Shown here: positions 1-64,000 of the stretch, in pieces
How positions within the stretch are numbered: the first letter of the stretch is position 1
How the letters are laid out: every line of letters begins with the position of its first letter
From: Spirulina sp.
GTDB taxonomy: Bacteria > Cyanobacteriota > Cyanobacteriia > Phormidesmidales > Phormidesmidaceae
NCBI GenBank assembly: GCA_044070495.1
Contig: JBIPSI010000008.1
Location: 32,001 to 96,000, forward strand
Length of the DNA stretch: 64,000 bases
Direction: 5' to 3'
The notes under the pieces: generated by a model
What the model was told of the DNA's origin: nothing
Seen by the model: the letters and a program-made list of their open reading frames with translations, nothing else
Databases searched by the model: none
Translations under genes and position numbers: made by a program

Positions 1-1
1 G

Positions 2-1207
2 GGGAATTAGATGATCGTAAAAATCATCTGCGCTTTGGGCAAGGGCGTGACGAGCACCACCTAGATCTTGATAGGCGCTATAGGTAACTCGGTTTCGCTC
101 TCGGTGCTTCCATAGCTGCAACAACACAAATTGCAATAATGGTAGGGCGGCGGGTTCTCCCAGAACATCGGTAATAAGGTGATCAACCACCCCCTCTTCA
201 AACTTCAATCCAACCTGTTCGGCGGGGGCTGAAATGGCTTCCCTGAGTTCACCTGCGTCTAGGGGTAGCACACGCACCTGGGAATTTCTGAATCGTTCCC
301 CAAAGGTAGAGGTTGGGGCTGGCAATTCTGACAATGTGGAAATTTGGTCTTCAAAATCGCTCCGCATGGTGAGAATCAAATAGTCTTGAACGGAGGACGA
401 AGACTGAATTAGGGCCACCAGGCTATTGATGAAGGCTATGCGAAGCTGTTTATCTTGGCAAAGGGTAAAGGTTTCTTCAAACTGATCAATCACAATAACC
501 GCTGATTGTTCTCCGGCAATTTGCCTAATCAGGTCACTTACAGTCGTTGGATTTTTCTCGATCAGCCTAATATTTTGACTAATCTGATCAGCATTGTGCT
601 GTTGATTTGGGGTGAGCGTTCGCATCAGATTTTCTAGTGGATTACTGCCAGGAACTAGCGGCGGAAAGTAGTACCATTGGTGGCTATTCGGCAATGCCTC
701 AGCCTTTAATTTGGGCAATAATCCACCCCGAACCACCGAGGATTTACCGCTTCCCGATGCCCCCACAACGGCTAATAGGGGACTGGTTCCCAGGGCATCT
801 ACAAGCTGGGTTACGAGGCGCTGACGACCATAGAACCGATGGGCATCTTTTTCCTTAAAAGCCTCTAGCCCTAGGTAGGGGCAATCGGAATCATCTAGAG
901 ATGGAGAAAGCTCGATATCAAAGTTAGCTAGGTCAGAGTCAATAACCGGATAGCCTGCCCTTAGAAGCACAGAAACCCAATAGTCTAGAAGGCTTTGAGC
1001 CGCGAGGCGATCATCATCATTATCAATCACGGCTCCCGTTTCTCGTCCTTGGCAAATAAACGTCTTGATGTCAGAGAGAAGTTCTAAGTTCTCACCCTCT
1101 TGACGGTGACGTTTGAGCAGTTCTGTATAAGCTAGACGGAGGGCCGCAAAGCTAGGGAAACGATCTGGGGCATGGTCTGACGTAAACTCAGTTGCAAGAG
1201 AACTCAT
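2..1207 (-). CDS. nSTAND1-type STAND NTPase, N-terminal part (runs off left edge; not in ORF track)
   Basis: Manual translation from the ATG at 1207, which overlaps the CHAT gene stop (ATGA): MSSLATEFTSDHAPDRFPSFAALRLAY...CPYLGLEAFKEKDAHRFYGRQ...VVGASGSGKSS (Walker A)...VIVIDQFEETFTLC (Walker B)...LTMRSDF...LPLLQFVLLQLW. The frame is open to the window edge. Confidence 0.9.
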   Translation of the reverse strand, partial: MSSLATEFTSDHAPDRFPSFAALRLAYTELLKRHRQEGENLELLSDIKTFICQGRETGAVIDNDDDRLAAQSLLDYWVSVLLRAGYPVIDSDLANFDIELSPSLDDSDCPYLGLEAFKEKDAHRFYGRQRLVTQLVDALGTSPLLAVVGASGSGKSSVVRGGLLPKLKAEALPNSHQWYYFPPLVPGSNPLENLMRTLTPNQQHNADQISQNIRLIEKNPTTVSDLIRQIAGEQSAVIVIDQFEETFTLCQDKQLRIAFINSLVALIQSSSSVQDYLILTMRSDFEDQISTLSELPAPTSTFGERFRNSQVRVLPLDAGELREAISAPAEQVGLKFEEGVVDHLITDVLGEPAALPLLQFVLLQLWKHRERNRVTYSAYQDLGGARHALAQSADDFYDHLIP

Positions 1208-2838
1208 GATAGTTTCTCCATAACTGGGGCTAGGGCTGTTCGGATATCTCGCAATTCTTCACAGAGGTGAAGTAGAGCCAGATCGACTTGGACAAAGACA
1301 TCTAAGGCGGCGGCATAGTATCGATAAAAGCTGGCTCTTACTTTGGTCGGTTCTTTGAGGGTGAGGGCATCACACAAGCCTTGACGACACTGCTCTAGCC
1401 TCGTTACCTCTGCACCCAATTTACCCTGACATAGGCTGTTCACTTTTTCCTGTAAGTCAGATAAATCGTTGAGATTATCTTCATCTAAAACACTGGGAGC
1501 AAAGCCATTGGCAAAGACTCGAAGTTCAGAGTCAACTCTTTGCCAAGCGTCGTGCTCTTTAACAAAATGACCCAATTGATCACTAATACTGGCTAGGGAT
1601 GAGAGGCCCAGTTCAAACTTGGCGAGATGGTCAGATTCAGTCATATTTTCAGCAATAATCTTATCCCTAACTACACTTAAGTTCCTAATCAAATCAGATA
1701 ATCTCAAGGTTTTGGCGATGCTGGTTAGATTGGCATTTAGGCAAATTGGCTCCGTGGATAAAATGCGGCTCAAGCTACGTAGCGCTTGATTGATGTCGTG
1801 TTCACTGGACTGACTAATGGCGGATTCTAGCTTGTCCCGAACCGTCTCTAATTCCTTGATCCATCTAGGTGTCTCATCGTCATCTTGGGAATGCTGGTCA
1901 ACTAGGCTGTGCGCCTTTACGATGCTACTTTGCAGGTTCATTTCATACTCTGAGAGCATCATAAGACCCTCTTCATCGCCTATGAAACGCTGTTTGTAGC
2001 GAAAAATAGGCCAATAGCATTTTGTTTCTATTGCCTGGAGTAGATCGTGGAGTTGCTTGTAATAGCTCAGAGTTTCTACGCGGCTGTAGACGACTTCAAG
2101 ATCAGCCTTAAAAATTACGACAGACTCATAGACGGCTGGATTGGACAATAGGGTTTCTAGGGCAACAAAACCCTCGGTTAGCTTTTCACCCTCTGGCTTG
2201 CCACAGGCATCTACAAATGGTGTCAGCGATTCTTTGATATAAATCCTAGGGATGAGGGTATTTGCCACGTCCTGCGAACTAGATATTTCAATGTCGCGTC
2301 TATGACTATTATTTTGCCCTTCTACTCTCATGTAGAGCAATCCCTGATCATGGGCCTGGGAAATGGAACATCCAGCTCCTAGTCCTAAATAAAATCCTTT
2401 GGCGTAGGCAATGGCATCCTGATCAGGAATCGCCCGACTCATGCCAATGACGTAGTTGATGTGTTGAGCAATGGCCTTTGCCTGATCAACAGAATAGCAA
2501 GCATTGAGGACAATACATTCCACTGTATTTCTGATGATTTCAGACTGAAACAAGTCCGACAATACATCAGTTTTAATAAGGAGCGGTTGGCCACAGTCTT
2601 GTTCTAATACTAGGCCCGATTCCCCCGTGCCATGACCACAGAAGTGAACAATGCGGGGTCTGATTTCCAGAATAGCTCGCTGTAGATCCTCCCATCGTGC
2701 TGCTGTCCGTTCTTCTAAATCGAACTGATCTCGATATTTGGCTTGGGCAAGAAAGTCCCGAATATCGCGAAGTTCTTGGTTCAGTTTTAGGACTGAAGTG
2801 CCGTCTGGATTCGCTGCAATGGCGAGGATAGTTTTCAT
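1204..2838 (-). CDS. CHAT-domain (caspase-HetF-like) protease with unknown C-terminal helical domain
   Basis: ILAIAANP start, VHFCGHG (His), VLNACYS (Cys), YVIGM motifs; about 330 aa helical C-terminus with YYKQLHDLL. Confidence 0.88.
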   Translation of the reverse strand: MKTILAIAANPDGTSVLKLNQELRDIRDFLAQAKYRDQFDLEERTAARWEDLQRAILEIRPRIVHFCGHGTGESGLVLEQDCGQPLLIKTDVLSDLFQSEIIRNTVECIVLNACYSVDQAKAIAQHINYVIGMSRAIPDQDAIAYAKGFYLGLGAGCSISQAHDQGLLYMRVEGQNNSHRRDIEISSSQDVANTLIPRIYIKESLTPFVDACGKPEGEKLTEGFVALETLLSNPAVYESVVIFKADLEVVYSRVETLSYYKQLHDLLQAIETKCYWPIFRYKQRFIGDEEGLMMLSEYEMNLQSSIVKAHSLVDQHSQDDDETPRWIKELETVRDKLESAISQSSEHDINQALRSLSRILSTEPICLNANLTSIAKTLRLSDLIRNLSVVRDKIIAENMTESDHLAKFELGLSSLASISDQLGHFVKEHDAWQRVDSELRVFANGFAPSVLDEDNLNDLSDLQEKVNSLCQGKLGAEVTRLEQCRQGLCDALTLKEPTKVRASFYRYYAAALDVFVQVDLALLHLCEELRDIRTALAPVMEKLS

Positions 2839-2874
2839 GGCACGGTGCTGAATTCAAGGTCGAATTCGATCAGG

Positions 2875-5800
2875 CTAGGTATTCCCTATCTGGGGCCAAG
2901 ATTGGGACTCATTGGGGCTGGGTTCCAATGGTTGGTTAGATAGTTGCAGGCCCAAAAATCCCACAACGAGGAACACAACCGCCGCCACAATCCACCACAG
3001 CAGCGGATTGCCAGAGGATTTTTCTTCCCCTGAGTCGGCAGACCCAACGGGATCATTCGTTACAGAGGCAGGCCCAACGGGGCCAGGAGTCCCAGCATTG
3101 GGGGATGTGGAATTACCTGGAACTTCGGAGGTTTCATCCTGCGGAGGTTGAGGACTAGAAGATTTTGGGATGGACAATTCTGGACTGGATGATTCTGGAC
3201 TGGGTGATTCTGGATTCAGGGGTTCTGGGGTAGACGATTCTGGATTAGGGGGTTCTGGGGTGGACGGTTCGGCGGTGGGCAGGATACCCGTCAGTGCGCT
3301 TTGGGCCATGTCGCCCAGGGCTTTTACCCCCACCGGATCGCTGAAGTAGACCAGGTGATCGCAGGCGACTTCCACCATGGCGGGGGCGGGCTGGCGACCG
3401 GAGGGGATGGCTTTGATGCTCTCCACCGTGACGGCCAGGTCGTTAGGAATGCCGAAGAAAGGCAGTTCCATCAAGCCCTTCAGTCGCTCCATCAGCCGTT
3501 GCCGCAGGTTGCCCTGGGGTTGGTCGGCGGGGATGAGGGTGATATTTCCGGCAATCACGGTGTAGGGAATGCCGGGATCGGGGTTGGCCGCCAGTTGTTT
3601 GATGAAGTCGGAGTTGGGATCCATTTGATCCAGCGTGACATCGATGGTTTCGATGCCTTCGACGCCCTTGGCCAAGAGTTTGAGGGCGCTGGACACAAAC
3701 ACGATGGGGAACGTCACCTTAGACAGGCCGTTCAGCACCAGGGTCAGCAGGGTCGTAATGCCCGCCACAGTTTGGGGCCAGGGGGATCCGCCGCTGGGGG
3801 TGCCCAGCAAAATCAGGTGTTGAACGACCTCGTTGCCGCCCTCGCGCTCAATGAACCAGCGGGACACCAGCCCCCCCATGGAGTGGGCAATGATGTGCAG
3901 GGTTTTGCCGTGGTTGGGGCCAAGGCCAACGCTTTCCAGCCGTTGTTGGAGTCCCTGGGCATGGGTTTCGATGGCGGTATTCAGGCTCTCGTAGTCGAAG
4001 GCCAGCACCAGGTCGTAGCAGTCTTTTAGGGGTTTGGCTTCCCCAGGCAGGGCGGCCACGGCGGTTTCGATGCTGGGCACCATGCTTTCGGTGTCGCCGA
4101 TGATGCCGTGGATGTAGAGGGCGATGCGCTGGGCCTGGGCGACGCGGCTGGCCATGGCGGCGGGGTCGGTGATGTAGGTGACTTCGCCGTTATTGACCTC
4201 GGCCACCCTGAGGAAGGGATACTCAAAGGGCAAGCCCAGCTTTTGCCGGACAACTTTTTGGAAGAAAATCCGAATCGCTCCACCCAGGCTGCGCTTCCCT
4301 TCACTGATGGGTTCGGGCAGGCGGTCGATGGTGATCTCGGTTTGGTTGCCTTTGCCGATACCTTGGCCCAAGGGCAGATAAAACTCCCCATCAAAGGCCA
4401 CAGGCAGCACCATGGCATCGGGTTCTAGGGCCACATTGGCCACCAGTTTGAGGGGATTTTCGGCGGTAACGGCCTCCCGATTTTGCACGTCCCGCAGTTC
4501 CAACGCACTCAGGCCCGGATCGGTGGCGCGGCTGGCGGTGAACTGAAACGCCTGGGTTTGATCCCGCAGCAGGGGCGGCAAAATGTGGCTCCCCAAATCG
4601 CGGGTGGATTGGGAAACGGTGGTGAGCCGCGCATTAGCGGAAAAGCCCTCCGGGTTCTGGATGGTGATGCCCTGCATCAAACTCACCTGGGGCGCAGCGG
4701 CAGAGAGGGCCACGGTTTCCCTAGGGCGCACGGTGGTAATGGTGATCTGGCTGGTCATCCAGTCGTCGGTGGCATCTTCGTCCTCGTCGTCGCCAATGTC
4801 GCGGGTTTGGATGCGCGTCATCAGCCGATTCAGCATTCCCTTGGGCGGCATGGAACGGGTCACGTCCTCTCGATAAAAACCGCGCAGTTCGCCCTGGAAG
4901 AGGGTGAGTTTGTCCTGCTCCAACAACCGTCCATCAAAGGCGGTGGGGCTGACGATCAGCTTCAGCACATCCTTATATTCCGTAATGCCCTGCTCCCACA
5001 GTTCCTTGGGCATCGTCGCCGAAACCAATGCCCCTTGGCGGGCATAGGCTTCCTGGCCTGGATCTAGCCACACGCCCCCGGCCTCAAACAGGGCCGCACT
5101 GATGGCGAACCGCTCGGTCAAATCCAGCACGGTGCAATAGAGCCGTTGGGAACTGGTATTGGTGAGCTTGAGCTGAAATTTGGGCGCTTTGTTATTGGCG
5201 TCATAGCTCAACCGCAGGTCGCTTTGGTGAACGCTTTGGTCGGGCAGAACCACCTCCATCCGTACGGCATGGGCAGGAATGCGGCTGGTGGGAGAGCCTT
5301 GCAAATCTAGGGTGGTCGTCCAGCGGGCCAGGTGTTCTAGCAAACCCAGGGTTTCGCGGGCCTTGGCGCTGTCGAATCCCCGCACAGGCTCCAGCAAAAC
5401 CCGATCATCAACGGGCCGTTTGATGCGATAGTTCCCATCCTGGGCGACCACTTGAAACGTAGCATCGACGGCATCTTCCACGACTCTGACATACAGGGAC
5501 GCAGGCTGGAAGCTACTGCCCATAATCGCCCCACGCAGCAGCCCTAACCCAGCCTCATCCCCCAACAGATGCACCCCCATGGGCGGCAAGGGCAAAGCTT
5601 TGACGACGGCCTTAAAGCTCATCTCCGGCGAAAGGGGTTCGATGCCCGTGATTTGCACGCGGCTGAGGGTGGGCTGCACAGCGGTAACGGTCGCCGTACC
5701 CAGGGGCGTACCTTGACCTAAATCGCCATCCGCCATATCCGCCGGAAACAGGGAAAAAACCGTAGTTTCTCCCCCCTTAGGCTGAGGAATACCGTGGATA

Positions 5801-6738
5801 CTGCCGCCATCAATCACCCAGCCCTCCTGGCGATGGCAACTTACCAAAAAATGGGGACTCCTAGGCCGAATTGCGCCGCCAAGGAAGGGCTGATCCAAAT
5901 CTTCGGGAACGCTGGCCTCTAGCTGGGGAGCCTGGGCCGAAACCCGACTTTGCACCAGGGCCGAGGTGCGCTTAAACAGGTCGCGATAGGTGAGGCTGCC
6001 GTTGGCCTTTTGCAGGGTCTCTAGCAAAAAGTAGGAAAATGCTCCCCGGTGCTCGCCATCGCTGGAATATTCCTTGGCTTCTTCAATGTCTTGGCAGGCG
6101 GCCAGCAACACATGGCGACCCTGGGGAATGCGCCAACCGCTGACGGCCCCCAGGCTGCGGGTTACGGGCGGGGCCGCCGGAATCGCCTCTGGGGTCACAA
6201 TAAAGCTGTCGATGGGGCGCTGACGTTTATCCGTGGGTGCCCGCCGCACCGATTCGCTGGACACGGCATCGCCACGGGTGCCAGAACCAGAATGGCAACA
6301 GTCCAAAATCACCACCATATGGGGATGGTTGGCGGCCACGTCGGCAATCAGCTTGGCCAGTTCCTTGTCGGCCAAATCCCAACTGCCCGCGCAACGGCTG
6401 TCGTAGCACACCAGGGTTTCATCCAGCCGATCCGGCTCCAGGTGCCAAAATTCCTCCGGCGCTGGCTCCTGGGAACCATGCCCCGCATAGAAAAAGAGGG
6501 CCACATCCCCTTCCCGCGCCTGCCCCAGGTGGCTGCGAAAGCCCTCAATTACCGCCTGTCGGGTGGCTTGCTCGTTTAGCAGCACTTTTAGGTGGAGGTT
6601 GCCGTTGTCTTGGCCCACGCGCCCCTCTAGGTAGGCTTGCATGGCGGCGACATCGTTGGTGCAACCCTGCAAATGGGGCACATAGGAGGTGGGATCGTAT
6701 TGGTTAAGGCCGACGAGGAGGGCGTAGGTGTTGGTCAT
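2875..6738 (-). CDS. Caspase-like (peptidase C14) protease fused to alpha/beta-hydrolase (lipase-like) domain, Pro/Ser linker and C-terminal TM helix
   Basis: YALLVGLNQY, LQGCTNDV, FFYAGHGS (His), ILDCCHSG (Cys); later LYIHGIIG, IIAHSMGGLVSR (nucleophile elbow), LGTPSGGS, CDHLVYF; C-terminal LLWWIVAAVVFLVVGFLGL. Confidence 0.9.
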   Translation of the reverse strand: MTNTYALLVGLNQYDPTSYVPHLQGCTNDVAAMQAYLEGRVGQDNGNLHLKVLLNEQATRQAVIEGFRSHLGQAREGDVALFFYAGHGSQEPAPEEFWHLEPDRLDETLVCYDSRCAGSWDLADKELAKLIADVAANHPHMVVILDCCHSGSGTRGDAVSSESVRRAPTDKRQRPIDSFIVTPEAIPAAPPVTRSLGAVSGWRIPQGRHVLLAACQDIEEAKEYSSDGEHRGAFSYFLLETLQKANGSLTYRDLFKRTSALVQSRVSAQAPQLEASVPEDLDQPFLGGAIRPRSPHFLVSCHRQEGWVIDGGSIHGIPQPKGGETTVFSLFPADMADGDLGQGTPLGTATVTAVQPTLSRVQITGIEPLSPEMSFKAVVKALPLPPMGVHLLGDEAGLGLLRGAIMGSSFQPASLYVRVVEDAVDATFQVVAQDGNYRIKRPVDDRVLLEPVRGFDSAKARETLGLLEHLARWTTTLDLQGSPTSRIPAHAVRMEVVLPDQSVHQSDLRLSYDANNKAPKFQLKLTNTSSQRLYCTVLDLTERFAISAALFEAGGVWLDPGQEAYARQGALVSATMPKELWEQGITEYKDVLKLIVSPTAFDGRLLEQDKLTLFQGELRGFYREDVTRSMPPKGMLNRLMTRIQTRDIGDDEDEDATDDWMTSQITITTVRPRETVALSAAAPQVSLMQGITIQNPEGFSANARLTTVSQSTRDLGSHILPPLLRDQTQAFQFTASRATDPGLSALELRDVQNREAVTAENPLKLVANVALEPDAMVLPVAFDGEFYLPLGQGIGKGNQTEITIDRLPEPISEGKRSLGGAIRIFFQKVVRQKLGLPFEYPFLRVAEVNNGEVTYITDPAAMASRVAQAQRIALYIHGIIGDTESMVPSIETAVAALPGEAKPLKDCYDLVLAFDYESLNTAIETHAQGLQQRLESVGLGPNHGKTLHIIAHSMGGLVSRWFIEREGGNEVVQHLILLGTPSGGSPWPQTVAGITTLLTLVLNGLSKVTFPIVFVSSALKLLAKGVEGIETIDVTLDQMDPNSDFIKQLAANPDPGIPYTVIAGNITLIPADQPQGNLRQRLMERLKGLMELPFFGIPNDLAVTVESIKAIPSGRQPAPAMVEVACDHLVYFSDPVGVKALGDMAQSALTGILPTAEPSTPEPPNPESSTPEPLNPESPSPESSSPELSIPKSSSPQPPQDETSEVPGNSTSPNAGTPGPVGPASVTNDPVGSADSGEEKSSGNPLLWWIVAAVVFLVVGFLGLQLSNQPLEPSPNESQSWPQIGNT
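3165..3270 (-). repeat. Imperfect 15/30-bp coding tandem repeats encoding (P-E-S-S-x/P-E-P-x-N) linker
   Basis: gattctggat(t)...ggggttctggggt repeated; protein PEPPNPESSTPEPLNPESPSPESSSPE. Confidence 0.6.
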
Positions 6739-6763
6739 GGGAATCTGCCAGGGGGATTAGTTG

Positions 6764-6810
6764 GGTGGGGAGGTGGGGAGGTGGGAAGGTGGGAAGGTGG
6801 GAAGGTGGAA
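6764..6810. repeat. 8-bp short tandem repeat GGTGGG(G/A)A, about 6 copies, intergenic
   Basis: ggtgggga ggtgggga ggtgggaa ggtgggaa ggtgggaa ggtggaa. Confidence 0.85.
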
Positions 6811-6870
6811 TAGATATTACGTTTGGGGGGAAGGGCTGTATGCTCATCACGGTCTGGTGTGTTTTCTGAT

Positions 6871-7899
6871 TTATTTCAAGGCTTTGATGATTTCTCGCAG
6901 CCGCTTATTGAGGTCTAGGAATCTGTCCATTTGTTGCTGACTTAAAGCAACGCCTAAATCTTTCATTTCTTTGAGATCGATAAAACTCTGAAGATCTTGA
7001 AACTTAAGTGCATCGCCAACGAAGGATTTCATGGCATCCCTTTGCGCCACTCTCATCGCACTATCCTCATCACCTTGGGCATGGTTGAGAATAGTGGCTA
7101 ATTGTTGATTCTTGCGAAGCTCCTGATCATCGCCGGAGGCTACAAGGGCAGGGACAACTTTGATAACCACGTAGTCGTCCTGCATGGGCTGTTCTTTATC
7201 GGCAATAGAAAAGTATTCTAGATGTAAACCCCGAAGCTGATACTTAACGGCTTCAACGGGTTGGTTAAACAACACGTAGGCACCGCATCGAAGTTTGGCT
7301 TCACCCTCTGGAAAAAGGCTGTAAAAATCAACCTGACTCTTGAAGACAACCTGATTTTGCTGTTGTAGTTCAGCCAGTTTAGCCAGCCCAAGTACGGCGT
7401 TTCCGACAATGCCAGAAAATGGGATTAACGTGGGAAAGACTGCTCCAAATCCTGCATTGACCTGCCTTAAGGCCGCCAAAACAGAATCGTTGTCTTGCAA
7501 TCCCTTATCGACTTCAATAATGGAAACCTCAAGCCAAACACGATTTTTAAGGGAATGATTTTCTCTGCCAAAAATATGCTCAAACTCTAGGTTGTCTTGT
7601 GGAGAGCCTTCCTTGATATCTATCCCAAAGAAGTTGATGGCTTCCGTGGTGGGTTCATTACCATACTTAACCCGCGACTGAACCAAAAGATCGTTGCCGC
7701 TGCGATTCTCATCATAGTTTTCTCTGATCAAGAAGGTTTCTAGGGTAATCGTAAACGATCCCCCTTCTTCCACCAGTTTGTCGGTTGGAGCTAGGGGTGA
7801 AAAGGCTCTTTGGAGTCTGGCACCTTGGGGGTTATCTAACTCGGCTAAGGGCACAAACCAGCACGTATCTTTGTTAATATCTCTGGAACGAGTTTCCAT
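6871..7899 (-). CDS. Hypothetical protein (beta-rich core, central hydrophobic hairpin, C-terminal helices)
   Basis: Long ORF in operon; probable ATG at 7899 after GGAAGG; central segment GFGAVFPTLIPFSGIVGNAVLGLAKL. Confidence 0.8.
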   Translation of the reverse strand: METRSRDINKDTCWFVPLAELDNPQGARLQRAFSPLAPTDKLVEEGGSFTITLETFLIRENYDENRSGNDLLVQSRVKYGNEPTTEAINFFGIDIKEGSPQDNLEFEHIFGRENHSLKNRVWLEVSIIEVDKGLQDNDSVLAALRQVNAGFGAVFPTLIPFSGIVGNAVLGLAKLAELQQQNQVVFKSQVDFYSLFPEGEAKLRCGAYVLFNQPVEAVKYQLRGLHLEYFSIADKEQPMQDDYVVIKVVPALVASGDDQELRKNQQLATILNHAQGDEDSAMRVAQRDAMKSFVGDALKFQDLQSFIDLKEMKDLGVALSQQQMDRFLDLNKRLREIIKALK

Positions 7900-8000
7900 A
7901 GTCCTTCCCAATGGGTTATGGGGTATTGCTAGATCCGTCAAATGTGATAAAAGGTGTCTGACTGTTTCCTTGCGGCTTTAGCCAGACACCTTTCCTAGAT

Positions 8001-10103
8001 TTAGATTCCTAGTCGTTCGTAGGTTTGTGGGCCAACGACACCATCAGCACCCAGGCTATATTTACGTTGAAAGTCTTCAACGGCTTTCTTCGTTCCGGGG
8101 CCAAAGACACCATCAACCATTACCGCAATTCCATCGGCTTTAAGGGCAGCTTGCACCTTGCTGACCCATTCTCCCTGCATGTTGGGCGTAGTCAATTTCA
8201 AAACAGGGCGACTTGCTACCGAAGCCTGAGGACTAAAGCCACCTTTGGCTAGGGCTAGACCTTTTTGAACAGCTTCCGTAAAGACATCAAGTCCGTGACT
8301 ACCTCCATTGACATACTTGCGGGCCTTGGCATAGTCCTTCATAGCAAGGGCAGCACGGATACCCATTTCCTTGCTCTTGAGGAAGAGAGCTAGTAAATCC
8401 GCTGCAATTTGAGGATCGTTAGCGAGTTCAGGATCGTCCACAAGACGATTTCCTAGACCCAGTTCAGCACTAAATTTCTGGTAGTTGTGCTTGCCCGTAA
8501 GTTGAACAAACCCCCGACCTTTGTATTTATCGCCATCTCCAACGGCACTATTTCCTAGGTCTGATCGAGTGTCATATAGCCCAAAGGGACGACCACCAGG
8601 GGCCGTATTGTATTGGGATTGATACTCGCTAATGGGAACAAAACTACCCGTTTCTGCGCGAATGGTTCCTAGGGCCATCAGCACCATATCAAGATCCCCT
8701 AAGCCCACTTTTTCCAGTGACCTTAGAACAGGTGGCAAATACTTTTCAAGATTGCCCCGTGGGACTCCTTGGAAAATTTGAGCAACGAGATCAACGGTAA
8801 AGATTCCGGTATCCACCGTCCTTTTAGGAGGCTGATAGGCATAACCCAAAGCTTTTAGCGTCATTGGGCCTGCAACCCCATCGGCGGTTAGGCCAGCTTG
8901 GTTTTGAAAAGCAATGACAGCGGCCTTCGTTTTGGGGCCAAAGTCGCCATCGGGCTGACAGAAAAGGAGTCCTTTGGCAACTAAAATTTTCTGTAACTCC
9001 AGGACTTCTAGGCTGGCCTGATCCTCTTTTAAGGTAACATTCGCAACAGGTTCAGGACTCGCTGGTGGTTCACTAGGAGGCTGATTTACAGGAACATCAG
9101 CAACTTTAGCTTCAGGCTTTTGGGCTTCTGGTGTGGGCGTAGAAACCGGATTTGAAGCACCCTCCGTCTGCATGAGTTTGGCTAGGGTGTCTGGGCCAAC
9201 AACGCCATCCGCGTTAAGGCCCATTTTTTCCTGGACTCGCTTTAAAGCTGCTTCGGTACCTGGGCCAAAGTCGCCATCGGCGGTAATGCTTTCTCCGTGC
9301 TTAATGAGAGCCTGCTGCAATTTCTGAACATCAGAACCCTGCAAAGAAGGCCGAGTGAGTTTCAGTGTCCGAGGATTATTATCCCAGGGCGCAATGGCAA
9401 AACCACTGACTGGAGATTGGTCTAGACGGCTGTGGGTTTGTCCACCCCATTGACCATCTTCTGCAATTTTGTCTCCCGGATTATTCTTGTTCCAAAGCTG
9501 TTGGAATGCTTTCACTGCCGTTGCGCGAATATCAATGCAGGGCTGACCAACATAGTCAAAATGCCAGGGATCATTGCCACCAAACCATTTCCAACCGTGG
9601 CGCTCTAAAACAGGTCGCCATACTTGATAGTCAGGCACATCTAAGGCGATTCCGCTTTGATGATTACTTTTTCCTGGCAATGCAACCACCGTTAAGCCGC
9701 AGCCTCCAATACCATTCCTACGATTGTAAAGAAAGAGCTGCTGGGCAATAGTTCGGTAGGCAGAAGTAATTCGTAAAGGTTGCCCCCGATCTGCGATTAC
9801 TTTCCGTAAGGACTCCTTAGCCGCAGGCTGTAGAAAAGGGAAAGCAGCCTGATCGAGTTGTACATTCAGATCATCGAAACTCACCATAATATTAGGGGAG
9901 ATGAGATTCATCTGATAGATAAGCTGTTGGGAAAGCCCATTGGCAATGGCGGAGGAACAGCCTGGTGCTTTACTCAACAAAACTGGTGTCAGAGATCGAG
10001 TGCGAATAATTTCCGAAGTCGCTTCAACCTGATTAATTTCAGCTTCAGACTCAAACTCAAACTCTTTCAAAAGAACTTCTGTGTCGATAGTTAGAGTTGT
10101 CAT
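8001..10103 (-). CDS. Multidomain peptidoglycan hydrolase: M15 (VanY-like) Zn peptidase + PG-binding domains + GH19 lysozyme/chitinase-like domain
   Basis: SAYRTIAQQ, PGKSNHQSGIALDV, DPWHFDY (M15); three or more DG(D/V)FGP-T PG_binding_1 motifs; AETG, YKGRGFVQLTGKHNY, VNGGSHGL (GH19); ATG at 10103 after GGAG. Confidence 0.88.
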   Translation of the reverse strand: MTTLTIDTEVLLKEFEFESEAEINQVEATSEIIRTRSLTPVLLSKAPGCSSAIANGLSQQLIYQMNLISPNIMVSFDDLNVQLDQAAFPFLQPAAKESLRKVIADRGQPLRITSAYRTIAQQLFLYNRRNGIGGCGLTVVALPGKSNHQSGIALDVPDYQVWRPVLERHGWKWFGGNDPWHFDYVGQPCIDIRATAVKAFQQLWNKNNPGDKIAEDGQWGGQTHSRLDQSPVSGFAIAPWDNNPRTLKLTRPSLQGSDVQKLQQALIKHGESITADGDFGPGTEAALKRVQEKMGLNADGVVGPDTLAKLMQTEGASNPVSTPTPEAQKPEAKVADVPVNQPPSEPPASPEPVANVTLKEDQASLEVLELQKILVAKGLLFCQPDGDFGPKTKAAVIAFQNQAGLTADGVAGPMTLKALGYAYQPPKRTVDTGIFTVDLVAQIFQGVPRGNLEKYLPPVLRSLEKVGLGDLDMVLMALGTIRAETGSFVPISEYQSQYNTAPGGRPFGLYDTRSDLGNSAVGDGDKYKGRGFVQLTGKHNYQKFSAELGLGNRLVDDPELANDPQIAADLLALFLKSKEMGIRAALAMKDYAKARKYVNGGSHGLDVFTEAVQKGLALAKGGFSPQASVASRPVLKLTTPNMQGEWVSKVQAALKADGIAVMVDGVFGPGTKKAVEDFQRKYSLGADGVVGPQTYERLGI

Positions 10104-10737
10104 AATCACTCCAAAAAGTGAGCAGTGCACACTGAAGCTTCCTTAAAACAAAACACGTTCTAAGAAAGGTCATTTATAGGATTAGTAAGCTGACCAAAAG
10201 GGCCGAATCTCAATTACATCAAGCGAATCACTGAGGGGCGAAGTGAAGCTTGAGGCAATTAACAAGGCTTATCCTGCCTCTGCATTAGCCATGGCCTATG
10301 CGAAACAGAGCTACTGATACTTATCATTCGGCAGAACGTAACGACCAAGAAAGCGATACTGCCATTCCAACCTCAACTACCATATTGCGCTTAAGAAGCT
10401 CACATATAGGAAAAGTGACAATATTCTTTATATGTCGAACTGAATTAACAAATCGCCTAAGTTCAACGATCTCTGTTCAGCCAATATCCTGAGCCTGATC
10501 CATAGTCGCAATGTGATACGGACGGAGCGTAGGCTGTCATTCCATCCTAGGCAGAATCTGAGCAGCGTAGCCCCGCTTTAGCTATCTGTTCCCTTGCTTG
10601 ATCCTTCCTTGAAGTACGTCTTCTCTCCGTAGAAATAGTGATAAACTGATCCTCGAAAAATAAAGAAAATCTTAATTGAAACGCCACACCTTGGGATGGG
10701 GCCTAGGGCAAATCTGGCTAACAACTGCATTCGGTGG

Positions 10738-12075
10738 ATGGAGCAAGTGACAACAAACGAGTCTCACATTACGGCACTCCTCGATGGCTTCGGTCGCTTT
10801 GGGGTGGATTTGGGCCTAGAGCGCATCGAGGTGCTGCTGGGTGCCCTGGGCCATCCCCAAAAACGGGTACCGATTCTCCATGTGGCCGGGAGCAACGGCA
10901 AGGGTTCCGTCTGTGCCTACCTGTCCTCGGTGCTGGGGGCGGCGGGTTACCGAGTTGGGCGCTATACCTCGCCCCATTTAGTGAGTTGGCGGGAGCGCAT
11001 TTGCATTAACGATCAGCTTATTGAGGCCGCTGATCTGCGTCGTGTCCTGGATCGGGTGATTGCCGCCATAGATCCGGCCCAGCCCTCGCCTACCCAGTTT
11101 GAGGTGTTTACGGCGGCAGCTTGGCTGTATTTTGCCGAATCCGAGGTGGATGTGGCGGTGATTGAGGTGGGCCTGGGCGGACGGCTGGATGCCACCAACG
11201 TGGTTGAAGCGCCCCTGGTGAGCGTGATCACCTCCCTCAGTCGGGAACATTGGCAGCGCCTTGGCCCTACCCTGGCAGACATTGCGCGGGAAAAGGCGGG
11301 CATCCTCAAACCCGGTCGGCCTGCGGTGGTTGGCCCCCTGCCCCCAGAGGCGGAGGCGGTGGTGAAGGCGCGGTTGGCGGAGTTGGCTTGTCCGACGGTG
11401 TGGCCCGCCCCAGCCCAGCCCGTGGGTGACAATCAGGCCCGCTACGAGACTGCTCAGGACGGCTTAACCTATCCGCTACCTTTTCCGGGGGAACACCAGC
11501 TCACCAATTCGGCCCTGGCGGTGGAGGCTCTGCTGGAACTGCGGCGGCAGGGATGGGAGATTTCTGATGCGGCGATTGTGCAGGGCATGGGGTCGGCCCG
11601 GTGGCCCGGTCGGTTGCAGTGGACAACCTGGCAGGATGACGCTGGCCAGTCTCACCCATTGCTGATTGACGGTGCCCACAATCCCGCTGCGGCTGAGGTG
11701 TTGCGCCGTTATGTGGATACTCAGTTAACCAAGGCTGATGAGTTACGCCCAGCAATGCCCTCAACGCCCGATCAGAGTGTGGCCTGGTTGATGGGAATGC
11801 TGACGACGAAGGATCATCGCGAGGTGTTTGAAGCCCTGCTGCGACCAGGGGACAGGCTGTACTTGGTGCCTGTGCCGGAACACCTGTCAGCGGATCCCTC
11901 AGACCTAGCAGCTCTTGCCAAATCCATCTGCCCCGCTCTGTCCTACTGTGGAACCTACGCCGATCTGCACCATGGTCTAACGGCCTTGGTAACGGAGGCC
12001 GCATCGCTCAAGGTCTTCTGTGGGTCGCTGTACCTGATTGGCCATTTCTTCGCCACGGAATCCCAGGCTGAGTAG
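10738..12075 (+). CDS. folC: Folylpolyglutamate synthase/dihydrofolate synthase
   Basis: HVAGSNGKGS, YTSPHL, EVGLGGRLDATN, WPGRLQ, DGAHN, GSLYLIG; start uncertain (10696-10747). Confidence 0.95.
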   Translation: MEQVTTNESHITALLDGFGRFGVDLGLERIEVLLGALGHPQKRVPILHVAGSNGKGSVCAYLSSVLGAAGYRVGRYTSPHLVSWRERICINDQLIEAADLRRVLDRVIAAIDPAQPSPTQFEVFTAAAWLYFAESEVDVAVIEVGLGGRLDATNVVEAPLVSVITSLSREHWQRLGPTLADIAREKAGILKPGRPAVVGPLPPEAEAVVKARLAELACPTVWPAPAQPVGDNQARYETAQDGLTYPLPFPGEHQLTNSALAVEALLELRRQGWEISDAAIVQGMGSARWPGRLQWTTWQDDAGQSHPLLIDGAHNPAAAEVLRRYVDTQLTKADELRPAMPSTPDQSVAWLMGMLTTKDHREVFEALLRPGDRLYLVPVPEHLSADPSDLAALAKSICPALSYCGTYADLHHGLTALVTEAASLKVFCGSLYLIGHFFATESQAE

Positions 12076-12143
12076 CGTGACCTGAGTTCGGGATAAGCCA
12101 AACGCTGCAATCTTGAGAAACCTGCTTCCAGCTTGCACCTCAG

Positions 12144-12410
12144 CCCTCACCCTAAATCCCTCTCCCGTGAGGAGAGGGACTTTGAACCTTCTAGCTCCCC
12201 TCTCCTCCCTGGGCTACTAAGTACACACATCTTGCTTTCATGCCGCAAGTCCTTGGAGATCCCCCTAAATCCCCCTTTTTAAGGGGGACTTTGACTCCGG
12301 CTCCCCCCCTTTTTAAGGGGGGCTCGGGGGCATCGATTCCCTGTATCGTCTACGTTAAGGACTTATGCGTACTTAGTAGCCTCCCTGGGAGAGGGGCTGG
12401 GGGTGAGGGC
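12144..12410 (+). repeat. REP-like double-hairpin repeat type A (CCCTCACCCTAAATCCCTCTCCC...GGGAGAGGGGCTGGGGGTGAGGG), interrupted by a MITE
   Basis: Same repeat at 23230-23498 (inverted) and 51220-51367. Confidence 0.8.
12214..12379 (+). mobile_element. MITE family 1 (166 bp), TIR CTACTAAGTAC, 10-bp target duplication CCTCCCTGGG
   Basis: ctactaagtacaca...tgcgtacttagtag; direct repeats at 12204-12213 and 12380-12389; near-identical copy at 23262-23426. Confidence 0.85.
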
Positions 12411-12415
12411 CAATT

Positions 12416-13711
12416 TTACCGGGCATCCCATTCAGCGGCGGCATCGGTGATGGCTTGGTCTACGGTTTTTTGGCCCAGCATGGCGGCTTGTAGGTTGTCG
12501 TAGAGGATGGCTTGTAGTTCCTTGATGCCGTCCATGGCGGGGATGAGGACTTCGGCTTGGCCCATTTGTCCGGCGCTGACGGAGCGGGCCTGTTCTACCC
12601 CTGGGGCGGCGCTGTCGTTGACCTGGAAGTACTCGTCTTGCAGGGCGGCGGCAGTGGAGGGTAGCACGTTAGCGGCCTTGGCAAAGGTGAGTTGGTTGGC
12701 ATCGTTGGTTAAATACAGGGCAAAGTCTAGGGCGGCATCGGGCACGTCGCTGCTGGCGGGGATGACCAGATTCATCACGGCCACGTTCTTTTTGCCCGTA
12801 TCGCCGCTAATTTGGGGGGCGCTGCTGGTGACGGCGGCAATGTCGGGGGCGTTGGTTTCGATGGTGGGGAAGAATTCGGCCCCGGTGGACAGCAGCGCTA
12901 CTTCCCCCGCCTGGAACAGTTCGATGGCGCGACGGTGGCCCTGGGTTAGCACTTCCCTAGGCAGCAGGTCATTGGTGTACAAATCCGTCCAGTATTGGAA
13001 AACGGCCTTGCCTTCGGGAGTGTTAAACGCCGCCTTGCCCTGGTCATCGACCAAATCCACCCCCATCTGCACGAAGGATTGCAGCACATCGGCGGAATCC
13101 TCTGGCACAAAGGTGGTGAAGTAGGCGTATTTTCCGGTTTTATCCTTCACCGCCTGGGCCACGGTGGCCAGTTCCTCGTAGGTGGTGGGAGGCTCTACCC
13201 CGGCTTGCTCTAGCAGGGTTTGGTTGTAAAGGGTGACGTTGGTGGTCAGGTACCAGGGAATGCCAAAGCTCTGGCCGTTGAGGGTGTTGGCCTGCCAAAT
13301 GTTGGGCAAATACACCGCCCGATCCGCCTCGCTGACCTTGTCATCCAGGGGCAACCAGGCATTGCGGCTGGCCAGTTGGGCGGCAAAGTCGGGGTTGAGG
13401 TTCACCACATCCGGGGCGGTGCCAGCGGTGACGGCGGTGAGGATTTTGCTCTGCATATCGGCCCAGGGCACATCCACCCAGCGCACGGTCACACCGGGAT
13501 TTTCCGCCTCGTACTGGGCAATTAGCCCATTGAAATAATCGGTGAAATCCGGCTGAAGCTGCATCGTCCAGAACTCGACCTCTTGGCCCCCCGCTGCCCC
13601 GGTGCCTGACCCCGACCCGCTGGGCTGCCCACCGCCACAGGCGACGAGCCAACTGAGCAGCAAACCCGTGAGGGCAAGAAGGGTGTAGCGAAGCCAGGAA
13701 CGTCGTTTCAT
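12416..13711 (-). CDS. ABC transporter sugar-type substrate-binding lipoprotein
   Basis: Lipobox LVAC, VEFWTMQL, APDVVNLN, GIPWYLT; SBP family 1 pattern. Confidence 0.9.
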   Translation of the reverse strand: MKRRSWLRYTLLALTGLLLSWLVACGGGQPSGSGSGTGAAGGQEVEFWTMQLQPDFTDYFNGLIAQYEAENPGVTVRWVDVPWADMQSKILTAVTAGTAPDVVNLNPDFAAQLASRNAWLPLDDKVSEADRAVYLPNIWQANTLNGQSFGIPWYLTTNVTLYNQTLLEQAGVEPPTTYEELATVAQAVKDKTGKYAYFTTFVPEDSADVLQSFVQMGVDLVDDQGKAAFNTPEGKAVFQYWTDLYTNDLLPREVLTQGHRRAIELFQAGEVALLSTGAEFFPTIETNAPDIAAVTSSAPQISGDTGKKNVAVMNLVIPASSDVPDAALDFALYLTNDANQLTFAKAANVLPSTAAALQDEYFQVNDSAAPGVEQARSVSAGQMGQAEVLIPAMDGIKELQAILYDNLQAAMLGQKTVDQAITDAAAEWDAR

Positions 13712-13860
13712 GGGGGTTGGGGATTAGGAAGTGGGGATTAGGGGTTATGGCAACACATCAAAGCCCTGTCTGGCGAGGGCTAGGCTGCGATAACCTATCC
13801 TACCGCTAGACTGGAATCACCAAAAACTAGAATCACCAACGACAAAAATCACCCCAAAAA

Positions 13861-14454
13861 TCACCAACGGCGCGGTTGAAAGGTGGCATCGTTGAGGATG
13901 ACAACGCTCTCCCCCGATTGCGCTATCACAAACAGCCCTTGGCGGTAGGCGTAGCGGGCTACATCATCGGGCACCACCATTCCGGCCACGGCACCCATGG
14001 CGCGGACATCGCCATAGCGAGGCATCAGTCGCTTAAATTTACTCAGCCGTTCCAAATGCTCGTCCACATCGGTCTGGGTGAGTTTGCTTTTCGCTGCCAC
14101 CAAAATGGCCTCAGTGGAGTTCATGACCAGCAGGTCAATGTCAATGCCTTCATCCCCCCGTCGAGCCGAGGCTTCAGGATAAAACTCGTGAATGGTAATT
14201 CCAAAAGGCTGAAATAGGCTCGCGATCACAGGCTTTACCTGCCACTGCACAAATTCACCGACACAGTTGCCCCACTTGTCCAGTGACTCATTTAGCGGCT
14301 GGTTTTGTGGCTGCAACAGGTATGCCGTTGCCCGAAATCGCTGATCAGTTTCCTGGAATTGTCGTTCGATTTCCTGGAATCGCCGCTCGGTTTCCTTTTG
14401 GGCCTCTGCCAGTTCGCCCAAAATTCGCCAGACTTCTTCGGATGTGGTTGCCAT
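13861..14454 (-). CDS. DUF3782-like coiled-coil + PD-(D/E)xK-fold protein (paralog 1)
   Basis: QKETERRFQE repeats, IDIDLL...VAAKS, RYAYRQGLFV; paralog at 40903-41454. Confidence 0.75.
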   Translation of the reverse strand: MATTSEEVWRILGELAEAQKETERRFQEIERQFQETDQRFRATAYLLQPQNQPLNESLDKWGNCVGEFVQWQVKPVIASLFQPFGITIHEFYPEASARRGDEGIDIDLLVMNSTEAILVAAKSKLTQTDVDEHLERLSKFKRLMPRYGDVRAMGAVAGMVVPDDVARYAYRQGLFVIAQSGESVVILNDATFQPRRW

Positions 14455-14533
14455 CGTCGTTAAATCCTGCCAAACGCTAGGGCGCTTAACTCTATGGTAG
14501 CTGACCGATCTAGGGCTACCGTGTCATCTGGGG

Positions 14534-14666
14534 GATCCCCCTAAATCCCCCTTACAAAGGGGGACTTTGAACCCTGTATAAAGGAAGGCTTTGAGTCCAG
14601 TTCCTCCCTTGCTAAGGGAGACTTTGAGTCCAGTTCCCCCCTTCCTAAGGGGGGCTAGGGGGGATC
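14534..14666 (+). repeat. REP-like hairpin repeat type B (GATCCCCCTAAATCCCCCTT...AAGGGGGGCTAGGGGGGATC) with internal duplication
   Basis: Several CCCCCTT-n-AAGGGGG stems; same unit forms the core of MITE family 1. Confidence 0.8.
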
Positions 14667-14729
14667 CAGCTTCAGATCAAGGGCCTTGGGGGCGAGAAGA
14701 CCTCTCCCCTACGGTAGCGGGTTGTTTTC

Positions 14730-15929
14730 TTACAGGATCACCTTGACCCGTTGGGCGCAGGCAATGGCGCGTTCCTTGGCCTGTTCCACGGTGTCGCCCA
14801 GGGCGAGGGCTACGCCGAGGCGGCGGTTGGGGGTGGCGTTGGGCTTGCCGAAGAGGCGGGCTTTGCTGGTGGGGATTTGCAGCGCAGCTTCCAAGCCTTC
14901 GTAGTGGGGGCCGTCGCTTTTGCCGGGGGAGAGGATCACCGCCGAGGCTCCGGGCTGGATTTGGGTGATTTCGCCGATGGGCAGGCCCAGAATGGCGCGG
15001 ACGTGGAGTTCAAATTCTGACTGGTGCTGGCTGACCAGGGTGACCATACCCGTGTCGTGGGGGCGGGGGCTGACCTCGCTGAAGTAGACGGTTTGGGCTT
15101 GGTCGGGGTCTCCAGCAATGAACAGTTCCACCCCAAACAGGCCCCAGCCACCTAGGGCATCGGTAATTTGGCGAGCGATATCCTGACAGGCGGCCAGGGT
15201 GTCGGGGTGGAGGGGGCAGGGCTGCCAAGATTCCCGATAGTCGCCGGATGCTTGGCGGTGGCCGATGGGCGGGCAGAAGTGGGTGCCGTCAATAGCCCGC
15301 ACCGTCAGCAGGGTAATTTCGGTGTCGAAGGGGATAAAGCCCTCCACAATCACCCGGTCGCTTTTGCCCCGTCCGGCGTCGTGGGCATAGGCCCAGGCGG
15401 CTTTGACTTCAGCTTCAGACCGCACGGTGCTTTGGCCCTTGCCGGAGGAACTCATGATTGGCTTCACCACGCAGGGCAGGCCCACCGCATCCACGGCGGC
15501 GAGATACTCGGCTTCGGTGGCGGCAAAGCGGTAGGGGGAGGTTTTTAGGCCCAGTTCCTCGGCGGCTAGGCGGCGAATGCCCTCGCGGTTCATGGTCAGT
15601 TGGGTGGCGCGGGCGGTGGGGATGACGCGCCAGCCCTCGGCCTCTAGGGCGACCAGGGTATCGGTGGCGATGGCTTCTACTTCCGGCACAATCAGGCTGG
15701 GCTGTTCTTGGGTAATCACCCGCCGCAGGGCCAAGCCATCCAGCATGTCGATCACATGGCGACGGTGGGCTAGGGCCATGGCGGGGGCATGATCGTAGCG
15801 ATCCACCGCAATCACCTCTAGGCCAAGGCGTATGGCCTCTAGGGCCACCTCGCGGCCCAGTTCGCCCGACCCCAGTAACAGTAAACGCTGGGCCGATTCA
15901 GTCAGGGGGGTACCAAGGGAGAGGGTCAT
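14730..15929 (-). CDS. purT: Formate-dependent phosphoribosylglycinamide formyltransferase
   Basis: [41 protein letters not shown]; start set at MTLSLG. Confidence 0.96.
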
Positions 15930-16383
15930 AGGGGCAACCGTGGGATAAACGATCATGTTTCTCAATATTAAGTGCTCAGTTTTCGGAAATCTCGCTAACA
16001 TCGCGAGTAGAGGCCAACCATCCCTAACCAACGCTGGTTGAGCCGGAGCACCGCGCAGCGTTATCCACCAGGACGCATCCCCCTTTCGTTCCCACCGAGA
16101 TTTGTTCTCACCGAGGACGATGGTTTCCCTTGAGACTCACCCCTTGAGCCTCAATATCATCCCGTTGAAGCTCTCTCCCCGTGCCCTTTTCAACAAAAGT
16201 GGAAATTCTCAAACAAATTGTGTACCATTCGTTAGCACATTTGGGGCAGGGGCCTTCTACACCCTTTCTCAATCGCTGGAAATCCTTATTTTTCAAGGGT
16301 TTTAGGAGATTGAGCTAAGACCTGTAAAGGCGCTGCTGCGATGGGTCGGGCTGCTGTTCATTTACCCCTTTGCGGATACTGCC

Positions 16384-17490
16384 GTGGATAGTTTAAAAGC
16401 TCTTTTTAATCGCAAACCTCGGGGTGTGGGCATCGAACTAACCCCGGATCGAGTCACCCTGGCCCAGATTAAGAAGCAGGGCACTAGTTATAAGCTCGCC
16501 GCCCTAGAGTCGGTGGAGTTGCCGGAGGGCGTCTACGAGGAAGGCCAAATTATTGATACAGCGGCCATGGCCGATGCCATCCAAGCCCTGCTCACCCAGA
16601 GCAAGGTGAAGGTGAAGCGGGCCACCACCGCCATTCCCGGTCGGGCCATTGCCAAGATTATCCCGGTTCCCGCCGAGCTAGATGATGATGAACTGCGGGA
16701 GATGGTGCTCAACCAGGAGGCCAGTCTTTACCTGCCCTTCCCCCGCGAAGAGGCCGATGTGGACTACCAAAAGCTGGGCTACTTCGTGGATGAGGACGGC
16801 ATTGAAAAGGTGAAGGTGCTGCTGGTGGGGGTACGCAAAGACCTTACGGATCCCTATGTGGATGTGTTTGCCCAGGCAGGGCTAGGGCTAAATGTATTAG
16901 AAACCTCCAGTTTCGCCCTCATTCGCACCATTCGCGAGCAGTTGCGCCAGTTTACACCCCAGGAGGCCGCTGCGGTGGTGGATATTGAGTTTGAAAGCAC
17001 CGAAATTTCTATTGTGGTGGATGGGGTGCCCCACTTTTCCCGCACCGTGCCCACCGGGACGTTTCAAATCCAAAGCGCCCTCAGCCGCGCCATGAACCTG
17101 CCCCCCTCCCGCAATACGGATTTGCTCCAGGGCATGACGGTGCCCGTGCAGAGTATGGATACCGTGGGGGCGGTGCAGATGGGCGGCGGCACCAACCCCG
17201 GCACCACGGCCATGCTGCGGGTGTTGGGCGAGCTTTCGGACGAACTGCGCCGATCTATCGACTTTTACCTCAACCAGGAGGAAGACATGGAGGTGGCCCA
17301 GTTGTTGCTGGCGGGGCCAGGGGCCTCCATTGGCCAACTCGATGAGTTCTTGGCCCAGCGGTTGAGCATTCCTACCAGCCAGATCGACCCGATTTCGGCC
17401 CTCTCCCTAGAGGTGACCGAGGAGATTCCTGAGAGTCAGCGGGCGGGCTTGGCCACGGTGATTGGGTTGGGCCTACGGGAGGTGATGTAG
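16384..17490 (+). CDS. pilM: Type IV pilus assembly protein PilM
   Basis: GVGIEL, LYLPFPREEADVDYQ, ELRRSIDFY, GLGLREV; first gene of pilMNOQ. Confidence 0.95.
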   Translation: MDSLKALFNRKPRGVGIELTPDRVTLAQIKKQGTSYKLAALESVELPEGVYEEGQIIDTAAMADAIQALLTQSKVKVKRATTAIPGRAIAKIIPVPAELDDDELREMVLNQEASLYLPFPREEADVDYQKLGYFVDEDGIEKVKVLLVGVRKDLTDPYVDVFAQAGLGLNVLETSSFALIRTIREQLRQFTPQEAAAVVDIEFESTEISIVVDGVPHFSRTVPTGTFQIQSALSRAMNLPPSRNTDLLQGMTVPVQSMDTVGAVQMGGGTNPGTTAMLRVLGELSDELRRSIDFYLNQEEDMEVAQLLLAGPGASIGQLDEFLAQRLSIPTSQIDPISALSLEVTEEIPESQRAGLATVIGLGLREVM

Positions 17491-17492
17491 CC

Positions 17493-18278
17493 ATGTATAG
17501 CCTCGATATTAACTTTCTCAAGGATCGAGAACCGAGGGTCTATGAATCTAAGCCCAAGGCTCGCGGTGGCGGTGGCGGCGGCGCTCCAGCGGCGGATCGA
17601 CGACCGTTGATCTACGGACTCTTTGGGGCGTTGATTCCCATTGGCTTGGCGGGGGTCTACTGGCTGGTGAGCCAGGGGCAATTGCGGCAACTCCAGGCCC
17701 GTAAGGTGACCCTAGATGGAGAACTGGCCCAAATTCAGGCTCAGCTTACGGAAATTGGCGGTATTCAGGGCCAAATCGATGTCGTTAAGGCTGAAAATGC
17801 GGCCTTTGTGTCGGTGTTCAACCAAATTGTGCCCTGGTCGGCCCTGCTGGAGGACATTCGCGACCGCACCCCGACGCGGATTCAAATCACCACCATCACC
17901 CAGGATGGCGGCACCCCCTCGGCTACCGACCCAGAGGCCACGCTGTCGGCGGCGGGTGGGGTCGTGATTGAGGGGGTGGCCTGCTCCTTCGAGGATATTA
18001 ACGACTTTGCCCTGGTGCTCCAGCGGTCACCCCTGCTGGAGGCTGCCTCGGTGGCCATTACCGAATCGGATCAGCAGGATGAATTGCTGGATCCGTTGGT
18101 GGATGGTCGGTGCCCTGGCACACCCCCCAATGTGCCCAGCTACCTGGTGGACTACACCCTTCGGGCCAACATTACCGACACCCCCGCCGCCGAGTTAATT
18201 GACGAACTGGAGCGTCAGGGGGCGGTTGGCCTCGTAGCCCGGTTACGTGCCCTCAGAGAAACAGGAGTGATCGAGTAA
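17493..18278 (+). CDS. pilN: Type IV pilus assembly protein PilN
   Basis: MYSLDINFLKDR, TM, coiled coil, PWSALLEDIR; synteny. Confidence 0.92.
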   Translation: MYSLDINFLKDREPRVYESKPKARGGGGGGAPAADRRPLIYGLFGALIPIGLAGVYWLVSQGQLRQLQARKVTLDGELAQIQAQLTEIGGIQGQIDVVKAENAAFVSVFNQIVPWSALLEDIRDRTPTRIQITTITQDGGTPSATDPEATLSAAGGVVIEGVACSFEDINDFALVLQRSPLLEAASVAITESDQQDELLDPLVDGRCPGTPPNVPSYLVDYTLRANITDTPAAELIDELERQGAVGLVARLRALRETGVIE

Positions 18279-19183
18279 TGGCGGCATCTGGAGATTTCCT
18301 TCCCGGCGAAGATCAACTTGGAGAAGTTGGCCCTACCTATCCCACGGTGTTTGGGCTAGAGCTTACCCCTCCGGCCCAGGCCCTCGCCATTGTGCTGCTG
18401 GGGGTGGCAGCGTCCTTCGCCCTCTACAATTTTTTGGTGCGGCCCGTGCGGCAGCAGATTACCGCCGCTGAGGGGGAGGTCAACCAACTACAGGCCCAGG
18501 TGGATCAACAGCGGGCCAGTTTGCAGGAGGTGGCCGTCCTCCAGGCGCAGTTGGATGAAGCCATCCAGCAGCGGGTGGCCGTCTACGACCTGCTGGGCAC
18601 CAGTACCACCCTAGACACCCTGCTGATCGACATCAACCAGCAGATCCAAAACAGCAATGCCGCCATTGAGGATGTGCTGCGATCCGACTTTAACCGGATT
18701 GATCAAGGGCAACTGGCGGCCCTGGGGTTAAACCAGGCCCAGGTGGCCCAAATTCGATCTCAGTTTGCCGCCGATCCGGTGCTTCAGCGGGTGCTCTATG
18801 CCTCGGAACTGTGGCAGTTTACGCCCTCCCAGGTGGTGCCCTGGACGGCGGCTCCCCCAGAACTAACGGGCAAGATCAATTCCCAAACCGTGGAAGTGAG
18901 TATGCAGGCTCTCTTTCCCCAAACCCTGAATATTCTCCGCAACATCGAACGACTAGAACCCCTGATTGTGATCCGCAACCTAGAGCAAGAACAGGCTCCC
19001 CTGCGCGGCGGCGTTTCTGAGGAAGATGTGCAGGGGCTAACCCGTCCGCTCAATACCACCTTCTCCCTGGAGGTGCTGGTACCCGCCATTGACCCATCCA
19101 CGCCGCCACCACCGCCGCCGCCGCCGGAAGGAGAAGCCGGAGCCGAGGGCGCACCCCCGCCGGAGGGCGCTCCCCCTCCCTAG
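18278..19183 (+). CDS. pilO: Type IV pilus assembly protein PilO
   Basis: YPTVFG, TM, coiled coil, LDTLLIDIN, ILRNIERLEPL; synteny. Confidence 0.88.
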   Translation: MAASGDFLPGEDQLGEVGPTYPTVFGLELTPPAQALAIVLLGVAASFALYNFLVRPVRQQITAAEGEVNQLQAQVDQQRASLQEVAVLQAQLDEAIQQRVAVYDLLGTSTTLDTLLIDINQQIQNSNAAIEDVLRSDFNRIDQGQLAALGLNQAQVAQIRSQFAADPVLQRVLYASELWQFTPSQVVPWTAAPPELTGKINSQTVEVSMQALFPQTLNILRNIERLEPLIVIRNLEQEQAPLRGGVSEEDVQGLTRPLNTTFSLEVLVPAIDPSTPPPPPPPPEGEAGAEGAPPPEGAPPP

Positions 19184-19285
19184 GACAAGCCAAGGCCACC
19201 TAGGGCACCATCTACCATCACCGCTTGTGTCTATTTCCCTGCTATTAATTCCCCCGCCATCGCAACTGTGAATGAGGAGTGAACC

Positions 19286-21445
19286 GTGAATCCCTTAACT
19301 CGCCTGTCCCCCCTATTGATGAGTGGTGCTCTCCTAGCGCTGGCCGCTGCCCCGGTTTCGGCCTCCACCAGCATCACCAATGTGCGCCTCAACCCCACCG
19401 CCACAGGCCTAGACCTGGTGCTAGATACCGAAGGCGACAGCGGCAATGTCTTCACCGTTAACCAGGGCAACACCCTACGGGCGGATCTCACCCGCACCCA
19501 GCTCAACCTGCCCGATGGCGCTTTCCAGCAGGCCAACCCCGCCCCTGGGATTGCGATGGTGTCGGTGGTGCCGCTGGATGCCAATAGTGTGCGCGTGACT
19601 ATCGAAGGCACGAGCCAAGCCCCCACAGGAGCGGTGGAAACCAACGGCAATCGGGTGGTGCTCTCCATTCGCAATGATGGCCAAACGGCCCAGGCCCCTA
19701 CCCCTGTCCCCGACGCCCTAACCACGGTTCCGGCCCCTAGTGTGCCCCTGGCCCAAGCCCCCGCCGACCCTGCCCCCGCCGAAACCACCCCCGTCACCCC
19801 CGCCCCCGCTCAGCCCGATGTGCTGGTGCCCAACCCGGAGGTGGTAATCGACGGTGTCCCCGTGGCCCAACCCCAACTGCAACAGGCTCCCCCCTTCATG
19901 CCCCGCGCTGTGGCCCCCCCGGTGGGCGATATTTCCTACGCAGAAAGCGTCCCCAACTTCAGTACCATCGACCTCGGCACCAACGAGCGCATTCCTCGTC
20001 TGTTGCTGCGCGATGCCCCTGCCCGTGAGGTACTAGGTTTGCTGGCCCGTGCGGCTGGGCTAAACCTGGTCTATGCCCCCGCCACAGGCGAAAACGCAGC
20101 GGCGGCAGAAGGTGGCGGCGAAGGTACCCTCGTTAGTTTAGATATTGAGAACGAATCGGTGCAGGATGTGTTTAACCACGTCCTTCGCGTCAGCGGTCTA
20201 GAAGCTAACAAGGTAGGCCGCAGCATTTACGTCGGCCCATCTCTACCTGCCTCGGCCCAAAATATTGTCACCCGCACCCTACGCCTAAATCAGGTGGATG
20301 CAGGGGTAGCGGCTAATTTTTTGGTTGCCCTAGGAGCTGAAAGTTCAGTTAGCCGGGATCGTCTAGTGACTAGTGTTAACGCGGTAGAAGTAGCCGAAGG
20401 TGCACCCGCTTTAACTGAAACCCAGACATCTACGGTGACTCAAATTGAGAATAGTAGGGTTGTGTATGAAGATAGCAATCCTATCCTCAGGGGCTTACAA
20501 GTTATCGCTGATGAGCGCACTAACTCAGTCACATTGGTAGGCCGTGCCGACTTGGTTTCTATGGCAACAGATCAAATCACCCGAATTGATTTACGGCGGC
20601 GACAGGTTGCAATTAATGTTCGAGTTATTGACATTAACCTCAATGCTCTAGATGCTTTTGGCACTAGTTTTTCCTTCCAAACCGGAAACTTTGGAATTGT
20701 CAACTCTGGTGGGCTAGGCGTTCTTAACCTTGGGGCAGGAGTACCTTCATTTCCGATTGCACCAACGATTCCAGGTGGTACTCCTATTTTGCCACGACCA
20801 TTAAGCGGGCCACAGGGCAATAGTACGTCTACCAACTTCCTCTTCCAGCTTTTGGCAACTGTCCAAAATGGCAATGGTAAGATCATCACAGATCCAACAC
20901 TCATTGTTCAAGAGGGTCAAACGGCTACTGTTCAACTGACACAAGAGGTCGTCACTGATATTGAGACTACAACTACTGTGACCGATGGCACTGTCGTTAC
21001 TGAGCAAAACATTGAATTTACGCCTGCTGGTCTAGTGCTTCAGGTAGATGTTCAACGAATTGACGATAATGGCTTCGTATCATTGTCAGTTGCTCCAAGT
21101 ATCTCAGCTCCCACCGATACTTTTACGCTAGGCGACAGCACTATTTTCCTACTGTCTGAACGGCAAATTAGTTCTGGGCAGATCAGAGTACGCGACGGGC
21201 AAACCCTTCTCTTATCTGGAATTATTCAAGAGACTGAGCGGTCTAGTGTGACTAAAATTCCTATCCTGGGTGATATCCCGCTCCTAGGCTCACTATTCCG
21301 CAGTACTGTCACCGATACCCAACGTCAGGAGTTGATTGTTCTCCTTACTCCACAGATCTTAGATGACTCGGATCAATCTGTTTGGGGCTACCGCTATACC
21401 CCCAGCGAACAGGTGCAGGAAATTCTAGAGAACCAGCGGCGTTAA
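19286..21445 (+). CDS. pilQ: Type IV pilus secretin PilQ (AMIN + secretin)
   Basis: Signal peptide, AMIN-like N-terminus, DERTNSVTL, DPTLIVQEG, KIPILGDIPLLGSLFRS. Confidence 0.95.
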   Translation: MNPLTRLSPLLMSGALLALAAAPVSASTSITNVRLNPTATGLDLVLDTEGDSGNVFTVNQGNTLRADLTRTQLNLPDGAFQQANPAPGIAMVSVVPLDANSVRVTIEGTSQAPTGAVETNGNRVVLSIRNDGQTAQAPTPVPDALTTVPAPSVPLAQAPADPAPAETTPVTPAPAQPDVLVPNPEVVIDGVPVAQPQLQQAPPFMPRAVAPPVGDISYAESVPNFSTIDLGTNERIPRLLLRDAPAREVLGLLARAAGLNLVYAPATGENAAAAEGGGEGTLVSLDIENESVQDVFNHVLRVSGLEANKVGRSIYVGPSLPASAQNIVTRTLRLNQVDAGVAANFLVALGAESSVSRDRLVTSVNAVEVAEGAPALTETQTSTVTQIENSRVVYEDSNPILRGLQVIADERTNSVTLVGRADLVSMATDQITRIDLRRRQVAINVRVIDINLNALDAFGTSFSFQTGNFGIVNSGGLGVLNLGAGVPSFPIAPTIPGGTPILPRPLSGPQGNSTSTNFLFQLLATVQNGNGKIITDPTLIVQEGQTATVQLTQEVVTDIETTTTVTDGTVVTEQNIEFTPAGLVLQVDVQRIDDNGFVSLSVAPSISAPTDTFTLGDSTIFLLSERQISSGQIRVRDGQTLLLSGIIQETERSSVTKIPILGDIPLLGSLFRSTVTDTQRQELIVLLTPQILDDSDQSVWGYRYTPSEQVQEILENQRR

Positions 21446-21474
21446 TGGTTTGCTGAGCTTAGCGCCAACCCGTT

Positions 21475-21505
21475 GCCACCTGGCCCTTGGGCTGGGTGGT
21501 TTTTT
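21475..21505 (+). terminator. Intrinsic terminator of pil operon
   Basis: gccacctggccc-tt-gggctgggtggt hairpin followed by T run. Confidence 0.7.
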
Positions 21506-21539
21506 GTGGGGGTGGGTGGTTTTGGCGGTGGGGGCTAGT

Positions 21540-21776
21540 TCATGCCGTTAAGCGTGGAAAATCAGTGCGTCGTGCGGCAAAAATCAGGCAAGCTTGAATA
21601 TCGGCGAATTCTAAATCAGGGAAATCTTCCAGAATTTCGGTACTGCTGACATTTTCAGCAAGCATTTCTAAAATATCAGCCACTCGAATTCTCATGCCAC
21701 GAATACATGGCTTACCGCCACACTGACCAGGCGTTTGAGTAATGAGGCTAAGCAAGCTAGAGATTGAATGATCCAT
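21540..21776 (-). CDS. DUF433 antitoxin-like protein (no adjacent toxin seen)
   Basis: GGKPCIRGMRIRVADIL...EILEDFPDL..ADIQACL. Confidence 0.9.
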   Translation of the reverse strand: MDHSISSLLSLITQTPGQCGGKPCIRGMRIRVADILEMLAENVSSTEILEDFPDLEFADIQACLIFAARRTDFPRLTA

Positions 21777-21915
21777 AACTATGACCTTTATTGACTTTAT
21801 ATTCCGTGTTAAGGACAGGATGCTTTAGGTTTCGCCGCGAGAATTTTGGGCTCCAGTGCCTTTTTTCAGGCAATCCGCTACTCTCCATACTCCTGCAAGA
21901 AAGCGACAAAGTCAG

Positions 21916-22318
21916 CTAGGGCTGATCGGGTTTCGTCCCTGGGGTCGAGTTGATGTTGTACTTGGAGAATAATCCATCGATTTTGGATTCTAGCTCGGCG
22001 AGCCGCGCGTTCTCGTTCCTGATCTGATCGGTCTCTTTCTCGATCTGCTTTGCTTCGTTCCTCGTCTGCCAGATCATCGCGTCGAGCTTCTCGCTCTCTT
22101 GCTCGTAGTCTTTCTTCCTCTGCTCGTAATCGTTCATCTTTTGCCTGTGATCGGCTTCGGCTTCCAGTGTGCCACGCTTCGCACGAGCGTAGCTCTACAA
22201 GGCCGAGATTAACCACGAGAGCCGCTGACCCCAGGCTGAACGCCAGGAAGCTCCACTGGAGGGAGGTGAGGTGGAGGAATTCGGTTTCGGTACCGTCCCT
22301 GGTGGCCGTTGAAGTTGT
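21916..22318 (-). pseudogene. Probable frameshifted TM + coiled-coil gene
   Basis: Hydrophobic WSFLAFSLGSAALVVNLGL in one frame joins, via a shift near 22195, SYARAKRGTLEAEADHRQKMNDYEQRKK...; no clear start codon. Confidence 0.35.
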
Positions 22319-22379
22319 CTACCCACGGATTACCCTAAAGCGTACTCTGCACTAACCGATCATGCTGAGGGGTGTCAAG

Positions 22380-22527
22380 CTGGTTGACTGACACAACGCT
22401 GAAAAGCATTGATATCTCGTAGGTTGGGTGGCGCGATAGCAGAACCCAACAAGCCCGAAATCCTCGGCGAGTGTTGGGTGCAGCGAAGTGGAACCCAACC
22501 TACTTTAGAGATGTGTCCGTCAACCGG
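22380..22527 (+). mobile_element. MITE family 2, subtype alpha (148 bp), TIR CTGGTTGACTGACACA, 9-bp duplication GGTGTCAAG
   Basis: Direct repeats at 22371-22379 and 22528-22536; cargo GTAGGTTGGGT...ACCCAACCTAC hairpin doublet. Confidence 0.85.
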
Positions 22528-22577
22528 GGTGTCAAGATAGGGATAGCGTGCCGAAAAAGCGATAAGGACGGAGTTGT

Positions 22578-23171
22578 ATGTTAGGCAAAGCAGACTTGCT
22601 AGAGGCCATTGCCCCGTTAAATTTGGGCATTCGGGCCACGGCGGCGGATCGGTTGGCGGTGGATGCGGCGGCGGTGCGGCTAGAGGAACGCAACCCCACC
22701 CCGGCCCCCTTTTCGGTGCCCGAACGTCTAGGGGGAAACTGGCGCTTGCTCTACACCACCAGCCAAGAACTGCTGAATATAGATCGCTTGCCCTTGGCTT
22801 CCTTGGGGGCCATTTACCAATGTATTCGGCTATCCGAAAACCGCATTTACAACATCGCGGAAGTCGCTGGCCCACCGCTGCTCTCTGGCCTGGTTACCGT
22901 GGCTGCCCGCCTAGAACCTGTTTCCGAGCGTCGGGTTAATGTACGGTTCGAGCGGGGTGTTTTCGGCCTTCAAAAATTATTGAACTACGGCTCTCCCAAC
23001 CAGTTCATCTCCATCCTAGAAACCACCCCCCATCTGCCCCTGCTCAAGGGCATCGACTTCACCATCAACGCCGAACGCCAAGCCGGATGGCTGGAAATCA
23101 CCTACCTCGACGACGACCTCCGCATAGGCCGAGGCAACCAAGGCAACCTCTTTATCCTCAGCAAAAGCTGA
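22578..23171 (+). CDS. PAP/fibrillin family protein
   Basis: LEERNPTP, GNWRLLYTTS, GWLEITYLDDDLRIGRGNQG. Confidence 0.93.
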   Translation: MLGKADLLEAIAPLNLGIRATAADRLAVDAAAVRLEERNPTPAPFSVPERLGGNWRLLYTTSQELLNIDRLPLASLGAIYQCIRLSENRIYNIAEVAGPPLLSGLVTVAARLEPVSERRVNVRFERGVFGLQKLLNYGSPNQFISILETTPHLPLLKGIDFTINAERQAGWLEITYLDDDLRIGRGNQGNLFILSKS

Positions 23172-23229
23172 TCCCAGCGAACATCGCCACCGGATTGCCT
23201 GACAAAATTTGTTCGCCAGATCCCCAAAA

Positions 23230-23498
23230 GCCCTTACCCCCAGCCCCTCTCCCACAGGGAGCTACTAAGTACACATAAGTCCTTAACGTAGACGATACAG
23301 GGAATCGATCCCCCCTAGCCCCCCTTAAAAAGGGGGGAGCCGGAGTCAAAGTCCCCCTTTTTAAGGGGGATTTAGGGGGATCTCCAAAGACTTGCGGCAT
23401 GAAAGTAAGATGTGTGTACTTAGTAGCCCACAGGGAGAGGGGAGCCGGAATTGTTTCAAAGTCCCTCTCCCACAGGGAGAGGGATTTAGGGTGAGGGC
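23230..23498 (-). repeat. REP-like repeat type A, inverted copy, interrupted by a MITE
   Basis: Reverse complement matches 12144-12410. Confidence 0.8.
23262..23426 (-). mobile_element. MITE family 1 (165 bp), 11-bp target duplication CCCACAGGGAG
   Basis: ctactaagtacaca...tgtgtacttagtag; direct repeats at 23251-23261 and 23427-23437. Confidence 0.87.
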
Positions 23499-23541
23499 TT
23501 CAGGGACTTTGTGGTCTACTGAAGCTCAATGATTTTAAAAA

Positions 23542-23623
23542 TGGGCAGAGCGAGACTCGAACTCGCATGACCGAAGTCGCCACATTTTGAGTGTGGTGCG
23601 TCTACCAATTTCGCCATCCGCCC
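23542..23623 (-). tRNA. trnL: tRNA-Leu(CAA)
   Basis: GGGCGGATGGCGAAATTGGTAGACGCACCACACT-CAA-AATGTGGCGACTTCGGTCATGCGAGTTCGAGTCTCGCTCTGCCCA; cloverleaf with long variable arm; CCA not encoded. Confidence 0.96.
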
Positions 23624-24468
23624 TTGGATGAACCCTCATTATACTCAATGGGGCGGTTTTTCACCAGAGCACCATAGGCCGCACCACTGGCCCAGCGCTC
23701 AATTTCCTTGGCCCGCAGCACCGGCACCGGGTGAGTTAGCCCTTGGGTGCGCAGTTGTTTGAGGGCATCTCCGATGACATCTTGGCTGAGGTTATCGTAG
23801 GCACGGGCTTGGTCGAGAAAGGCGTCTAGGCTGAGTTCGTCCACCAAAGAAGGCGATCCGCCACAGAGTTTCATCAGCAAAGAAGCCACGATGCGGGGAT
23901 CTTGGGCCACCAGCAGAGCGGCGCGGTCGCAGGTGAACTCGGCACAGCGCACCCATTCCATCAACTGGTTTTGCAGCCCTTGGGAAATTTCGGTGCCAAA
24001 GGGCAGTTGGCTGGCGGCGAGGGTAATCAGGTTCGCCACCGTGAGGTATAGGCTGTGGTCGCACTTGAGATGGCCCAGTTCGTGGGCGATCACCGCCTGG
24101 GTCTCCGCCGGAGTCAGCAGTTCGATCAGGGCCGTGTGGATGACGATAAAGGGCCGCTCCCCCCGCATGGCAAAGGTGTAGGCATTGGGCACGGGGTTTT
24201 GGCGCACGTAGAGCTGGGGCACCTCTAAATCTAGAATTTGGCAGGCTTCCACCAGGGCGGCATGGAGGCTGGGCAGTTGCCGATCACTCACCTGAATCCC
24301 AGAGGCCAGGTTTTCTAAATGAAAAAACGATTCCGCTAGGGGGGCCACCACCATCCGCACCAGCACATCTAGCCCCGGCAGTTGTTGCAGGGCACGGGTG
24401 GCTTCGAGATCCAGGGGGTGACGGAACTGTTCGGCCCGCAGGCCTAGGAGCAGCGTTTTACCAGACAT
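23602..24468 (-). CDS. M48 family Zn metallopeptidase
   Basis: PNAYT, AHELGHL, RCAEFTCDR, THP motifs. Confidence 0.93.
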   Translation of the reverse strand: MSGKTLLLGLRAEQFRHPLDLEATRALQQLPGLDVLVRMVVAPLAESFFHLENLASGIQVSDRQLPSLHAALVEACQILDLEVPQLYVRQNPVPNAYTFAMRGERPFIVIHTALIELLTPAETQAVIAHELGHLKCDHSLYLTVANLITLAASQLPFGTEISQGLQNQLMEWVRCAEFTCDRAALLVAQDPRIVASLLMKLCGGSPSLVDELSLDAFLDQARAYDNLSQDVIGDALKQLRTQGLTHPVPVLRAKEIERWASGAAYGALVKNRPIEYNEGSSKGGWRNW

Positions 24469-24586
24469 AGGAAAGAAGATCAGAAGGTGACCGAACGGTG
24501 CAACGGTAAAAAAGGTCGAAAACCCTAAGGGCTTATCCCCGTACCTTTATCCTAAGGTAATACGAAAATCATCGGAGGACTGTGGT

Positions 24587-24952
24587 GTGACTCCCCAGGA
24601 ATTTGGCCTGTTGCTGATCTCGGTTATCACCAGCAGTTTAGGGCAGTTTTTTCTTAAATTAGGCGCGGTGCAGCTAGGGCAAGTGACTGGAGACAACGCC
24701 CTCAACCACATTTTACGCATCGCTACCACCCCAGCGCTGATCGCTGGGCTCGCCTCCTACGGCCTTGGGGCTATTTCCTACATTTTGTTGCTCACCCGGG
24801 TCAAGCTCAGTGTGGCGGCCCCTTCAGCATCCTTAATTTATTTGGCCTCCGTGTTAATTGGTTACTTCTTTTTCGGAGAAACCCTGCCCCCAGTGCGAGT
24901 TCTAGGGCTTGGGTTTATCGTGCTTGGGGTCGTGTTGGTGACCACCCGCTAG
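24587..24952 (+). CDS. Small DMT/EamA (SMR-like) membrane transporter
   Basis: Four TM helices, GQFFLK, LSVAAP, FFGE motifs. Confidence 0.8.
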   Translation: MTPQEFGLLLISVITSSLGQFFLKLGAVQLGQVTGDNALNHILRIATTPALIAGLASYGLGAISYILLLTRVKLSVAAPSASLIYLASVLIGYFFFGETLPPVRVLGLGFIVLGVVLVTTR

Positions 24953-25071
24953 GCGGTTCTCCGTCTGCCCATGGTGGGGTGGCTAATCCGAATCCGCGAT
25001 ATTCGACACCACTAACCCCCTGAGATCACTGATCCCAAGGGGTTAGGTTTGGGTTGTTCCCCACTTTTCGA

Positions 25072-25392
25072 CTAGGGATCTGGGTTAACGCAGGTGAGGC
25101 GTCCCTCCTGGTTGATCAGTTCCAAAGAAGGCTGAAAACCAGGGTAGCACCGCACCAAAACGGTGTCGTTGCTGCGGGTGACGTAGAGAACGTGAATGGG
25201 GTTGCCGTTGAGAATGGCGGGTACCAGACGCGGAGGCATCGGGGCCGTAGACCAGGCTGGCAGCATTCCCCCTAAACTCAGCCCTAAAATCCCTAAGGCT
25301 GTCAGTAACCCCACCGCTGTCCACCTAGACAAAAACCATCGGCGGGGGCCAAGTTGACTCAAAATTCGCTGTGCCGTTGGTCGAATATCCAT
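25072..25392 (-). CDS. Hypothetical exported/membrane-anchored protein
   Basis: N-terminal hydrophobic helix, SNDTVLVRCYPG with Cys pair; GAGGTG upstream. Confidence 0.65.
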   Translation of the reverse strand: MDIRPTAQRILSQLGPRRWFLSRWTAVGLLTALGILGLSLGGMLPAWSTAPMPPRLVPAILNGNPIHVLYVTRSNDTVLVRCYPGFQPSLELINQEGRLTCVNPDP

Positions 25393-25553
25393 GACCGCTT
25401 TTCACCTCGGAGTAAACACCTCTTTAATATGTTCTCCTAGCTGCCTTTAGAATCTGCCAAACCTTAAGATCATCATAAGATATGATGCCCATCGACCCCA
25501 CGATAGTGGCGTAAGGGACTGAACCTAATCAATCGTTGCCGTTACTAAATAAC

Positions 25554-25682
25554 CGAGTTGATTGGCAAAACTTGTGAGAACCCAGATCCGCAAAGGGTCA
25601 GGAGACCTGACCCCTACGTGAACCCAATACGGTAGGGGCGCGGTTTCCGCGTCCGGCACAGGATGTGGTATCAGTCAACCAT
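25554..25682 (+). mobile_element. MITE family 2, subtype beta (129 bp, diverged), 9-bp duplication CTAAATAAC
   Basis: Direct repeats at 25545-25553 and 25683-25691; homologous to 37257-37386. Confidence 0.8.
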
Positions 25683-25741
25683 CTAAATAACAGGATGATT
25701 ATCCTAACAATTAATGGTAAACGTCTTAAATATCCCATCCT

Positions 25742-25781
25742 AAAATGCTTACACCCTCTGACCTCAAGAGAGTGTAAGCAT
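25742..25781 (-). terminator. Probable intrinsic terminator after holin-family gene
   Basis: atgcttacac...gtgtaagcat stem, TTTT on the minus strand. Confidence 0.5.
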
Positions 25782-25794
25782 GGGTGCTGCGGAT

Positions 25795-26169
25795 TTAAAT
25801 GCCTAGGCCAAAGGCATTTAGAATGACCTTCAGAAGCGAGCTAACGATGGATAGGGCAATGGCTCCCATAATGGCACTCCAAATCCCCCAGCGTAGGCGA
25901 AATCCTTCAATTAACCAGGCGGCAAACCCAAACACAATAATCGACCCTAAGAGGGGAACAATACCTAGGCTAAAGAGCCAGGTGGCGGTGCGAATGAACT
26001 GCGGGAAAAAAGCCCAGATGCCATCAAAGGCACCGATAATTGCTCCCCCTAGCAGGGCTTTGATGGGGCTGTCAATTTCGACACCAACGGGTGGAATTTT
26101 TGAGATGATCAGCAGACTCACTGCCAAAATGACAACACTAATAGCAAAGTAAATGAGCGCATTAGTCAT
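25795..26169 (-). CDS. Phage holin family (YvlD-like) membrane protein
   Basis: GVEIDS...ALLGG, AAWLIEGFRLRWGIWSA motif; four TM helices. Confidence 0.8.
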   Translation of the reverse strand: MTNALIYFAISVVILAVSLLIISKIPPVGVEIDSPIKALLGGAIIGAFDGIWAFFPQFIRTATWLFSLGIVPLLGSIIVFGFAAWLIEGFRLRWGIWSAIMGAIALSIVSSLLKVILNAFGLGI

Positions 26170-26350
26170 GGGATATTTGCCTCACACGTAAATGGGGATA
26201 GGTAGCGGAGCGAACGACTGATACGGAAAACGGGCTTAGATAGTGACTAAGCCGTAACATTTATGACACATTTCAGCGGTCTATCCTAGTGGGAAATGTC
26301 TTTTTTCCCGGTATTGGCGACAAAGCTCACCTAGGAGCGTGGCAAAGATG

Positions 26351-26893
26351 TTAGGAGGATAGACCTAGCGCCTTAGCCAACGCCTTCAGTACCTCGGCTT
26401 CCCGTTCACTCACACGGCTAGACCCAATGCCCATTACCCCTCCCTCCCGCTGCACCTCGGCGACACGTTGGGCGATGGACATTAACCAAGTTTTAAATTC
26501 TGTGGCCTGTAACCCAGTGACTTTGGCATCCAAAATAGCCGAGATGGTTTGAAAACTTTCCACGGCTCGGTTGCGGGCATCCTTGGGCTTCGTAAACGTC
26601 TGAATAACGCCCAACAGTTCAAACTGTTTTTTAAGAACTAACTGCTCTCCCGTCAGGGATTCCTGGGCATCTTGTTCGGCTAGGGCGGCAACTAGCGCGG
26701 GGGTGAGTTCTCCGGGCAGATCCGTGCGCTTCAGATCTTCCGTGACAATTTTTACGCCAGCAATTAACTCTTGCAAAAAGGAAATGGGATCCACCTTATC
26801 AGCCAAGCACACTGCAATCACAGCCTCCATGGGCGCTTGCAGCAGCTTCGTCCATTCTTCGTCTGTAAAATTCTGTCGCATGAATTCACTCAC
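26351..26893 (-). CDS. Hypothetical helical protein (tellurite-resistance-like fold possible)
   Basis: FTDEEW..L..AP, EFKTWLMSIAQRVAE..EGG..GIG...VSE.E pattern. Confidence 0.75.
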   Translation of the reverse strand: MSEFMRQNFTDEEWTKLLQAPMEAVIAVCLADKVDPISFLQELIAGVKIVTEDLKRTDLPGELTPALVAALAEQDAQESLTGEQLVLKKQFELLGVIQTFTKPKDARNRAVESFQTISAILDAKVTGLQATEFKTWLMSIAQRVAEVQREGGVMGIGSSRVSEREAEVLKALAKALGLSS

Positions 26894-27243
26894 AAAATAG
26901 GTTGATTTATCAGGATGTTGCCCTATTCAGGGATACCATATCGGCTAAAAATATGAAATGAATAAGCGTTAACAAATAGACGCGATGGGCGGGGCATAAA
27001 TCCGCCGTTGCCAGGGATCGCCGCAGCGGTTTGTGTCTGGGCTGGCCTAGACTGGCCCAGTTCTCACGGGTCAGAGGCTACAATCGTGACCTGGGTCACA
27101 GTTTTTGGGGTGGGCCTTGGGTTACCTCTGATGGGGGCATGGATACCTCTAATGGAGGGGGGTATCCTGAGGAGTGCCTGGGCGAAGTCTGGGGATCCTA
27201 CGCTCTGTCGTTGTCTGTTGTTGGTCGTGTCGCGGGAGTCGGT

Positions 27244-27999
27244 ATGTCGTTTTCCCTAGATCGCAAGGGGTCTGTTTGGCTGGGCACCACCGATACGGTG
27301 GATGACCCACCGACGGATATGGCGTCCGGGTCGGGGGGTGATCATGGTTCAACCTCAGTGCCGCCAGAACCGGAGGCGACCCTGTTCTTTGAAGGACGGT
27401 ATGCGGGTCAAATGGATATGGCCGCCGACTTGGGTACCGTGGGTACTTACCTGAATGGCCACCGTAGTTGGTTTCCCCGCTGCGCCCATCCCATGCGAGT
27501 TAACCCCATTTCCGAGCACGGCTATGCGCTAGTGGTGGGTCACTTTTCGGTGCTGGGCTATGAGGTAGAACCCCAGGTGGGTCTATACCTCTCGCCCCTC
27601 GACCACGGCATCTACCGCATTGATACCATGGCGATTCCGGGCTATGTGCCACCGGGCTACGATGTGGATTTTCAGGCGGTGCTGAACCTGCTGGAGGGAT
27701 ACGATCCCCAGGGCGATCCCCTCACCCAGGTGGATTGGACGCTGACGCTGACGGTGCGGATTCACAAGCCGCGTTTTCTGAACGCCATTCCCCAGGCCTT
27801 GATCAAAGCCTCCGGCGACAAGCTTTTGAATCAGGTGGTGCGCCAGGTCTCGAAGCGACTGACCCGCAAGGTTCAGGAGGATTTCCACAGCAGCCACCAC
27901 CTGCCCCTACCCGACAGCTACCATCGTCACCATTTTTGGTCTCACTGGGGTAAATCCAACCCCCAGCGGGAAAGCGACCATTCAGATTTTCCCCAATAA
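27244..27999 (+). CDS. DUF1997 family protein
   Basis: YLNGHRSWFPRCAHPM, GYEVEP.VGL, VSKRLTRKVQEDFH; start uncertain. Confidence 0.8.
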   Translation: MSFSLDRKGSVWLGTTDTVDDPPTDMASGSGGDHGSTSVPPEPEATLFFEGRYAGQMDMAADLGTVGTYLNGHRSWFPRCAHPMRVNPISEHGYALVVGHFSVLGYEVEPQVGLYLSPLDHGIYRIDTMAIPGYVPPGYDVDFQAVLNLLEGYDPQGDPLTQVDWTLTLTVRIHKPRFLNAIPQALIKASGDKLLNQVVRQVSKRLTRKVQEDFHSSHHLPLPDSYHRHHFWSHWGKSNPQRESDHSDFPQ

Positions 28000-28038
28000 A
28001 AAGCCTGCGGCCCAGGTTAAGCCTAGGCCGCAGGAAAA
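27999..28038. terminator. Hairpin terminator between convergent genes (T run on the minus strand)
   Basis: aaaag-cctgcggcccagg-ttaag-cctaggccgcagg. Confidence 0.6.
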
Positions 28039-28074
28039 TATCGTTATTGACTAGCCCTATGGGCTGGGACTGAA

Positions 28075-28536
28075 CTACAGATTAGACAGCAGGCGCTGCA
28101 CAATCTGTACCCCCGTGAAGGCCTGCCAGCCAAATAAACCCACTAGGACGACGTTCAGGGAAATGTGGGTGAGGCGAGCGGTTTCGTTGCCCTTCTGCAT
28201 GAAGGGGGTTAGCGCTGCCGAAGTGGTGATCAATCCGGCCATGCCGAGGCCCACCAGCAGGTGTGGCCCCACAAACAGCTTGCCGCTTTCCAAGTAGGTG
28301 GCCCCCATGCCGCCGATGGTGCCCAGCACCATGAACGCCATCAGCACGGAGCCTACCTTGTGGTGCTTGAGGGCAAACTTACCCTTGATCAGTTCCTTGC
28401 GGGTTTCGGCATCGGCTAGGCGAGTGCGGCGGGCCTGAACACCGAGGTACATGGCGTATAGGGTTGTCGCTAGCAAGACCCACATGGTGATGGGGTGGAC
28501 AAAGTTGAGCCAAGGCTGGAAGGTGTCTGCGGTCAT
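28075..28536 (-). CDS. DUF4079 membrane protein
   Basis: HPITMW, KHHKVGS, GPHLLVG, RLTHISLN, WQAFTG. Confidence 0.88.
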   Translation of the reverse strand: MTADTFQPWLNFVHPITMWVLLATTLYAMYLGVQARRTRLADAETRKELIKGKFALKHHKVGSVLMAFMVLGTIGGMGATYLESGKLFVGPHLLVGLGMAGLITTSAALTPFMQKGNETARLTHISLNVVLVGLFGWQAFTGVQIVQRLLSNL

Positions 28537-28701
28537 AGCAAGGAGTTGAAGTTTTAAGTTTTCTTACATGAGTATACAGTTAAGTCTCTGGCCTTGGCAA
28601 AGGCGCATCGGTGTCTGGTGTCATCCCTCCATAACGCCCTAGCCCGGAATAATCCCCTAGCCCACAGAAGATCGCTCGTTGCTCCCAGCCGATCCGCGCC
28701 G

Positions 28702-29133
28702 CTAGGAATGGTCGGCGGCGGCAGGGAAGGGGGAACAGGTGTCGTCGGGGCAGTGGGGATAGGCGGGCTGGTAGAGGTCGGCGCGTTGGCCAAAGAGTTG
28801 GTAACGATGGTCACGGATGTAAGCGTAGACCTGATCGCCAGCGGGTTTGGCACCGGGCAAGGCGCGATAGGCCGAGACCAACCCTTGCAGCAGGGGCATC
28901 TGGCGACCAATTTCCTCGGCGGCATCGCTACCCTGCCAGCGGCGGTTAGGCTGGGCTAGGTCGATCAGGATCATGCCCGCTTTGCCATCGGCGGGGGTGA
29001 GGCCGAAGGGGGCCAGGGCGGCGGCATCCTGCATGGGCACATACTGAAAGCGCTGACCCTGATCCACAGCTTCTAACACGCGCACCAGGTTGACACAGAG
29101 GTTGCAGTTGCCGTCGTAGATGATGCAATACAT
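28702..29133 (-). CDS. DCC1-like thiol-disulfide oxidoreductase (DUF393)
   Basis: YDGNCNLC, GSDAA, RY.LFG. Confidence 0.9.
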   Translation of the reverse strand: MYCIIYDGNCNLCVNLVRVLEAVDQGQRFQYVPMQDAAALAPFGLTPADGKAGMILIDLAQPNRRWQGSDAAEEIGRQMPLLQGLVSAYRALPGAKPAGDQVYAYIRDHRYQLFGQRADLYQPAYPHCPDDTCSPFPAAADHS

Positions 29134-29446
29134 GGTGGAAAGGGGCTGGCTGCGGTAGGGTGTAGCCGTATCTTAACCCCCTTCAGCCCTGGCTTTCCAG
29201 GGAAAAGTCTACCCCTAGGCAGAGGGGGCATCCGGCGGATCGCCAGCGAAACTAGGAAAGGGCGTAGGAGCCTAGACGCCAAACCCTGGGCGGCGCTTGG
29301 GGGCCGAGCAAATTGAACGTGAGGGAAACCCATTGGTCATGGTCACGATCCCGCATCAGCTAGTGCATCGCCTCTGGGTGGCCTCCAGTAACGGGGCTGG
29401 GTGGCCGATGGGTACCCTCTGGCTGGATGGAGGAATCGAGGGCGGC

Positions 29447-31078
29447 ATGACCCTGACCGATGGCGTGATCCCGGTGGCGTTGGTTATGGGAGCGGCCTTA
29501 CTGTGGCGGCTACTTTGGCCTAGGTTAGCCCAGGGGCGGGTGAATTGGATGGGTTCAATGACGGTACAGGACAACCTACAGGAGACCGCCGAACGGTTGA
29601 ATCTGGCCCTGAGTGCGGCGCAGATGGGGTCTTGGGATTGGAACTTAGATCAGCAGACGCAGTTTTGGTCGCCCCAAAGTAAACGCATCCTGGGGCTAGA
29701 TCCAGAGACCTCTCTCCAGCGGCTTGACCAATGGCAGGACTTCATCCACCCCGACGATTGGCCCGCCACCCAGACTGCTGTGGAGCAAGCCCTTGCCACC
29801 CAGCAAGATTTCACCCATCAATATCGGGTGCGATGGCCCGATGGCAGTTGGCACTGGGTGAGCCTCTCTGGGCGGGCGGTGGCCCAGGGGCGCAGTCAAC
29901 GTCTGGTGGGGGTGCTGCAAGATATCACCGACCGCAAGCAGGCGGAATTGTACCTGCGGGCCAGCGAAGCTCGGTTTCGGGCGGTGTTTGAACAGGCGGC
30001 GGTGGGCATGGCGCGGCTGTCGCCGGAGGGGCGATGGATTCAGGTCAACCAGGGGCTGTGCGACATCCTGGGGCGGCCCGCTGAGGCACTGCTGGGGCAT
30101 CACTTCTCGGAGGTCACCGACGAGGCCGACCAGAGCCAAGACGAGGTGTACTACCAGCAGTTGATCCAAGGCGAACAGAGATCCTGCCAGTTCGAGAAGC
30201 GCTACCTCCATGGCGATGGTCATCCGGTTTGGACGCTGGTGACGGTCTCCGTGGAGAGCGATGAATCCGAAGACATCACTGCCCTGATCGCCATTATCGA
30301 GGACATCACTGAGCGCAAGGCTGCCCGCGAAGAACTGCTGCGCCGCGCCGAAGAACTGGCCAACACCAACCTGATGCTGGCCCGCACCACCGCCCTGCTA
30401 GAGCGCCGCAACAGCGAACTCGATCAGTTTGCCTACGTCACCTCCCACGACCTCAAGGCTCCCCTGCGGGCCATTTCTAACCTGGCGGATTGGATCGGGG
30501 AAGACCTAGCGGGTCAGATTCCAGCGGAAAATCAACGGCAGTTGGCCCTGCTGAAAAGCCGCGTGCAGCGCATGGAGGCCCTGATCAACGGCCTGCTGGA
30601 ATATGCCCGCATTGGTCGCCGCGAACGGCAAATCACGCAGGTCAACGTGGCCCAATTGCTCCATAGCGTGATCGATTCCCTCGCGCCGCCCCCAGGGTTT
30701 CAGGTGCAGGTGGCCGATGCCATGCCCACCATCCCCACCCATCAGACCGCCCTCGGCCAAGTTTTTGCCAACCTCATTAGCAACGCCCTCAAACACCATC
30801 ACCAGGATCAGGGCCGCGTTACCATCCATTGCCGTTCCCAGGGGGATGTTTTAGAATTTTGCGTCAGCGACGATGGCCCCGGCATTGCCCCCCAATACCA
30901 CGAAAAAATCTTCACCATTTTCCAAACCCTCAAGGCCAGGGACGACTTTGAAAGTACCGGGGTGGGCCTCTCGGTGGTCAAAAAAATTGTGGAATCGGAA
31001 AATGGCCGCGTGTGGCTAGAATCGGCGGTGGGCGAGGGCAGTCGCTTTTACTTTACCTGGCCGATGGTGAGTGGGTGA
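29447..31078 (+). CDS. PAS-domain sensor histidine kinase
   Basis: Two PAS/PAC domains (DITDRK, DITERK), SHDLKAPL, NLISNALK, DDGPGI, GVGLS; start uncertain. Confidence 0.92.
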   Translation: MTLTDGVIPVALVMGAALLWRLLWPRLAQGRVNWMGSMTVQDNLQETAERLNLALSAAQMGSWDWNLDQQTQFWSPQSKRILGLDPETSLQRLDQWQDFIHPDDWPATQTAVEQALATQQDFTHQYRVRWPDGSWHWVSLSGRAVAQGRSQRLVGVLQDITDRKQAELYLRASEARFRAVFEQAAVGMARLSPEGRWIQVNQGLCDILGRPAEALLGHHFSEVTDEADQSQDEVYYQQLIQGEQRSCQFEKRYLHGDGHPVWTLVTVSVESDESEDITALIAIIEDITERKAAREELLRRAEELANTNLMLARTTALLERRNSELDQFAYVTSHDLKAPLRAISNLADWIGEDLAGQIPAENQRQLALLKSRVQRMEALINGLLEYARIGRRERQITQVNVAQLLHSVIDSLAPPPGFQVQVADAMPTIPTHQTALGQVFANLISNALKHHHQDQGRVTIHCRSQGDVLEFCVSDDGPGIAPQYHEKIFTIFQTLKARDDFESTGVGLSVVKKIVESENGRVWLESAVGEGSRFYFTWPMVSG

Positions 31079-31110
31079 ACCTGGGGCATGGCGTTCAAAG
31101 GGAGATCAGC

Positions 31111-32742
31111 ATGAAGCGATTAGGGTGGCTGGGATGGCTGAGCGTCGGGCTGGTGTGGGGCTGGCCGGGGTTAGCCTGGGGTCTGGATGGTTCTGAGTCA
31201 CAGCTAAGCCGAGGGGCATCGCTTTGGGCGCAGTCGTTGCCGCTGAATCGGGAATCAGATAGACCAACCTCGGAGAGCGGGGCATCCCTGAGGGAAAACC
31301 ATATTGATACCTCGGCGAGGACGCAGGTGTCGCTGACCTTGGCCGACTTGGTGGAACTGGTGTTAACAGGCAACCGAGACTTGCAAAACCAGGGCCTAGA
31401 GCGCATTGTGCAACGCCAGGAACTGACGGCGGCGGAGCAAACCTTCGACCCCCGCTTCACGCCGATTTTGGAGGCCCAGGTCACCCGCCAATGGTCGGAC
31501 ACCGAGGACGTTGTGGATACCACCACCGGAGACATCCTGTTTGGCACCAGCCCCACCAACCGCGATTCGAGGGCCGTGTTGCAAACCAGGGTCACCACTC
31601 GCCAGGGAACGCAGATTGAGGTGGATGCCGATCCGCTGAACCCCGACCGACTGCTAACCGTGCGCCTAGAACAACCCTTGCTGCGGGGCTTTGGCACAGC
31701 AGTAAACGAAGCCCCCTTGGAACAGGCCCGACTGGGAGAACGGCGCAACCAACTGAACCTGGAGGCCAACATCATTGATCTGATCACCACCGCCACCACC
31801 CGCTACACCAGCCTAATTAGCGCCCAGGCCCAGGTGGATATTCAATCCCAGGCCCTAGAACGGCGGCGGCGGCAGCTAGAAATTTTGCAGGCCCTGGTGG
31901 CGGCGGGGCGCGAGGCTCCCATCAACCTGCTTGACACCGAGCGGGCTGTCGCCGATGCAGAACGGCAGCTCGTGGAGGCCCAAAATGACCTCAACCAGGC
32001 CAACAACGACCTACTCAACCTGATCGGCACGGATCGGGGACTGCGGTTCGCCGCCAATGCCGCAACGGTGGAAGCCCTGTTCCAGGAGGCCGCCACCCAG
32101 GCCGCTCAGTATCGGGTAGAAACCTTGGTATCCCAAGCCTTTCGCCTGCGTCGAGACTACCAAGGGGCACAACTGGAACGACAGCAAACCGTCCTCGATC
32201 TGCGCTTGGCAGAAGACGCCCTGCGCTGGCAGGTCAATGCCGTGGCCGGGGGCAACCTGGGCGATCTCTCCCGCACCAGCCTGGGCCTGATCGCCACCCG
32301 CACCTTCGAGGAACCCGATCTCGAAACCAACCGCCTGCGCCGCACCATCACCCTGCAACAGCAAGACAACAGCCTCGTGCAACAGGAAGAAGAAATTCGC
32401 AACGATGTGGCCGCCCGTTTTGCCGATGTTCAGAGTGCCCAGCTTCAGGTAGAAGCTGCCGAACGGGCCACCGCCAGCGCCCGAAGCCAACTGGAGGCCA
32501 CCCAGGAACGGTACCGCCTCGGTCGGGACAACATCAGCCTATCCGACCTGATCGACCAGGAGGAACGACTCGTCACCGCTGAAACCAATGCCCTAGAAGC
32601 CCGCATTGCCTTCCTCAACAGCATGGCCGCCCTAGATCAAACCGTCGGCCTCACCCTTGACCGCTGGGCCACCCAAGTCGCCCAATCTCCCCTAGGTCAA
32701 GAACTGGGCTACGGCCTGCCGCGCCCTAGGGATTCTGAGTAA
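31111..32742 (+). CDS. TolC family outer-membrane efflux protein
   Basis: Signal peptide, LTLADLVELVL, QPLLRGFG, two helical repeats, ERYRLG. Confidence 0.88.
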   Translation: MKRLGWLGWLSVGLVWGWPGLAWGLDGSESQLSRGASLWAQSLPLNRESDRPTSESGASLRENHIDTSARTQVSLTLADLVELVLTGNRDLQNQGLERIVQRQELTAAEQTFDPRFTPILEAQVTRQWSDTEDVVDTTTGDILFGTSPTNRDSRAVLQTRVTTRQGTQIEVDADPLNPDRLLTVRLEQPLLRGFGTAVNEAPLEQARLGERRNQLNLEANIIDLITTATTRYTSLISAQAQVDIQSQALERRRRQLEILQALVAAGREAPINLLDTERAVADAERQLVEAQNDLNQANNDLLNLIGTDRGLRFAANAATVEALFQEAATQAAQYRVETLVSQAFRLRRDYQGAQLERQQTVLDLRLAEDALRWQVNAVAGGNLGDLSRTSLGLIATRTFEEPDLETNRLRRTITLQQQDNSLVQQEEEIRNDVAARFADVQSAQLQVEAAERATASARSQLEATQERYRLGRDNISLSDLIDQEERLVTAETNALEARIAFLNSMAALDQTVGLTLDRWATQVAQSPLGQELGYGLPRPRDSE

Positions 32743-32744
32743 CG

Positions 32745-33299
32745 ATTGACGCCGAAGGTTGCGAAGCATCGTGCTGGTGCCCACCGTCAAGGCTTTCTAG
32801 ACAAGCTGAGGAACCCAAGTTTTGATCGGCCAGGTTAGGAGAGATTTTGCTCGTTTCAACGATCCGATAAGCGCCGTTATGGAAGAGATATAGTCGTTCA
32901 TTATAAGAACGAGACAAGCTAAGCAGGGAGAATCTTACACAAGTAGGCTTTATAGATTCTCAAGCTTAATTAGAGTGACTATAAACGGTCAAGCGGCCAC
33001 GATCATAAATTCAAACCTCAGGAACTTGCAAAATTGCGTAAGCCTCCAACGTTGTTCTGGAGATAACGTCCGCTTCAATGGCGAGATCCGGCGGTGGATC
33101 GGTGTCCATATCCATCCGCATCAGGGCGCGTACTCGTGCGGCATTTTCAATAGTTAATCCTAGGAACGCGGCGATCTTCCCCTGACTCGGCGTATAGGGT
33201 CTCGTATTGCTCCCAGGTAACATCGTTGATCAACAGGTGGCTACCCGGTGACAGGTCAATGGTAGTGATGGGAAGTTTGACCAAGTTGAGCACAGTCAT
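32745..33299 (-). pseudogene. Uma2 family endonuclease pseudogene
   Basis: MTVLNLV...LINDVTWEQYETL...RINY then stop; in another frame DPPPDLAIEADV...AY..LQVPEV then stop; central part missing. Confidence 0.75.
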
Positions 33300-33446
33300 C
33301 GGGGATCCCTAGGTTTTGGAGTGGGCTTAGCTCCATTGTAAACAACGCCTAGAATGGTTCGGCCTTGATTATTTGCGAATACTAGAATGGCATCTTCCAC
33401 GGGCACTATCCCAAAACCATCGCCGACGCCGGGGAATCCCATGGTC

Positions 33447-33556
33447 AGCAGGATAGATTAGCAAAGCGTCATCCATGCGGCAAGGGAATTTTTGCGAGAG
33501 GCCATTAAATAGAATTGATGAGAATTGATGCGTTACGCTGGCGTAACGCATCCTAC
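33447..33556. repeat. Degenerate REP-like hairpin doublet (GTAGGATG class)
   Basis: gatgcgttacg-ctgg-cgtaacgcatc-ctac palindrome and degraded partner gcaggatagattagc...gtcatcc. Confidence 0.55.
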
Positions 33557-33561
33557 GGACT

Positions 33562-34095
33562 CTAGTCGTCATCCATGAGAGCCTGCATAGCAGATTGAAG
33601 ACTGCATTCGCTCGTCACAACCGAGTCAATAAGCACACTCATAGAGTCGAGAGTAAACATCCACAGCAGTAATGTTTCGAGGAACTCTTCCGGGTCAATT
33701 CCCCTGGATTTACCTAGAGCATTAACATACTTAAAAACAACTTGGTTCTGAGAATCCAGGCAAAAGCTACCTAGGGGAATCTTTAAGTTAATGGTCGGCA
33801 ATAGCTCAATAATTGCTGAGCGGCTCAAGTCGTCTTCTAATTTTATAGGTGTTTCACAATAAAACTGGAGTAGCTTTAGCGTTTCCACATCCGATTCGTC
33901 TAGCGGGATGAAGATGAGGCTAGCAATTCTAGATCGTCCTTTTGCGTCCGCTTCAAGCTCAATGGCTAAGGTGGTGATAGGCACCTCGGACGAACAAGGT
34001 AAAACCTGACTATTGAGATCCAATTCTGATTTAATCGCCGCTTCTAGTTGCTGAAGTTCAAAGAGGCTTCTAGCCTCATTCATGGCATCACTCAT
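33562..34095 (-). CDS. Hypothetical acidic protein, YbjN/type III chaperone-like fold suspected
   Basis: Acidic 177 aa; ELLPTINLKIPLGSFCLD...VVFKY pattern; directly downstream of the DUF4157 gene. Confidence 0.65.
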   Translation of the reverse strand: MSDAMNEARSLFELQQLEAAIKSELDLNSQVLPCSSEVPITTLAIELEADAKGRSRIASLIFIPLDESDVETLKLLQFYCETPIKLEDDLSRSAIIELLPTINLKIPLGSFCLDSQNQVVFKYVNALGKSRGIDPEEFLETLLLWMFTLDSMSVLIDSVVTSECSLQSAMQALMDDD

Positions 34096-34139
34096 TGGAA
34101 TTTTACCTCTAGTTTAATGTGAGATTTTATCGGTAGTAG

Positions 34140-36896
34140 CTAGCGTTTTTTCATGGCTTCAACGAGCATCTCGACTTGCTCTTTTGGGTTATGTCTCTCA
34201 GCCAACCACATTCCGTAGTTAACGCCAGTGGCACGAATAAGTTGTTCGGTCTGGTCTGCCTTCGCTGTATCGCCTGGTTTTAGCGTGGCAACTTGTTGAT
34301 AAATAAATTTGGCATGACCAACATATTCCCTATGTTTATTTTGAGAAGACTTCTTGTCTGACCCATCTCCTGAATCGCGATATATTTTCTGAATAAATTT
34401 GGCACTACTATGACCAACCCTATAGGCTCCTGCTCCAAGTTTAATGCTTTGCCCGATGGCGGCACCAATTCCTGTTGCGCCAACCGCAATGGTGGTAATA
34501 TCGCCCGCCATACTAACTAGTTCTAAGATGACATCCGTCCATCCACTGGTTTTCCTCTTCTTATTAATCTCAGACATCTTATCGGCATACTCATAGGTAT
34601 CAATCTGTTGATCAACATCTTCTAGAGGTTTTACGGTATTATCTCGGAACTCTACGACCGTGCGGGGGGTTCCGGTTAAGTCTTCAAGCTTTTTCTTAAC
34701 CTCTGCATTGAGGGTGGAGCTAGTAATCTTCGCTTTTACGGCGACATGTGCCCTCTTAGCAACGGAACGATCTTGCCTAGAATCTCTAGCGACATCACCC
34801 AGATTCTTGGATCTTTCCTGTGCTAATTCAGAAATTTGCTTGATCGATTCTCGCACATCCTTTTTAATGCGGAAGTAGGTTTTGTAGTTAGGGAAGGTAC
34901 CTCGTCTATCCTTATCAAATACCTTAGAGTCTTTAACATTATCCTCAGTGGGAACAGTATCTCCCAGGGTGCTGGCAAGGGTTATTCTTAATGGACTGGC
35001 TAATTGTCCCATGCTGCTCTTGGTTTTGTCGGCTGTAATCGCATCCCAAAGTCGGACTAGCGCATTAATAGCCGATACTCCAATCGATAGGGCTGGCACT
35101 GTATAGACAACTGACATAGGAATGCCCTTGCCAATAATATCGTAGGCTGACTTCGCAACCTTGGCTGCGCTAGCGGCTGCATTGGTAAAGGATTGAAAGG
35201 TAACCAGGGCATCTTTCTTTTTTTCATCGCTCTGCGATTTAAATAGACGATAAATACCAATAATGCCAAGGGCAGCATCCTTAACGGCGCTCAATCCATC
35301 AGCAATCGCACCTGTAACTTTTCCAGCCACATCTGATTTCCCGACTCCTTTTTCAGAACCACTTATCTTAGCAATTGAATCTACGATTTTCGTTGAGCCT
35401 GAGGTTGCTTTGCCGAGTGACTGAACAAATCCGAAGCCAGCGGCAAAGTTATCCCAAGCACTTTTGTCTTTACTAATTGCCTGGAAATTCGCTGCAAGGC
35501 CCAGCAATCCAGAAAAAGTATCTCCTACACCAGCGGTAATATCCAACCCTGTTTTAGCCGTTGTACTGCCTGATGAGGCATCTTCCCTATCATGCAATCT
35601 ACCATCTTTAATCGTCTTCAGAGACGATTGCTCTATAGTTCCTGCCGAACCATCAAAAAAACCACCTGCTGTATCTGTTGTATTTTGTCCAACCTCGAAT
35701 GAGTCACTTTGAAACTTTGGATCAGTGACCCCTGTTAGGGTACGCTTTAAAACAATTTTGCTTTTGCGTAAATAGCCATCTTTGCCAGCGGCCTTGGCTT
35801 TCGTCCACTCCCCTATCGTAGCGGTCTCATCGGCTTCTACCTCATCTCCAGACCTTAGCTTTTTCCCACCTGATACGGTTCCCTTATCCTTTCCTGTGGT
35901 TGGATCAATGCGATGAAGCTGGGCTGTATCGTTGACGTAGGCTACTTCAAAGGCCGCCTGAATAGAAGGAGGCACATTAGAGGAAGTGGAAGGTTTTGGG
36001 AGGATAGAACCCATTGACATCTCTAACCTATTTTGTGGGATGTTAGGTTCTTGGATCGCATCTGAGTTCAAGTTTCCAGAAGCCCCAGATCGCTGCACTG
36101 TTGCCCCCTTCTGCTGCACCACATGGGTTAATTCATGGGCAATTAATTCCTGACCTCCACGGCTTCCCGGTTGATAGGCTCCTTGGCGGAAGAAAATATC
36201 CTGCCCTGTGGTAAAGGCTTTGGCTTGAATGGATCGGTTCAGTTGGTCGGATTGGCTATCGGTATGAATCCGCACATTGCTAAAGTCGGCCCCCATGGCG
36301 TGGCCTATTTTGGCTTGCAAATCGGGTGCGAGGGCTTGGCCGCTGCCCCTGGCTTGTTGAATGCCTGTTTCTAAATAGGGAGAAGCCTCTCCTGCTACAA
36401 TCTGGCCAAGCGATGCCGGCTTCATTTGCAGTTCGTCTTCCTCGGTCATCTCCAGCCGTTGAAGCATGGGCTGCATTTGCAGTTCGTCTTCTTCCAGGGC
36501 CTTGCGCTGCAAGAGGGGCTTCATTTGCAGTTCGTCTTCCTCGGGCATGGCTAGCCGCTGGACAGCCGGGGAAGGGTGGGCTGGGTTGGCACTGGGTGCA
36601 TGGATGTGCTGCACCACCTGGCTAGCCACGCGGTCAGCCTCTTGTTCGTAGGGATCGTTAGGCGCACCGATGGTGAGCTTGGGTTGAATCGGTTGCCTAC
36701 TGGTGCCGCTTGGGTCTTGGATGGTAAAGGTATGGAAAGACACCTCAGGAGCGGCACCTATGGAGTTTGGGGACAGGGCCTCTGGGGCGGTCTGGGCCTC
36801 GGGGACTGGCGCGAAGGGGCGAGGCTGAAAAGGGTCTGGGATATGGCCTTTCGGAGTTGGAGAAGATTGTTTTTTTCGAGAGAGGTTATCTTTCAT
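34140..36896 (-). CDS. DUF4157 (eCIS core-domain) protein with variable C-terminal putative effector
   Basis: IQPKLTIGAPNDPYEQEADRVA, 3x EEDELQM repeats, GADFSNVRIHTD, AKAFTTG, LIAHELTHVVQQ. Confidence 0.9.
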   Translation of the reverse strand: MKDNLSRKKQSSPTPKGHIPDPFQPRPFAPVPEAQTAPEALSPNSIGAAPEVSFHTFTIQDPSGTSRQPIQPKLTIGAPNDPYEQEADRVASQVVQHIHAPSANPAHPSPAVQRLAMPEEDELQMKPLLQRKALEEDELQMQPMLQRLEMTEEDELQMKPASLGQIVAGEASPYLETGIQQARGSGQALAPDLQAKIGHAMGADFSNVRIHTDSQSDQLNRSIQAKAFTTGQDIFFRQGAYQPGSRGGQELIAHELTHVVQQKGATVQRSGASGNLNSDAIQEPNIPQNRLEMSMGSILPKPSTSSNVPPSIQAAFEVAYVNDTAQLHRIDPTTGKDKGTVSGGKKLRSGDEVEADETATIGEWTKAKAAGKDGYLRKSKIVLKRTLTGVTDPKFQSDSFEVGQNTTDTAGGFFDGSAGTIEQSSLKTIKDGRLHDREDASSGSTTAKTGLDITAGVGDTFSGLLGLAANFQAISKDKSAWDNFAAGFGFVQSLGKATSGSTKIVDSIAKISGSEKGVGKSDVAGKVTGAIADGLSAVKDAALGIIGIYRLFKSQSDEKKKDALVTFQSFTNAAASAAKVAKSAYDIIGKGIPMSVVYTVPALSIGVSAINALVRLWDAITADKTKSSMGQLASPLRITLASTLGDTVPTEDNVKDSKVFDKDRRGTFPNYKTYFRIKKDVRESIKQISELAQERSKNLGDVARDSRQDRSVAKRAHVAVKAKITSSTLNAEVKKKLEDLTGTPRTVVEFRDNTVKPLEDVDQQIDTYEYADKMSEINKKRKTSGWTDVILELVSMAGDITTIAVGATGIGAAIGQSIKLGAGAYRVGHSSAKFIQKIYRDSGDGSDKKSSQNKHREYVGHAKFIYQQVATLKPGDTAKADQTEQLIRATGVNYGMWLAERHNPKEQVEMLVEAMKKR

Positions 36897-37027
36897 CGCG
36901 CTTACCTCTAGCCTGCACCGGCCTGATTACCTAGGTTCCCAGCCTCACTATGTCACAGGAGCCTGGGCTTGTTCCTTAGCCAATGGTCGAAGATCTAAAC
37001 AAATTCCCAGGTCGCACAGACCTCCCC

Positions 37028-37175
37028 CTGGCTGACTAACACAACAGCGAAAAGCCTTGATATCTCACAGGTTGGGCGGCACGATAGGAGAACCCAACAA
37101 GCCCGAAGTCTTTGGCAAGTGCTGGGTTTCGCTTCGCTGCACCTAACCTACTTTGGAGGTATGTCAGGCCATTAG
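37028..37175 (+). mobile_element. MITE family 2, subtype alpha, degraded (148 bp)
   Basis: Colinear with 22380-22527; flanks GACCTCCCC and GCCCTACCC match at 7 of 9 positions. Confidence 0.75.
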
Positions 37176-37256
37176 GCCCTACCCTTCTGCCTTATAAGGA
37201 AGCCAGAAAGGGGGAGGGCAGGGATCTAGGTTGATTTTAGGTTCGGTGTTCGGCGG

Positions 37257-37386
37257 CTGGTTGACTGACAAAACTTGCTAGAACCCATATCCGCCAAAGG
37301 GTCAGGAGACCTGACCCTTACATGAACCCGATGCCGTAGGGACGCGGTTTCCGCGTCCGGCGCAGGATCTTTTGTCAGTCAACCAG
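37257..37386 (+). mobile_element. MITE family 2, subtype beta (130 bp), perfect 17-bp TIR, 9-bp duplication GTTCGGCGG
   Basis: CTGGTTGACTGACAAAA...TTTTGTCAGTCAACCAG; direct repeats at 37248-37256 and 37387-37395. Confidence 0.9.
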
Positions 37387-37410
37387 GTTCGGCGGTCAGC
37401 GACGGTCTCT

Positions 37411-38703
37411 CTAGCGACGATCTACGTAGTCGTCGCGGATACCCTTGGCATTGAGGGCTTCCCCTAGACGGCTGAGGGCATGGACATAGGCGGCGGTGCG
37501 GCCAGAGATCGCTTTTTCCTGGGAAATTTGCCAAATGTGTTCGGCTTCGGCCACCATCATCCCTTGCAGGCGGTGGTTCACCTCCTCCCGCGACCAATAG
37601 AGCCCGCTGCGATTTTGCACCCATTCAAAGTAGCTGACGGTGACGCCCCCGGCGTTGACCAAAATGTCTGGGAAAACGGTGATGCCCTTGTCCTCCAAAA
37701 TCAAATCGGCGTCGGCGGTGATGGGGCCATTAGCGACCTCAAAAATGTAGCGGGCCTGGATTTGGTGGGCATTTTCGGCGGTAATTTGGTTTTCTAGGGC
37801 AGCGGGGATCAAAATATCCACATCCAGGGTCAGCAGTTCTTCGTTGGTGAGGGTGGTGTGATCCTGCACAATATTGCAGACGGTGCCCTCGCAGTAGACC
37901 GCTTGCAGTTTGCGGTGGTTGGCCTTGAAATGCTGAATACTGGGGATATCCAGCCCATGGGGAGAAAACACGCCGCCCTGGGAATCGCTGACCGCCACCA
38001 CCCGATACCCGGCATCAAACAGCAGCCGCGCCACAATGCTGCCCGCATTGCCAAAGCCCTGCACCGCCACCGTGGTCATTTGGGGTCGTTTGCCCACCTT
38101 GGCCATCATTGCCTCGATGACGTTGAATGCGCCCATGCCCGTGGCTGTGTCGCGCCCCTCGCTGCCGCCCATCGTCAGGGGTTTGCCCGTAATCACCGCC
38201 GGACAGTGCTGCCGCCGAATGATGCTGTACTGATCCATCATCCAGCCCATAATCAGGGCGTTGGTGTAGACATCGGGGGCGGGAATATCCACATCGGGGC
38301 CAATGAAATCCGCAATGGCGTCGATGTAGCCCCGGCTCAGCCGCTCTAGCTCAAACTTCGAAAGTTCCTTGGGGTTGACGGTGACGCCACCCTTGCCGCC
38401 GCCCAGGGGCAAATTGAGGGCCGCACATTTAAACGTCATCCAAAAGGCGAGGGACTGCACCTCATCGAGGGTAACGCTGGGATGGTAGCGGATGCCCCCC
38501 TTGGCGGGGCCACGGGTATCGTCGTAGCGCACTCGGTAGCCCTGAAACACCCGCAAACTGCCGTCGTCCATCCGCACCGGAATCGACACCGTGAGGCTGG
38601 CTTTGGGGTAGCGCAGCCGCTCCGAAGCATCCTCGGAAATATTGACGTACTTGAGGGCACGCTCTAGGCGACGGTTAGCATCGGACAGGATGGAGGTGGT
38701 CAT
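37411..38703 (-). CDS. gdhA: Glu/Leu/Phe/Val dehydrogenase (glutamate dehydrogenase)
   Basis: GPAKGGIRYHP, GGGKGG, DIPAPD, QGFGNAG, NAGGVTVSYFEW. Confidence 0.92.
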   Translation of the reverse strand: MTTSILSDANRRLERALKYVNISEDASERLRYPKASLTVSIPVRMDDGSLRVFQGYRVRYDDTRGPAKGGIRYHPSVTLDEVQSLAFWMTFKCAALNLPLGGGKGGVTVNPKELSKFELERLSRGYIDAIADFIGPDVDIPAPDVYTNALIMGWMMDQYSIIRRQHCPAVITGKPLTMGGSEGRDTATGMGAFNVIEAMMAKVGKRPQMTTVAVQGFGNAGSIVARLLFDAGYRVVAVSDSQGGVFSPHGLDIPSIQHFKANHRKLQAVYCEGTVCNIVQDHTTLTNEELLTLDVDILIPAALENQITAENAHQIQARYIFEVANGPITADADLILEDKGITVFPDILVNAGGVTVSYFEWVQNRSGLYWSREEVNHRLQGMMVAEAEHIWQISQEKAISGRTAAYVHALSRLGEALNAKGIRDDYVDRR

Positions 38704-38846
38704 AAAATCCCTGGAAAGCGTTGGGAAAGCGCCCATTGGAGCCAGATTTAGCCCCCTAGGTTGCCTTCTATCCTCAACATTCCGCGAAACGACCGGCCCC
38801 GCTCCACTCGGCAATAATTTGTATTGTCTGTAACTAAATTAGAAGA

Positions 38847-39941
38847 TCAGGCTTTATAAAAGGGGCGCTTCACCACCTGGGCAGGGCGCTGCTGGCCGCG
38901 AATATCCACCGCTAGGGCTTGCCCGATTTTGGCGAGGGAACTGGGAACGTAGGCCAGGGCAATGGGGGTGTTCAACGTCGGAGACAGTGTGCCGCTGGTG
39001 ACGATACCCACGGGTTCGCCCCCATGGAGAACAGGATAATCGTGGCGGGCAATGTGGCGTTCAGACAAGGACAGCCCCACTAAGCGGCGGGACACCCCTT
39101 CGGATTTCTGCTGCTCTAGGACGGGCCGCCCGATGAAGTCGCCCACTTCGTCGAGGTGAACCAGCCAACCTAGGCCAGCTTCGAGGGGGCTAGTGGTGTC
39201 GTTAATGTCTTGGCCGTAGAGGGCCATGGCGGCCTCTAGGCGCAGGGTATCGCGGGCACCCAGGCCACAGGGGGCAACGCCGGATTCCAGCAGGGTGTCC
39301 CACAATTTCCCAGCAGTGACAGGGTCGAGCATGATCTCAAAGCCGTCTTCCCCGGTGTATCCGGTGCGGGCTAGGAAGGCAGGTTGGCCGAGTACGGTGC
39401 CGTCTAAATGTCCAAAACGTTCGACGACAGACAGATCCTCCTGGACACAAGTTTGCAGAATCGCTACGGCCTTTGGCCCCTGTATCGACAACAACGCAAA
39501 GTCGCTGGATTGATCCACCAGTTCCACCTCAGTTCCGGCGAGATGTTCTAGAAACCAGGCTTTGTCCTTGTCGGTAGTGGCGGCGTTGACGATGGCAAAG
39601 ACCTGTTCGATGCCCGATGCATCCCGATCCTTTAGGTAAATAATCAGGTCGTCGATGATGCCACCTTGGGGATTCAGCAACACCGTATATTGCGCCTTGC
39701 CGGGAGTCAGTCGCCCTAAATTGGAGGGCACCAACCGTTGCAAAGCCGCCAAAACGCCCTGGCCACGAAACAGAATCTTACCCATGTGGGAAATGTCAAA
39801 CAGCCCCGCCTGGGTGCGGACGGCCTCATGTTCCTGCTTGATGCCGCCAAACTGCACAGGCATTTCCCAACCGGCAAACTCGGTCATCCGGGCCTTCAGG
39901 TCTAGGCAGCGGGAATAGAGGGGCGTTTGACGCAGGGACAT
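38847..39941 (-). CDS. gcvT: Glycine cleavage system aminomethyltransferase T
   Basis: FAGWEMPVQ, FDISHMG, RTGYTGEDGFE, GLGARDTLRLEA. Confidence 0.97.
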   Translation of the reverse strand: MSLRQTPLYSRCLDLKARMTEFAGWEMPVQFGGIKQEHEAVRTQAGLFDISHMGKILFRGQGVLAALQRLVPSNLGRLTPGKAQYTVLLNPQGGIIDDLIIYLKDRDASGIEQVFAIVNAATTDKDKAWFLEHLAGTEVELVDQSSDFALLSIQGPKAVAILQTCVQEDLSVVERFGHLDGTVLGQPAFLARTGYTGEDGFEIMLDPVTAGKLWDTLLESGVAPCGLGARDTLRLEAAMALYGQDINDTTSPLEAGLGWLVHLDEVGDFIGRPVLEQQKSEGVSRRLVGLSLSERHIARHDYPVLHGGEPVGIVTSGTLSPTLNTPIALAYVPSSLAKIGQALAVDIRGQQRPAQVVKRPFYKA

Positions 39942-40020
39942 AACAATACGTTCACTGGATGATTAAGCTAGTATACCGACTATTTTTAGAAGATGAAGAT
40001 AGCGGGGGAGCAATCCAGAT

Positions 40021-40782
40021 ATGAAATTCACACCTAGCGCCAGTGACTATGACATGGAAGATGTAAAAAATGCTATGAGGGTAGAAGAGATTATTGGGGG
40101 CAGTGAGTTTCCAGATTTACTGAAATATACTAGAAGTTGCAACTTTAAGTGTGAGTACGCATGGATTCGTGAGTTTCTTATAGAATCTGACAAAATTCTC
40201 AAAGCAATGAGCAAGCCAAGCGATCCTTTTCAGTCTTCCTTCCCAGAAACTGCTATGTCCACCGCTATTCTTGGGCCAATGATGAGATTGCTTGGTTTTT
40301 ATGGTAACGGCTTGATAGTTCTTCATGAGGCACCAGTGAACTTCAGTCTAATGGGTGATTCTTATTCAAGAACAATTGAAGGATTCGATTTATATGAAAA
40401 CGAGGAAAAGCATTCAGTAGAAGGGAAAATCGACTTCCTAATTCTTTCTTCTGAATCTGAGAGAAAAACTGAAGAAATAGAAATTACTAGCCCCAGTGGA
40501 CTGAATTACCTAAGTTTACGCAAATGGGAACTAGGGATAGAGGTAAAGAAGTGCGGAGAAAATAATCTATCCAAACACGTTAGTCAACTACTCTTATACA
40601 TGAATGTCAATATAAATCTCGAAACACCAAAGTACGGATTATTGACTAACGGAAATGAAAATATATTAATTAAGCTATTCAGAGACTCATCGCAAAAGAA
40701 ATGTTACAGCCTTTTTGAGGCGAAGGGAGTAGGATATCTATTTTATATCTTAAAGTTTTTCAGATTTCGTGAACATTTATAG
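40021..40782 (+). CDS. AT-rich PD-(D/E)xK nuclease-like protein (type I restriction R N-terminal-like)
   Basis: EGKIDFLI...GIEVKK...QLLLYM...YGLLTNG. Confidence 0.7.
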   Translation: MKFTPSASDYDMEDVKNAMRVEEIIGGSEFPDLLKYTRSCNFKCEYAWIREFLIESDKILKAMSKPSDPFQSSFPETAMSTAILGPMMRLLGFYGNGLIVLHEAPVNFSLMGDSYSRTIEGFDLYENEEKHSVEGKIDFLILSSESERKTEEIEITSPSGLNYLSLRKWELGIEVKKCGENNLSKHVSQLLLYMNVNINLETPKYGLLTNGNENILIKLFRDSSQKKCYSLFEAKGVGYLFYILKFFRFREHL

Positions 40783-40902
40783 TCATCCTAATTAAGTTTG
40801 AAAACCTGAAAGGCTTGCTAGGTTGAGGTTTTCAGCATTTAGCTTGTCTGAGGAGTAAAGGCTGACATAAAACCCTGAACATCCACTCACCCCTAAGCAC
40901 TC

Positions 40903-41454
40903 CTACCAACGTTGGGGAGTAAAGTTATCATCATTGAGAATCACGACGCTATCCCCAGACTGGGCCAGTACAAATAATCCCTGACGATAGGCATAGCGGG
41001 CTACCGAGTTGGGCACCACCATTCCGGCCACCGCACCCATGGCATTCACATCGGCATAGCGAGGCATCAGCCGCTTAAACTTGCCCAGTCGCTCTAGGTG
41101 ATCGTTGACATCGGCTTCCGTCAATTTGCTTTTCACCTCGACCACGATGGCGTCCGTGGTATTCACCACCAGCAGGTCAATTTCAATGCCCTCATTGCCA
41201 CGTTGCACCAAAATGCCATCGTGGAATTCATGGACGGCAATACCCCGTTCTTGAAACAACCGCACCACCGCCGGACGCACCTGCCATTCCACAAACTCGC
41301 CCAAACGGTTGCCCAGCTTGCCCAGTTGCTCGTTGAGGTGTTGGTTTTGCTGTTTGATCAACCGTCGAGTTTCCTCAAGCTGGCGATCCGTTTCCTTTTG
41401 GGCAGCGGCAAGTTCGCCCAACACACGCCAAACATCATCCGCCGTAGTGGCCAT
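40903..41454 (-). CDS. DUF3782-like coiled-coil + PD-(D/E)xK-fold protein (paralog 2)
   Basis: EIDLLV...VEVKS; highly similar to 13861-14454. Confidence 0.8.
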   Translation of the reverse strand: MATTADDVWRVLGELAAAQKETDRQLEETRRLIKQQNQHLNEQLGKLGNRLGEFVEWQVRPAVVRLFQERGIAVHEFHDGILVQRGNEGIEIDLLVVNTTDAIVVEVKSKLTEADVNDHLERLGKFKRLMPRYADVNAMGAVAGMVVPNSVARYAYRQGLFVLAQSGDSVVILNDDNFTPQRW

Positions 41455-41632
41455 AGGGCACCCGCCAAATCTTGACCTACGCCCATGCTAACACCGCTGC
41501 TCGGCTACAAAGCGGTACAGGTCGAGACCCGCTTTGGCAGATTGACGATAGCAAGATTACTGGTGATCTGGAAGCGGTTCAGGATAGTCCTACCCACGTC
41601 AGTATTTTACCAATCGATACCTGGAGACTAGG

Positions 41633-42163
41633 GTGATGACATGGAAATTTAGCTTATCAGCAGAATGCGGTTTAGATGAAAGCAAAGCGAAGCTGTTCTC
41701 CCAATATTTTGATGGAGTGATTTGGACACTCTCCAATGGCCGCCAATGCCAATGTCGAACTGCTACTTTCCAGGATATTGAAGAGAATTGGTGGTGCCAG
41801 GTCTGTCCCAATAATATCAGCGAGATTGGAATCGAGTCTCCTGAAAGTGAATATTCGATGACAGAGTTAGGAATTCTCTTTTACCAACATTTGCGTTCTG
41901 CTCCCAAGTTTCGATATGCCTTAGTTGGAGTCGAAGTCGATGAATTCAGGACTTACAGCGAGTTATTGGAAGATTTTTCTGCGTTATCTATCCCAGGTTT
42001 AGTTTTAGCTGTTGAGGTTGGGCAAGAAATGGAGCTATCCCCAGTTTATCGCCCCTTCAGTCCTGGCTATGTTTGGCTACCCTATGAGGGTGAAATTTAT
42101 AATCCACTAATGGCATCTCCAATCCTGAAGAACAAGCTGAACAAATTATTACTGGCAAGCTAA
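41633..42163 (+). CDS. AT-rich hypothetical protein, candidate gene cassette
   Basis: 176-aa ORF with FRYALVGVEVDEFR; followed 20 bp later by an attC-like site. Confidence 0.7.
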   Translation: MMTWKFSLSAECGLDESKAKLFSQYFDGVIWTLSNGRQCQCRTATFQDIEENWWCQVCPNNISEIGIESPESEYSMTELGILFYQHLRSAPKFRYALVGVEVDEFRTYSELLEDFSALSIPGLVLAVEVGQEMELSPVYRPFSPGYVWLPYEGEIYNPLMASPILKNKLNKLLLAS

Positions 42164-42182
42164 TTGAGCCTATTGAGAAGCG

Positions 42183-42268
42183 GCATAACAAATCGATGGA
42201 GCCGACCACCAAGAGTTATCTGTTGGATGTTACAGATTATCTAAGTCGGCTCATCTCAATCGTTAGAC
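42183..42268 (+). other. Integron attC-like recombination site
   Basis: GCATAAC...ATGGAGCCGAC / GTCGGCTCAT (one extra-helical base)...GTTAGAC. Confidence 0.65.
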
Positions 42269-42353
42269 AGATTTAGTCGCATAGGGTAGTGGTAAAAGCC
42301 TCCCCGTAAAGGCATCTTGCTGGATAGTTTGTATTTCATTAATGGGCAGGGGT

Positions 42354-45300
42354 CTAAAATCCCATCGGAAAAATTCCGGCTTCTAGGCGTTGGGCTTCTT
42401 CTAGCTTTTGCTGGAGCTGGTCGCGTCCGGCGGGGCTGTGGAGGATGGGGACAGTTTCGAGCAGGGCGGGGAAGGTGATGACATCCCAATCGTTGGGTAA
42501 GTAGCAGGAAACTTCGGCCCGCTGGAGCCAGATTCGCTGGCTTTCGGGGTGCCAGATAAATTGGCTGCGGGGGCCAAGGGCGAGGGCGGCGAGGGTGGGC
42601 TGGCGGGGGCAGTCCTGGGGGTTGGTGCCCTGGAAACTGGGATCGCGGTAGCGGGGTAGGGGGATGGGCTGAAAGCTGACCCGATAGTCGTGGGCCTGCA
42701 CCCCTAGGCGGGTGGCTTCGACTTGGATGCCCTCCACGCCGACGGCAAAGACGAGGTGGTGACGGAACTGGGCGCTGGGAAAGCCGATGCTGGCCAAGCT
42801 GGGGGGCAGTTCGTAGCGGTTGATGCCCGCCGCCAGGAGGGAACCCAGCAGCAGAATTTTTTGAAAACCGGGCACATCCCATTCGCCCACCAGGCGCTGA
42901 TCTCTGGCTTCGGCGTAGAGGTTGGCGAGGGCGCGGAGGCGGGGGGCGGCCTGGAGGTCTAGGGCGATCAGTTCCTGCACGTTGAGGGTTTCTTGGCCGT
43001 AGGCGCGGAGGGCGGCGGGGGTGCCACCGTAGACGGCAATGTCGGGGGCTTCGCGCAGGTAGATGGCGAGGCTGCGGCGAAAGGCGAGGTATCGCGGATC
43101 GTAGGGGTCGGCGGGGGCAAAGGCTTGGTCGATCAGGCTAGCCAGGTGAGCCTGGAACCCCACCGCCTGCTTGAGGGTGGCATCGATGCCGATATCTTGG
43201 CCGTTTCCCACCATGGCGGCATAGAAGGTTTCGTGGAGGCTGGCCCCTTGCTGGGCGAGGGCGTGGTAGGTGCGAATGGGGACAGTGAGGTCGTGGAGGG
43301 GGTCGGCAAGCTGGGGCACCCGCTGGGCCAGCCAGGGCCAAAAGTCGGCATCTAGACCGTGATCTCGCAGGGTCGCGTACACCAGTTGATCGGCGGCGGC
43401 GGTTTGGGATTGGCCCTGGAGCCACTCCAGCAGCAGCCCCCGACCGTTGGCGTAGGCTTGGGTGAGGGGATAGCCTGCCTTTTCGCTGCGGGACACCAGA
43501 ATAGACAGGGTGTTGCCACCGTTGAGTCGGCTGGCTTCGGTGGGGGAAAGGCGGGGGCTGAGGCCCAGGCGGGTGGGGTCGGTTTTGGCAGCGTCGGCCA
43601 GGGCGGTGGCGAGGGTTGGCGTATGCTGCGTCGCGAGGGTTCGCAGTTGGTCGGTAATCTGTTGACGCAGGGCTTGCTTTTGGCGTTCGTTGTCAACGAT
43701 CTGCCTCGCCAGGGTAACTACCTCGGCGGGGTAAACCCCGGTTTCTGGAAATTGCACGATGCCCAGAGCCAGGGAAATCGCGCCTTCCTCGGCCCCAAAG
43801 GTAACGTTGGGCAGTTTGGAGAGCACCTCTGGGGTGCTGGCTAGGCGGCGGCTTTCTAGCTCGGTGGATCGCTCTAGGTGGCGCACCAGGCCATAGCGCA
43901 GCAGCGGCCCCCAGGGGCTACCATCGGCCACCCATGGTCGCAGCACCAGTTGTTTCATGGACAGGGATTGCTCGTCGCGCCAGAAGGATCCCACTATTCC
44001 GGCCCCGGCGGTGATGGGTCTGGCCTCTGGGGTACGCAGCAGCGGGTCGTGCAGGGTACGCAGGGAATGATCCAGCATCCACAGCGATTCCGCCGGATCT
44101 AGCCCCGCCGCCCGACTCGATTCGACATAGATGGGCATGAAATACTCCACAAAAAAGCGGTCGGTATTGAACCGCTGCCCCGACCGATAGGCCTCTAGCT
44201 TGCCCTGTTGCAAATCGGCGGCGAGGGCGGTGATGAAGGGGCTAGTCTGCAAAAACCAAAAGAATTTACGGTCGAGGTGGGGCGACAACGCCGTCCGAAA
44301 TTGCGCCCTGGCTCGGTTGTAGGCCGCTTCGGAAAGGGGCGGTACCACGGTGCCATCGCGCAGGGTAAACCAGGCCCCATCCCGCCGAAAGGCGTAGCTA
44401 GCCCCCTCAATCAGCGGCACCGACTGACGCAGGGGCAACCCTTGCATGGTCATCCCCAGGCTGGTGGCGATTAGGTCGGGGTCGAGGGTGAGGGCGAGGG
44501 AACCCGGTGGCGGTTGACCCGTAGCTTGCAGCTCGATTTGGGGATCTTGCCAGGGGCCAGTCACCCGCAGGTTGCCCTCAAAATGCTGGTCGGGGGCCAG
44601 GGGCAGGGGTTGGCCCACCAGGCGCTCCAGTTCCGCCGCCGCCACCGAGGGCACCTGGGCGGTGAGGTCATACCCCTGGGGATCCACCTGCCCCGCCGCC
44701 GTTAGGAACAAGTTTCCCAATTGCAGGTGAGTATCGTGCAGCGTTGCCCGCTGGCCCTGGAGCCACAGCCCGCCCTGCCACCGCAGCGGCTCCGCCACCC
44801 GCCCCAGTTGGCCTTTGCCCCTGGCTATCACTAACCCTTGGGCCTCGGTCTTGGCGAGGTTAGGCCGACCCGTACCATCCAACGGTACCGTCAGCGACAC
44901 ATGGCCGTTGACCACCCCGGTTTGCAGCGTAATGGGTGTCGGCAGTAGGGCATTGAGGGGCGTGAGGGGCAATTGGGCCGCTTGCAACGTCGCTTTAGCC
45001 AAGGATTCAGGACTCGTGCCCACCGTGCCAGGATTGGGCAGGGTGCCGCTGAGGGTAAACTGGCCCTGATCGAGTTGGCCCGCCAGATCAAAGGCCATGG
45101 CCCCTGTGGCAGGGCGAAGGACGGATCCCTCAAGCCCCTCTATATATAAGTGGGATGTCCCGGTTTCTCCCAACACCGTGACCTGCCCCCCTTGGATATG
45201 TACCGCCGCCAGGCGGGGCCGACTGTCCTGATCTGGATTGTTCTGATCGCGACTGTCCTGATCCTGGCTCTCCTGGGTAGAGGTCGCCAAATCCATGGGG

Positions 45301-45827
45301 GATAAGGCCCAGGGAAAATCTCTAGGCGCTAGTACCGTGATCTGCGGCTGATCGAGGGTAACGGTCAACCAGGGATCGGTGCCCTTGGCCCAGGCCAGCC
45401 CATCCAGGCCAAGGATGACGGTGCTAATTTGCCCGTGCCACGGTTTACTCGGTTCTGGGGGAAATTGCAGCGGGCCAAGGTGAAAACCCCGTCTGGATAC
45501 CCCTTGCAGACCTCCCAGGCGCACCGGACGCTGGAAATGCTCTGTCAGTTGGGTTTCCCCATAGCGTTGCAGGCTGTGGGCCAGATAGAGGGTGCCCGCC
45601 CCTCCCGCCAGCAACAGCCCTAGCACGAGGCCATGGCTCCAGGTCAGCGTGGGTGGTTTGGCGACCTTGACCCTTGCCACCTTAGATCGGATGGCCTTGG
45701 GTTTGACGGTCTCAGATGGGACAACCTTGGATCTTGATGGCGCGGGACGAGTGCCAGGGGAGGGCAGCAGACTTTCTAGGAACCAGCCTAGGCCAAAGAA
45801 GGGACGGGGGGGACGAGATGGGGTCAT
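42354..45827 (-). CDS. Large hypothetical protein: N-terminal TM + AsmA/DUF748-like beta region + unknown ~700-aa C-terminal domain
   Basis: TM GLVLGLLLAGGAG, RPVRLG.LQG, Gly-rich beta repeats to about aa 440, then unrelated helical region. Confidence 0.75.
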   Translation of the reverse strand: MTPSRPPRPFFGLGWFLESLLPSPGTRPAPSRSKVVPSETVKPKAIRSKVARVKVAKPPTLTWSHGLVLGLLLAGGAGTLYLAHSLQRYGETQLTEHFQRPVRLGGLQGVSRRGFHLGPLQFPPEPSKPWHGQISTVILGLDGLAWAKGTDPWLTVTLDQPQITVLAPRDFPWALSPMDLATSTQESQDQDSRDQNNPDQDSRPRLAAVHIQGGQVTVLGETGTSHLYIEGLEGSVLRPATGAMAFDLAGQLDQGQFTLSGTLPNPGTVGTSPESLAKATLQAAQLPLTPLNALLPTPITLQTGVVNGHVSLTVPLDGTGRPNLAKTEAQGLVIARGKGQLGRVAEPLRWQGGLWLQGQRATLHDTHLQLGNLFLTAAGQVDPQGYDLTAQVPSVAAAELERLVGQPLPLAPDQHFEGNLRVTGPWQDPQIELQATGQPPPGSLALTLDPDLIATSLGMTMQGLPLRQSVPLIEGASYAFRRDGAWFTLRDGTVVPPLSEAAYNRARAQFRTALSPHLDRKFFWFLQTSPFITALAADLQQGKLEAYRSGQRFNTDRFFVEYFMPIYVESSRAAGLDPAESLWMLDHSLRTLHDPLLRTPEARPITAGAGIVGSFWRDEQSLSMKQLVLRPWVADGSPWGPLLRYGLVRHLERSTELESRRLASTPEVLSKLPNVTFGAEEGAISLALGIVQFPETGVYPAEVVTLARQIVDNERQKQALRQQITDQLRTLATQHTPTLATALADAAKTDPTRLGLSPRLSPTEASRLNGGNTLSILVSRSEKAGYPLTQAYANGRGLLLEWLQGQSQTAAADQLVYATLRDHGLDADFWPWLAQRVPQLADPLHDLTVPIRTYHALAQQGASLHETFYAAMVGNGQDIGIDATLKQAVGFQAHLASLIDQAFAPADPYDPRYLAFRRSLAIYLREAPDIAVYGGTPAALRAYGQETLNVQELIALDLQAAPRLRALANLYAEARDQRLVGEWDVPGFQKILLLGSLLAAGINRYELPPSLASIGFPSAQFRHHLVFAVGVEGIQVEATRLGVQAHDYRVSFQPIPLPRYRDPSFQGTNPQDCPRQPTLAALALGPRSQFIWHPESQRIWLQRAEVSCYLPNDWDVITFPALLETVPILHSPAGRDQLQQKLEEAQRLEAGIFPMGF

Positions 45828-45857
45828 GGGTTGGGCATGGGGAGGCAGACGGTAGCG

Positions 45858-48800
45858 CTAGAAGTCGCAGATCTGACGATCCTGGGGGCTGAGTCCTTCC
45901 CCGTGGCGCAGATAGTCCTGTACCCAGTCGCAGGCGTAGGCGATGGGGTCGAGGGTGAGAATTTGCTGGATATCCCACACCACCAGATGGCCATTGTCGC
46001 TGCCGGAGTAGAGGAACTGGCCCCTGGAGTCAAACAGTAAGGCGGTGATGATGCCCCCCTGTCCGGGCAGGGTTTTGGTGAGGGTGCCCGCTCGGTTCCA
46101 GAGCTTGATGGTGCCATCAATGCCGCCCGTGGCAATCATTTCGCCATCGGGGCTAAAGGCGACCCTGGTAAGGCCCTCGCTTTGGCCAGGGATGGCTTGG
46201 TAGGGGCCGTTGGGATAGGCCCAGAGGTGCAGGGTATCGTCTAGACTCGTAGCCGCCACAAGCTGACCATCGGGGCTAAAGGCCACCCCCCACACGGCTC
46301 CGGCATCGGTAATGGGCGTAGCGACTAGGGTGCCATCGGTGCGCCAGAGTTTGACGGTGCCTTCCTCGCTGGCTGAGGCTAAAACCTCCTCTCCAGGATG
46401 GAAGGCCAACTGCCAAATCCGCGAATTGTGGGCCTTAAATTGGGTGAGAATTGTCCCCGCCGCATCTCGAATTTGAATCGTGCCATTGTCGCTGCCCACC
46501 GCTAGGGTAAAGGGCGACGGGCTGGAGGCCGAATTGGGACGCAGGGCCAACCCAAAGCCACTGCCCAAGGTGGTATCGGGCTGCCATAGGGGCGGATCAT
46601 CGGGACGGGGTAGGGCGCTCATGTCTAGGCGGTAGAGGCCTGAGGTGCTGGCAGTAAAGAGGATCTGGCCTGTGGGGTCAAAGCTGCCTGCCCTGGGGTC
46701 GAAGGCGAAATGGCCTTGCAGTTCCAGATCGCGCCAAAGTTTCATCTCTAGGGCAGAGCCCAGGGAGGCCAAGGTACGGCCATTGGGACTGAGGGCGAGG
46801 GACCAAATGGTATCGCTGTGTCCGGTCAACTCTCGCATCAGGTAGCGGTTGCGCTGCCACAGGCGCACAGTGCCATCGTCGCTGGCGGTGGCGGCAAAGG
46901 TGCCATCTGGCCCCAGGGCGGCATCGCGAATGGTGGCCCGATGACCTTGCACGGTGCGGATAAAGGTGCCATTGCCCTGCCAAAGATGGCCCTTCGCGTC
47001 TTTGCTGCTGGCGACAATGAACCGACCATCGTCGCTACAGTCTACCCCCAGCAACGCGCCACTATCGGGGGGTTTGAGGTCGTGGAGGAGGGTGCCCTCT
47101 AGGCTCCAAACCTTGAGGGTTTGGTCGGAGCTAACGGAAACAATCTGGTTGGTGCCTGGGCAAGTGGCCACATCCCACACCTCGGCCTGGTGCCCGATCA
47201 AGGGGGGCTGTTCCTCGCCCTGAATGGTCCACCGTTGCAGGGTGCCATCCACCACCGCCGCCACCAGCCCTTGGCTGTCGGGGGTAAAGGCTACATTCCA
47301 GGGAATTTGTGAGGTGGGCCAGGTCTGGGCTAGGGTGCCGTCGCGATGCCACAGGCGAATGGTGCGATCTCCCCCCGCCGAGGCAATCCACTGGCCATCG
47401 GGGCTGGCATCTACCCCCCACACAGGCTGGTCGTGGGCCTGAATCTGGTGCAGCCGCTGCCCGTCTAAGCTCCACACCTGCACGGTGCCATCCAGGCTGG
47501 CGGTAATCACCCGCTGGGAATCGGCGCTAAACACCACCCGATGGACGGTATTTTGATGCTCGAAGGTTTGGAGTAAACGGCCATCCTTGGCCCATAGGCG
47601 GGCAGTTTTGTCGTTGCTGCCCGTGGCCAGCCATTGACCATCGGGGCTAATGTCCACGGTCAACACGCCGCCCTGGTGCTGGGTAAGACGGTTCATCTCA
47701 TTGTTGCCAAACACCGTCTGGATCAGCGCCGCCTCCACCTGCTGGGCCAGGGCCGGGTCGGAGTTTCGCACCCGCCGCTGGGCACGGTAGGCACGGATGG
47801 CCTCTACCATGGCCGCAAGCTGCTGGTGGGTATTAAACAACCCCTGGGAGGAGGAGGCCAATGCCTTCACCTCGCTGGCCTTGGCCCATTGATACTGCCG
47901 CCAACTCATCCAACTGATACCCAGGGCACCCACTAAGGCGGTGGACACCACCCCCAACAGCACGGTTTTGAGATTGGCCACCTGGCGGGCTTGGCGCAGA
48001 CGCAGGTTTTCCGCCTGGAGCCGCTCGGTTTCCAGCTTTTGCCGAATCCGCTGCTGTTCGGCCTCCTGGCTGGCCTGGAAAAAGCGGTAGTCTAGATCCC
48101 CTAGCCGACGATTGTGCTGCTTGGCCCAGTCCAGCACCCGCCGCAGACTTTTGCCCCGCAACAGGCGCGACTCGTCGGTATAGCCAGAGGCCGCCCAGGC
48201 ATTGAGGGCTTCGGCGTAGGGACGCAGGCCATCGAGTTGGGCCTGCACCCAGGTTTCGCAAAACACCGCCCGGTAAATGGGATTTTTGACCTGAAGTTGT
48301 CCTGCCCGCTGCACCACTAGGCCCGACAGTTGCAGGTCAGTCTGGGCAAGGCTGTTATCGAGGGGCACGCCTCCCTCGGCCAAAATCTGCTGGTAGAGAT
48401 CGAGCAGCAGGGCGGCCCGCTGTTCGTCGTAGAGCAGGCGGTTGCGGATGGTACGCAGGTGTTCGGGGTTGTCCTGGCTTTCCCAATGGTCAATGATGCG
48501 GGTCTGCACCAGGTTGGTCACCCAAATCGCCTCTTCTCCCGACGGAATGGGATATAACTCGTGGGCCTGAATCTCGCTGATCACCTGCTGACACAGCTTT
48601 TGGGTGAGGAAGGGTTGGCCCCCCGTCCAGTGCAGAATGGCCGCTAGGATGGCTTCGGGCTGACCCATCTGCGGCGCAAATCCGGTGAGGAGGGGCTGGC
48701 TTTGGCCGGGGCAAAAGTCCTGGAGGTCGATGGCGCGGCCAATGTTGAAGGGCGTGCGTCGGGGGTCGCGAATCAGATCCGAGGGCGTGGCCACCCCAAA

Positions 48801-49352
48801 CAGCCCCCAGGTGAGGCGACCATAGTCGGCCTGGTGTACCCGCTGCTCGTGGCAGGCGCGAATGAAGGCAAAGAAATCATTGGCGGAAAAGTCGAGGCTG
48901 AGAACGCTGTCGATTTCATCTACCAAAATAAACAGACGGCTGTGGGGCAGGTGGTTAACAATCTCGTCGATCAGCAACCGCAGTTGTTGCACCAGGGGCA
49001 GATCAGCCCATTCCTCCCAGCGGGCCTTGAGGTTAATGTCCCTCAGTAAGTCCAGATCCCGCAGCAGGGCCACCATCATGCCCCGATACCACTGTTCGTA
49101 GGACACCTGATCGCTGCCCAACTCCGTCATATCCAGATAGGCACAATGATAGCCAAGCTGGCTCAGACGATACTGCACGCGGGTACGCAGGCTCGATTTG
49201 CCCATCTGGCGGGCATTGAAAACGTAGCAAAATTCTCCGGCCAATAACCCTTCATAGAGTCGTTGATCCGCCTCTCGCACCACATAGGTGGCGGCATCGG
49301 CGGCGAGACTGCCACCGACCTGGTAAAGCGTTTGAACAGGACTGACGGTCAC
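45858..49352 (-). CDS. AAA_35-type STAND ATPase + TM + WD40 beta-propeller protein
   Basis: [38 protein letters not shown]; about 14 WD40 repeats. Confidence 0.93.
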
Positions 49353-49394
49353 ACCATGGAGAAAAACTAGATCAGATGCTATTCCAAGGTCAGT

Positions 49395-50765
49395 TTAGCA
49401 ATCCGCATAGAGGGCGGCAAAGTAATCTCGACATAGGGAACAGCGCACCTTAGCTCGCCCCCCCTCAAACTGCACCAACCCCATAGCCTCTAGGCGGCGG
49501 GCAATGGGAGCCGCCAAAGCAACGGGTTCCTTGGCGTTAATCACCTGCTGCCACGCCTCTTGCAGGGCCGGAGACTGCTGGAAAATCAGCCATAGCCGAT
49601 GCAGGTACTCCCGGTAAATACCGTCATCGGTGGCGGCCTGATCCACCAACCGCTGCACCGTCCACCGCCCGGTCTGAAGCCAGTAGAAGGCCAGCTGAAT
49701 CAGGTAGGGATGTCCGCCTACCCGCGCTGTCAAGGAGGCGATATCCCCCGGGCTCAACGCTATATCGGCTAGGCCGTAGCGTTGCCCTAGGGTGTCCACC
49801 TGTTCTGGGGTAAACAGCGGCAGATCGAGGGGTAGCCCCACATTAAAGGGAGACTGATGGGTCTGCAACGGCAGATCAAACTCGGCGGCATAGGCCAGCA
49901 CCAGCCGCAGTTTGCCCCACTCCGGGCCAGATCGAGCCTGCTCGTACCAAGACCGCAGCATGGCCAAAAAGTTGCTGGCAATGTGGGGATGCTCTGACAG
50001 GTGATGCAGGGTGTCGATGGCAATCACCACCGGGGATGTCAGGTGGCCAAGCACCTGATCTTGAATGAAGGTGGTGCAGCTTAGCTTGCTGCCCGCACTG
50101 GCAAACCAGTAGTCGTCCACCTTGAGGTTGAGGTTGAGTTTTTGGCTGATGGCCCAGCAAAACCAGCGCAAAAAGGCATCCAGGCTATCTAAGGCATCGG
50201 CATCAACCTGACGCATATCCACCAAGGCCACGGACATGCCCTGCTGCTGCGCCCGCCCTAGGATCTGATTCATGAGTGAGGTTTTGCCCAGGCCCCAGGC
50301 CCCCTTAATGCGGAGCAGACTGCCAGGCTGTTGCAGGGCGGCACTGGCCATCTCCTCTAGCGGCGGGCGTTCCACATACCAGGGCGACTGAAACGGCAGG
50401 GGAGATCCCGGAAACTCCGGGGACTTGTCCATCATCTCGGTGGGCAGTGGAATCGGATTCACCCCAGACGCTACTCCCGCCCCCCCCGATGACTGGTTGG
50501 CAATTTCGGCCAAAATTAACCGCAGCCGCTTCTTGCTGACCGGATAACCTAACCGCTGGGATAGCGTTTGCCATAGCTTGGAGCCAATATCTTTGAGATA
50601 GCCTTCTTCATAGCCCGTATCAATGGCCATCTCCCGATACAACTGATCTTGCCAGGTACGAACAAAGACCAATTCTTCGACATAACTCAACTGCTGTGGA
50701 TCCAGGATTTGCCTAACCAGATCCAGAGCCGTTTTAACATCCATGGATGGTGATGACAGAGACAT
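49395..50765 (-). CDS. wHTH + AAA_35-type STAND domain protein with degenerate Walker motifs
   Basis: N-terminal W..Q.Y.EMA...GY..GYLKDIGSKLW HTH; YVERPP, GAWGLGKTSL, IAIDTLHH, QSPFNVG, GGHPYL. Confidence 0.88.
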   Translation of the reverse strand: MSLSSPSMDVKTALDLVRQILDPQQLSYVEELVFVRTWQDQLYREMAIDTGYEEGYLKDIGSKLWQTLSQRLGYPVSKKRLRLILAEIANQSSGGAGVASGVNPIPLPTEMMDKSPEFPGSPLPFQSPWYVERPPLEEMASAALQQPGSLLRIKGAWGLGKTSLMNQILGRAQQQGMSVALVDMRQVDADALDSLDAFLRWFCWAISQKLNLNLKVDDYWFASAGSKLSCTTFIQDQVLGHLTSPVVIAIDTLHHLSEHPHIASNFLAMLRSWYEQARSGPEWGKLRLVLAYAAEFDLPLQTHQSPFNVGLPLDLPLFTPEQVDTLGQRYGLADIALSPGDIASLTARVGGHPYLIQLAFYWLQTGRWTVQRLVDQAATDDGIYREYLHRLWLIFQQSPALQEAWQQVINAKEPVALAAPIARRLEAMGLVQFEGGRAKVRCSLCRDYFAALYADC

Positions 50766-51041
50766 TTACACTTTCATATTAAAGAGATCAACGGTACCCA
50801 CGCCGGAAAAAGAGCGCCACAATTACGAGAAAATACCGAGGCTTTTCTATGGTACCGCCAATACTAAAGCTATTTGCCTTCAAAATACCTAGGAATTTTG
50901 CTGATTGTCAGCTTCTGTCACTATTGCGCCGAGACAAGCCTTGAGTCACTATAGAACGGCTCCTTTGCCCAATTCCGAATCCTTTCTCAAATCGAGACTA
51001 GATCAATCAATCAATGGTGCGAGGGTCGCCACGCGCATCGC

Positions 51042-51090
51042 AACAAACTAAACAGACTAAACAAACTAAACAGACCAAAAAAACTAAACT
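51042..51090. repeat. Five tandem 9-bp direct repeats AACA(A/G)ACTA upstream of the wHTH-STAND gene
   Basis: aacaaacta aacagacta aacaaacta aacagacca aaaaaacta aact. Confidence 0.8.
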
Positions 51091-51219
51091 ATATCAATTC
51101 TAGAAATAGCCTATTGATAAGGATGATGGTTCCCACGTATTCTCTCCCCGCTGCCTAGCCCTAGCCCGCCGATTACCAATCCTCAGCCGATCACAAACTT
51201 GCTCGATTGCGCTGATCTG

Positions 51220-51367
51220 GCCCTCGCCCTAAATCCTTCTCCCAACGTGGGAGAGGGACTTTGAGGGGCTTTCTAGCTCCCCTTCTCCTGGGGAGACGCT
51301 TCGCAAACGCCCTCCTGGAAGAGGGGCTGGGGGTGTAGCTTGCTTCCCGTTAGGGTGGGCTGAGGGG
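51220..51367 (+). repeat. REP-like repeat type A carrying two very small insertions
   Basis: ccctcgccctaaatccttctccc...gaggggctgggggt; inserts AGACGCTTCGCAAACG and GTAGCTTGCTTCCCGTTAGGGT. Confidence 0.7.
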
Positions 51368-51521
51368 ACTCCCCAAGCAGGCAACCCAGCGCTATAGTCT
51401 GAATATTTGGTAGACTGGGCCGTCATTTGCCTGGGTGATCCAACCCTAGGGACTCCCGAAGTCTGCCCCTGTGAACCATGCCATCAACGATTGCCCTCAA
51501 CGATTAAGGAAGCCCCTCGCC

Positions 51522-52325
51522 ATGACTCGTCGCTGGATTATTGGGCTATTGAGCCTTGTTCTTGTGGTGGCTGGCTGGGCTAGTCGTCCGGCCCAGGCCA
51601 CGGTGCCCCTGCAACCGGTGAGTCAGGTTGTGGGGTTACCGCCCCTGCCCACCATGGCCACAGACCTAGAACCTCGCAAAGCCCTGGAGACTGGCCCGAC
51701 GGATTTTAAGCCCACCGAGGTGCCCCAGTTGGCCCAGGCGACCCCCCGGCAGGTCGTGGCCCTGGCGGATCCCAGCAACTATGGGGATCGCTTTGCCACC
51801 GATGCCAATGGCCAGGCGGTCACCCACGAGTTCATTGCGGTGCTCCATGAAACGGTGGGGTCGGCCCAGAGCGCCATCAACCTCTTTCGCACCCACCATC
51901 CCCGCGATGCCGACCAGGTCAGCTACCATGCCCTAATTGGCCGGGATGGCACGATCTATTACATTGTGCCGCCAGAAAAGCGGGCCTTTGGTGCAGGCAA
52001 TTCCGTCTTTAATGGCCCCAACGGCCCAGAGACCGTGCGCACCAACCCCAATTTTCCCCCGTCGGTCAACAACTTTGCCTACCACGTTTCCCTAGAAACC
52101 CCCGGCGATGGCATGAACAATCGCCGCAGCCACAGTGGCTACACCCCAGCCCAATACACCTCCCTGGCTTGGCTCTTGGCCCAAACCACCATCCCCGACA
52201 ACCGCATCACCACCCATCAGGCGGTGGATCGATCCAACAGTCGGATGGATCCGCGCAGCTTCAGCAGCCAGCAGTTTTTCTCCCTGCTGCGGCAATATCC
52301 CACCCGATCAGGGCTATCGGGCTAG
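51522..52325 (+). CDS. N-acetylmuramoyl-L-alanine amidase (Amidase_2/PGRP-like), exported
   Basis: Signal peptide, VLHET, SYHALI, AFGAG, SLE, ITTH...DP. Confidence 0.9.
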   Translation: MTRRWIIGLLSLVLVVAGWASRPAQATVPLQPVSQVVGLPPLPTMATDLEPRKALETGPTDFKPTEVPQLAQATPRQVVALADPSNYGDRFATDANGQAVTHEFIAVLHETVGSAQSAINLFRTHHPRDADQVSYHALIGRDGTIYYIVPPEKRAFGAGNSVFNGPNGPETVRTNPNFPPSVNNFAYHVSLETPGDGMNNRRSHSGYTPAQYTSLAWLLAQTTIPDNRITTHQAVDRSNSRMDPRSFSSQQFFSLLRQYPTRSGLSG

Positions 52326-52364
52326 GGGCATGACCTATCCCAGAGGATTCACTGGCCCAGAGGA

Positions 52365-53147
52365 TTACCTGGCCCAGTGAATGGTGCGCTTTTCCACGAG
52401 GGCAAAGCAGCCGTAGAGCAAGATACCCATGGCCGCTAAGGACAAAATCGCTAGGAAGGCGAGGGCCACATTGAAGCTGGCGCTGGCGGAGACAATCACA
52501 TAGCCAATGCCCCGATCCGAGGCCACGGTTTCGGAGATCACCGACCCGATGAAGGCCTGGGAAATGGCGACCTTGAGGGAGGCAAACAGGTAGGGCAGGG
52601 AATGGGGAAAGCCCACCTTTTGAAAGATTTCCCAGCGGCTAGCCCCCAGGGATCGCAGCACATCCTGCATTTCGGGTTCCACGGTGGCCAACCCCGCCGC
52701 CACGTTCACCACAATGGGAAAAAAGGCCAGGGTAAAGGCGGTGATGATGGCGGGAATGGCCCCAATGCCAAACCAGATGGCCAATAGCGGCACCAGCGCC
52801 ACCTTGGGAATGGTGTTAAAGCCCACCAGCAGGGGGTAAAGCACCAGGTAGGCCAGGCGAGAATAGCCAATTAAGAAGCCCAGCACTACCCCTAGCCCCA
52901 GCCCCAGAAAAAATCCGGTTAGCGTAGTGCTGAGGGTAATCAGACTGTGCTTCCAGATGGTGGCCCCGTAGTTCTGGGCGGCCTCCCACACATCGCTGGG
53001 GGCGGGCAGCAAAAACTGAGGAATCTGAAAAATCCGAGTGCTGGCCTCCCAAAGGATGAGCAGCAGCAGCGTGGCCACGGCGGGCAACACATAGGCGGCT
53101 TGTTTACGCTTGAGATAGCGGTTAAAGGATTGAATCAACGACGACAC
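52365..53147 (-). CDS. ABC transporter permease (SsuC/TauC/NitT type)
   Basis: LPAPS, IPKVALVPL, LGASRWEIF.KV..P..LP EAA-like loop. Confidence 0.9.
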   Translation of the reverse strand: MSSLIQSFNRYLKRKQAAYVLPAVATLLLLILWEASTRIFQIPQFLLPAPSDVWEAAQNYGATIWKHSLITLSTTLTGFFLGLGLGVVLGFLIGYSRLAYLVLYPLLVGFNTIPKVALVPLLAIWFGIGAIPAIITAFTLAFFPIVVNVAAGLATVEPEMQDVLRSLGASRWEIFQKVGFPHSLPYLFASLKVAISQAFIGSVISETVASDRGIGYVIVSASASFNVALAFLAILSLAAMGILLYGCFALVEKRTIHWAR

Positions 53148-53349
53148 AACCTTGAGTCTCCCTGGGTCTGCGGTTGAACAATGGCTCCATCAACGACAGG
53201 ATGGAGGCGCTACGGCCCTAATGTTATGGGGCGATGACTCCCCCAAACTGCTCAAACCGGACAATCTGCCCGCCTGCCAGGATCGCCCATCAGACCGCTA
53301 CAGCTGGACGGGCGGGGCCTAGGACATGGATGGGGAATCCTCAGACCGC

Positions 53350-55965
53350 CTAAGATTCCTTGGCGAGGGGCCAGTCGGACACGATGGGCACCTGTTCTGG
53401 GTCGGCCCAGAGGATGAGTTTGGGGTCGTAGGGGCTGGTGAGGGAAGAGTGCTGGGGCAAAATCCGCAGGGAGATGCCCTGGAGGCCGCTGGAGGTATAT
53501 TCCACCTCGGTGGCGTAGAGGCTGTGGCCCTGGTCGTCTTGGCCTTGGTAGGTCATGGGGGTGGCGGTGCCGCTGTGGATTTCGCCATCGACGGCCACGC
53601 TACCCCGGTACAGTTCCACCTGCACATCGTCGGGGGTAATGGCCCCCAGTTGCAGGCGGGTCGAAACCTTAAGGGGCTGATTGACGCGCAGGTCGGCGGC
53701 TTCGGAGATGGCGATTTCCTCGAACCGAATGTCGTACCAGTGTTCCACCAAGCGAGACTGCCACACCGCCAGTTCCTTGCCGGGGCCATAGTTTTGGGAC
53801 ACCAGTTTGTGGGCGCGGTCGCTGGCGGCAAAGTAGCCCTGGCTAGCGTAGTTCTTCACCATGCGGGCGGTGTTGAACTGGGGGGTATTTAAGTAGATGG
53901 CCTCCTTCATTTTGGCTACCCAGCCGCGAGGGATTTCGTCCTTGTCGCGGTCGTAGAACAGGGGCACCACTTCTTTTTCCAGGATTTCGTAGAGGGCGTT
54001 GGCTTCTACATCGTCCTGGTAGTCGGGGTCTTCGTAGTCTTCGCCGTGGCCAATGGGCCAGCCGGTGCGGATGTAGTCGGCCTCATCCCACCAGCCATCC
54101 AGCACACTGAGGTTGGGTAGGCCGTTCATGGCCGCCTTCATGCCGCTGGTGCCGCTGGCCTCGCGGGGGCGGCGGGGGGTATTGAGCCACACATCGCAGC
54201 CCGCTACCATATCCCGCGACAGGTGAATATCGTAGTTGGGCACAAACACGATGGATCGATTCAGGCCGTGGTCGCGGGTAAAGTGGATGATGCTGCGGAT
54301 CAGTTCTTTGCCGGGAATGTCTTTGGGGTGGGCCTTTCCGGCGATCACAAACTGCACGCGGCGGTGGGTACCGTTGCCGTTGATGATTTTTTGGATGCGG
54401 TCGAGATCGCGCAGAAACAGGGTGGCCCGTTTGTAGGTGGCAAAGCGACGGGCAAAGCCAATGGTGAGCACAAAGGGATCGAGGCGTTCCTGGGCTTCGG
54501 TCAGTTCCCGCGTCGATCCCCCCCGTTCTAGCAGGTTTTTGGCCAGCCGTTCCCGCACCACCATCACCAAGTGCGACCGACATTGCTCGTGGTTGCGCCA
54601 GATTTCTTCGTCGGGGATGCTGTGGACGCGCTCCCACAGAGCCGCCTCCGGACTGGCCTGAGACCAGTTGGGGCCAAGGTAGCGGTCGTAGAGGGCCTGG
54701 GTGGAACGGGCCACACAACTGCGGGCATGGACGCCATTGGTAATGGCGCGAATGGGCACCTCATCCAGGGGCAGATCGACCCAGAGATCGCCAAACATCT
54801 CCTGGGATACTTGGCCATGGAGCTGGCTCACCCCGTTGACGAAGGTGGCGGTTTTAATCGCCAGCACCGCCATGCTGAAGGGGGCAGAAAAATCTCCGGT
54901 GTGGGTGCGGCCCAGGGCCAAAAACTCGTCTTCCCCCAGGCCAAAGCGCTGGCAATAGTGGCCCAGGTAGTGCAGCACCTTGTCGGGCGGGAACAGGTCG
55001 ATCCCCGCCGGAACCGGGGTGTGGGTGGTAAACATTTGGCTGGCCTGGGCCACCTGAAGCGCCTCGGCAAAGGAAAGGCCGTCCTCCGCCATCAGCACCC
55101 GGATCCGCTCTAGGGCCATAAAGGCCGAGTGGCCCTCGTTCATGTGGTAGGCGGTGGGAGCAATGCCCAGGGCCTTCAGCATCCGAATGCCGCCAATCCC
55201 CAGCATGATTTCCTGGTGGATGCGCATATCGATGTCGCCACCGTAGAGGCGATCACAGATGTCCTGGTCGTACTGGTTGTTGGGTTCAATGTTGGTATCC
55301 AGCAAATACAGGGGCACCGTACCCACCTGCACCCGCCAAATTCGGGCATAGACCGTCCGCCCCGGATAGTCCACCTCAATGCGGATTTCGTTGTCGTCGT
55401 CGTCCCGTTCTAAATGCAGGGGCATGTTGTAGAAGTCGTTGATCGGGTAGCGCTCCTGCTGCCAGCCATCGGCATTGAGGTACTGGGCAAAGTAGCCCTC
55501 CTGGTACAGCAGCCCCACCCCCACCAAGGGCAAGCCCAAGTCGCTGGCCGACTTGAGGTGATCCCCCGCCAGCACCCCCAAGCCCCCGGAATAGACGGGC
55601 ATACAGGTGGTAAGGCCAAACTCCATGGAAAAGTAGGCGTAGCATTCCCCAGGTACCGAATTGGGCCGATGCTTTTTGTACCAGGGTCGCTCCTTCAGGT
55701 AGTCTTCTAGGCGCTGGGCGGCCCGATCCATCTGAGCCAAAAAGCCCTCATCCTCGGTAATTTCGTTCAGCCGTTCCTGGCCGATGGTACCCAGCATCAG
55801 TACCGGGTTGTAGCGGCTCGACTCCCACAGATCGGCATTCAGCCGCCGAAATAGGTCGGCCATCTCCATGTCCCAGTCCCAATGCAGGTTGTAGGCCAGG
55901 GTGCGCAAGGCCTCTAGGCGCTGGGGCAGGGCAGGGGTGACATTAAAGGTGCGAATCGGTCGCAT
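53350..55965 (-). CDS. glgP: Alpha-glucan (glycogen) phosphorylase
   Basis: YFSMEFG, YSGGLGVLAGD, HMNEGH, FARRFATYKR, EASGTSGMK (PLP Lys). Confidence 0.96.
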   Translation of the reverse strand: MRPIRTFNVTPALPQRLEALRTLAYNLHWDWDMEMADLFRRLNADLWESSRYNPVLMLGTIGQERLNEITEDEGFLAQMDRAAQRLEDYLKERPWYKKHRPNSVPGECYAYFSMEFGLTTCMPVYSGGLGVLAGDHLKSASDLGLPLVGVGLLYQEGYFAQYLNADGWQQERYPINDFYNMPLHLERDDDDNEIRIEVDYPGRTVYARIWRVQVGTVPLYLLDTNIEPNNQYDQDICDRLYGGDIDMRIHQEIMLGIGGIRMLKALGIAPTAYHMNEGHSAFMALERIRVLMAEDGLSFAEALQVAQASQMFTTHTPVPAGIDLFPPDKVLHYLGHYCQRFGLGEDEFLALGRTHTGDFSAPFSMAVLAIKTATFVNGVSQLHGQVSQEMFGDLWVDLPLDEVPIRAITNGVHARSCVARSTQALYDRYLGPNWSQASPEAALWERVHSIPDEEIWRNHEQCRSHLVMVVRERLAKNLLERGGSTRELTEAQERLDPFVLTIGFARRFATYKRATLFLRDLDRIQKIINGNGTHRRVQFVIAGKAHPKDIPGKELIRSIIHFTRDHGLNRSIVFVPNYDIHLSRDMVAGCDVWLNTPRRPREASGTSGMKAAMNGLPNLSVLDGWWDEADYIRTGWPIGHGEDYEDPDYQDDVEANALYEILEKEVVPLFYDRDKDEIPRGWVAKMKEAIYLNTPQFNTARMVKNYASQGYFAASDRAHKLVSQNYGPGKELAVWQSRLVEHWYDIRFEEIAISEAADLRVNQPLKVSTRLQLGAITPDDVQVELYRGSVAVDGEIHSGTATPMTYQGQDDQGHSLYATEVEYTSSGLQGISLRILPQHSSLTSPYDPKLILWADPEQVPIVSDWPLAKES

Positions 55966-56221
55966 AGGATATCGAGCCAGAAAAACATCATGCTAACTAG
56001 GCCCATTGTGACCCCGATTCATCGATTCTTCAGGAGGTTTAAGAGTCTTTTCGCAGATCCCCGCCCCATCTGCCGCCGCTCACCCCGATTCCGTCGCACC
56101 CTAGCGCGATCAGAGATTTTACAGAGACTTACCCTTAACCATCCTAAAAAATAGCCATTTAGACCGATTGCGGCTGGGGATCAATTTCAGGAATAATTGG
56201 AATGAGTTAAAAAACGTTAGC

Positions 56222-56297
56222 CTTCCCTAGCCTCAGTTTCTCGACGGATGGCCATTTCATGGCCATGGTCGTCGGGGAATCGCGTTAGGCTGGGAAG
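56222..56297 (+). promoter_or_regulatory. Long stem-loop in the presumed 5' UTR of the small ORF
   Basis: cttccctagcct/aggctgggaag, tttctcgacg/cgtcggggaa, atggccat-ttc-atggccat nested stems. Confidence 0.5.
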
Positions 56298-56327
56298 CAT
56301 TACATAGCCAGTTTTGAGGAATCGATT

Positions 56328-56465
56328 ATGAACCGACCTGCCACCAGCACCGGGGTAACCACCACCGCCCAAAATTCCCACCGCCCCGATGTTGAGTTTG
56401 ACCAATGGGCCAAGGCTGTTCGCCAGCAGATGGTGGCTGCCCTCAAGCGCCGGGGCAATGCTTAA
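56328..56465 (+). CDS. 45-aa small protein, PirA (Ssr0692)-like PII-interacting regulator
   Basis: GAGGA RBS; MNRPATSTGVTTTAQNSHRPDVEFDQWAKAVRQQMVAALKRRGNA; resembles the PirA C-terminal motif from memory; below the ORF-track cutoff. Confidence 0.65.
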   Translation: MNRPATSTGVTTTAQNSHRPDVEFDQWAKAVRQQMVAALKRRGNA

Positions 56466-57586
56466 TACAGCTCATACTTCATCCACTGGCAGGGAATGGT
56501 GCCGTTATTCACCGACCAACGCTGGGCGGATTTGAGGCCAATGGTGCGGGCCAGTTCTTTGTTGCCGCTGAGGACAAAGGCCGTCCAGCCCTTGAACCGC
56601 TGTTTCAGCACATCCCCCAGCAGCCGATAGAAGGCCGCTAGGTCGTCATCCTGGCCTAGGCGTTCTCCGTAGGGTGGGTTGCAAAGAATGTAGCCCTGGT
56701 CGGCGGGGGCAGCCAAGTCTTCCAGTTCCTGCACAAAAAACTGGATCTGATCCGCCAAGCCACAGCGTTCGGCGTTGCCCTGGGCCTGCTGGATAACGGA
56801 TTCATCGCGATCACAGCCCCACACTAGGGTGCTCAAGGTGCCCCCGTGGCTGGCGTCGGCTTCTTGGCAGAGGTCGTCCCACAACTCGGCGTCAAAATCG
56901 GGCCAGGTTTGGAAACCAAAGGATTCCCGAAACAATCCCGGCGCAATGCCCAAGGCCGCCAGACTGGCCTCTAGGGGCAAAGTGCCCGATCCGCAGAGGG
57001 GATCAATCAGCGGCACCTCGCCCTTCCAGCCCGTCCACTGTACGAGGGCCGCCGCCAGGGTTTCCTTTAACGGAGCCGTCCCCACCGCCGCTCGATAGCC
57101 CCGCCGATGCAGGCTGTGGCCAGAGCTATCCAGACTAACCGTGTAGTGATCGCGGTTTAAGTGCACGTTCACCCGTACATCGGGCTGGTGGGCATCCACG
57201 CTGGAACGCTCGCCCCAGTGGTGGCGCTGCTGATCGACAATGGCATTTTTCACTTGCAGGGCGGTGAAATGGCTGTGGTTGAGCCGACGGTGCTGACCCG
57301 ACACATCCACCGCCAGGGTGCGATCCGGCGGCAGGTAGGGTCGCCAATCAATTTTCTGAATGCCCTGGTACAAATCCTCCGCATCCCCACAGGGGCCTTC
57401 CCCCAGCGGCACCAACACCCGAAAGGCCAGCCGCGACCACAGGTTCACCCGATACAGCAGCCCCATACTGCCCTGGAAGGCCACCCCACAAAAGCCCTCC
57501 TCCACCGCCTGCGCCCCCAAGGCGGTCAGTTCGGAAGCGGCTAGGGACTCTAGGCCATGGGCAACGGTGGCAAAATACTGGGGCAT
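56462..57586 (-). CDS. rlmL: THUMP-domain rRNA methyltransferase (RlmL-like)
   Basis: SLHRRGYR, APLKETLAA, DPLCGSGT, NPPYGER. Confidence 0.85.
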   Translation of the reverse strand: MPQYFATVAHGLESLAASELTALGAQAVEEGFCGVAFQGSMGLLYRVNLWSRLAFRVLVPLGEGPCGDAEDLYQGIQKIDWRPYLPPDRTLAVDVSGQHRRLNHSHFTALQVKNAIVDQQRHHWGERSSVDAHQPDVRVNVHLNRDHYTVSLDSSGHSLHRRGYRAAVGTAPLKETLAAALVQWTGWKGEVPLIDPLCGSGTLPLEASLAALGIAPGLFRESFGFQTWPDFDAELWDDLCQEADASHGGTLSTLVWGCDRDESVIQQAQGNAERCGLADQIQFFVQELEDLAAPADQGYILCNPPYGERLGQDDDLAAFYRLLGDVLKQRFKGWTAFVLSGNKELARTIGLKSAQRWSVNNGTIPCQWMKYELY

Positions 57587-57774
57587 GGGGCAACGGCCAA
57601 AAACAGCGGGATAAAGGGAGGCCTAGTGTTTTGTTAAGACCTGTCCTTGGGATACTACCACTGGACAAAACCTAGGCTATTCTATTGATAATCCTTGCTA
57701 GCCACTAGCCGGGGTAATCCTGTGGGTCAAGGTGATTGGCCCCTTTCGCTGTCGAATTCTTGGAGGAACGACTT

Positions 57775-58260
57775 ATTTCTAAGACTCAACTGGTCAACCG
57801 GCAAATTCGGTCACCTCAGGTGCTGCTGATCGATCATGAAAACCAAAATCAAGGGCTCGTAGATACCCGCGACGCGCTTAAGCTCGCCGAGGATCAGGGG
57901 CTTGATTTGGTTGTGGTTTCCAATGGCAAAGATGCCCCCGTTGCCAAAATTCTTGACTACGGCAAGCTTCAGTATCAGCAGAGTAAGCGCCAAAAGCAAA
58001 GCTCCAAGCCTTCGCTGAAGGAAGTTAAGCTGCGTCCCAACGTGGGTGAGTCCGACTACCAGCTCCGCATTAAGCGAACGGTGGAGTGGCTGTCTAAGGG
58101 AGACTCGGTGAAATTTATTATTCGGCTGCGGGGTCGCGAGCACCAGCACCGAGACCGGGCCGGAGAACTGCTAGACCGGATTGTGCAGGATATCGGCGAT
58201 GCGGGCAAGGTGCAAGCCCTGGATAAGCGTGCCTTAGTGCTGATGATTACCCCGGCCTAG
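57775..58260 (+). CDS. infC: Translation initiation factor IF-3 (probable ATT start)
   Basis: GLDLVVV, PVAKILDYGK, KEVKLRP, LRGRE; GGAGG 8 nt before in-frame ATT. Confidence 0.9.
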   Translation: MSKTQLVNRQIRSPQVLLIDHENQNQGLVDTRDALKLAEDQGLDLVVVSNGKDAPVAKILDYGKLQYQQSKRQKQSSKPSLKEVKLRPNVGESDYQLRIKRTVEWLSKGDSVKFIIRLRGREHQHRDRAGELLDRIVQDIGDAGKVQALDKRALVLMITPA

Positions 58261-58462
58261 GTGAGCGTTTCTCTAAACCAATCACGTCCGTAGGATGGGC
58301 AGCGGGTTGACCGTTGCCCATTTTAGATCCCAGGGTTCTTTAAAGAACCCTGGGATCTAACTACAGAGTACCTACCTGTAGTACGTGAGCTTGTATCCAA
58401 CTCGGCACGCCTAGGAGATTGACCTTGGCAATCACAGACACCGGGTTTCCGTATCGGCTGTC

Positions 58463-58843
58463 CTAGGGGGTGGCCCAGCCGAGGATGTGGGCGACCTCTT
58501 TCCATACCAGAAGGGGGTCGAAGGGTTTGGTAATGACACCAGCTACCCCTAGGCGGGCGAAGCGGGCTTGGTCGCTGGGAAGCACGCGGGCGGTGAGCAA
58601 AATGACGGGGATGGCGCAGGTGGTGGGGTTGGCCTGGAGCTTTTCGACGACGGTGACGCCATCCAGATCGGGCATGGACACATCGAGGACGATGGCATCC
58701 CAGGGCCGATGGCCCGCTAGTGCTAGGCCCTCCAGCCCCGACTTAGCTCCGGCGGTGTGCCAGTGGCCAAATTCCTCTAGGGAAAGGCAGACAACATCGC
58801 GAATGTCGGGTTCGTCGTCGATGACTAAAATCTGTTTAGCCAT
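58463..58843 (-). CDS. Single-domain response regulator (CheY-like)
   Basis: ILVIDDE, LDVSMP..DG, LTA, KPFDP. Confidence 0.93.
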   Translation of the reverse strand: MAKQILVIDDEPDIRDVVCLSLEEFGHWHTAGAKSGLEGLALAGHRPWDAIVLDVSMPDLDGVTVVEKLQANPTTCAIPVILLTARVLPSDQARFARLGVAGVITKPFDPLLVWKEVAHILGWATP

Positions 58844-61607
58844 GGGACCTCGTGGGTAGGGTGAAATAGAAGGTGCTGCCTTCACCGAATACGCTCTCTA
58901 CCCAGATTTCCCCACCATGCTGGGCAATGATACTTTTGCAGATGGCCAATCCTAGCCCGGTGCCCCCCCGCTGACGCGAATCGGACACATCCACCTGCTG
59001 GAAGCGGTCAAAAATCACCTCACACTGATCGGCGGGAATTCCCCGCCCTTGGTCAGTGACGGAAAACTGTATGGTCGTGGGCGATACTGACTCGGCCCGT
59101 AGCCAGATCTCGCTACCGGCGGGGGAAAACTTAATGGCGTTGCTCAGCAGGTTCACCAGGGTTTGCACGATGGCGTCGGGGTCGGCCCAGAGGGTGGCCG
59201 AGGGGGAGCAGAAACGGAGTTGAATGCCGGATTCTAGGGCGAGGGCTTCGACACCCTCCATAGCCTGGGTCATCAATTGCAAGACCGAACAGTCTTCCTC
59301 AACCAGCTTTACCTTACCGGAGGCTAGCCGCTCTAGATTCAGAATATCGTTAACCATGCGAATGAGGCGGTCGGTGTTGGTCAGGGATACATTCAGCATG
59401 TGCTGGGCCTTGTCCGGGCGGTTTTGCAGCACCCCAGAATCGAGGATGCCCAAGGCTCCGCGAATGGCGGTGAGGGGGGTGCGCAGTTCGTGGCTGACCA
59501 TGGCGATGAATTCGTCCTTGAGGCGGTCAATCTTGTGGCGTTCGCTCATGTCCCGCACCACCACCAGCACCTCATCTTGGGTAACAGGCACAATCCGCGC
59601 CTCTTCCCAGTACTTCTGGCCCTCTACGGTAATTTCGTATTCCTGACGCTGGATGCTACCCGTTGTGAGGGCCAATTCAATGCAGTGCCGTCGCTCGGCG
59701 GCAATGGCGGGGGGCAACGCCTCATACATCGATTGCAGATGGGCGGTGCCCTTATCCCCAATCCAGTTGGCGGTCTCTAGGTTGTAGATTTCGAGGGGAA
59801 TGCCATCTCGGCCCAGCCGCATCAGCAGGTCGGGAATGGCGTTGATCAGCGCCTGCTTGGTGGCGTTGCCCTGGGCGATAGAGGCGGTTTGTTCGGCCAC
59901 CTGCTGCTCTAGTTCACGCTCGTAGTTGGCGCGTAGCGCCTCAGCTTGGCGACGCTCGGTAATATCCTGAAAGGCGGCGATGCAGTAGCGGATCTGCCCC
60001 CGGTCGTCCAACACGGGGATCGTATGCACCTCGATGGGAGTACGCTGGCCGTTGATATCAATCTCTAGGTTGTCGGTGTAGGCGGCTTTGCCTCGCAACC
60101 CTTTGGCCACGGGCAGATCCTCCACCGGGCAGAGTTCCTGGGTACCCGCTAGGTAGAGACCGTAGTCCTTAGGTAACTCCGCAAGGCTGCTGGGCAAAAT
60201 TCCCGCTGGCAAGATCTGCTGCCCCTTGTAGTTGAGAAATAGCATACGACCATCGGTATCGTGGACGCTGATGCCGACGGGCACCCCATCCAGGAAGATG
60301 GCTAAGGTATCTTCCCGGTGGCGCAGGGTTTGTAGGGAATTCATCAACTGCCAGAGCCGTTCGTCAAACTGCTGGCGTAGGGCATTGACTTCTTTAATAG
60401 AACTGGGCTGGCTGGGGGGCAGGGAGGGGGCATCAAGGGAGAAGGATTCCGTAGCCCGCTGGAGGTCTAGGATGGGCTTGGTGATCGTTTCAGCCGTCCA
60501 GATGCCGAGCCCCGTGGAACCCAGCAGGGCCAAGGCACAGAACAGGAGGGTGCGGGTGAGGTTGGCGTAGATGGTGGCCATGAACTCCTGGCTGGGGATG
60601 GCGGTCACCATCAGCCAGTCCAGATCCCCTTCCATGGGGCTAGCGTGGAGAAAATAGGGGCGGGATTCAAACCAAAAGGTGAAAAAGGTGGGGGATTTAA
60701 TATTGTTGAGGCGATAGTACTGACTCACCAAATGTTGCACCGCCGCCTTGGTCAGGGCATTGTCGCTTTGGTACCAGCGCAATTGGTGATATTGGGCTGG
60801 GGCATTGGGGGGCAGATCGCCCATCTCCTCGGTGAACAATAAGGATTCCCCAGTGGAGGTGGCCACCAGGGTGCCGTTGGTTGTGAGGAGAAGCACCTGT
60901 CCCTCGCGCTGGTATAACACCTGCTGCAACACCTGGCCGAGTTCTGGCAGCAACACCCCAGCGCTGGAGATCCCCTTTAATTCTTTCCGACGGTCGTAGA
61001 CCGGCTGGGATCGCACCATCGCCAAGAGCGGTTGATCGGAGCCTTGGTGCAGCGTCACCACGAGTTGCCAAAACCCCTTAGGAGCGCCCCTCGCCTCGCG
61101 ATACCACGCATCCTCTGGGGGATCGATGGGCAGGTAATCGTCGAAATAGGTCTCCAACAGACGGCGGTTTTGCCCGTCGGCATTGCCCCGGTAGTAGTAG
61201 TAGCTATCATCCTGGCGGGTGATGTTGCGGTGGCGGATGAGGGTGTCGTCGTTGGCTAGGCGCGACACCCCCAGAAATTCCCCGGTGGGGGTAGTCATCG
61301 TTAACTGGGTAATCTCTGGAAAACCCTGTACTTGCTGAAGAAAGCGAGTTTCTAGGTAGTCGAGGGGGGGCTGTCCTGGGTTGTTGAGCATCACTTGGGC
61401 ATTCATGCGAGTGATGGTCTGGGGTAACTGAAGGTAGGTGCCGAGGCTAGCCTCCACGCGCTGGCCCGTTTCTGCCATCAACTGGCTAACGATATCCTGC
61501 ACCGCCCGCTGTCCGCTACGGTAGGACACATACCCCACTAGCCCCGTGATGCCGAGCACTTGGAGGACAAAGGGAACAATCAGCAGGGTGCGCAGGGAAA
61601 CCGCCAT
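58836..61607 (-). CDS. Membrane sensor histidine kinase (Cache-like/HAMP/PAS/HisKA/HATPase)
   Basis: Two TM helices, DITERR, SHELRTPL, NLLSNAIKFS, DQGRGI, GTGLGL. Confidence 0.93.
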   Translation of the reverse strand: MAVSLRTLLIVPFVLQVLGITGLVGYVSYRSGQRAVQDIVSQLMAETGQRVEASLGTYLQLPQTITRMNAQVMLNNPGQPPLDYLETRFLQQVQGFPEITQLTMTTPTGEFLGVSRLANDDTLIRHRNITRQDDSYYYYRGNADGQNRRLLETYFDDYLPIDPPEDAWYREARGAPKGFWQLVVTLHQGSDQPLLAMVRSQPVYDRRKELKGISSAGVLLPELGQVLQQVLYQREGQVLLLTTNGTLVATSTGESLLFTEEMGDLPPNAPAQYHQLRWYQSDNALTKAAVQHLVSQYYRLNNIKSPTFFTFWFESRPYFLHASPMEGDLDWLMVTAIPSQEFMATIYANLTRTLLFCALALLGSTGLGIWTAETITKPILDLQRATESFSLDAPSLPPSQPSSIKEVNALRQQFDERLWQLMNSLQTLRHREDTLAIFLDGVPVGISVHDTDGRMLFLNYKGQQILPAGILPSSLAELPKDYGLYLAGTQELCPVEDLPVAKGLRGKAAYTDNLEIDINGQRTPIEVHTIPVLDDRGQIRYCIAAFQDITERRQAEALRANYERELEQQVAEQTASIAQGNATKQALINAIPDLLMRLGRDGIPLEIYNLETANWIGDKGTAHLQSMYEALPPAIAAERRHCIELALTTGSIQRQEYEITVEGQKYWEEARIVPVTQDEVLVVVRDMSERHKIDRLKDEFIAMVSHELRTPLTAIRGALGILDSGVLQNRPDKAQHMLNVSLTNTDRLIRMVNDILNLERLASGKVKLVEEDCSVLQLMTQAMEGVEALALESGIQLRFCSPSATLWADPDAIVQTLVNLLSNAIKFSPAGSEIWLRAESVSPTTIQFSVTDQGRGIPADQCEVIFDRFQQVDVSDSRQRGGTGLGLAICKSIIAQHGGEIWVESVFGEGSTFYFTLPTRSHG

Positions 61608-61628
61608 GGATCCTTAGCCAGTCCTTCG

Positions 61629-64000
61629 CTATCGCGACATGGGATAGAGGGACAGGGTGTTGCCACCCCTCGCCTGGGCCTCCCTCAGGGCCTGATGCGC
61701 CGCCACCATCAACTGCGCCGGTCGCGTAGACTCGGTGGGGGTGATGCCACTAATACCAAGGCTCAGGGTGACGTGGGATCGCTGACCACTGGCCCCATGG
61801 GGGATGTGGAGTTGATCCACCGCCTGCTGAATCCGGGTGGCCACCCGCAGGGCTCCGTCGAGATTGGTATTGGGCAACACCACGCTAAACTGGGCATCGC
61901 CGGAACGTGCCACGAGGTCAATGTGGGGATTAACCGTATGGTACAGGGCGCGGGCCACCCGCCGCCGCAACCCCTCGCTGGCTCCCTGGCCGTAGGCCTG
62001 TTGGTAGGTCGCGAAATCGTCAAGGGCACAGATTAGCAGGGCGAGGGGAGCCTGATCCTGACCGTGTCGATCCCATTGTTGCCGCAAAAAGATTTCTAGG
62101 TGGCTACCGTTGGCCACCTGGGTGAGGGGATCGTGGTAGTCGGACTGGGCCCAGTGCAGGGCCTGCTGCTGACGCATTTGATCCAACTGTTGGCGCAGGC
62201 GAGACCGCTCTACCCGGCTGAGCACCCGCGTCACCAGTTCTGGCCCCACGATGGGCTTGCCGATCAGGTCGTCGCCCCCCGCCTCAAACACCTGGTTCAC
62301 GGTCACCGTATCGGGATAGGTGGCCAACATTAGGGTGGGCAGATTGCCGTAGGTGGGGTCTTGACGCACCACCTGGCACAGGTCAAAACCGCTGAAGGTG
62401 GGGGTATCCAAGGCCAAAATCAGCAGATCCGGCTGTATCTGCCGCAACTGATCCCAAAACTGCCGGGGATCGCTGAGGCCAAACATCTGCAACCCCCAGG
62501 GGGACAGCAGGGTTTGGATGGTGTCTAGGGTCACCGGATCATCGTCCACCACCAGCACCCGAGATTCCGGCGGGTGAGCACAGGGCAAGACCTGTTCTAG
62601 GGCCTCGATGACCTGGCCCGTACTCACGGGGGCCACCAAATAGCGATGCCCTTGCAGTCGGGCCACCTGTACCCGTTCCTCTAAGCTCTCCTGGCAGGTA
62701 ATCACTAGCACGGGCAGTTGGGGATAGTGGCGACGGATAGCTTGTAGCGGGGCCAGCTTAGTCGCCGGGGGCAGATCGGCATCTAACCCCAGCAGAATGG
62801 CCCCCACCTGCGGACTGAGGGGCGTCTCGGCCAAGTCGGGCAGGTGGTCACACACCTCCACCGAGTAGCCCATCGAGGGCAACCGCTGCTGCAATTGCTG
62901 AACCATCGCCCCGTCCCCATGCACCACCAGCAAGCCACAACCCTTGGCCCTCTTTTCCTGGGCCAAGGGCCCGAGGCTAGGGCCGTCCGCTGGGGCCTTG
63001 GCCTCAGCGGGGCTTTGCTCGATGATCTGCTTAAGATGATGGAAGGCCTGCACCACCTGGACTACCTGCTCGGTGGTGAGGGCCTGATCTTGGGCCAAAA
63101 GCGTTTCAATCTGACGGGCCTGCACCGATCCATCCGGGTGGCCAAAGGTTCCCAGCCCCCCCGCTAGGCGATGGGCCTCCTGTTCGGCTTGGTGGCGATC
63201 CTGGTCGGCTAATCCCGTCGTCTGTAACTGCTGAATAGCCTGTTCTATCAGGGCTAGGCGTTCCGGCAATCTGTCTCGAAAGTGCTGGGTAAGCGCGGCC
63301 AAACCAGCAGCCATGCCCTCCGTGACGGGGGCCACCGGAGGGTCATCTTCCCCAGCCCCCGAACCATTGCCCTGGGGATCGAGAGCATCGTGGGCCTCGT
63401 CGCTAGCGTGGCCATTGCGGTTATCACGATTGCGGTTGTCAGGGTGGTCGCCCTTGCGATAGCCATTGTGACCATTGGGGCGGCCAAGGCTAGGGTCTTC
63501 GGAATCTGCCTCTACGGGGGCCGTTTCCGTTGGTTCCCCTAAGCGATAACCCAACCCATACACCGTTTGGATAACCGCCTCCGTAATGCCGCTGCGCTTG
63601 AGACGATGGCGCAGATCCTTCACCAGGTTGGTCACGGCCCCCTCGGTGGGGGAGTCCTCAATGGCCCAGAGGTGATCCAGAATGGTGCTGCGGCTGAAGA
63701 CTCGGTGCGGATGGCGCAAAAACAGCTCCAGCAGGCCGTATTCCTTGGGGGTGAGGGGCACCACTTCCCCGTCGTAGGTCACCTGGGCAAGGCCCGGATC
63801 AAGCTGGATGCGCCCCCACACCAGGGACGGGATCTCGGTGGCTACTGCCCCCCGCCGCAGCAAGGCCCGCACCCGGGCCAACACACTCTGCACCTCAAAG
63901 GGTTTGGTAACGTAGTCGTCGGCCCCGGCATCTAGCCCCGTAATGATGTGTTCGTCCCCGGTTTTGGCCGTTAGGATCAAAATGGGCGTGGTGGATCCCT
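61629..64000 (-). CDS. RcaC-like multidomain regulator (REC-wHTH-HPt-REC-REC-degenerate GGDEF), 5' truncated by window edge
   Basis: GADDYVTKPF, LTPKEY..LE, TVYGLGY, AHRLAGGLGTFG (HPt), VDDD, DPLTQVAN...ARSGDAQF. Confidence 0.9.
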   Translation of the reverse strand, partial: GSTTPILILTAKTGDEHIITGLDAGADDYVTKPFEVQSVLARVRALLRRGAVATEIPSLVWGRIQLDPGLAQVTYDGEVVPLTPKEYGLLELFLRHPHRVFSRSTILDHLWAIEDSPTEGAVTNLVKDLRHRLKRSGITEAVIQTVYGLGYRLGEPTETAPVEADSEDPSLGRPNGHNGYRKGDHPDNRNRDNRNGHASDEAHDALDPQGNGSGAGEDDPPVAPVTEGMAAGLAALTQHFRDRLPERLALIEQAIQQLQTTGLADQDRHQAEQEAHRLAGGLGTFGHPDGSVQARQIETLLAQDQALTTEQVVQVVQAFHHLKQIIEQSPAEAKAPADGPSLGPLAQEKRAKGCGLLVVHGDGAMVQQLQQRLPSMGYSVEVCDHLPDLAETPLSPQVGAILLGLDADLPPATKLAPLQAIRRHYPQLPVLVITCQESLEERVQVARLQGHRYLVAPVSTGQVIEALEQVLPCAHPPESRVLVVDDDPVTLDTIQTLLSPWGLQMFGLSDPRQFWDQLRQIQPDLLILALDTPTFSGFDLCQVVRQDPTYGNLPTLMLATYPDTVTVNQVFEAGGDDLIGKPIVGPELVTRVLSRVERSRLRQQLDQMRQQQALHWAQSDYHDPLTQVANGSHLEIFLRQQWDRHGQDQAPLALLICALDDFATYQQAYGQGASEGLRRRVARALYHTVNPHIDLVARSGDAQFSVVLPNTNLDGALRVATRIQQAVDQLHIPHGASGQRSHVTLSLGISGITPTESTRPAQLMVAAHQALREAQARGGNTLSLYPMSR

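Follow-up and report, generated by a model that had tools for sequence, protein, structure and literature searches.

A cyanobacterial locus that looks like a split-gene variant of predicted STAND/caspase conflict systems

Five adjacent genes of a Spirulina sp. genome code for a peptidoglycan (PG) hydrolase, a protein of an unnamed family (HP), a caspase-lipase, a CHAT protease and a STAND NTPase. Do they form a single system, or do they merely lie side by side? We call the whole stretch of 64,000 nt that was analysed the window (assembly GCA_044070495.1, contig JBIPSI010000008.1, positions 32,001 to 96,000 of the forward strand). A first-pass annotation of this DNA had proposed a lysis or conflict operon controlled by proteases. 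The locus looks like a variant of predicted STAND/caspase conflict systems, whose mechanism we infer and which recur elsewhere in cyanobacteria.

The ORF list of the window places all five genes on the minus strand, co-oriented and at the positions of the first-pass annotation. With revised starts, the gaps between them are 101, 132, 36 and -4 bp in the order hydrolase, HP, caspase-lipase, CHAT, STAND, which bears out their description as closely spaced. Direct reading of the sequence confirms the last of these, an overlap of the CHAT stop and the STAND ATG as ATGA. An AT-rich spacer of 592 bp without a long ORF (10104..10695) lies between the hydrolase gene and a divergent folC-like gene, and the cluster's promoter is probably located there. 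GC is 0.44 in the interval 9501-10500, which overlaps the spacer, and no Rfam family is matched in it. In a consensus scan, promoter-like sites are found at chance level (9 versus 8.9 expected) and terminator-like sites below it (6 versus 12.8 expected), none of the latter on the coding strand in any intergenic gap of the cluster. According to Pfam, the flanks contain the folC-like gene and genes for a sugar-binding (solute-binding) protein, PGA_cap and a Na/H exchanger; no phage structural genes are found in the scanned flanks.

The PG hydrolase is endolysin-like and leaderless and has 700 aa (8001..10103, minus strand, ORF 8001-10130); it is identified by Pfam, PHROG and motifs. ATG 10103 is a likelier start than GTG 10130, with GGAG 6 bases upstream, and it is also the end coordinate of the first-pass annotation. 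A region of about 90 aa is followed by a VanY/M15 peptidase, PG_binding_1 repeats and a GH19-like muramidase/chitinase domain. In Pfam, PG_binding_1 has an E value of 7.8e-49, with 3 stretches that pass, VanY/M15 reaches 38.6 bits (cut-off 25) and GH19, at 21.8 bits, stays under the 25.5 required. Support for the GH19-like half comes from endolysin/chitinase profiles of PHROG (phrog_181, 2.5e-33; phrog_14712, 2.3e-17), and the endolysin profile phrog_2649 is matched as well (E 2.3e-65). M15 motifs are SNHQSGIALD at 155 and PWHFDY at 188, GH19-like motifs IRAETG at 490 and GRGFVQLTG at 538. These matches agree with the dual cell-wall hydrolase that had been proposed, by Pfam in one half and by PHROG in the other. 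Read from ATG 10103, it has no N-terminal hydrophobic segment; the N-terminus is in fact leaderless in 16/16 PG hydrolases beside HP or STAND, even when read from the longest ORF.

HP ('hairpin' protein) has 342 aa (6871..7899, minus strand), counted from ATG 7899, a start taken from the family alignment. Residue numbers for its fold refer to the 356-aa ORF (6871-7941). The protein had not been recognised at first, and this still holds: It has no match in Pfam (which presumably includes an EACC1 model), NCBIfam, PADLOC or PHROG, and Pfam is empty even at E up to 5. We detect no recognisable catalytic motif. There are 25 relatives found, and the family has 192 representative clusters. The fold predicted by AF2 (pLDDT 71.8) is a C2-like beta-sandwich, at about residues 58-266, followed by long C-terminal helices. 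Inserted in the sandwich is a moderately hydrophobic segment that contains a conserved motif, G-A-x-F-P-x-x-x-P-[FY]; this segment is borderline for membrane insertion (Kyte-Doolittle 1.5-1.6), with a hydropathy maximum of 1.63 at residue 168. The best Foldseek match is a C2 domain (2ep6, E 7.6e-4), and most top VIA-align rows are C2 domains or C2-containing enzymes (Z 6.0-7.2, 105-137 residues aligned). This likeness is modest: No VIA-align chain has Z 8 or above, and Pfam C2 is not matched. HP has no leader, like the neighbouring hydrolases.

The caspase-lipase (1287 aa, 2875..6738, minus strand) is recognised by Pfam, the generic caspase HMM of PADLOC and motifs. It consists of an orthocaspase (residues 5-279), a beta-sandwich region (about 286-872), a DUF7379/LCAT-like alpha/beta-hydrolase (874-1049), a Pro/Ser-rich linker and a TM anchor (about 1246-1264); a C-terminal anchor is found in 9/18 homologs. 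A structure model and fold search describe the middle region as Ig/PapD-like, with an acidic disordered loop. Peptidase_C14 scores 79 bits (cut-off 21.4), and the His-Cys dyad of an orthocaspase is present, with motifs YAGHG at 84 and DCCHSG at 146. Regular expressions find the His motif in 17/17 homologs and the Cys motif in 16/17. The hydrolase domain passes for DUF7379 (52 bits, cut-off 33) and for LCAT-like (21.6, cut-off 21), with PGAP1 under cut-off, and its putative serine motif AHSMGG at 951 is kept in 16 of the 17 homologs. These matches agree with the lipase-like hydrolase of the first-pass annotation; the name 'lipase' goes back to a weak likeness to LCAT/PGAP1.

The mini-CHAT protease (1204..2838, minus strand) is assigned by Pfam CHAT, a PDB match and invariant columns. 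Its protease module (about residues 1-175, with His69 and Cys114) is followed by 370 C-terminal residues, most of them uncharacterised. The Pfam profile PF12770 is matched at 32 bits (cut-off 24), though just over its positions 107-262 of 289. H69 and C114 lie in motifs, FCGHG at 66 and LNACYS at 111, that are invariant in a 6-sequence alignment. The module also matches PDB 8tl0_A, 'CHAT domain-containing protein' (E 9.8e-17), which we take to be SAVED-CHAT. Pfam and motifs thus confirm two caspase-clan proteases with intact His/Cys motifs. The N-terminal module is found in 61/401 cyanobacterial genomes, fused to many different C-termini. The C-terminal part is matched in the window's own genome and in no other of the 401; a large protein collection contains 6 relatives.

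The nSTAND1 NTPase gene, identified by Pfam and by its overlap with the CHAT stop, lies in the window with its 5' 402 codons (2..1207, minus strand, open at the 3' end). Retrieval of the left flank, proposed in the first-pass annotation, completes the gene (G000:C8:30664-33207, 847 aa), which extends 1.3 kb beyond the window, and reveals a TM helix and a C-terminal domain. The protein consists of an N-terminal domain (1-109), nSTAND1 (110-513), the TM helix (about 557-575), a coiled coil and an uncharacterised C-terminal domain of about 230 aa. The full protein matches nSTAND1 (PF20703) with E 5.1e-110 and 369.1 bits (cut-off 27.1). Walker A (GASGSGKS at 149) and Walker B (VIDQFEE at 239) are invariant in a 4-sequence alignment, and the NTPase is NLR-like as claimed. 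The TM helix and the 270-aa C-terminal part after it replace the WD40 repeats of STAND relatives; they are kept in locus L008 and in just 3 other proteins, all of about 847 aa. No adaptor domain common to STAND and CHAT is found (hhalign probability 0.1).

The caspase-lipase was compared in 13 loci from 12 other cyanobacterial genomes. A STAND gene is fused to it, or lies at most four genes downstream on the same strand, in 11/13 loci. Its partners there are caspase-nSTAND1(-WD40) proteins: 10 of the 11 are Peptidase_C14 plus nSTAND1 by Pfam, that of L093 by BLAST alone. One case of fusion is L091, where a single uninterrupted ORF of 3057 aa codes for caspase-lipase-caspase-nSTAND1. L094 is an exception, with a caspase, a CHAT and a NACHT protein (Pfam) whose N-terminus is CHAT_N-like (BLAST only). 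In 4/13 loci (L086, L087 and L093 by Pfam, L092 by BLAST), a hydrolase with M74-like, PG_binding_1 and GH19-like parts, again leaderless, comes after the STAND.

On the HP side, a PG hydrolase is found within three genes in 11/35 analysable loci. In cyanobacteria, these hydrolases are of at least five catalytic kinds: M15/VanY, M15_3, GH19-like, GH24 phage lysozyme and Amidase_2/glucosaminidase/M23. Hydrolase and HP stand alone in L009, and L012, L014, L019 and L020 combine HP with hydrolases of other kinds. The caspase-lipase is present in 7/37 HP loci, in four different gene orders. STANDs of HP-bearing loci have an N-terminal caspase (L007, L019, L021) or CHAT (L016), which suggests that the CHAT + STAND pair of the window is the split equivalent. 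This pair recurs in L008 and on one contig of 12,316 bp. Of the other genomes, L008 alone shows full five-gene synteny, with a split STAND frame; probably another one does too, since relatives of HP/hydrolase/caspase and of CHAT/STAND lie on two short NCBI contigs. HP is present in 3/401 sampled genomes and the caspase-lipase in 15/401, both together only in the genome of the window; HP is not found in 14/14 other sampled genomes with a caspase-lipase.

The expected co-occurrence of homologs is therefore found in part: Caspase-lipase, protease-STAND and leaderless PG hydrolase do recur, in shuffled order. As a conserved unit the five genes do not hold, given the distribution of HP, the unmatched CHAT C-terminus and a codon composition that splits the locus into three modules of different history. 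GC3 is 0.41 in the hydrolase, 0.46 in HP, 0.44 in CHAT and 0.42 in STAND, versus 0.70 in the caspase-lipase. Flanking genes have 0.68-0.75, so the caspase-lipase gene resembles the host in this respect, unlike the four genes with lower values; the same mosaic is present in L006 and L007. Comparative genomics supports a functional link among the genes, not a fixed five-gene unit.

These modules mean that adjacency could be partly accidental island growth. The locus might be a defence or 'conflict' island, where hydrolase + HP, an orphan orthocaspase-lipase and CHAT + STAND each act alone without a single pathway. The repeated GC3 mosaic, the pairs which recur without the others and the promiscuous mini-CHAT all agree with this explanation. 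Nevertheless, it accounts poorly for a protease-STAND downstream of, or fused to, the caspase-lipase in 11/13 loci (once as one ORF), for the PG hydrolase beside that pair in four loci, and for the caspase-lipase in several HP loci with different gene orders. Co-orientation, short gaps and the lack of terminator-like sites on the coding strand between the genes also count against it. We consider independent modules unlikely, and this is the rival that survives best.

We judge it somewhat better than an even chance that we are dealing with a variant, with split genes, of a two-protease STAND system that recurs in cyanobacteria and would kill the cell via its own envelope. The membrane-inserted nSTAND1 NTPase would sense a trigger and then oligomerise; since its C-terminal domain lies beyond the TM helix, the trigger may be an envelope or periplasmic one. 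The oligomer would activate the translationally coupled CHAT protease, which would take the role of the caspase domain fused at the STAND N-terminus in the commoner versions. CHAT may then activate, or work alongside, the tail-anchored orthocaspase-lipase, whose alpha/beta-hydrolase domain would attack membrane lipids. Once membrane integrity is lost, the leaderless hydrolase could reach the wall and lyse the cell. HP, with its C2-like fold and hydrophobic loop, may play an accessory part and assist wall hydrolases of the cytoplasm in getting to the membrane or through it. Most likely this would serve abortive infection or another altruistic death in a filamentous or aggregate-forming cyanobacterium. 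Several points count against this explanation: the rarity of the five-gene order, the borderline hydrophobic segment and modest C2 likeness of HP, and the lack of a common adaptor domain in STAND and CHAT. In addition, a distant HP subfamily, known from 24 metagenome loci, has no PG hydrolase as a neighbour in a scan that covered 44 of the 50 representative neighbour genes chosen from 17 loci; HP has no general need of such an enzyme.

The same features of the STAND may be read as those of a developmental or social lysis system: a sacrificial death that fragments filaments, releases public goods or DNA, or kills neighbours once the cell contents are set free, with a putatively periplasm-facing C-terminus that would read an envelope or extracellular cue. 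A TM helix and C-terminal part instead of WD40 fit this proposal, as does the envelope theme of the locus (tail-anchored lipase, PG-binding repeats, C2-like protein), and cyanobacterial death types which include early peptidoglycan loss are described in reviews (PMC7475262). On the other hand, no developmental regulator or signal gene adjoins the locus, where folC-like, sugar-binding protein and PGA_cap genes are found, and the patchy, island-like spread of HP and caspase-lipase fits accessory immunity better than core development. Such a role is improbable.

How does the proposed killing system relate to known ones? Proteolytic effector release has been proposed for conflict systems that depend on NTP and were predicted computationally in multicellular bacteria (Kaur, Burroughs, Iyer, Aravind 2020, PMC7159879; 2021, PMC8195603); the second paper names nSTAND1, and the first describes caspase-superfamily peptidases as 'always' paired with an alpha/beta-hydrolase, and PG-directed effectors (lysozyme, PG-peptidase). 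The window likewise has a STAND NTPase, a caspase with an alpha/beta-hydrolase and a PG-directed enzyme. Unlike these systems, it has no MoxR, vWA, VMAP, GAP1 or EACC1 component, a single tail-anchored protein contains both its caspase and its hydrolase, and no EAD-type adaptor common to STAND and CHAT is found. The HP family and a TM-bearing nSTAND1 are not found in the parts of the 2020 and 2021 descriptions available to us. Two of their systems can be set aside. For the two-gene EACC1-caspase system (Kaur 2020), in which a 5' gene for the single-TM EACC1 domain precedes an EACC1-associated caspase, caspase_w_EACC1 of NCBIfam reaches 63.1 bits (cut-off 140), and the 5' neighbour is HP, a beta-sandwich without a Pfam match; for the ternary MoxR-vWA (VMAP/iSTAND) system (Kaur 2020), MoxR AAA+/vWA domains are absent from the five proteins and the scanned flanks.

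Cyanobacterial Apaf-1-like caspase-STAND-beta-propeller proteins (Nature 2026, PMC13581612) resemble the caspase-nSTAND1-WD40 partners of the caspase-lipase elsewhere, with an initiator protease on an oligomerising NTPase. In contrast, the protease of the window is a separate CHAT gene, and its STAND, which Pfam assigns to nSTAND1, carries a TM helix and ends in a non-repeat region where these have WD40. A CHAT-to-caspase activation cascade with an abortive phenotype is described for SAVED-CHAT and PCaspase in a hybrid of type III-B CRISPR and CBASS (Steens et al. 2023, bioRxiv 10.1101/2023.06.23.546230). It also has two caspase-clan proteases in one locus, with CHAT upstream of the caspase. 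The window, however, has no SAVED domain, cyclic-oligonucleotide signal or CRISPR; activation would come from a STAND NTPase, and the executioner bears a lipase. No name for the gene combination is found in PADLOC or in the available literature on related conflict systems, in agreement with the first-pass annotation. PADLOC matches of the five proteins are limited to generic 'caspase' and 'chat' and a weak mad3/mad8 P-loop.

Bacterial gasdermin systems, as Johnson et al. are said to have described them in 2022, consist of a caspase-like protease together with a pore former, often with a STAND or repeat sensor. In the window, too, a caspase-family protease adjoins a predicted membrane-directed death effector, but here an enzyme (the lipase) would attack the membrane before the wall is hydrolysed. 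A gasdermin model in PADLOC is matched by none of the five proteins, and C2 domains fill the match list of the HP fold search. Anti-phage STAND systems (Avs etc., PADLOC-DB v2.0.0) are also set aside: For the 402-aa part of the STAND, nothing is matched but mad8 (E 3.5e-4) and mad3 (E 2.1e-3), in both cases along 18-25 residues at the P-loop. In the manner of a phage holin-endolysin cassette, the modular leaderless M15, PG-binding and GH19-like enzyme would have to await a membrane breach; unlike there, a lipase under protease control, HP or both would open the membrane. A phage cassette or prophage is rejected: The enzyme is endolysin-like, but a small TM protein of holin type is absent, HP is unmatched in PHROG and has only a borderline hydrophobic segment, and the scanned flanks contain no phage structural genes.

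A bolder proposal, which we find doubtful, is that the HP family is a new membrane-breaching helper that stands in for a holin. HP would be a cytoplasmic C2-like lipid-binder whose conserved hydrophobic loop inserts into the membrane, perhaps once a caspase-family protease has cut off the C-terminal helices, and leaderless endolysin-type enzymes would so reach the wall. Together with a STAND-controlled CHAT-to-caspase-lipase cascade, this would be an apoptosome-like two-step pathway, 'membrane then wall', and a bacterial execution pathway distinct from gasdermin pyroptosis and from phage lysis. That HP is instead an immunity protein which silences the adjacent hydrolase in toxin-immunity style is very improbable: Its closeness to hydrolases and lack of a catalytic motif would suit an inhibitor, but a specific active-site inhibitor fits poorly with partners of at least five unrelated families, both proteins are leaderless, unlike periplasmic immunity proteins, distant relatives lack a nearby hydrolase, and the C2-like beta-sandwich that makes up the core bears a hydrophobic, Pro-rich loop which is conserved.

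Two minor observations may be added. The sole over-threshold hydrophobic segment, in the hydrolase ORF read from GTG 10130, spans the likelier ATG start. In L090, the caspase-nSTAND1 copy is a truncated ORF of 392 aa.

Five ORFs on the minus strand occupy positions 2-10130 of the window (G000:C8:32001-96000, in a genome assembly of 5.3 Mb with 56.7% GC). The first-pass annotation had read them as a peptidoglycan hydrolase, a hairpin protein of unknown kind (here HP), a caspase-lipase, a CHAT protease and a STAND NTPase, and Pfam, NCBIfam, PADLOC and PHROG scans, together with motif checks, bear out this list. The peptidoglycan hydrolase (8001-10103, minus strand) combines a GH19-like domain with VanY/M15 (38.6 bits) and PG_binding_1, of which three stretches pass. 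In Pfam, GH19 scores under the cut-off (21.8 vs 25.5); support for this half of the protein comes from the motifs IRAETG and GRGFVQLTG and from PHROG profiles of endolysins and chitinases. The whole protein resembles phage endolysin families (phrog_2649, 2.3e-65). HP (6871-7899, minus strand) has zero matches in the HMM libraries searched. The caspase-lipase (2875-6738, minus strand) is made up of a Peptidase_C14 domain, a 590-aa middle region and a DUF7379/LCAT-like alpha/beta-hydrolase carrying AHSMGG, which a Pro/Ser linker joins to a C-terminal TM helix (Kyte-Doolittle 2.69); such a C-terminal anchor is found in 9 of 18 homologs. The model of the middle region shows beta-sandwich domains in tandem and a disordered, acidic loop; a fold search with this region returned generic Ig/PapD/transglutaminase-type beta-sandwich matches only (best Z 8.1, TM ≤0.16), none of them informative. 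In the CHAT protein (1204-2838, minus strand), the CHAT core is short (about 175 aa) and has an invariant His and Cys; the remaining 370 aa are without assigned nature.

Only 402 codons of the STAND gene (2-1207, minus strand) lie within the window. Its C-terminal part was recovered from the left flank, as the first-pass annotation had advised, and the complete protein has 847 aa. An N-terminal domain (1-109) precedes nSTAND1 (110-513, 369 bits), after which come a single TM helix (about 557-575), a coiled coil and, at the C-terminus, about 230 aa that belong to no family. The full STAND (P0006) also matches phrog_923, a phage family whose function is not known (E 9.7e-69, residues 103-622), therefore phages also carry relatives of this NTPase.

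With the probable starts at ATG 10103 (hydrolase) and ATG 7899 (HP), the genes are separated by 101, 132, 36 and -4 bp. The last value is the CHAT/STAND overlap already described in the first reading, where the stop codon of CHAT and the start codon of STAND form ATGA. Promoter and terminator scans of the locus gave results at or under chance level, and Rfam detected no non-coding element in 1-14000. The flanks are ordinary genes (folC-like, solute-binding protein, PGA_cap, Na/H exchanger) and there is no holin, so a prophage lysis cassette is rejected. Two genomes of the same family gave no clean empty site for island borders: in one, the folC-like and PGA_cap genes are 31 kb apart and differ in orientation; in the second, no PGA_cap gene was found.

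The distribution of these genes was studied in 401 evenly drawn cyanobacterial genomes. The caspase-lipase (residues 291-1130) is found in 15 of them and HP in three, including the genome of the window. We have compared 13 full-length caspase-lipase loci from 12 genomes. In 11 of the 13, a protein with Peptidase_C14 and nSTAND1 (Pfam), usually with WD40, is encoded downstream of the caspase-lipase on the same strand. This partner is directly adjacent in seven comparison loci (L085, L086, L087, L089, L092, L093 and L096; in L093 by BLAST only), one gene away in L095 and three genes away in L088; in L090 it is truncated (392 aa). In L091 (2241-11414, minus strand) the two proteins, separate elsewhere, are fused in an uninterrupted ORF of 3057 aa. 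In L094 the STAND partner is replaced by another caspase, a CHAT protein and a NACHT protein (Pfam) with a CHAT_N-like N-terminus (BLAST only), and no such partner lies within the stretch fetched for L097. Among the STAND proteins of the HP loci, those of L007, L019 and L021 have an N-terminal caspase and that of L016 an N-terminal CHAT. The caspase-lipase loci and these STAND proteins therefore point to a general design: an executioner-type caspase-lipase with a protease mounted on an nSTAND1 NTPase.

A leaderless M74-like/PG_binding_1/GH19-like hydrolase comes after the STAND gene in L086, L087 and L093 (Pfam) and in L092 (BLAST). A wall hydrolase is a frequent third part of this design. The idea of a single five-gene operon thus stands in part: the caspase-lipase recurs with the protease-STAND and, in 4 of 13 loci, with the hydrolase; HP is absent from all 14 other caspase-lipase genomes of the sample, and the full gene order is found in just one other genome (L008).

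In the window the protease-STAND is split: a CHAT gene, separate and translationally coupled, provides the protease. In the STAND protein, the 109-aa N-terminal domain stands in place of the caspase of its relatives, and the TM helix and an uncharacterised domain in place of WD40. The pair is rare: the STAND C-terminus is found in three other proteins and the CHAT C-terminus in six, and one relative of each kind share a single contig of 12,316 bp. The pair is also present in L008. The STAND frame of this locus (16503-18997) is split in ORFs of 249 and 581 aa which meet at about 17250, through a frameshift, an assembly error or decay to a pseudogene. The mini-CHAT module is present in 61 of the 401 genomes. 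This 170-aa module is a widespread N-terminal cassette joined to very different C-termini, such as TIR-AAA_35, pentapeptide repeats or open frames of up to about 1470 aa (for the module see L017, 12061-14361), and several genomes have at least three matches, three being the most candidates scored per genome.

A common adaptor was also looked for. Pfam searches at E ≤5 with both termini of STAND, the CHAT C-terminus, the hydrolase N-terminus, the middle region of the caspase and HP gave sub-threshold noise only, and an hhalign comparison of STAND and CHAT (probability 0.1) revealed no common adaptor. A PDB sequence search with STAND found nothing at E ≤0.01.

HP has neighbours of its own. Its context set comprises 37 cyanobacterial loci; HP was called in all except L026 and L028, which the neighbour counts leave out. 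A peptidoglycan hydrolase is found at most three genes from HP in 11 of the remaining 35 loci, and it belongs to several families. L006-L008 share the M15/GH19-like enzyme of the window. Near HP in L009 are VanY, a glucosaminidase-Amidase_2-LysM-M23 protein and two proteins with Amidase_2. L012, L014 and L020 have a GH24 phage lysozyme with PG_binding_1. In L017 and L018, HP lies between Peptidase_M15_3 and a PG_binding/GH19-like protein (the families in L012 and L018 were assigned from a scanned cluster mate). L019 has an M74-like/PG_binding/GH19-like enzyme, and L021 is the eleventh case. Caspase, CHAT or STAND/AAA_35 genes lie inside the fetched flanks of 17 of the 37 loci, and a caspase-lipase in those of seven, in four different gene orders.

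In a distant HP subfamily (24 metagenome loci), 44 representative neighbour genes were scanned out of 50 picked from 17 loci, and none of the 44 was a peptidoglycan hydrolase; the link between HP and hydrolases is therefore restricted to the cyanobacterial subfamily. The distant contexts are mixed. Besides a calpain-type protease, seen in three loci, they include Schlafen/AlbA_2, and a methyltransferase accompanied by ADP-ribosylglycohydrolase and a UvrD-nuclease. The calpain-family cysteine protease (Peptidase_C2, E 2.1e-25, by Pfam on L110 as cluster representative) is divergent beside HP in L110 (4274-5713), L111 (1-504) and L115 (4274-5713, minus strand).

A word-indexed search gave 25 HP relatives. 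A profile search of 1.84 billion representatives gave 192 clusters at E ≤0.001, 53 of them at E ≤1e-30. Among the 150 clusters listed, most are about 320-360 aa long, with some shorter fragments, and the full-length ones align over nearly the entire profile. The family splits into three subfamilies; for the two distant ones, the sole taxon information is an ESM Atlas hint, commonest Pseudomonadota. The HP-family queries P0002, P0058 and P0121 had no plasmid match by tblastn, and the single query P0061 had zero metagenome matches. A PDB sequence search with HP at E ≤1 gave just two rows at chance level (E 0.47 and 0.91).

The AF2 model of HP (pLDDT 71.8, pTM 0.72) predicts a beta-sandwich at about 58-266, followed by long helices. 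The sandwich is broken by a low-confidence insertion, the most conserved and most hydrophobic stretch of the family (G-A-x-F-P-x-x-x-P-[FY]), whose Kyte-Doolittle maximum of about 1.5-1.6 is borderline for a membrane segment. C2 domains, alone or within lipid-acting enzymes, fill most top rows of the fold searches (Foldseek E 7.6e-4). The VIA search gave Z values of 6.0-7.2, none reaching 8, and C2 clusters are also listed by the ESM Atlas structure search, at low TM. A C2-like nature of HP is a lead from these models. The locus thus has an unnamed family attached to it, one that in cyanobacteria is reproducibly linked with cytoplasmic wall hydrolases.

All 16 peptidoglycan hydrolases beside HP or STAND lack an N-terminal hydrophobic leader, even when the longest ORF is considered. 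The sole segment over threshold appears when the hydrolase of the window is read from GTG 10130, and it spans the likelier ATG start. By analogy with a phage endolysin, these enzymes should reach the wall only after a breach of the membrane. In the mechanism we propose, STAND would sense a trigger and oligomerise, the oligomer would switch on CHAT, and CHAT would in turn switch on the caspase-lipase at the membrane. Lipid hydrolysis would then break the membrane, with HP possibly assisting at the bilayer, and the endolysin-like enzyme would get to the peptidoglycan, leading to cell lysis. Parts of this scheme have precedents. Kaur et al. (PMC7159879) propose a caspase/alpha-beta-hydrolase pairing, peptidoglycan-directed effectors and proteolytic release. 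Steens et al. (10.1101/2023.06.23.546230) show a CHAT protease that cleaves another caspase and thereby activates it, the phenotype being abortive. A review also lists orthocaspases that carry an Abhydrolase domain.

The first-pass annotation did not recognise the combination as a named system, and we agree: PADLOC-DB v2.0.0 gives only its generic caspase and chat models, and an EACC1-type caspase model is far under its cut-off for the caspase of the window. The locus differs from Kaur-type MoxR/vWA systems in having no MoxR/vWA, from bacterial gasdermin systems in having no gasdermin, and from the SAVED-CHAT system in having no SAVED. The combination is unnamed in the literature searched, where DUF7379 appears in no paper; the supplementary neighbourhood tables of Kaur 2020/2021 may list such cases. 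We rate the locus as a variant of already known, computationally predicted STAND/caspase conflict systems.

To our knowledge, such systems of multicellular bacteria are widely predicted and scarcely tested, and the final killing agent is mostly not known. The locus and its relatives suggest a concrete execution chain: from an NLR-like NTPase to an initiator protease, either fused to it or encoded by a separate CHAT gene as in the window, then to a caspase-lipase at the membrane and a leaderless endolysin at the wall. Natural variants offer ready controls: the fused 3057-aa form, CHAT for caspase, a TM sensor for WD40, and differing hydrolase families. If confirmed, the chain would mirror in bacteria the way in which initiator and executioner caspases work in apoptosis, and might provide controllable lysis modules for cyanobacterial biotechnology.

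Base composition divides the cluster. GC at third codon positions (GC3) is 0.41 in the hydrolase, 0.46 in HP, 0.44 in CHAT and 0.42 in STAND; it is 0.70 in the caspase-lipase and 0.68-0.75 in the flanking genes. The caspase-lipase (2875-6738) is thus host-like, in a sharp mosaic with its four co-oriented neighbours (2-2838 and 6871-10103). An identical mosaic is found in the two closest relatives with GC-rich genomes (L006 and L007), and it is missing in L008, whose genome has 48% GC. The cluster is therefore composite: at least three pieces have different histories, or are under different codon constraints. Piecemeal acquisition or rare-codon selection in toxic genes could account for the mosaic.

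Some HP loci have other features. L010 and L011 look like housekeeping contexts. The HP gene is duplicated in tandem in L039 (2159-4513) and L041 (5968-8142). A marine Leptolyngbya-like clade (L022, L029, L030, L033, L034 and L035) has a conserved pair just upstream of HP: a Cys-rich protein of about 165 aa without Pfam match and a 343-aa protein of the endonuclease/exonuclease/phosphatase family. The gene order in this clade is Cys-rich protein, Exo_endo_phos protein, HP and RPE65 protein. In L019, a protein-arginine deiminase (12799-14946, PAD and PAD_M, E 9.3e-124) is found directly downstream of HP, between the peptidoglycan hydrolase and a caspase-nSTAND1-WD40 gene: It may be a further effector of these systems.
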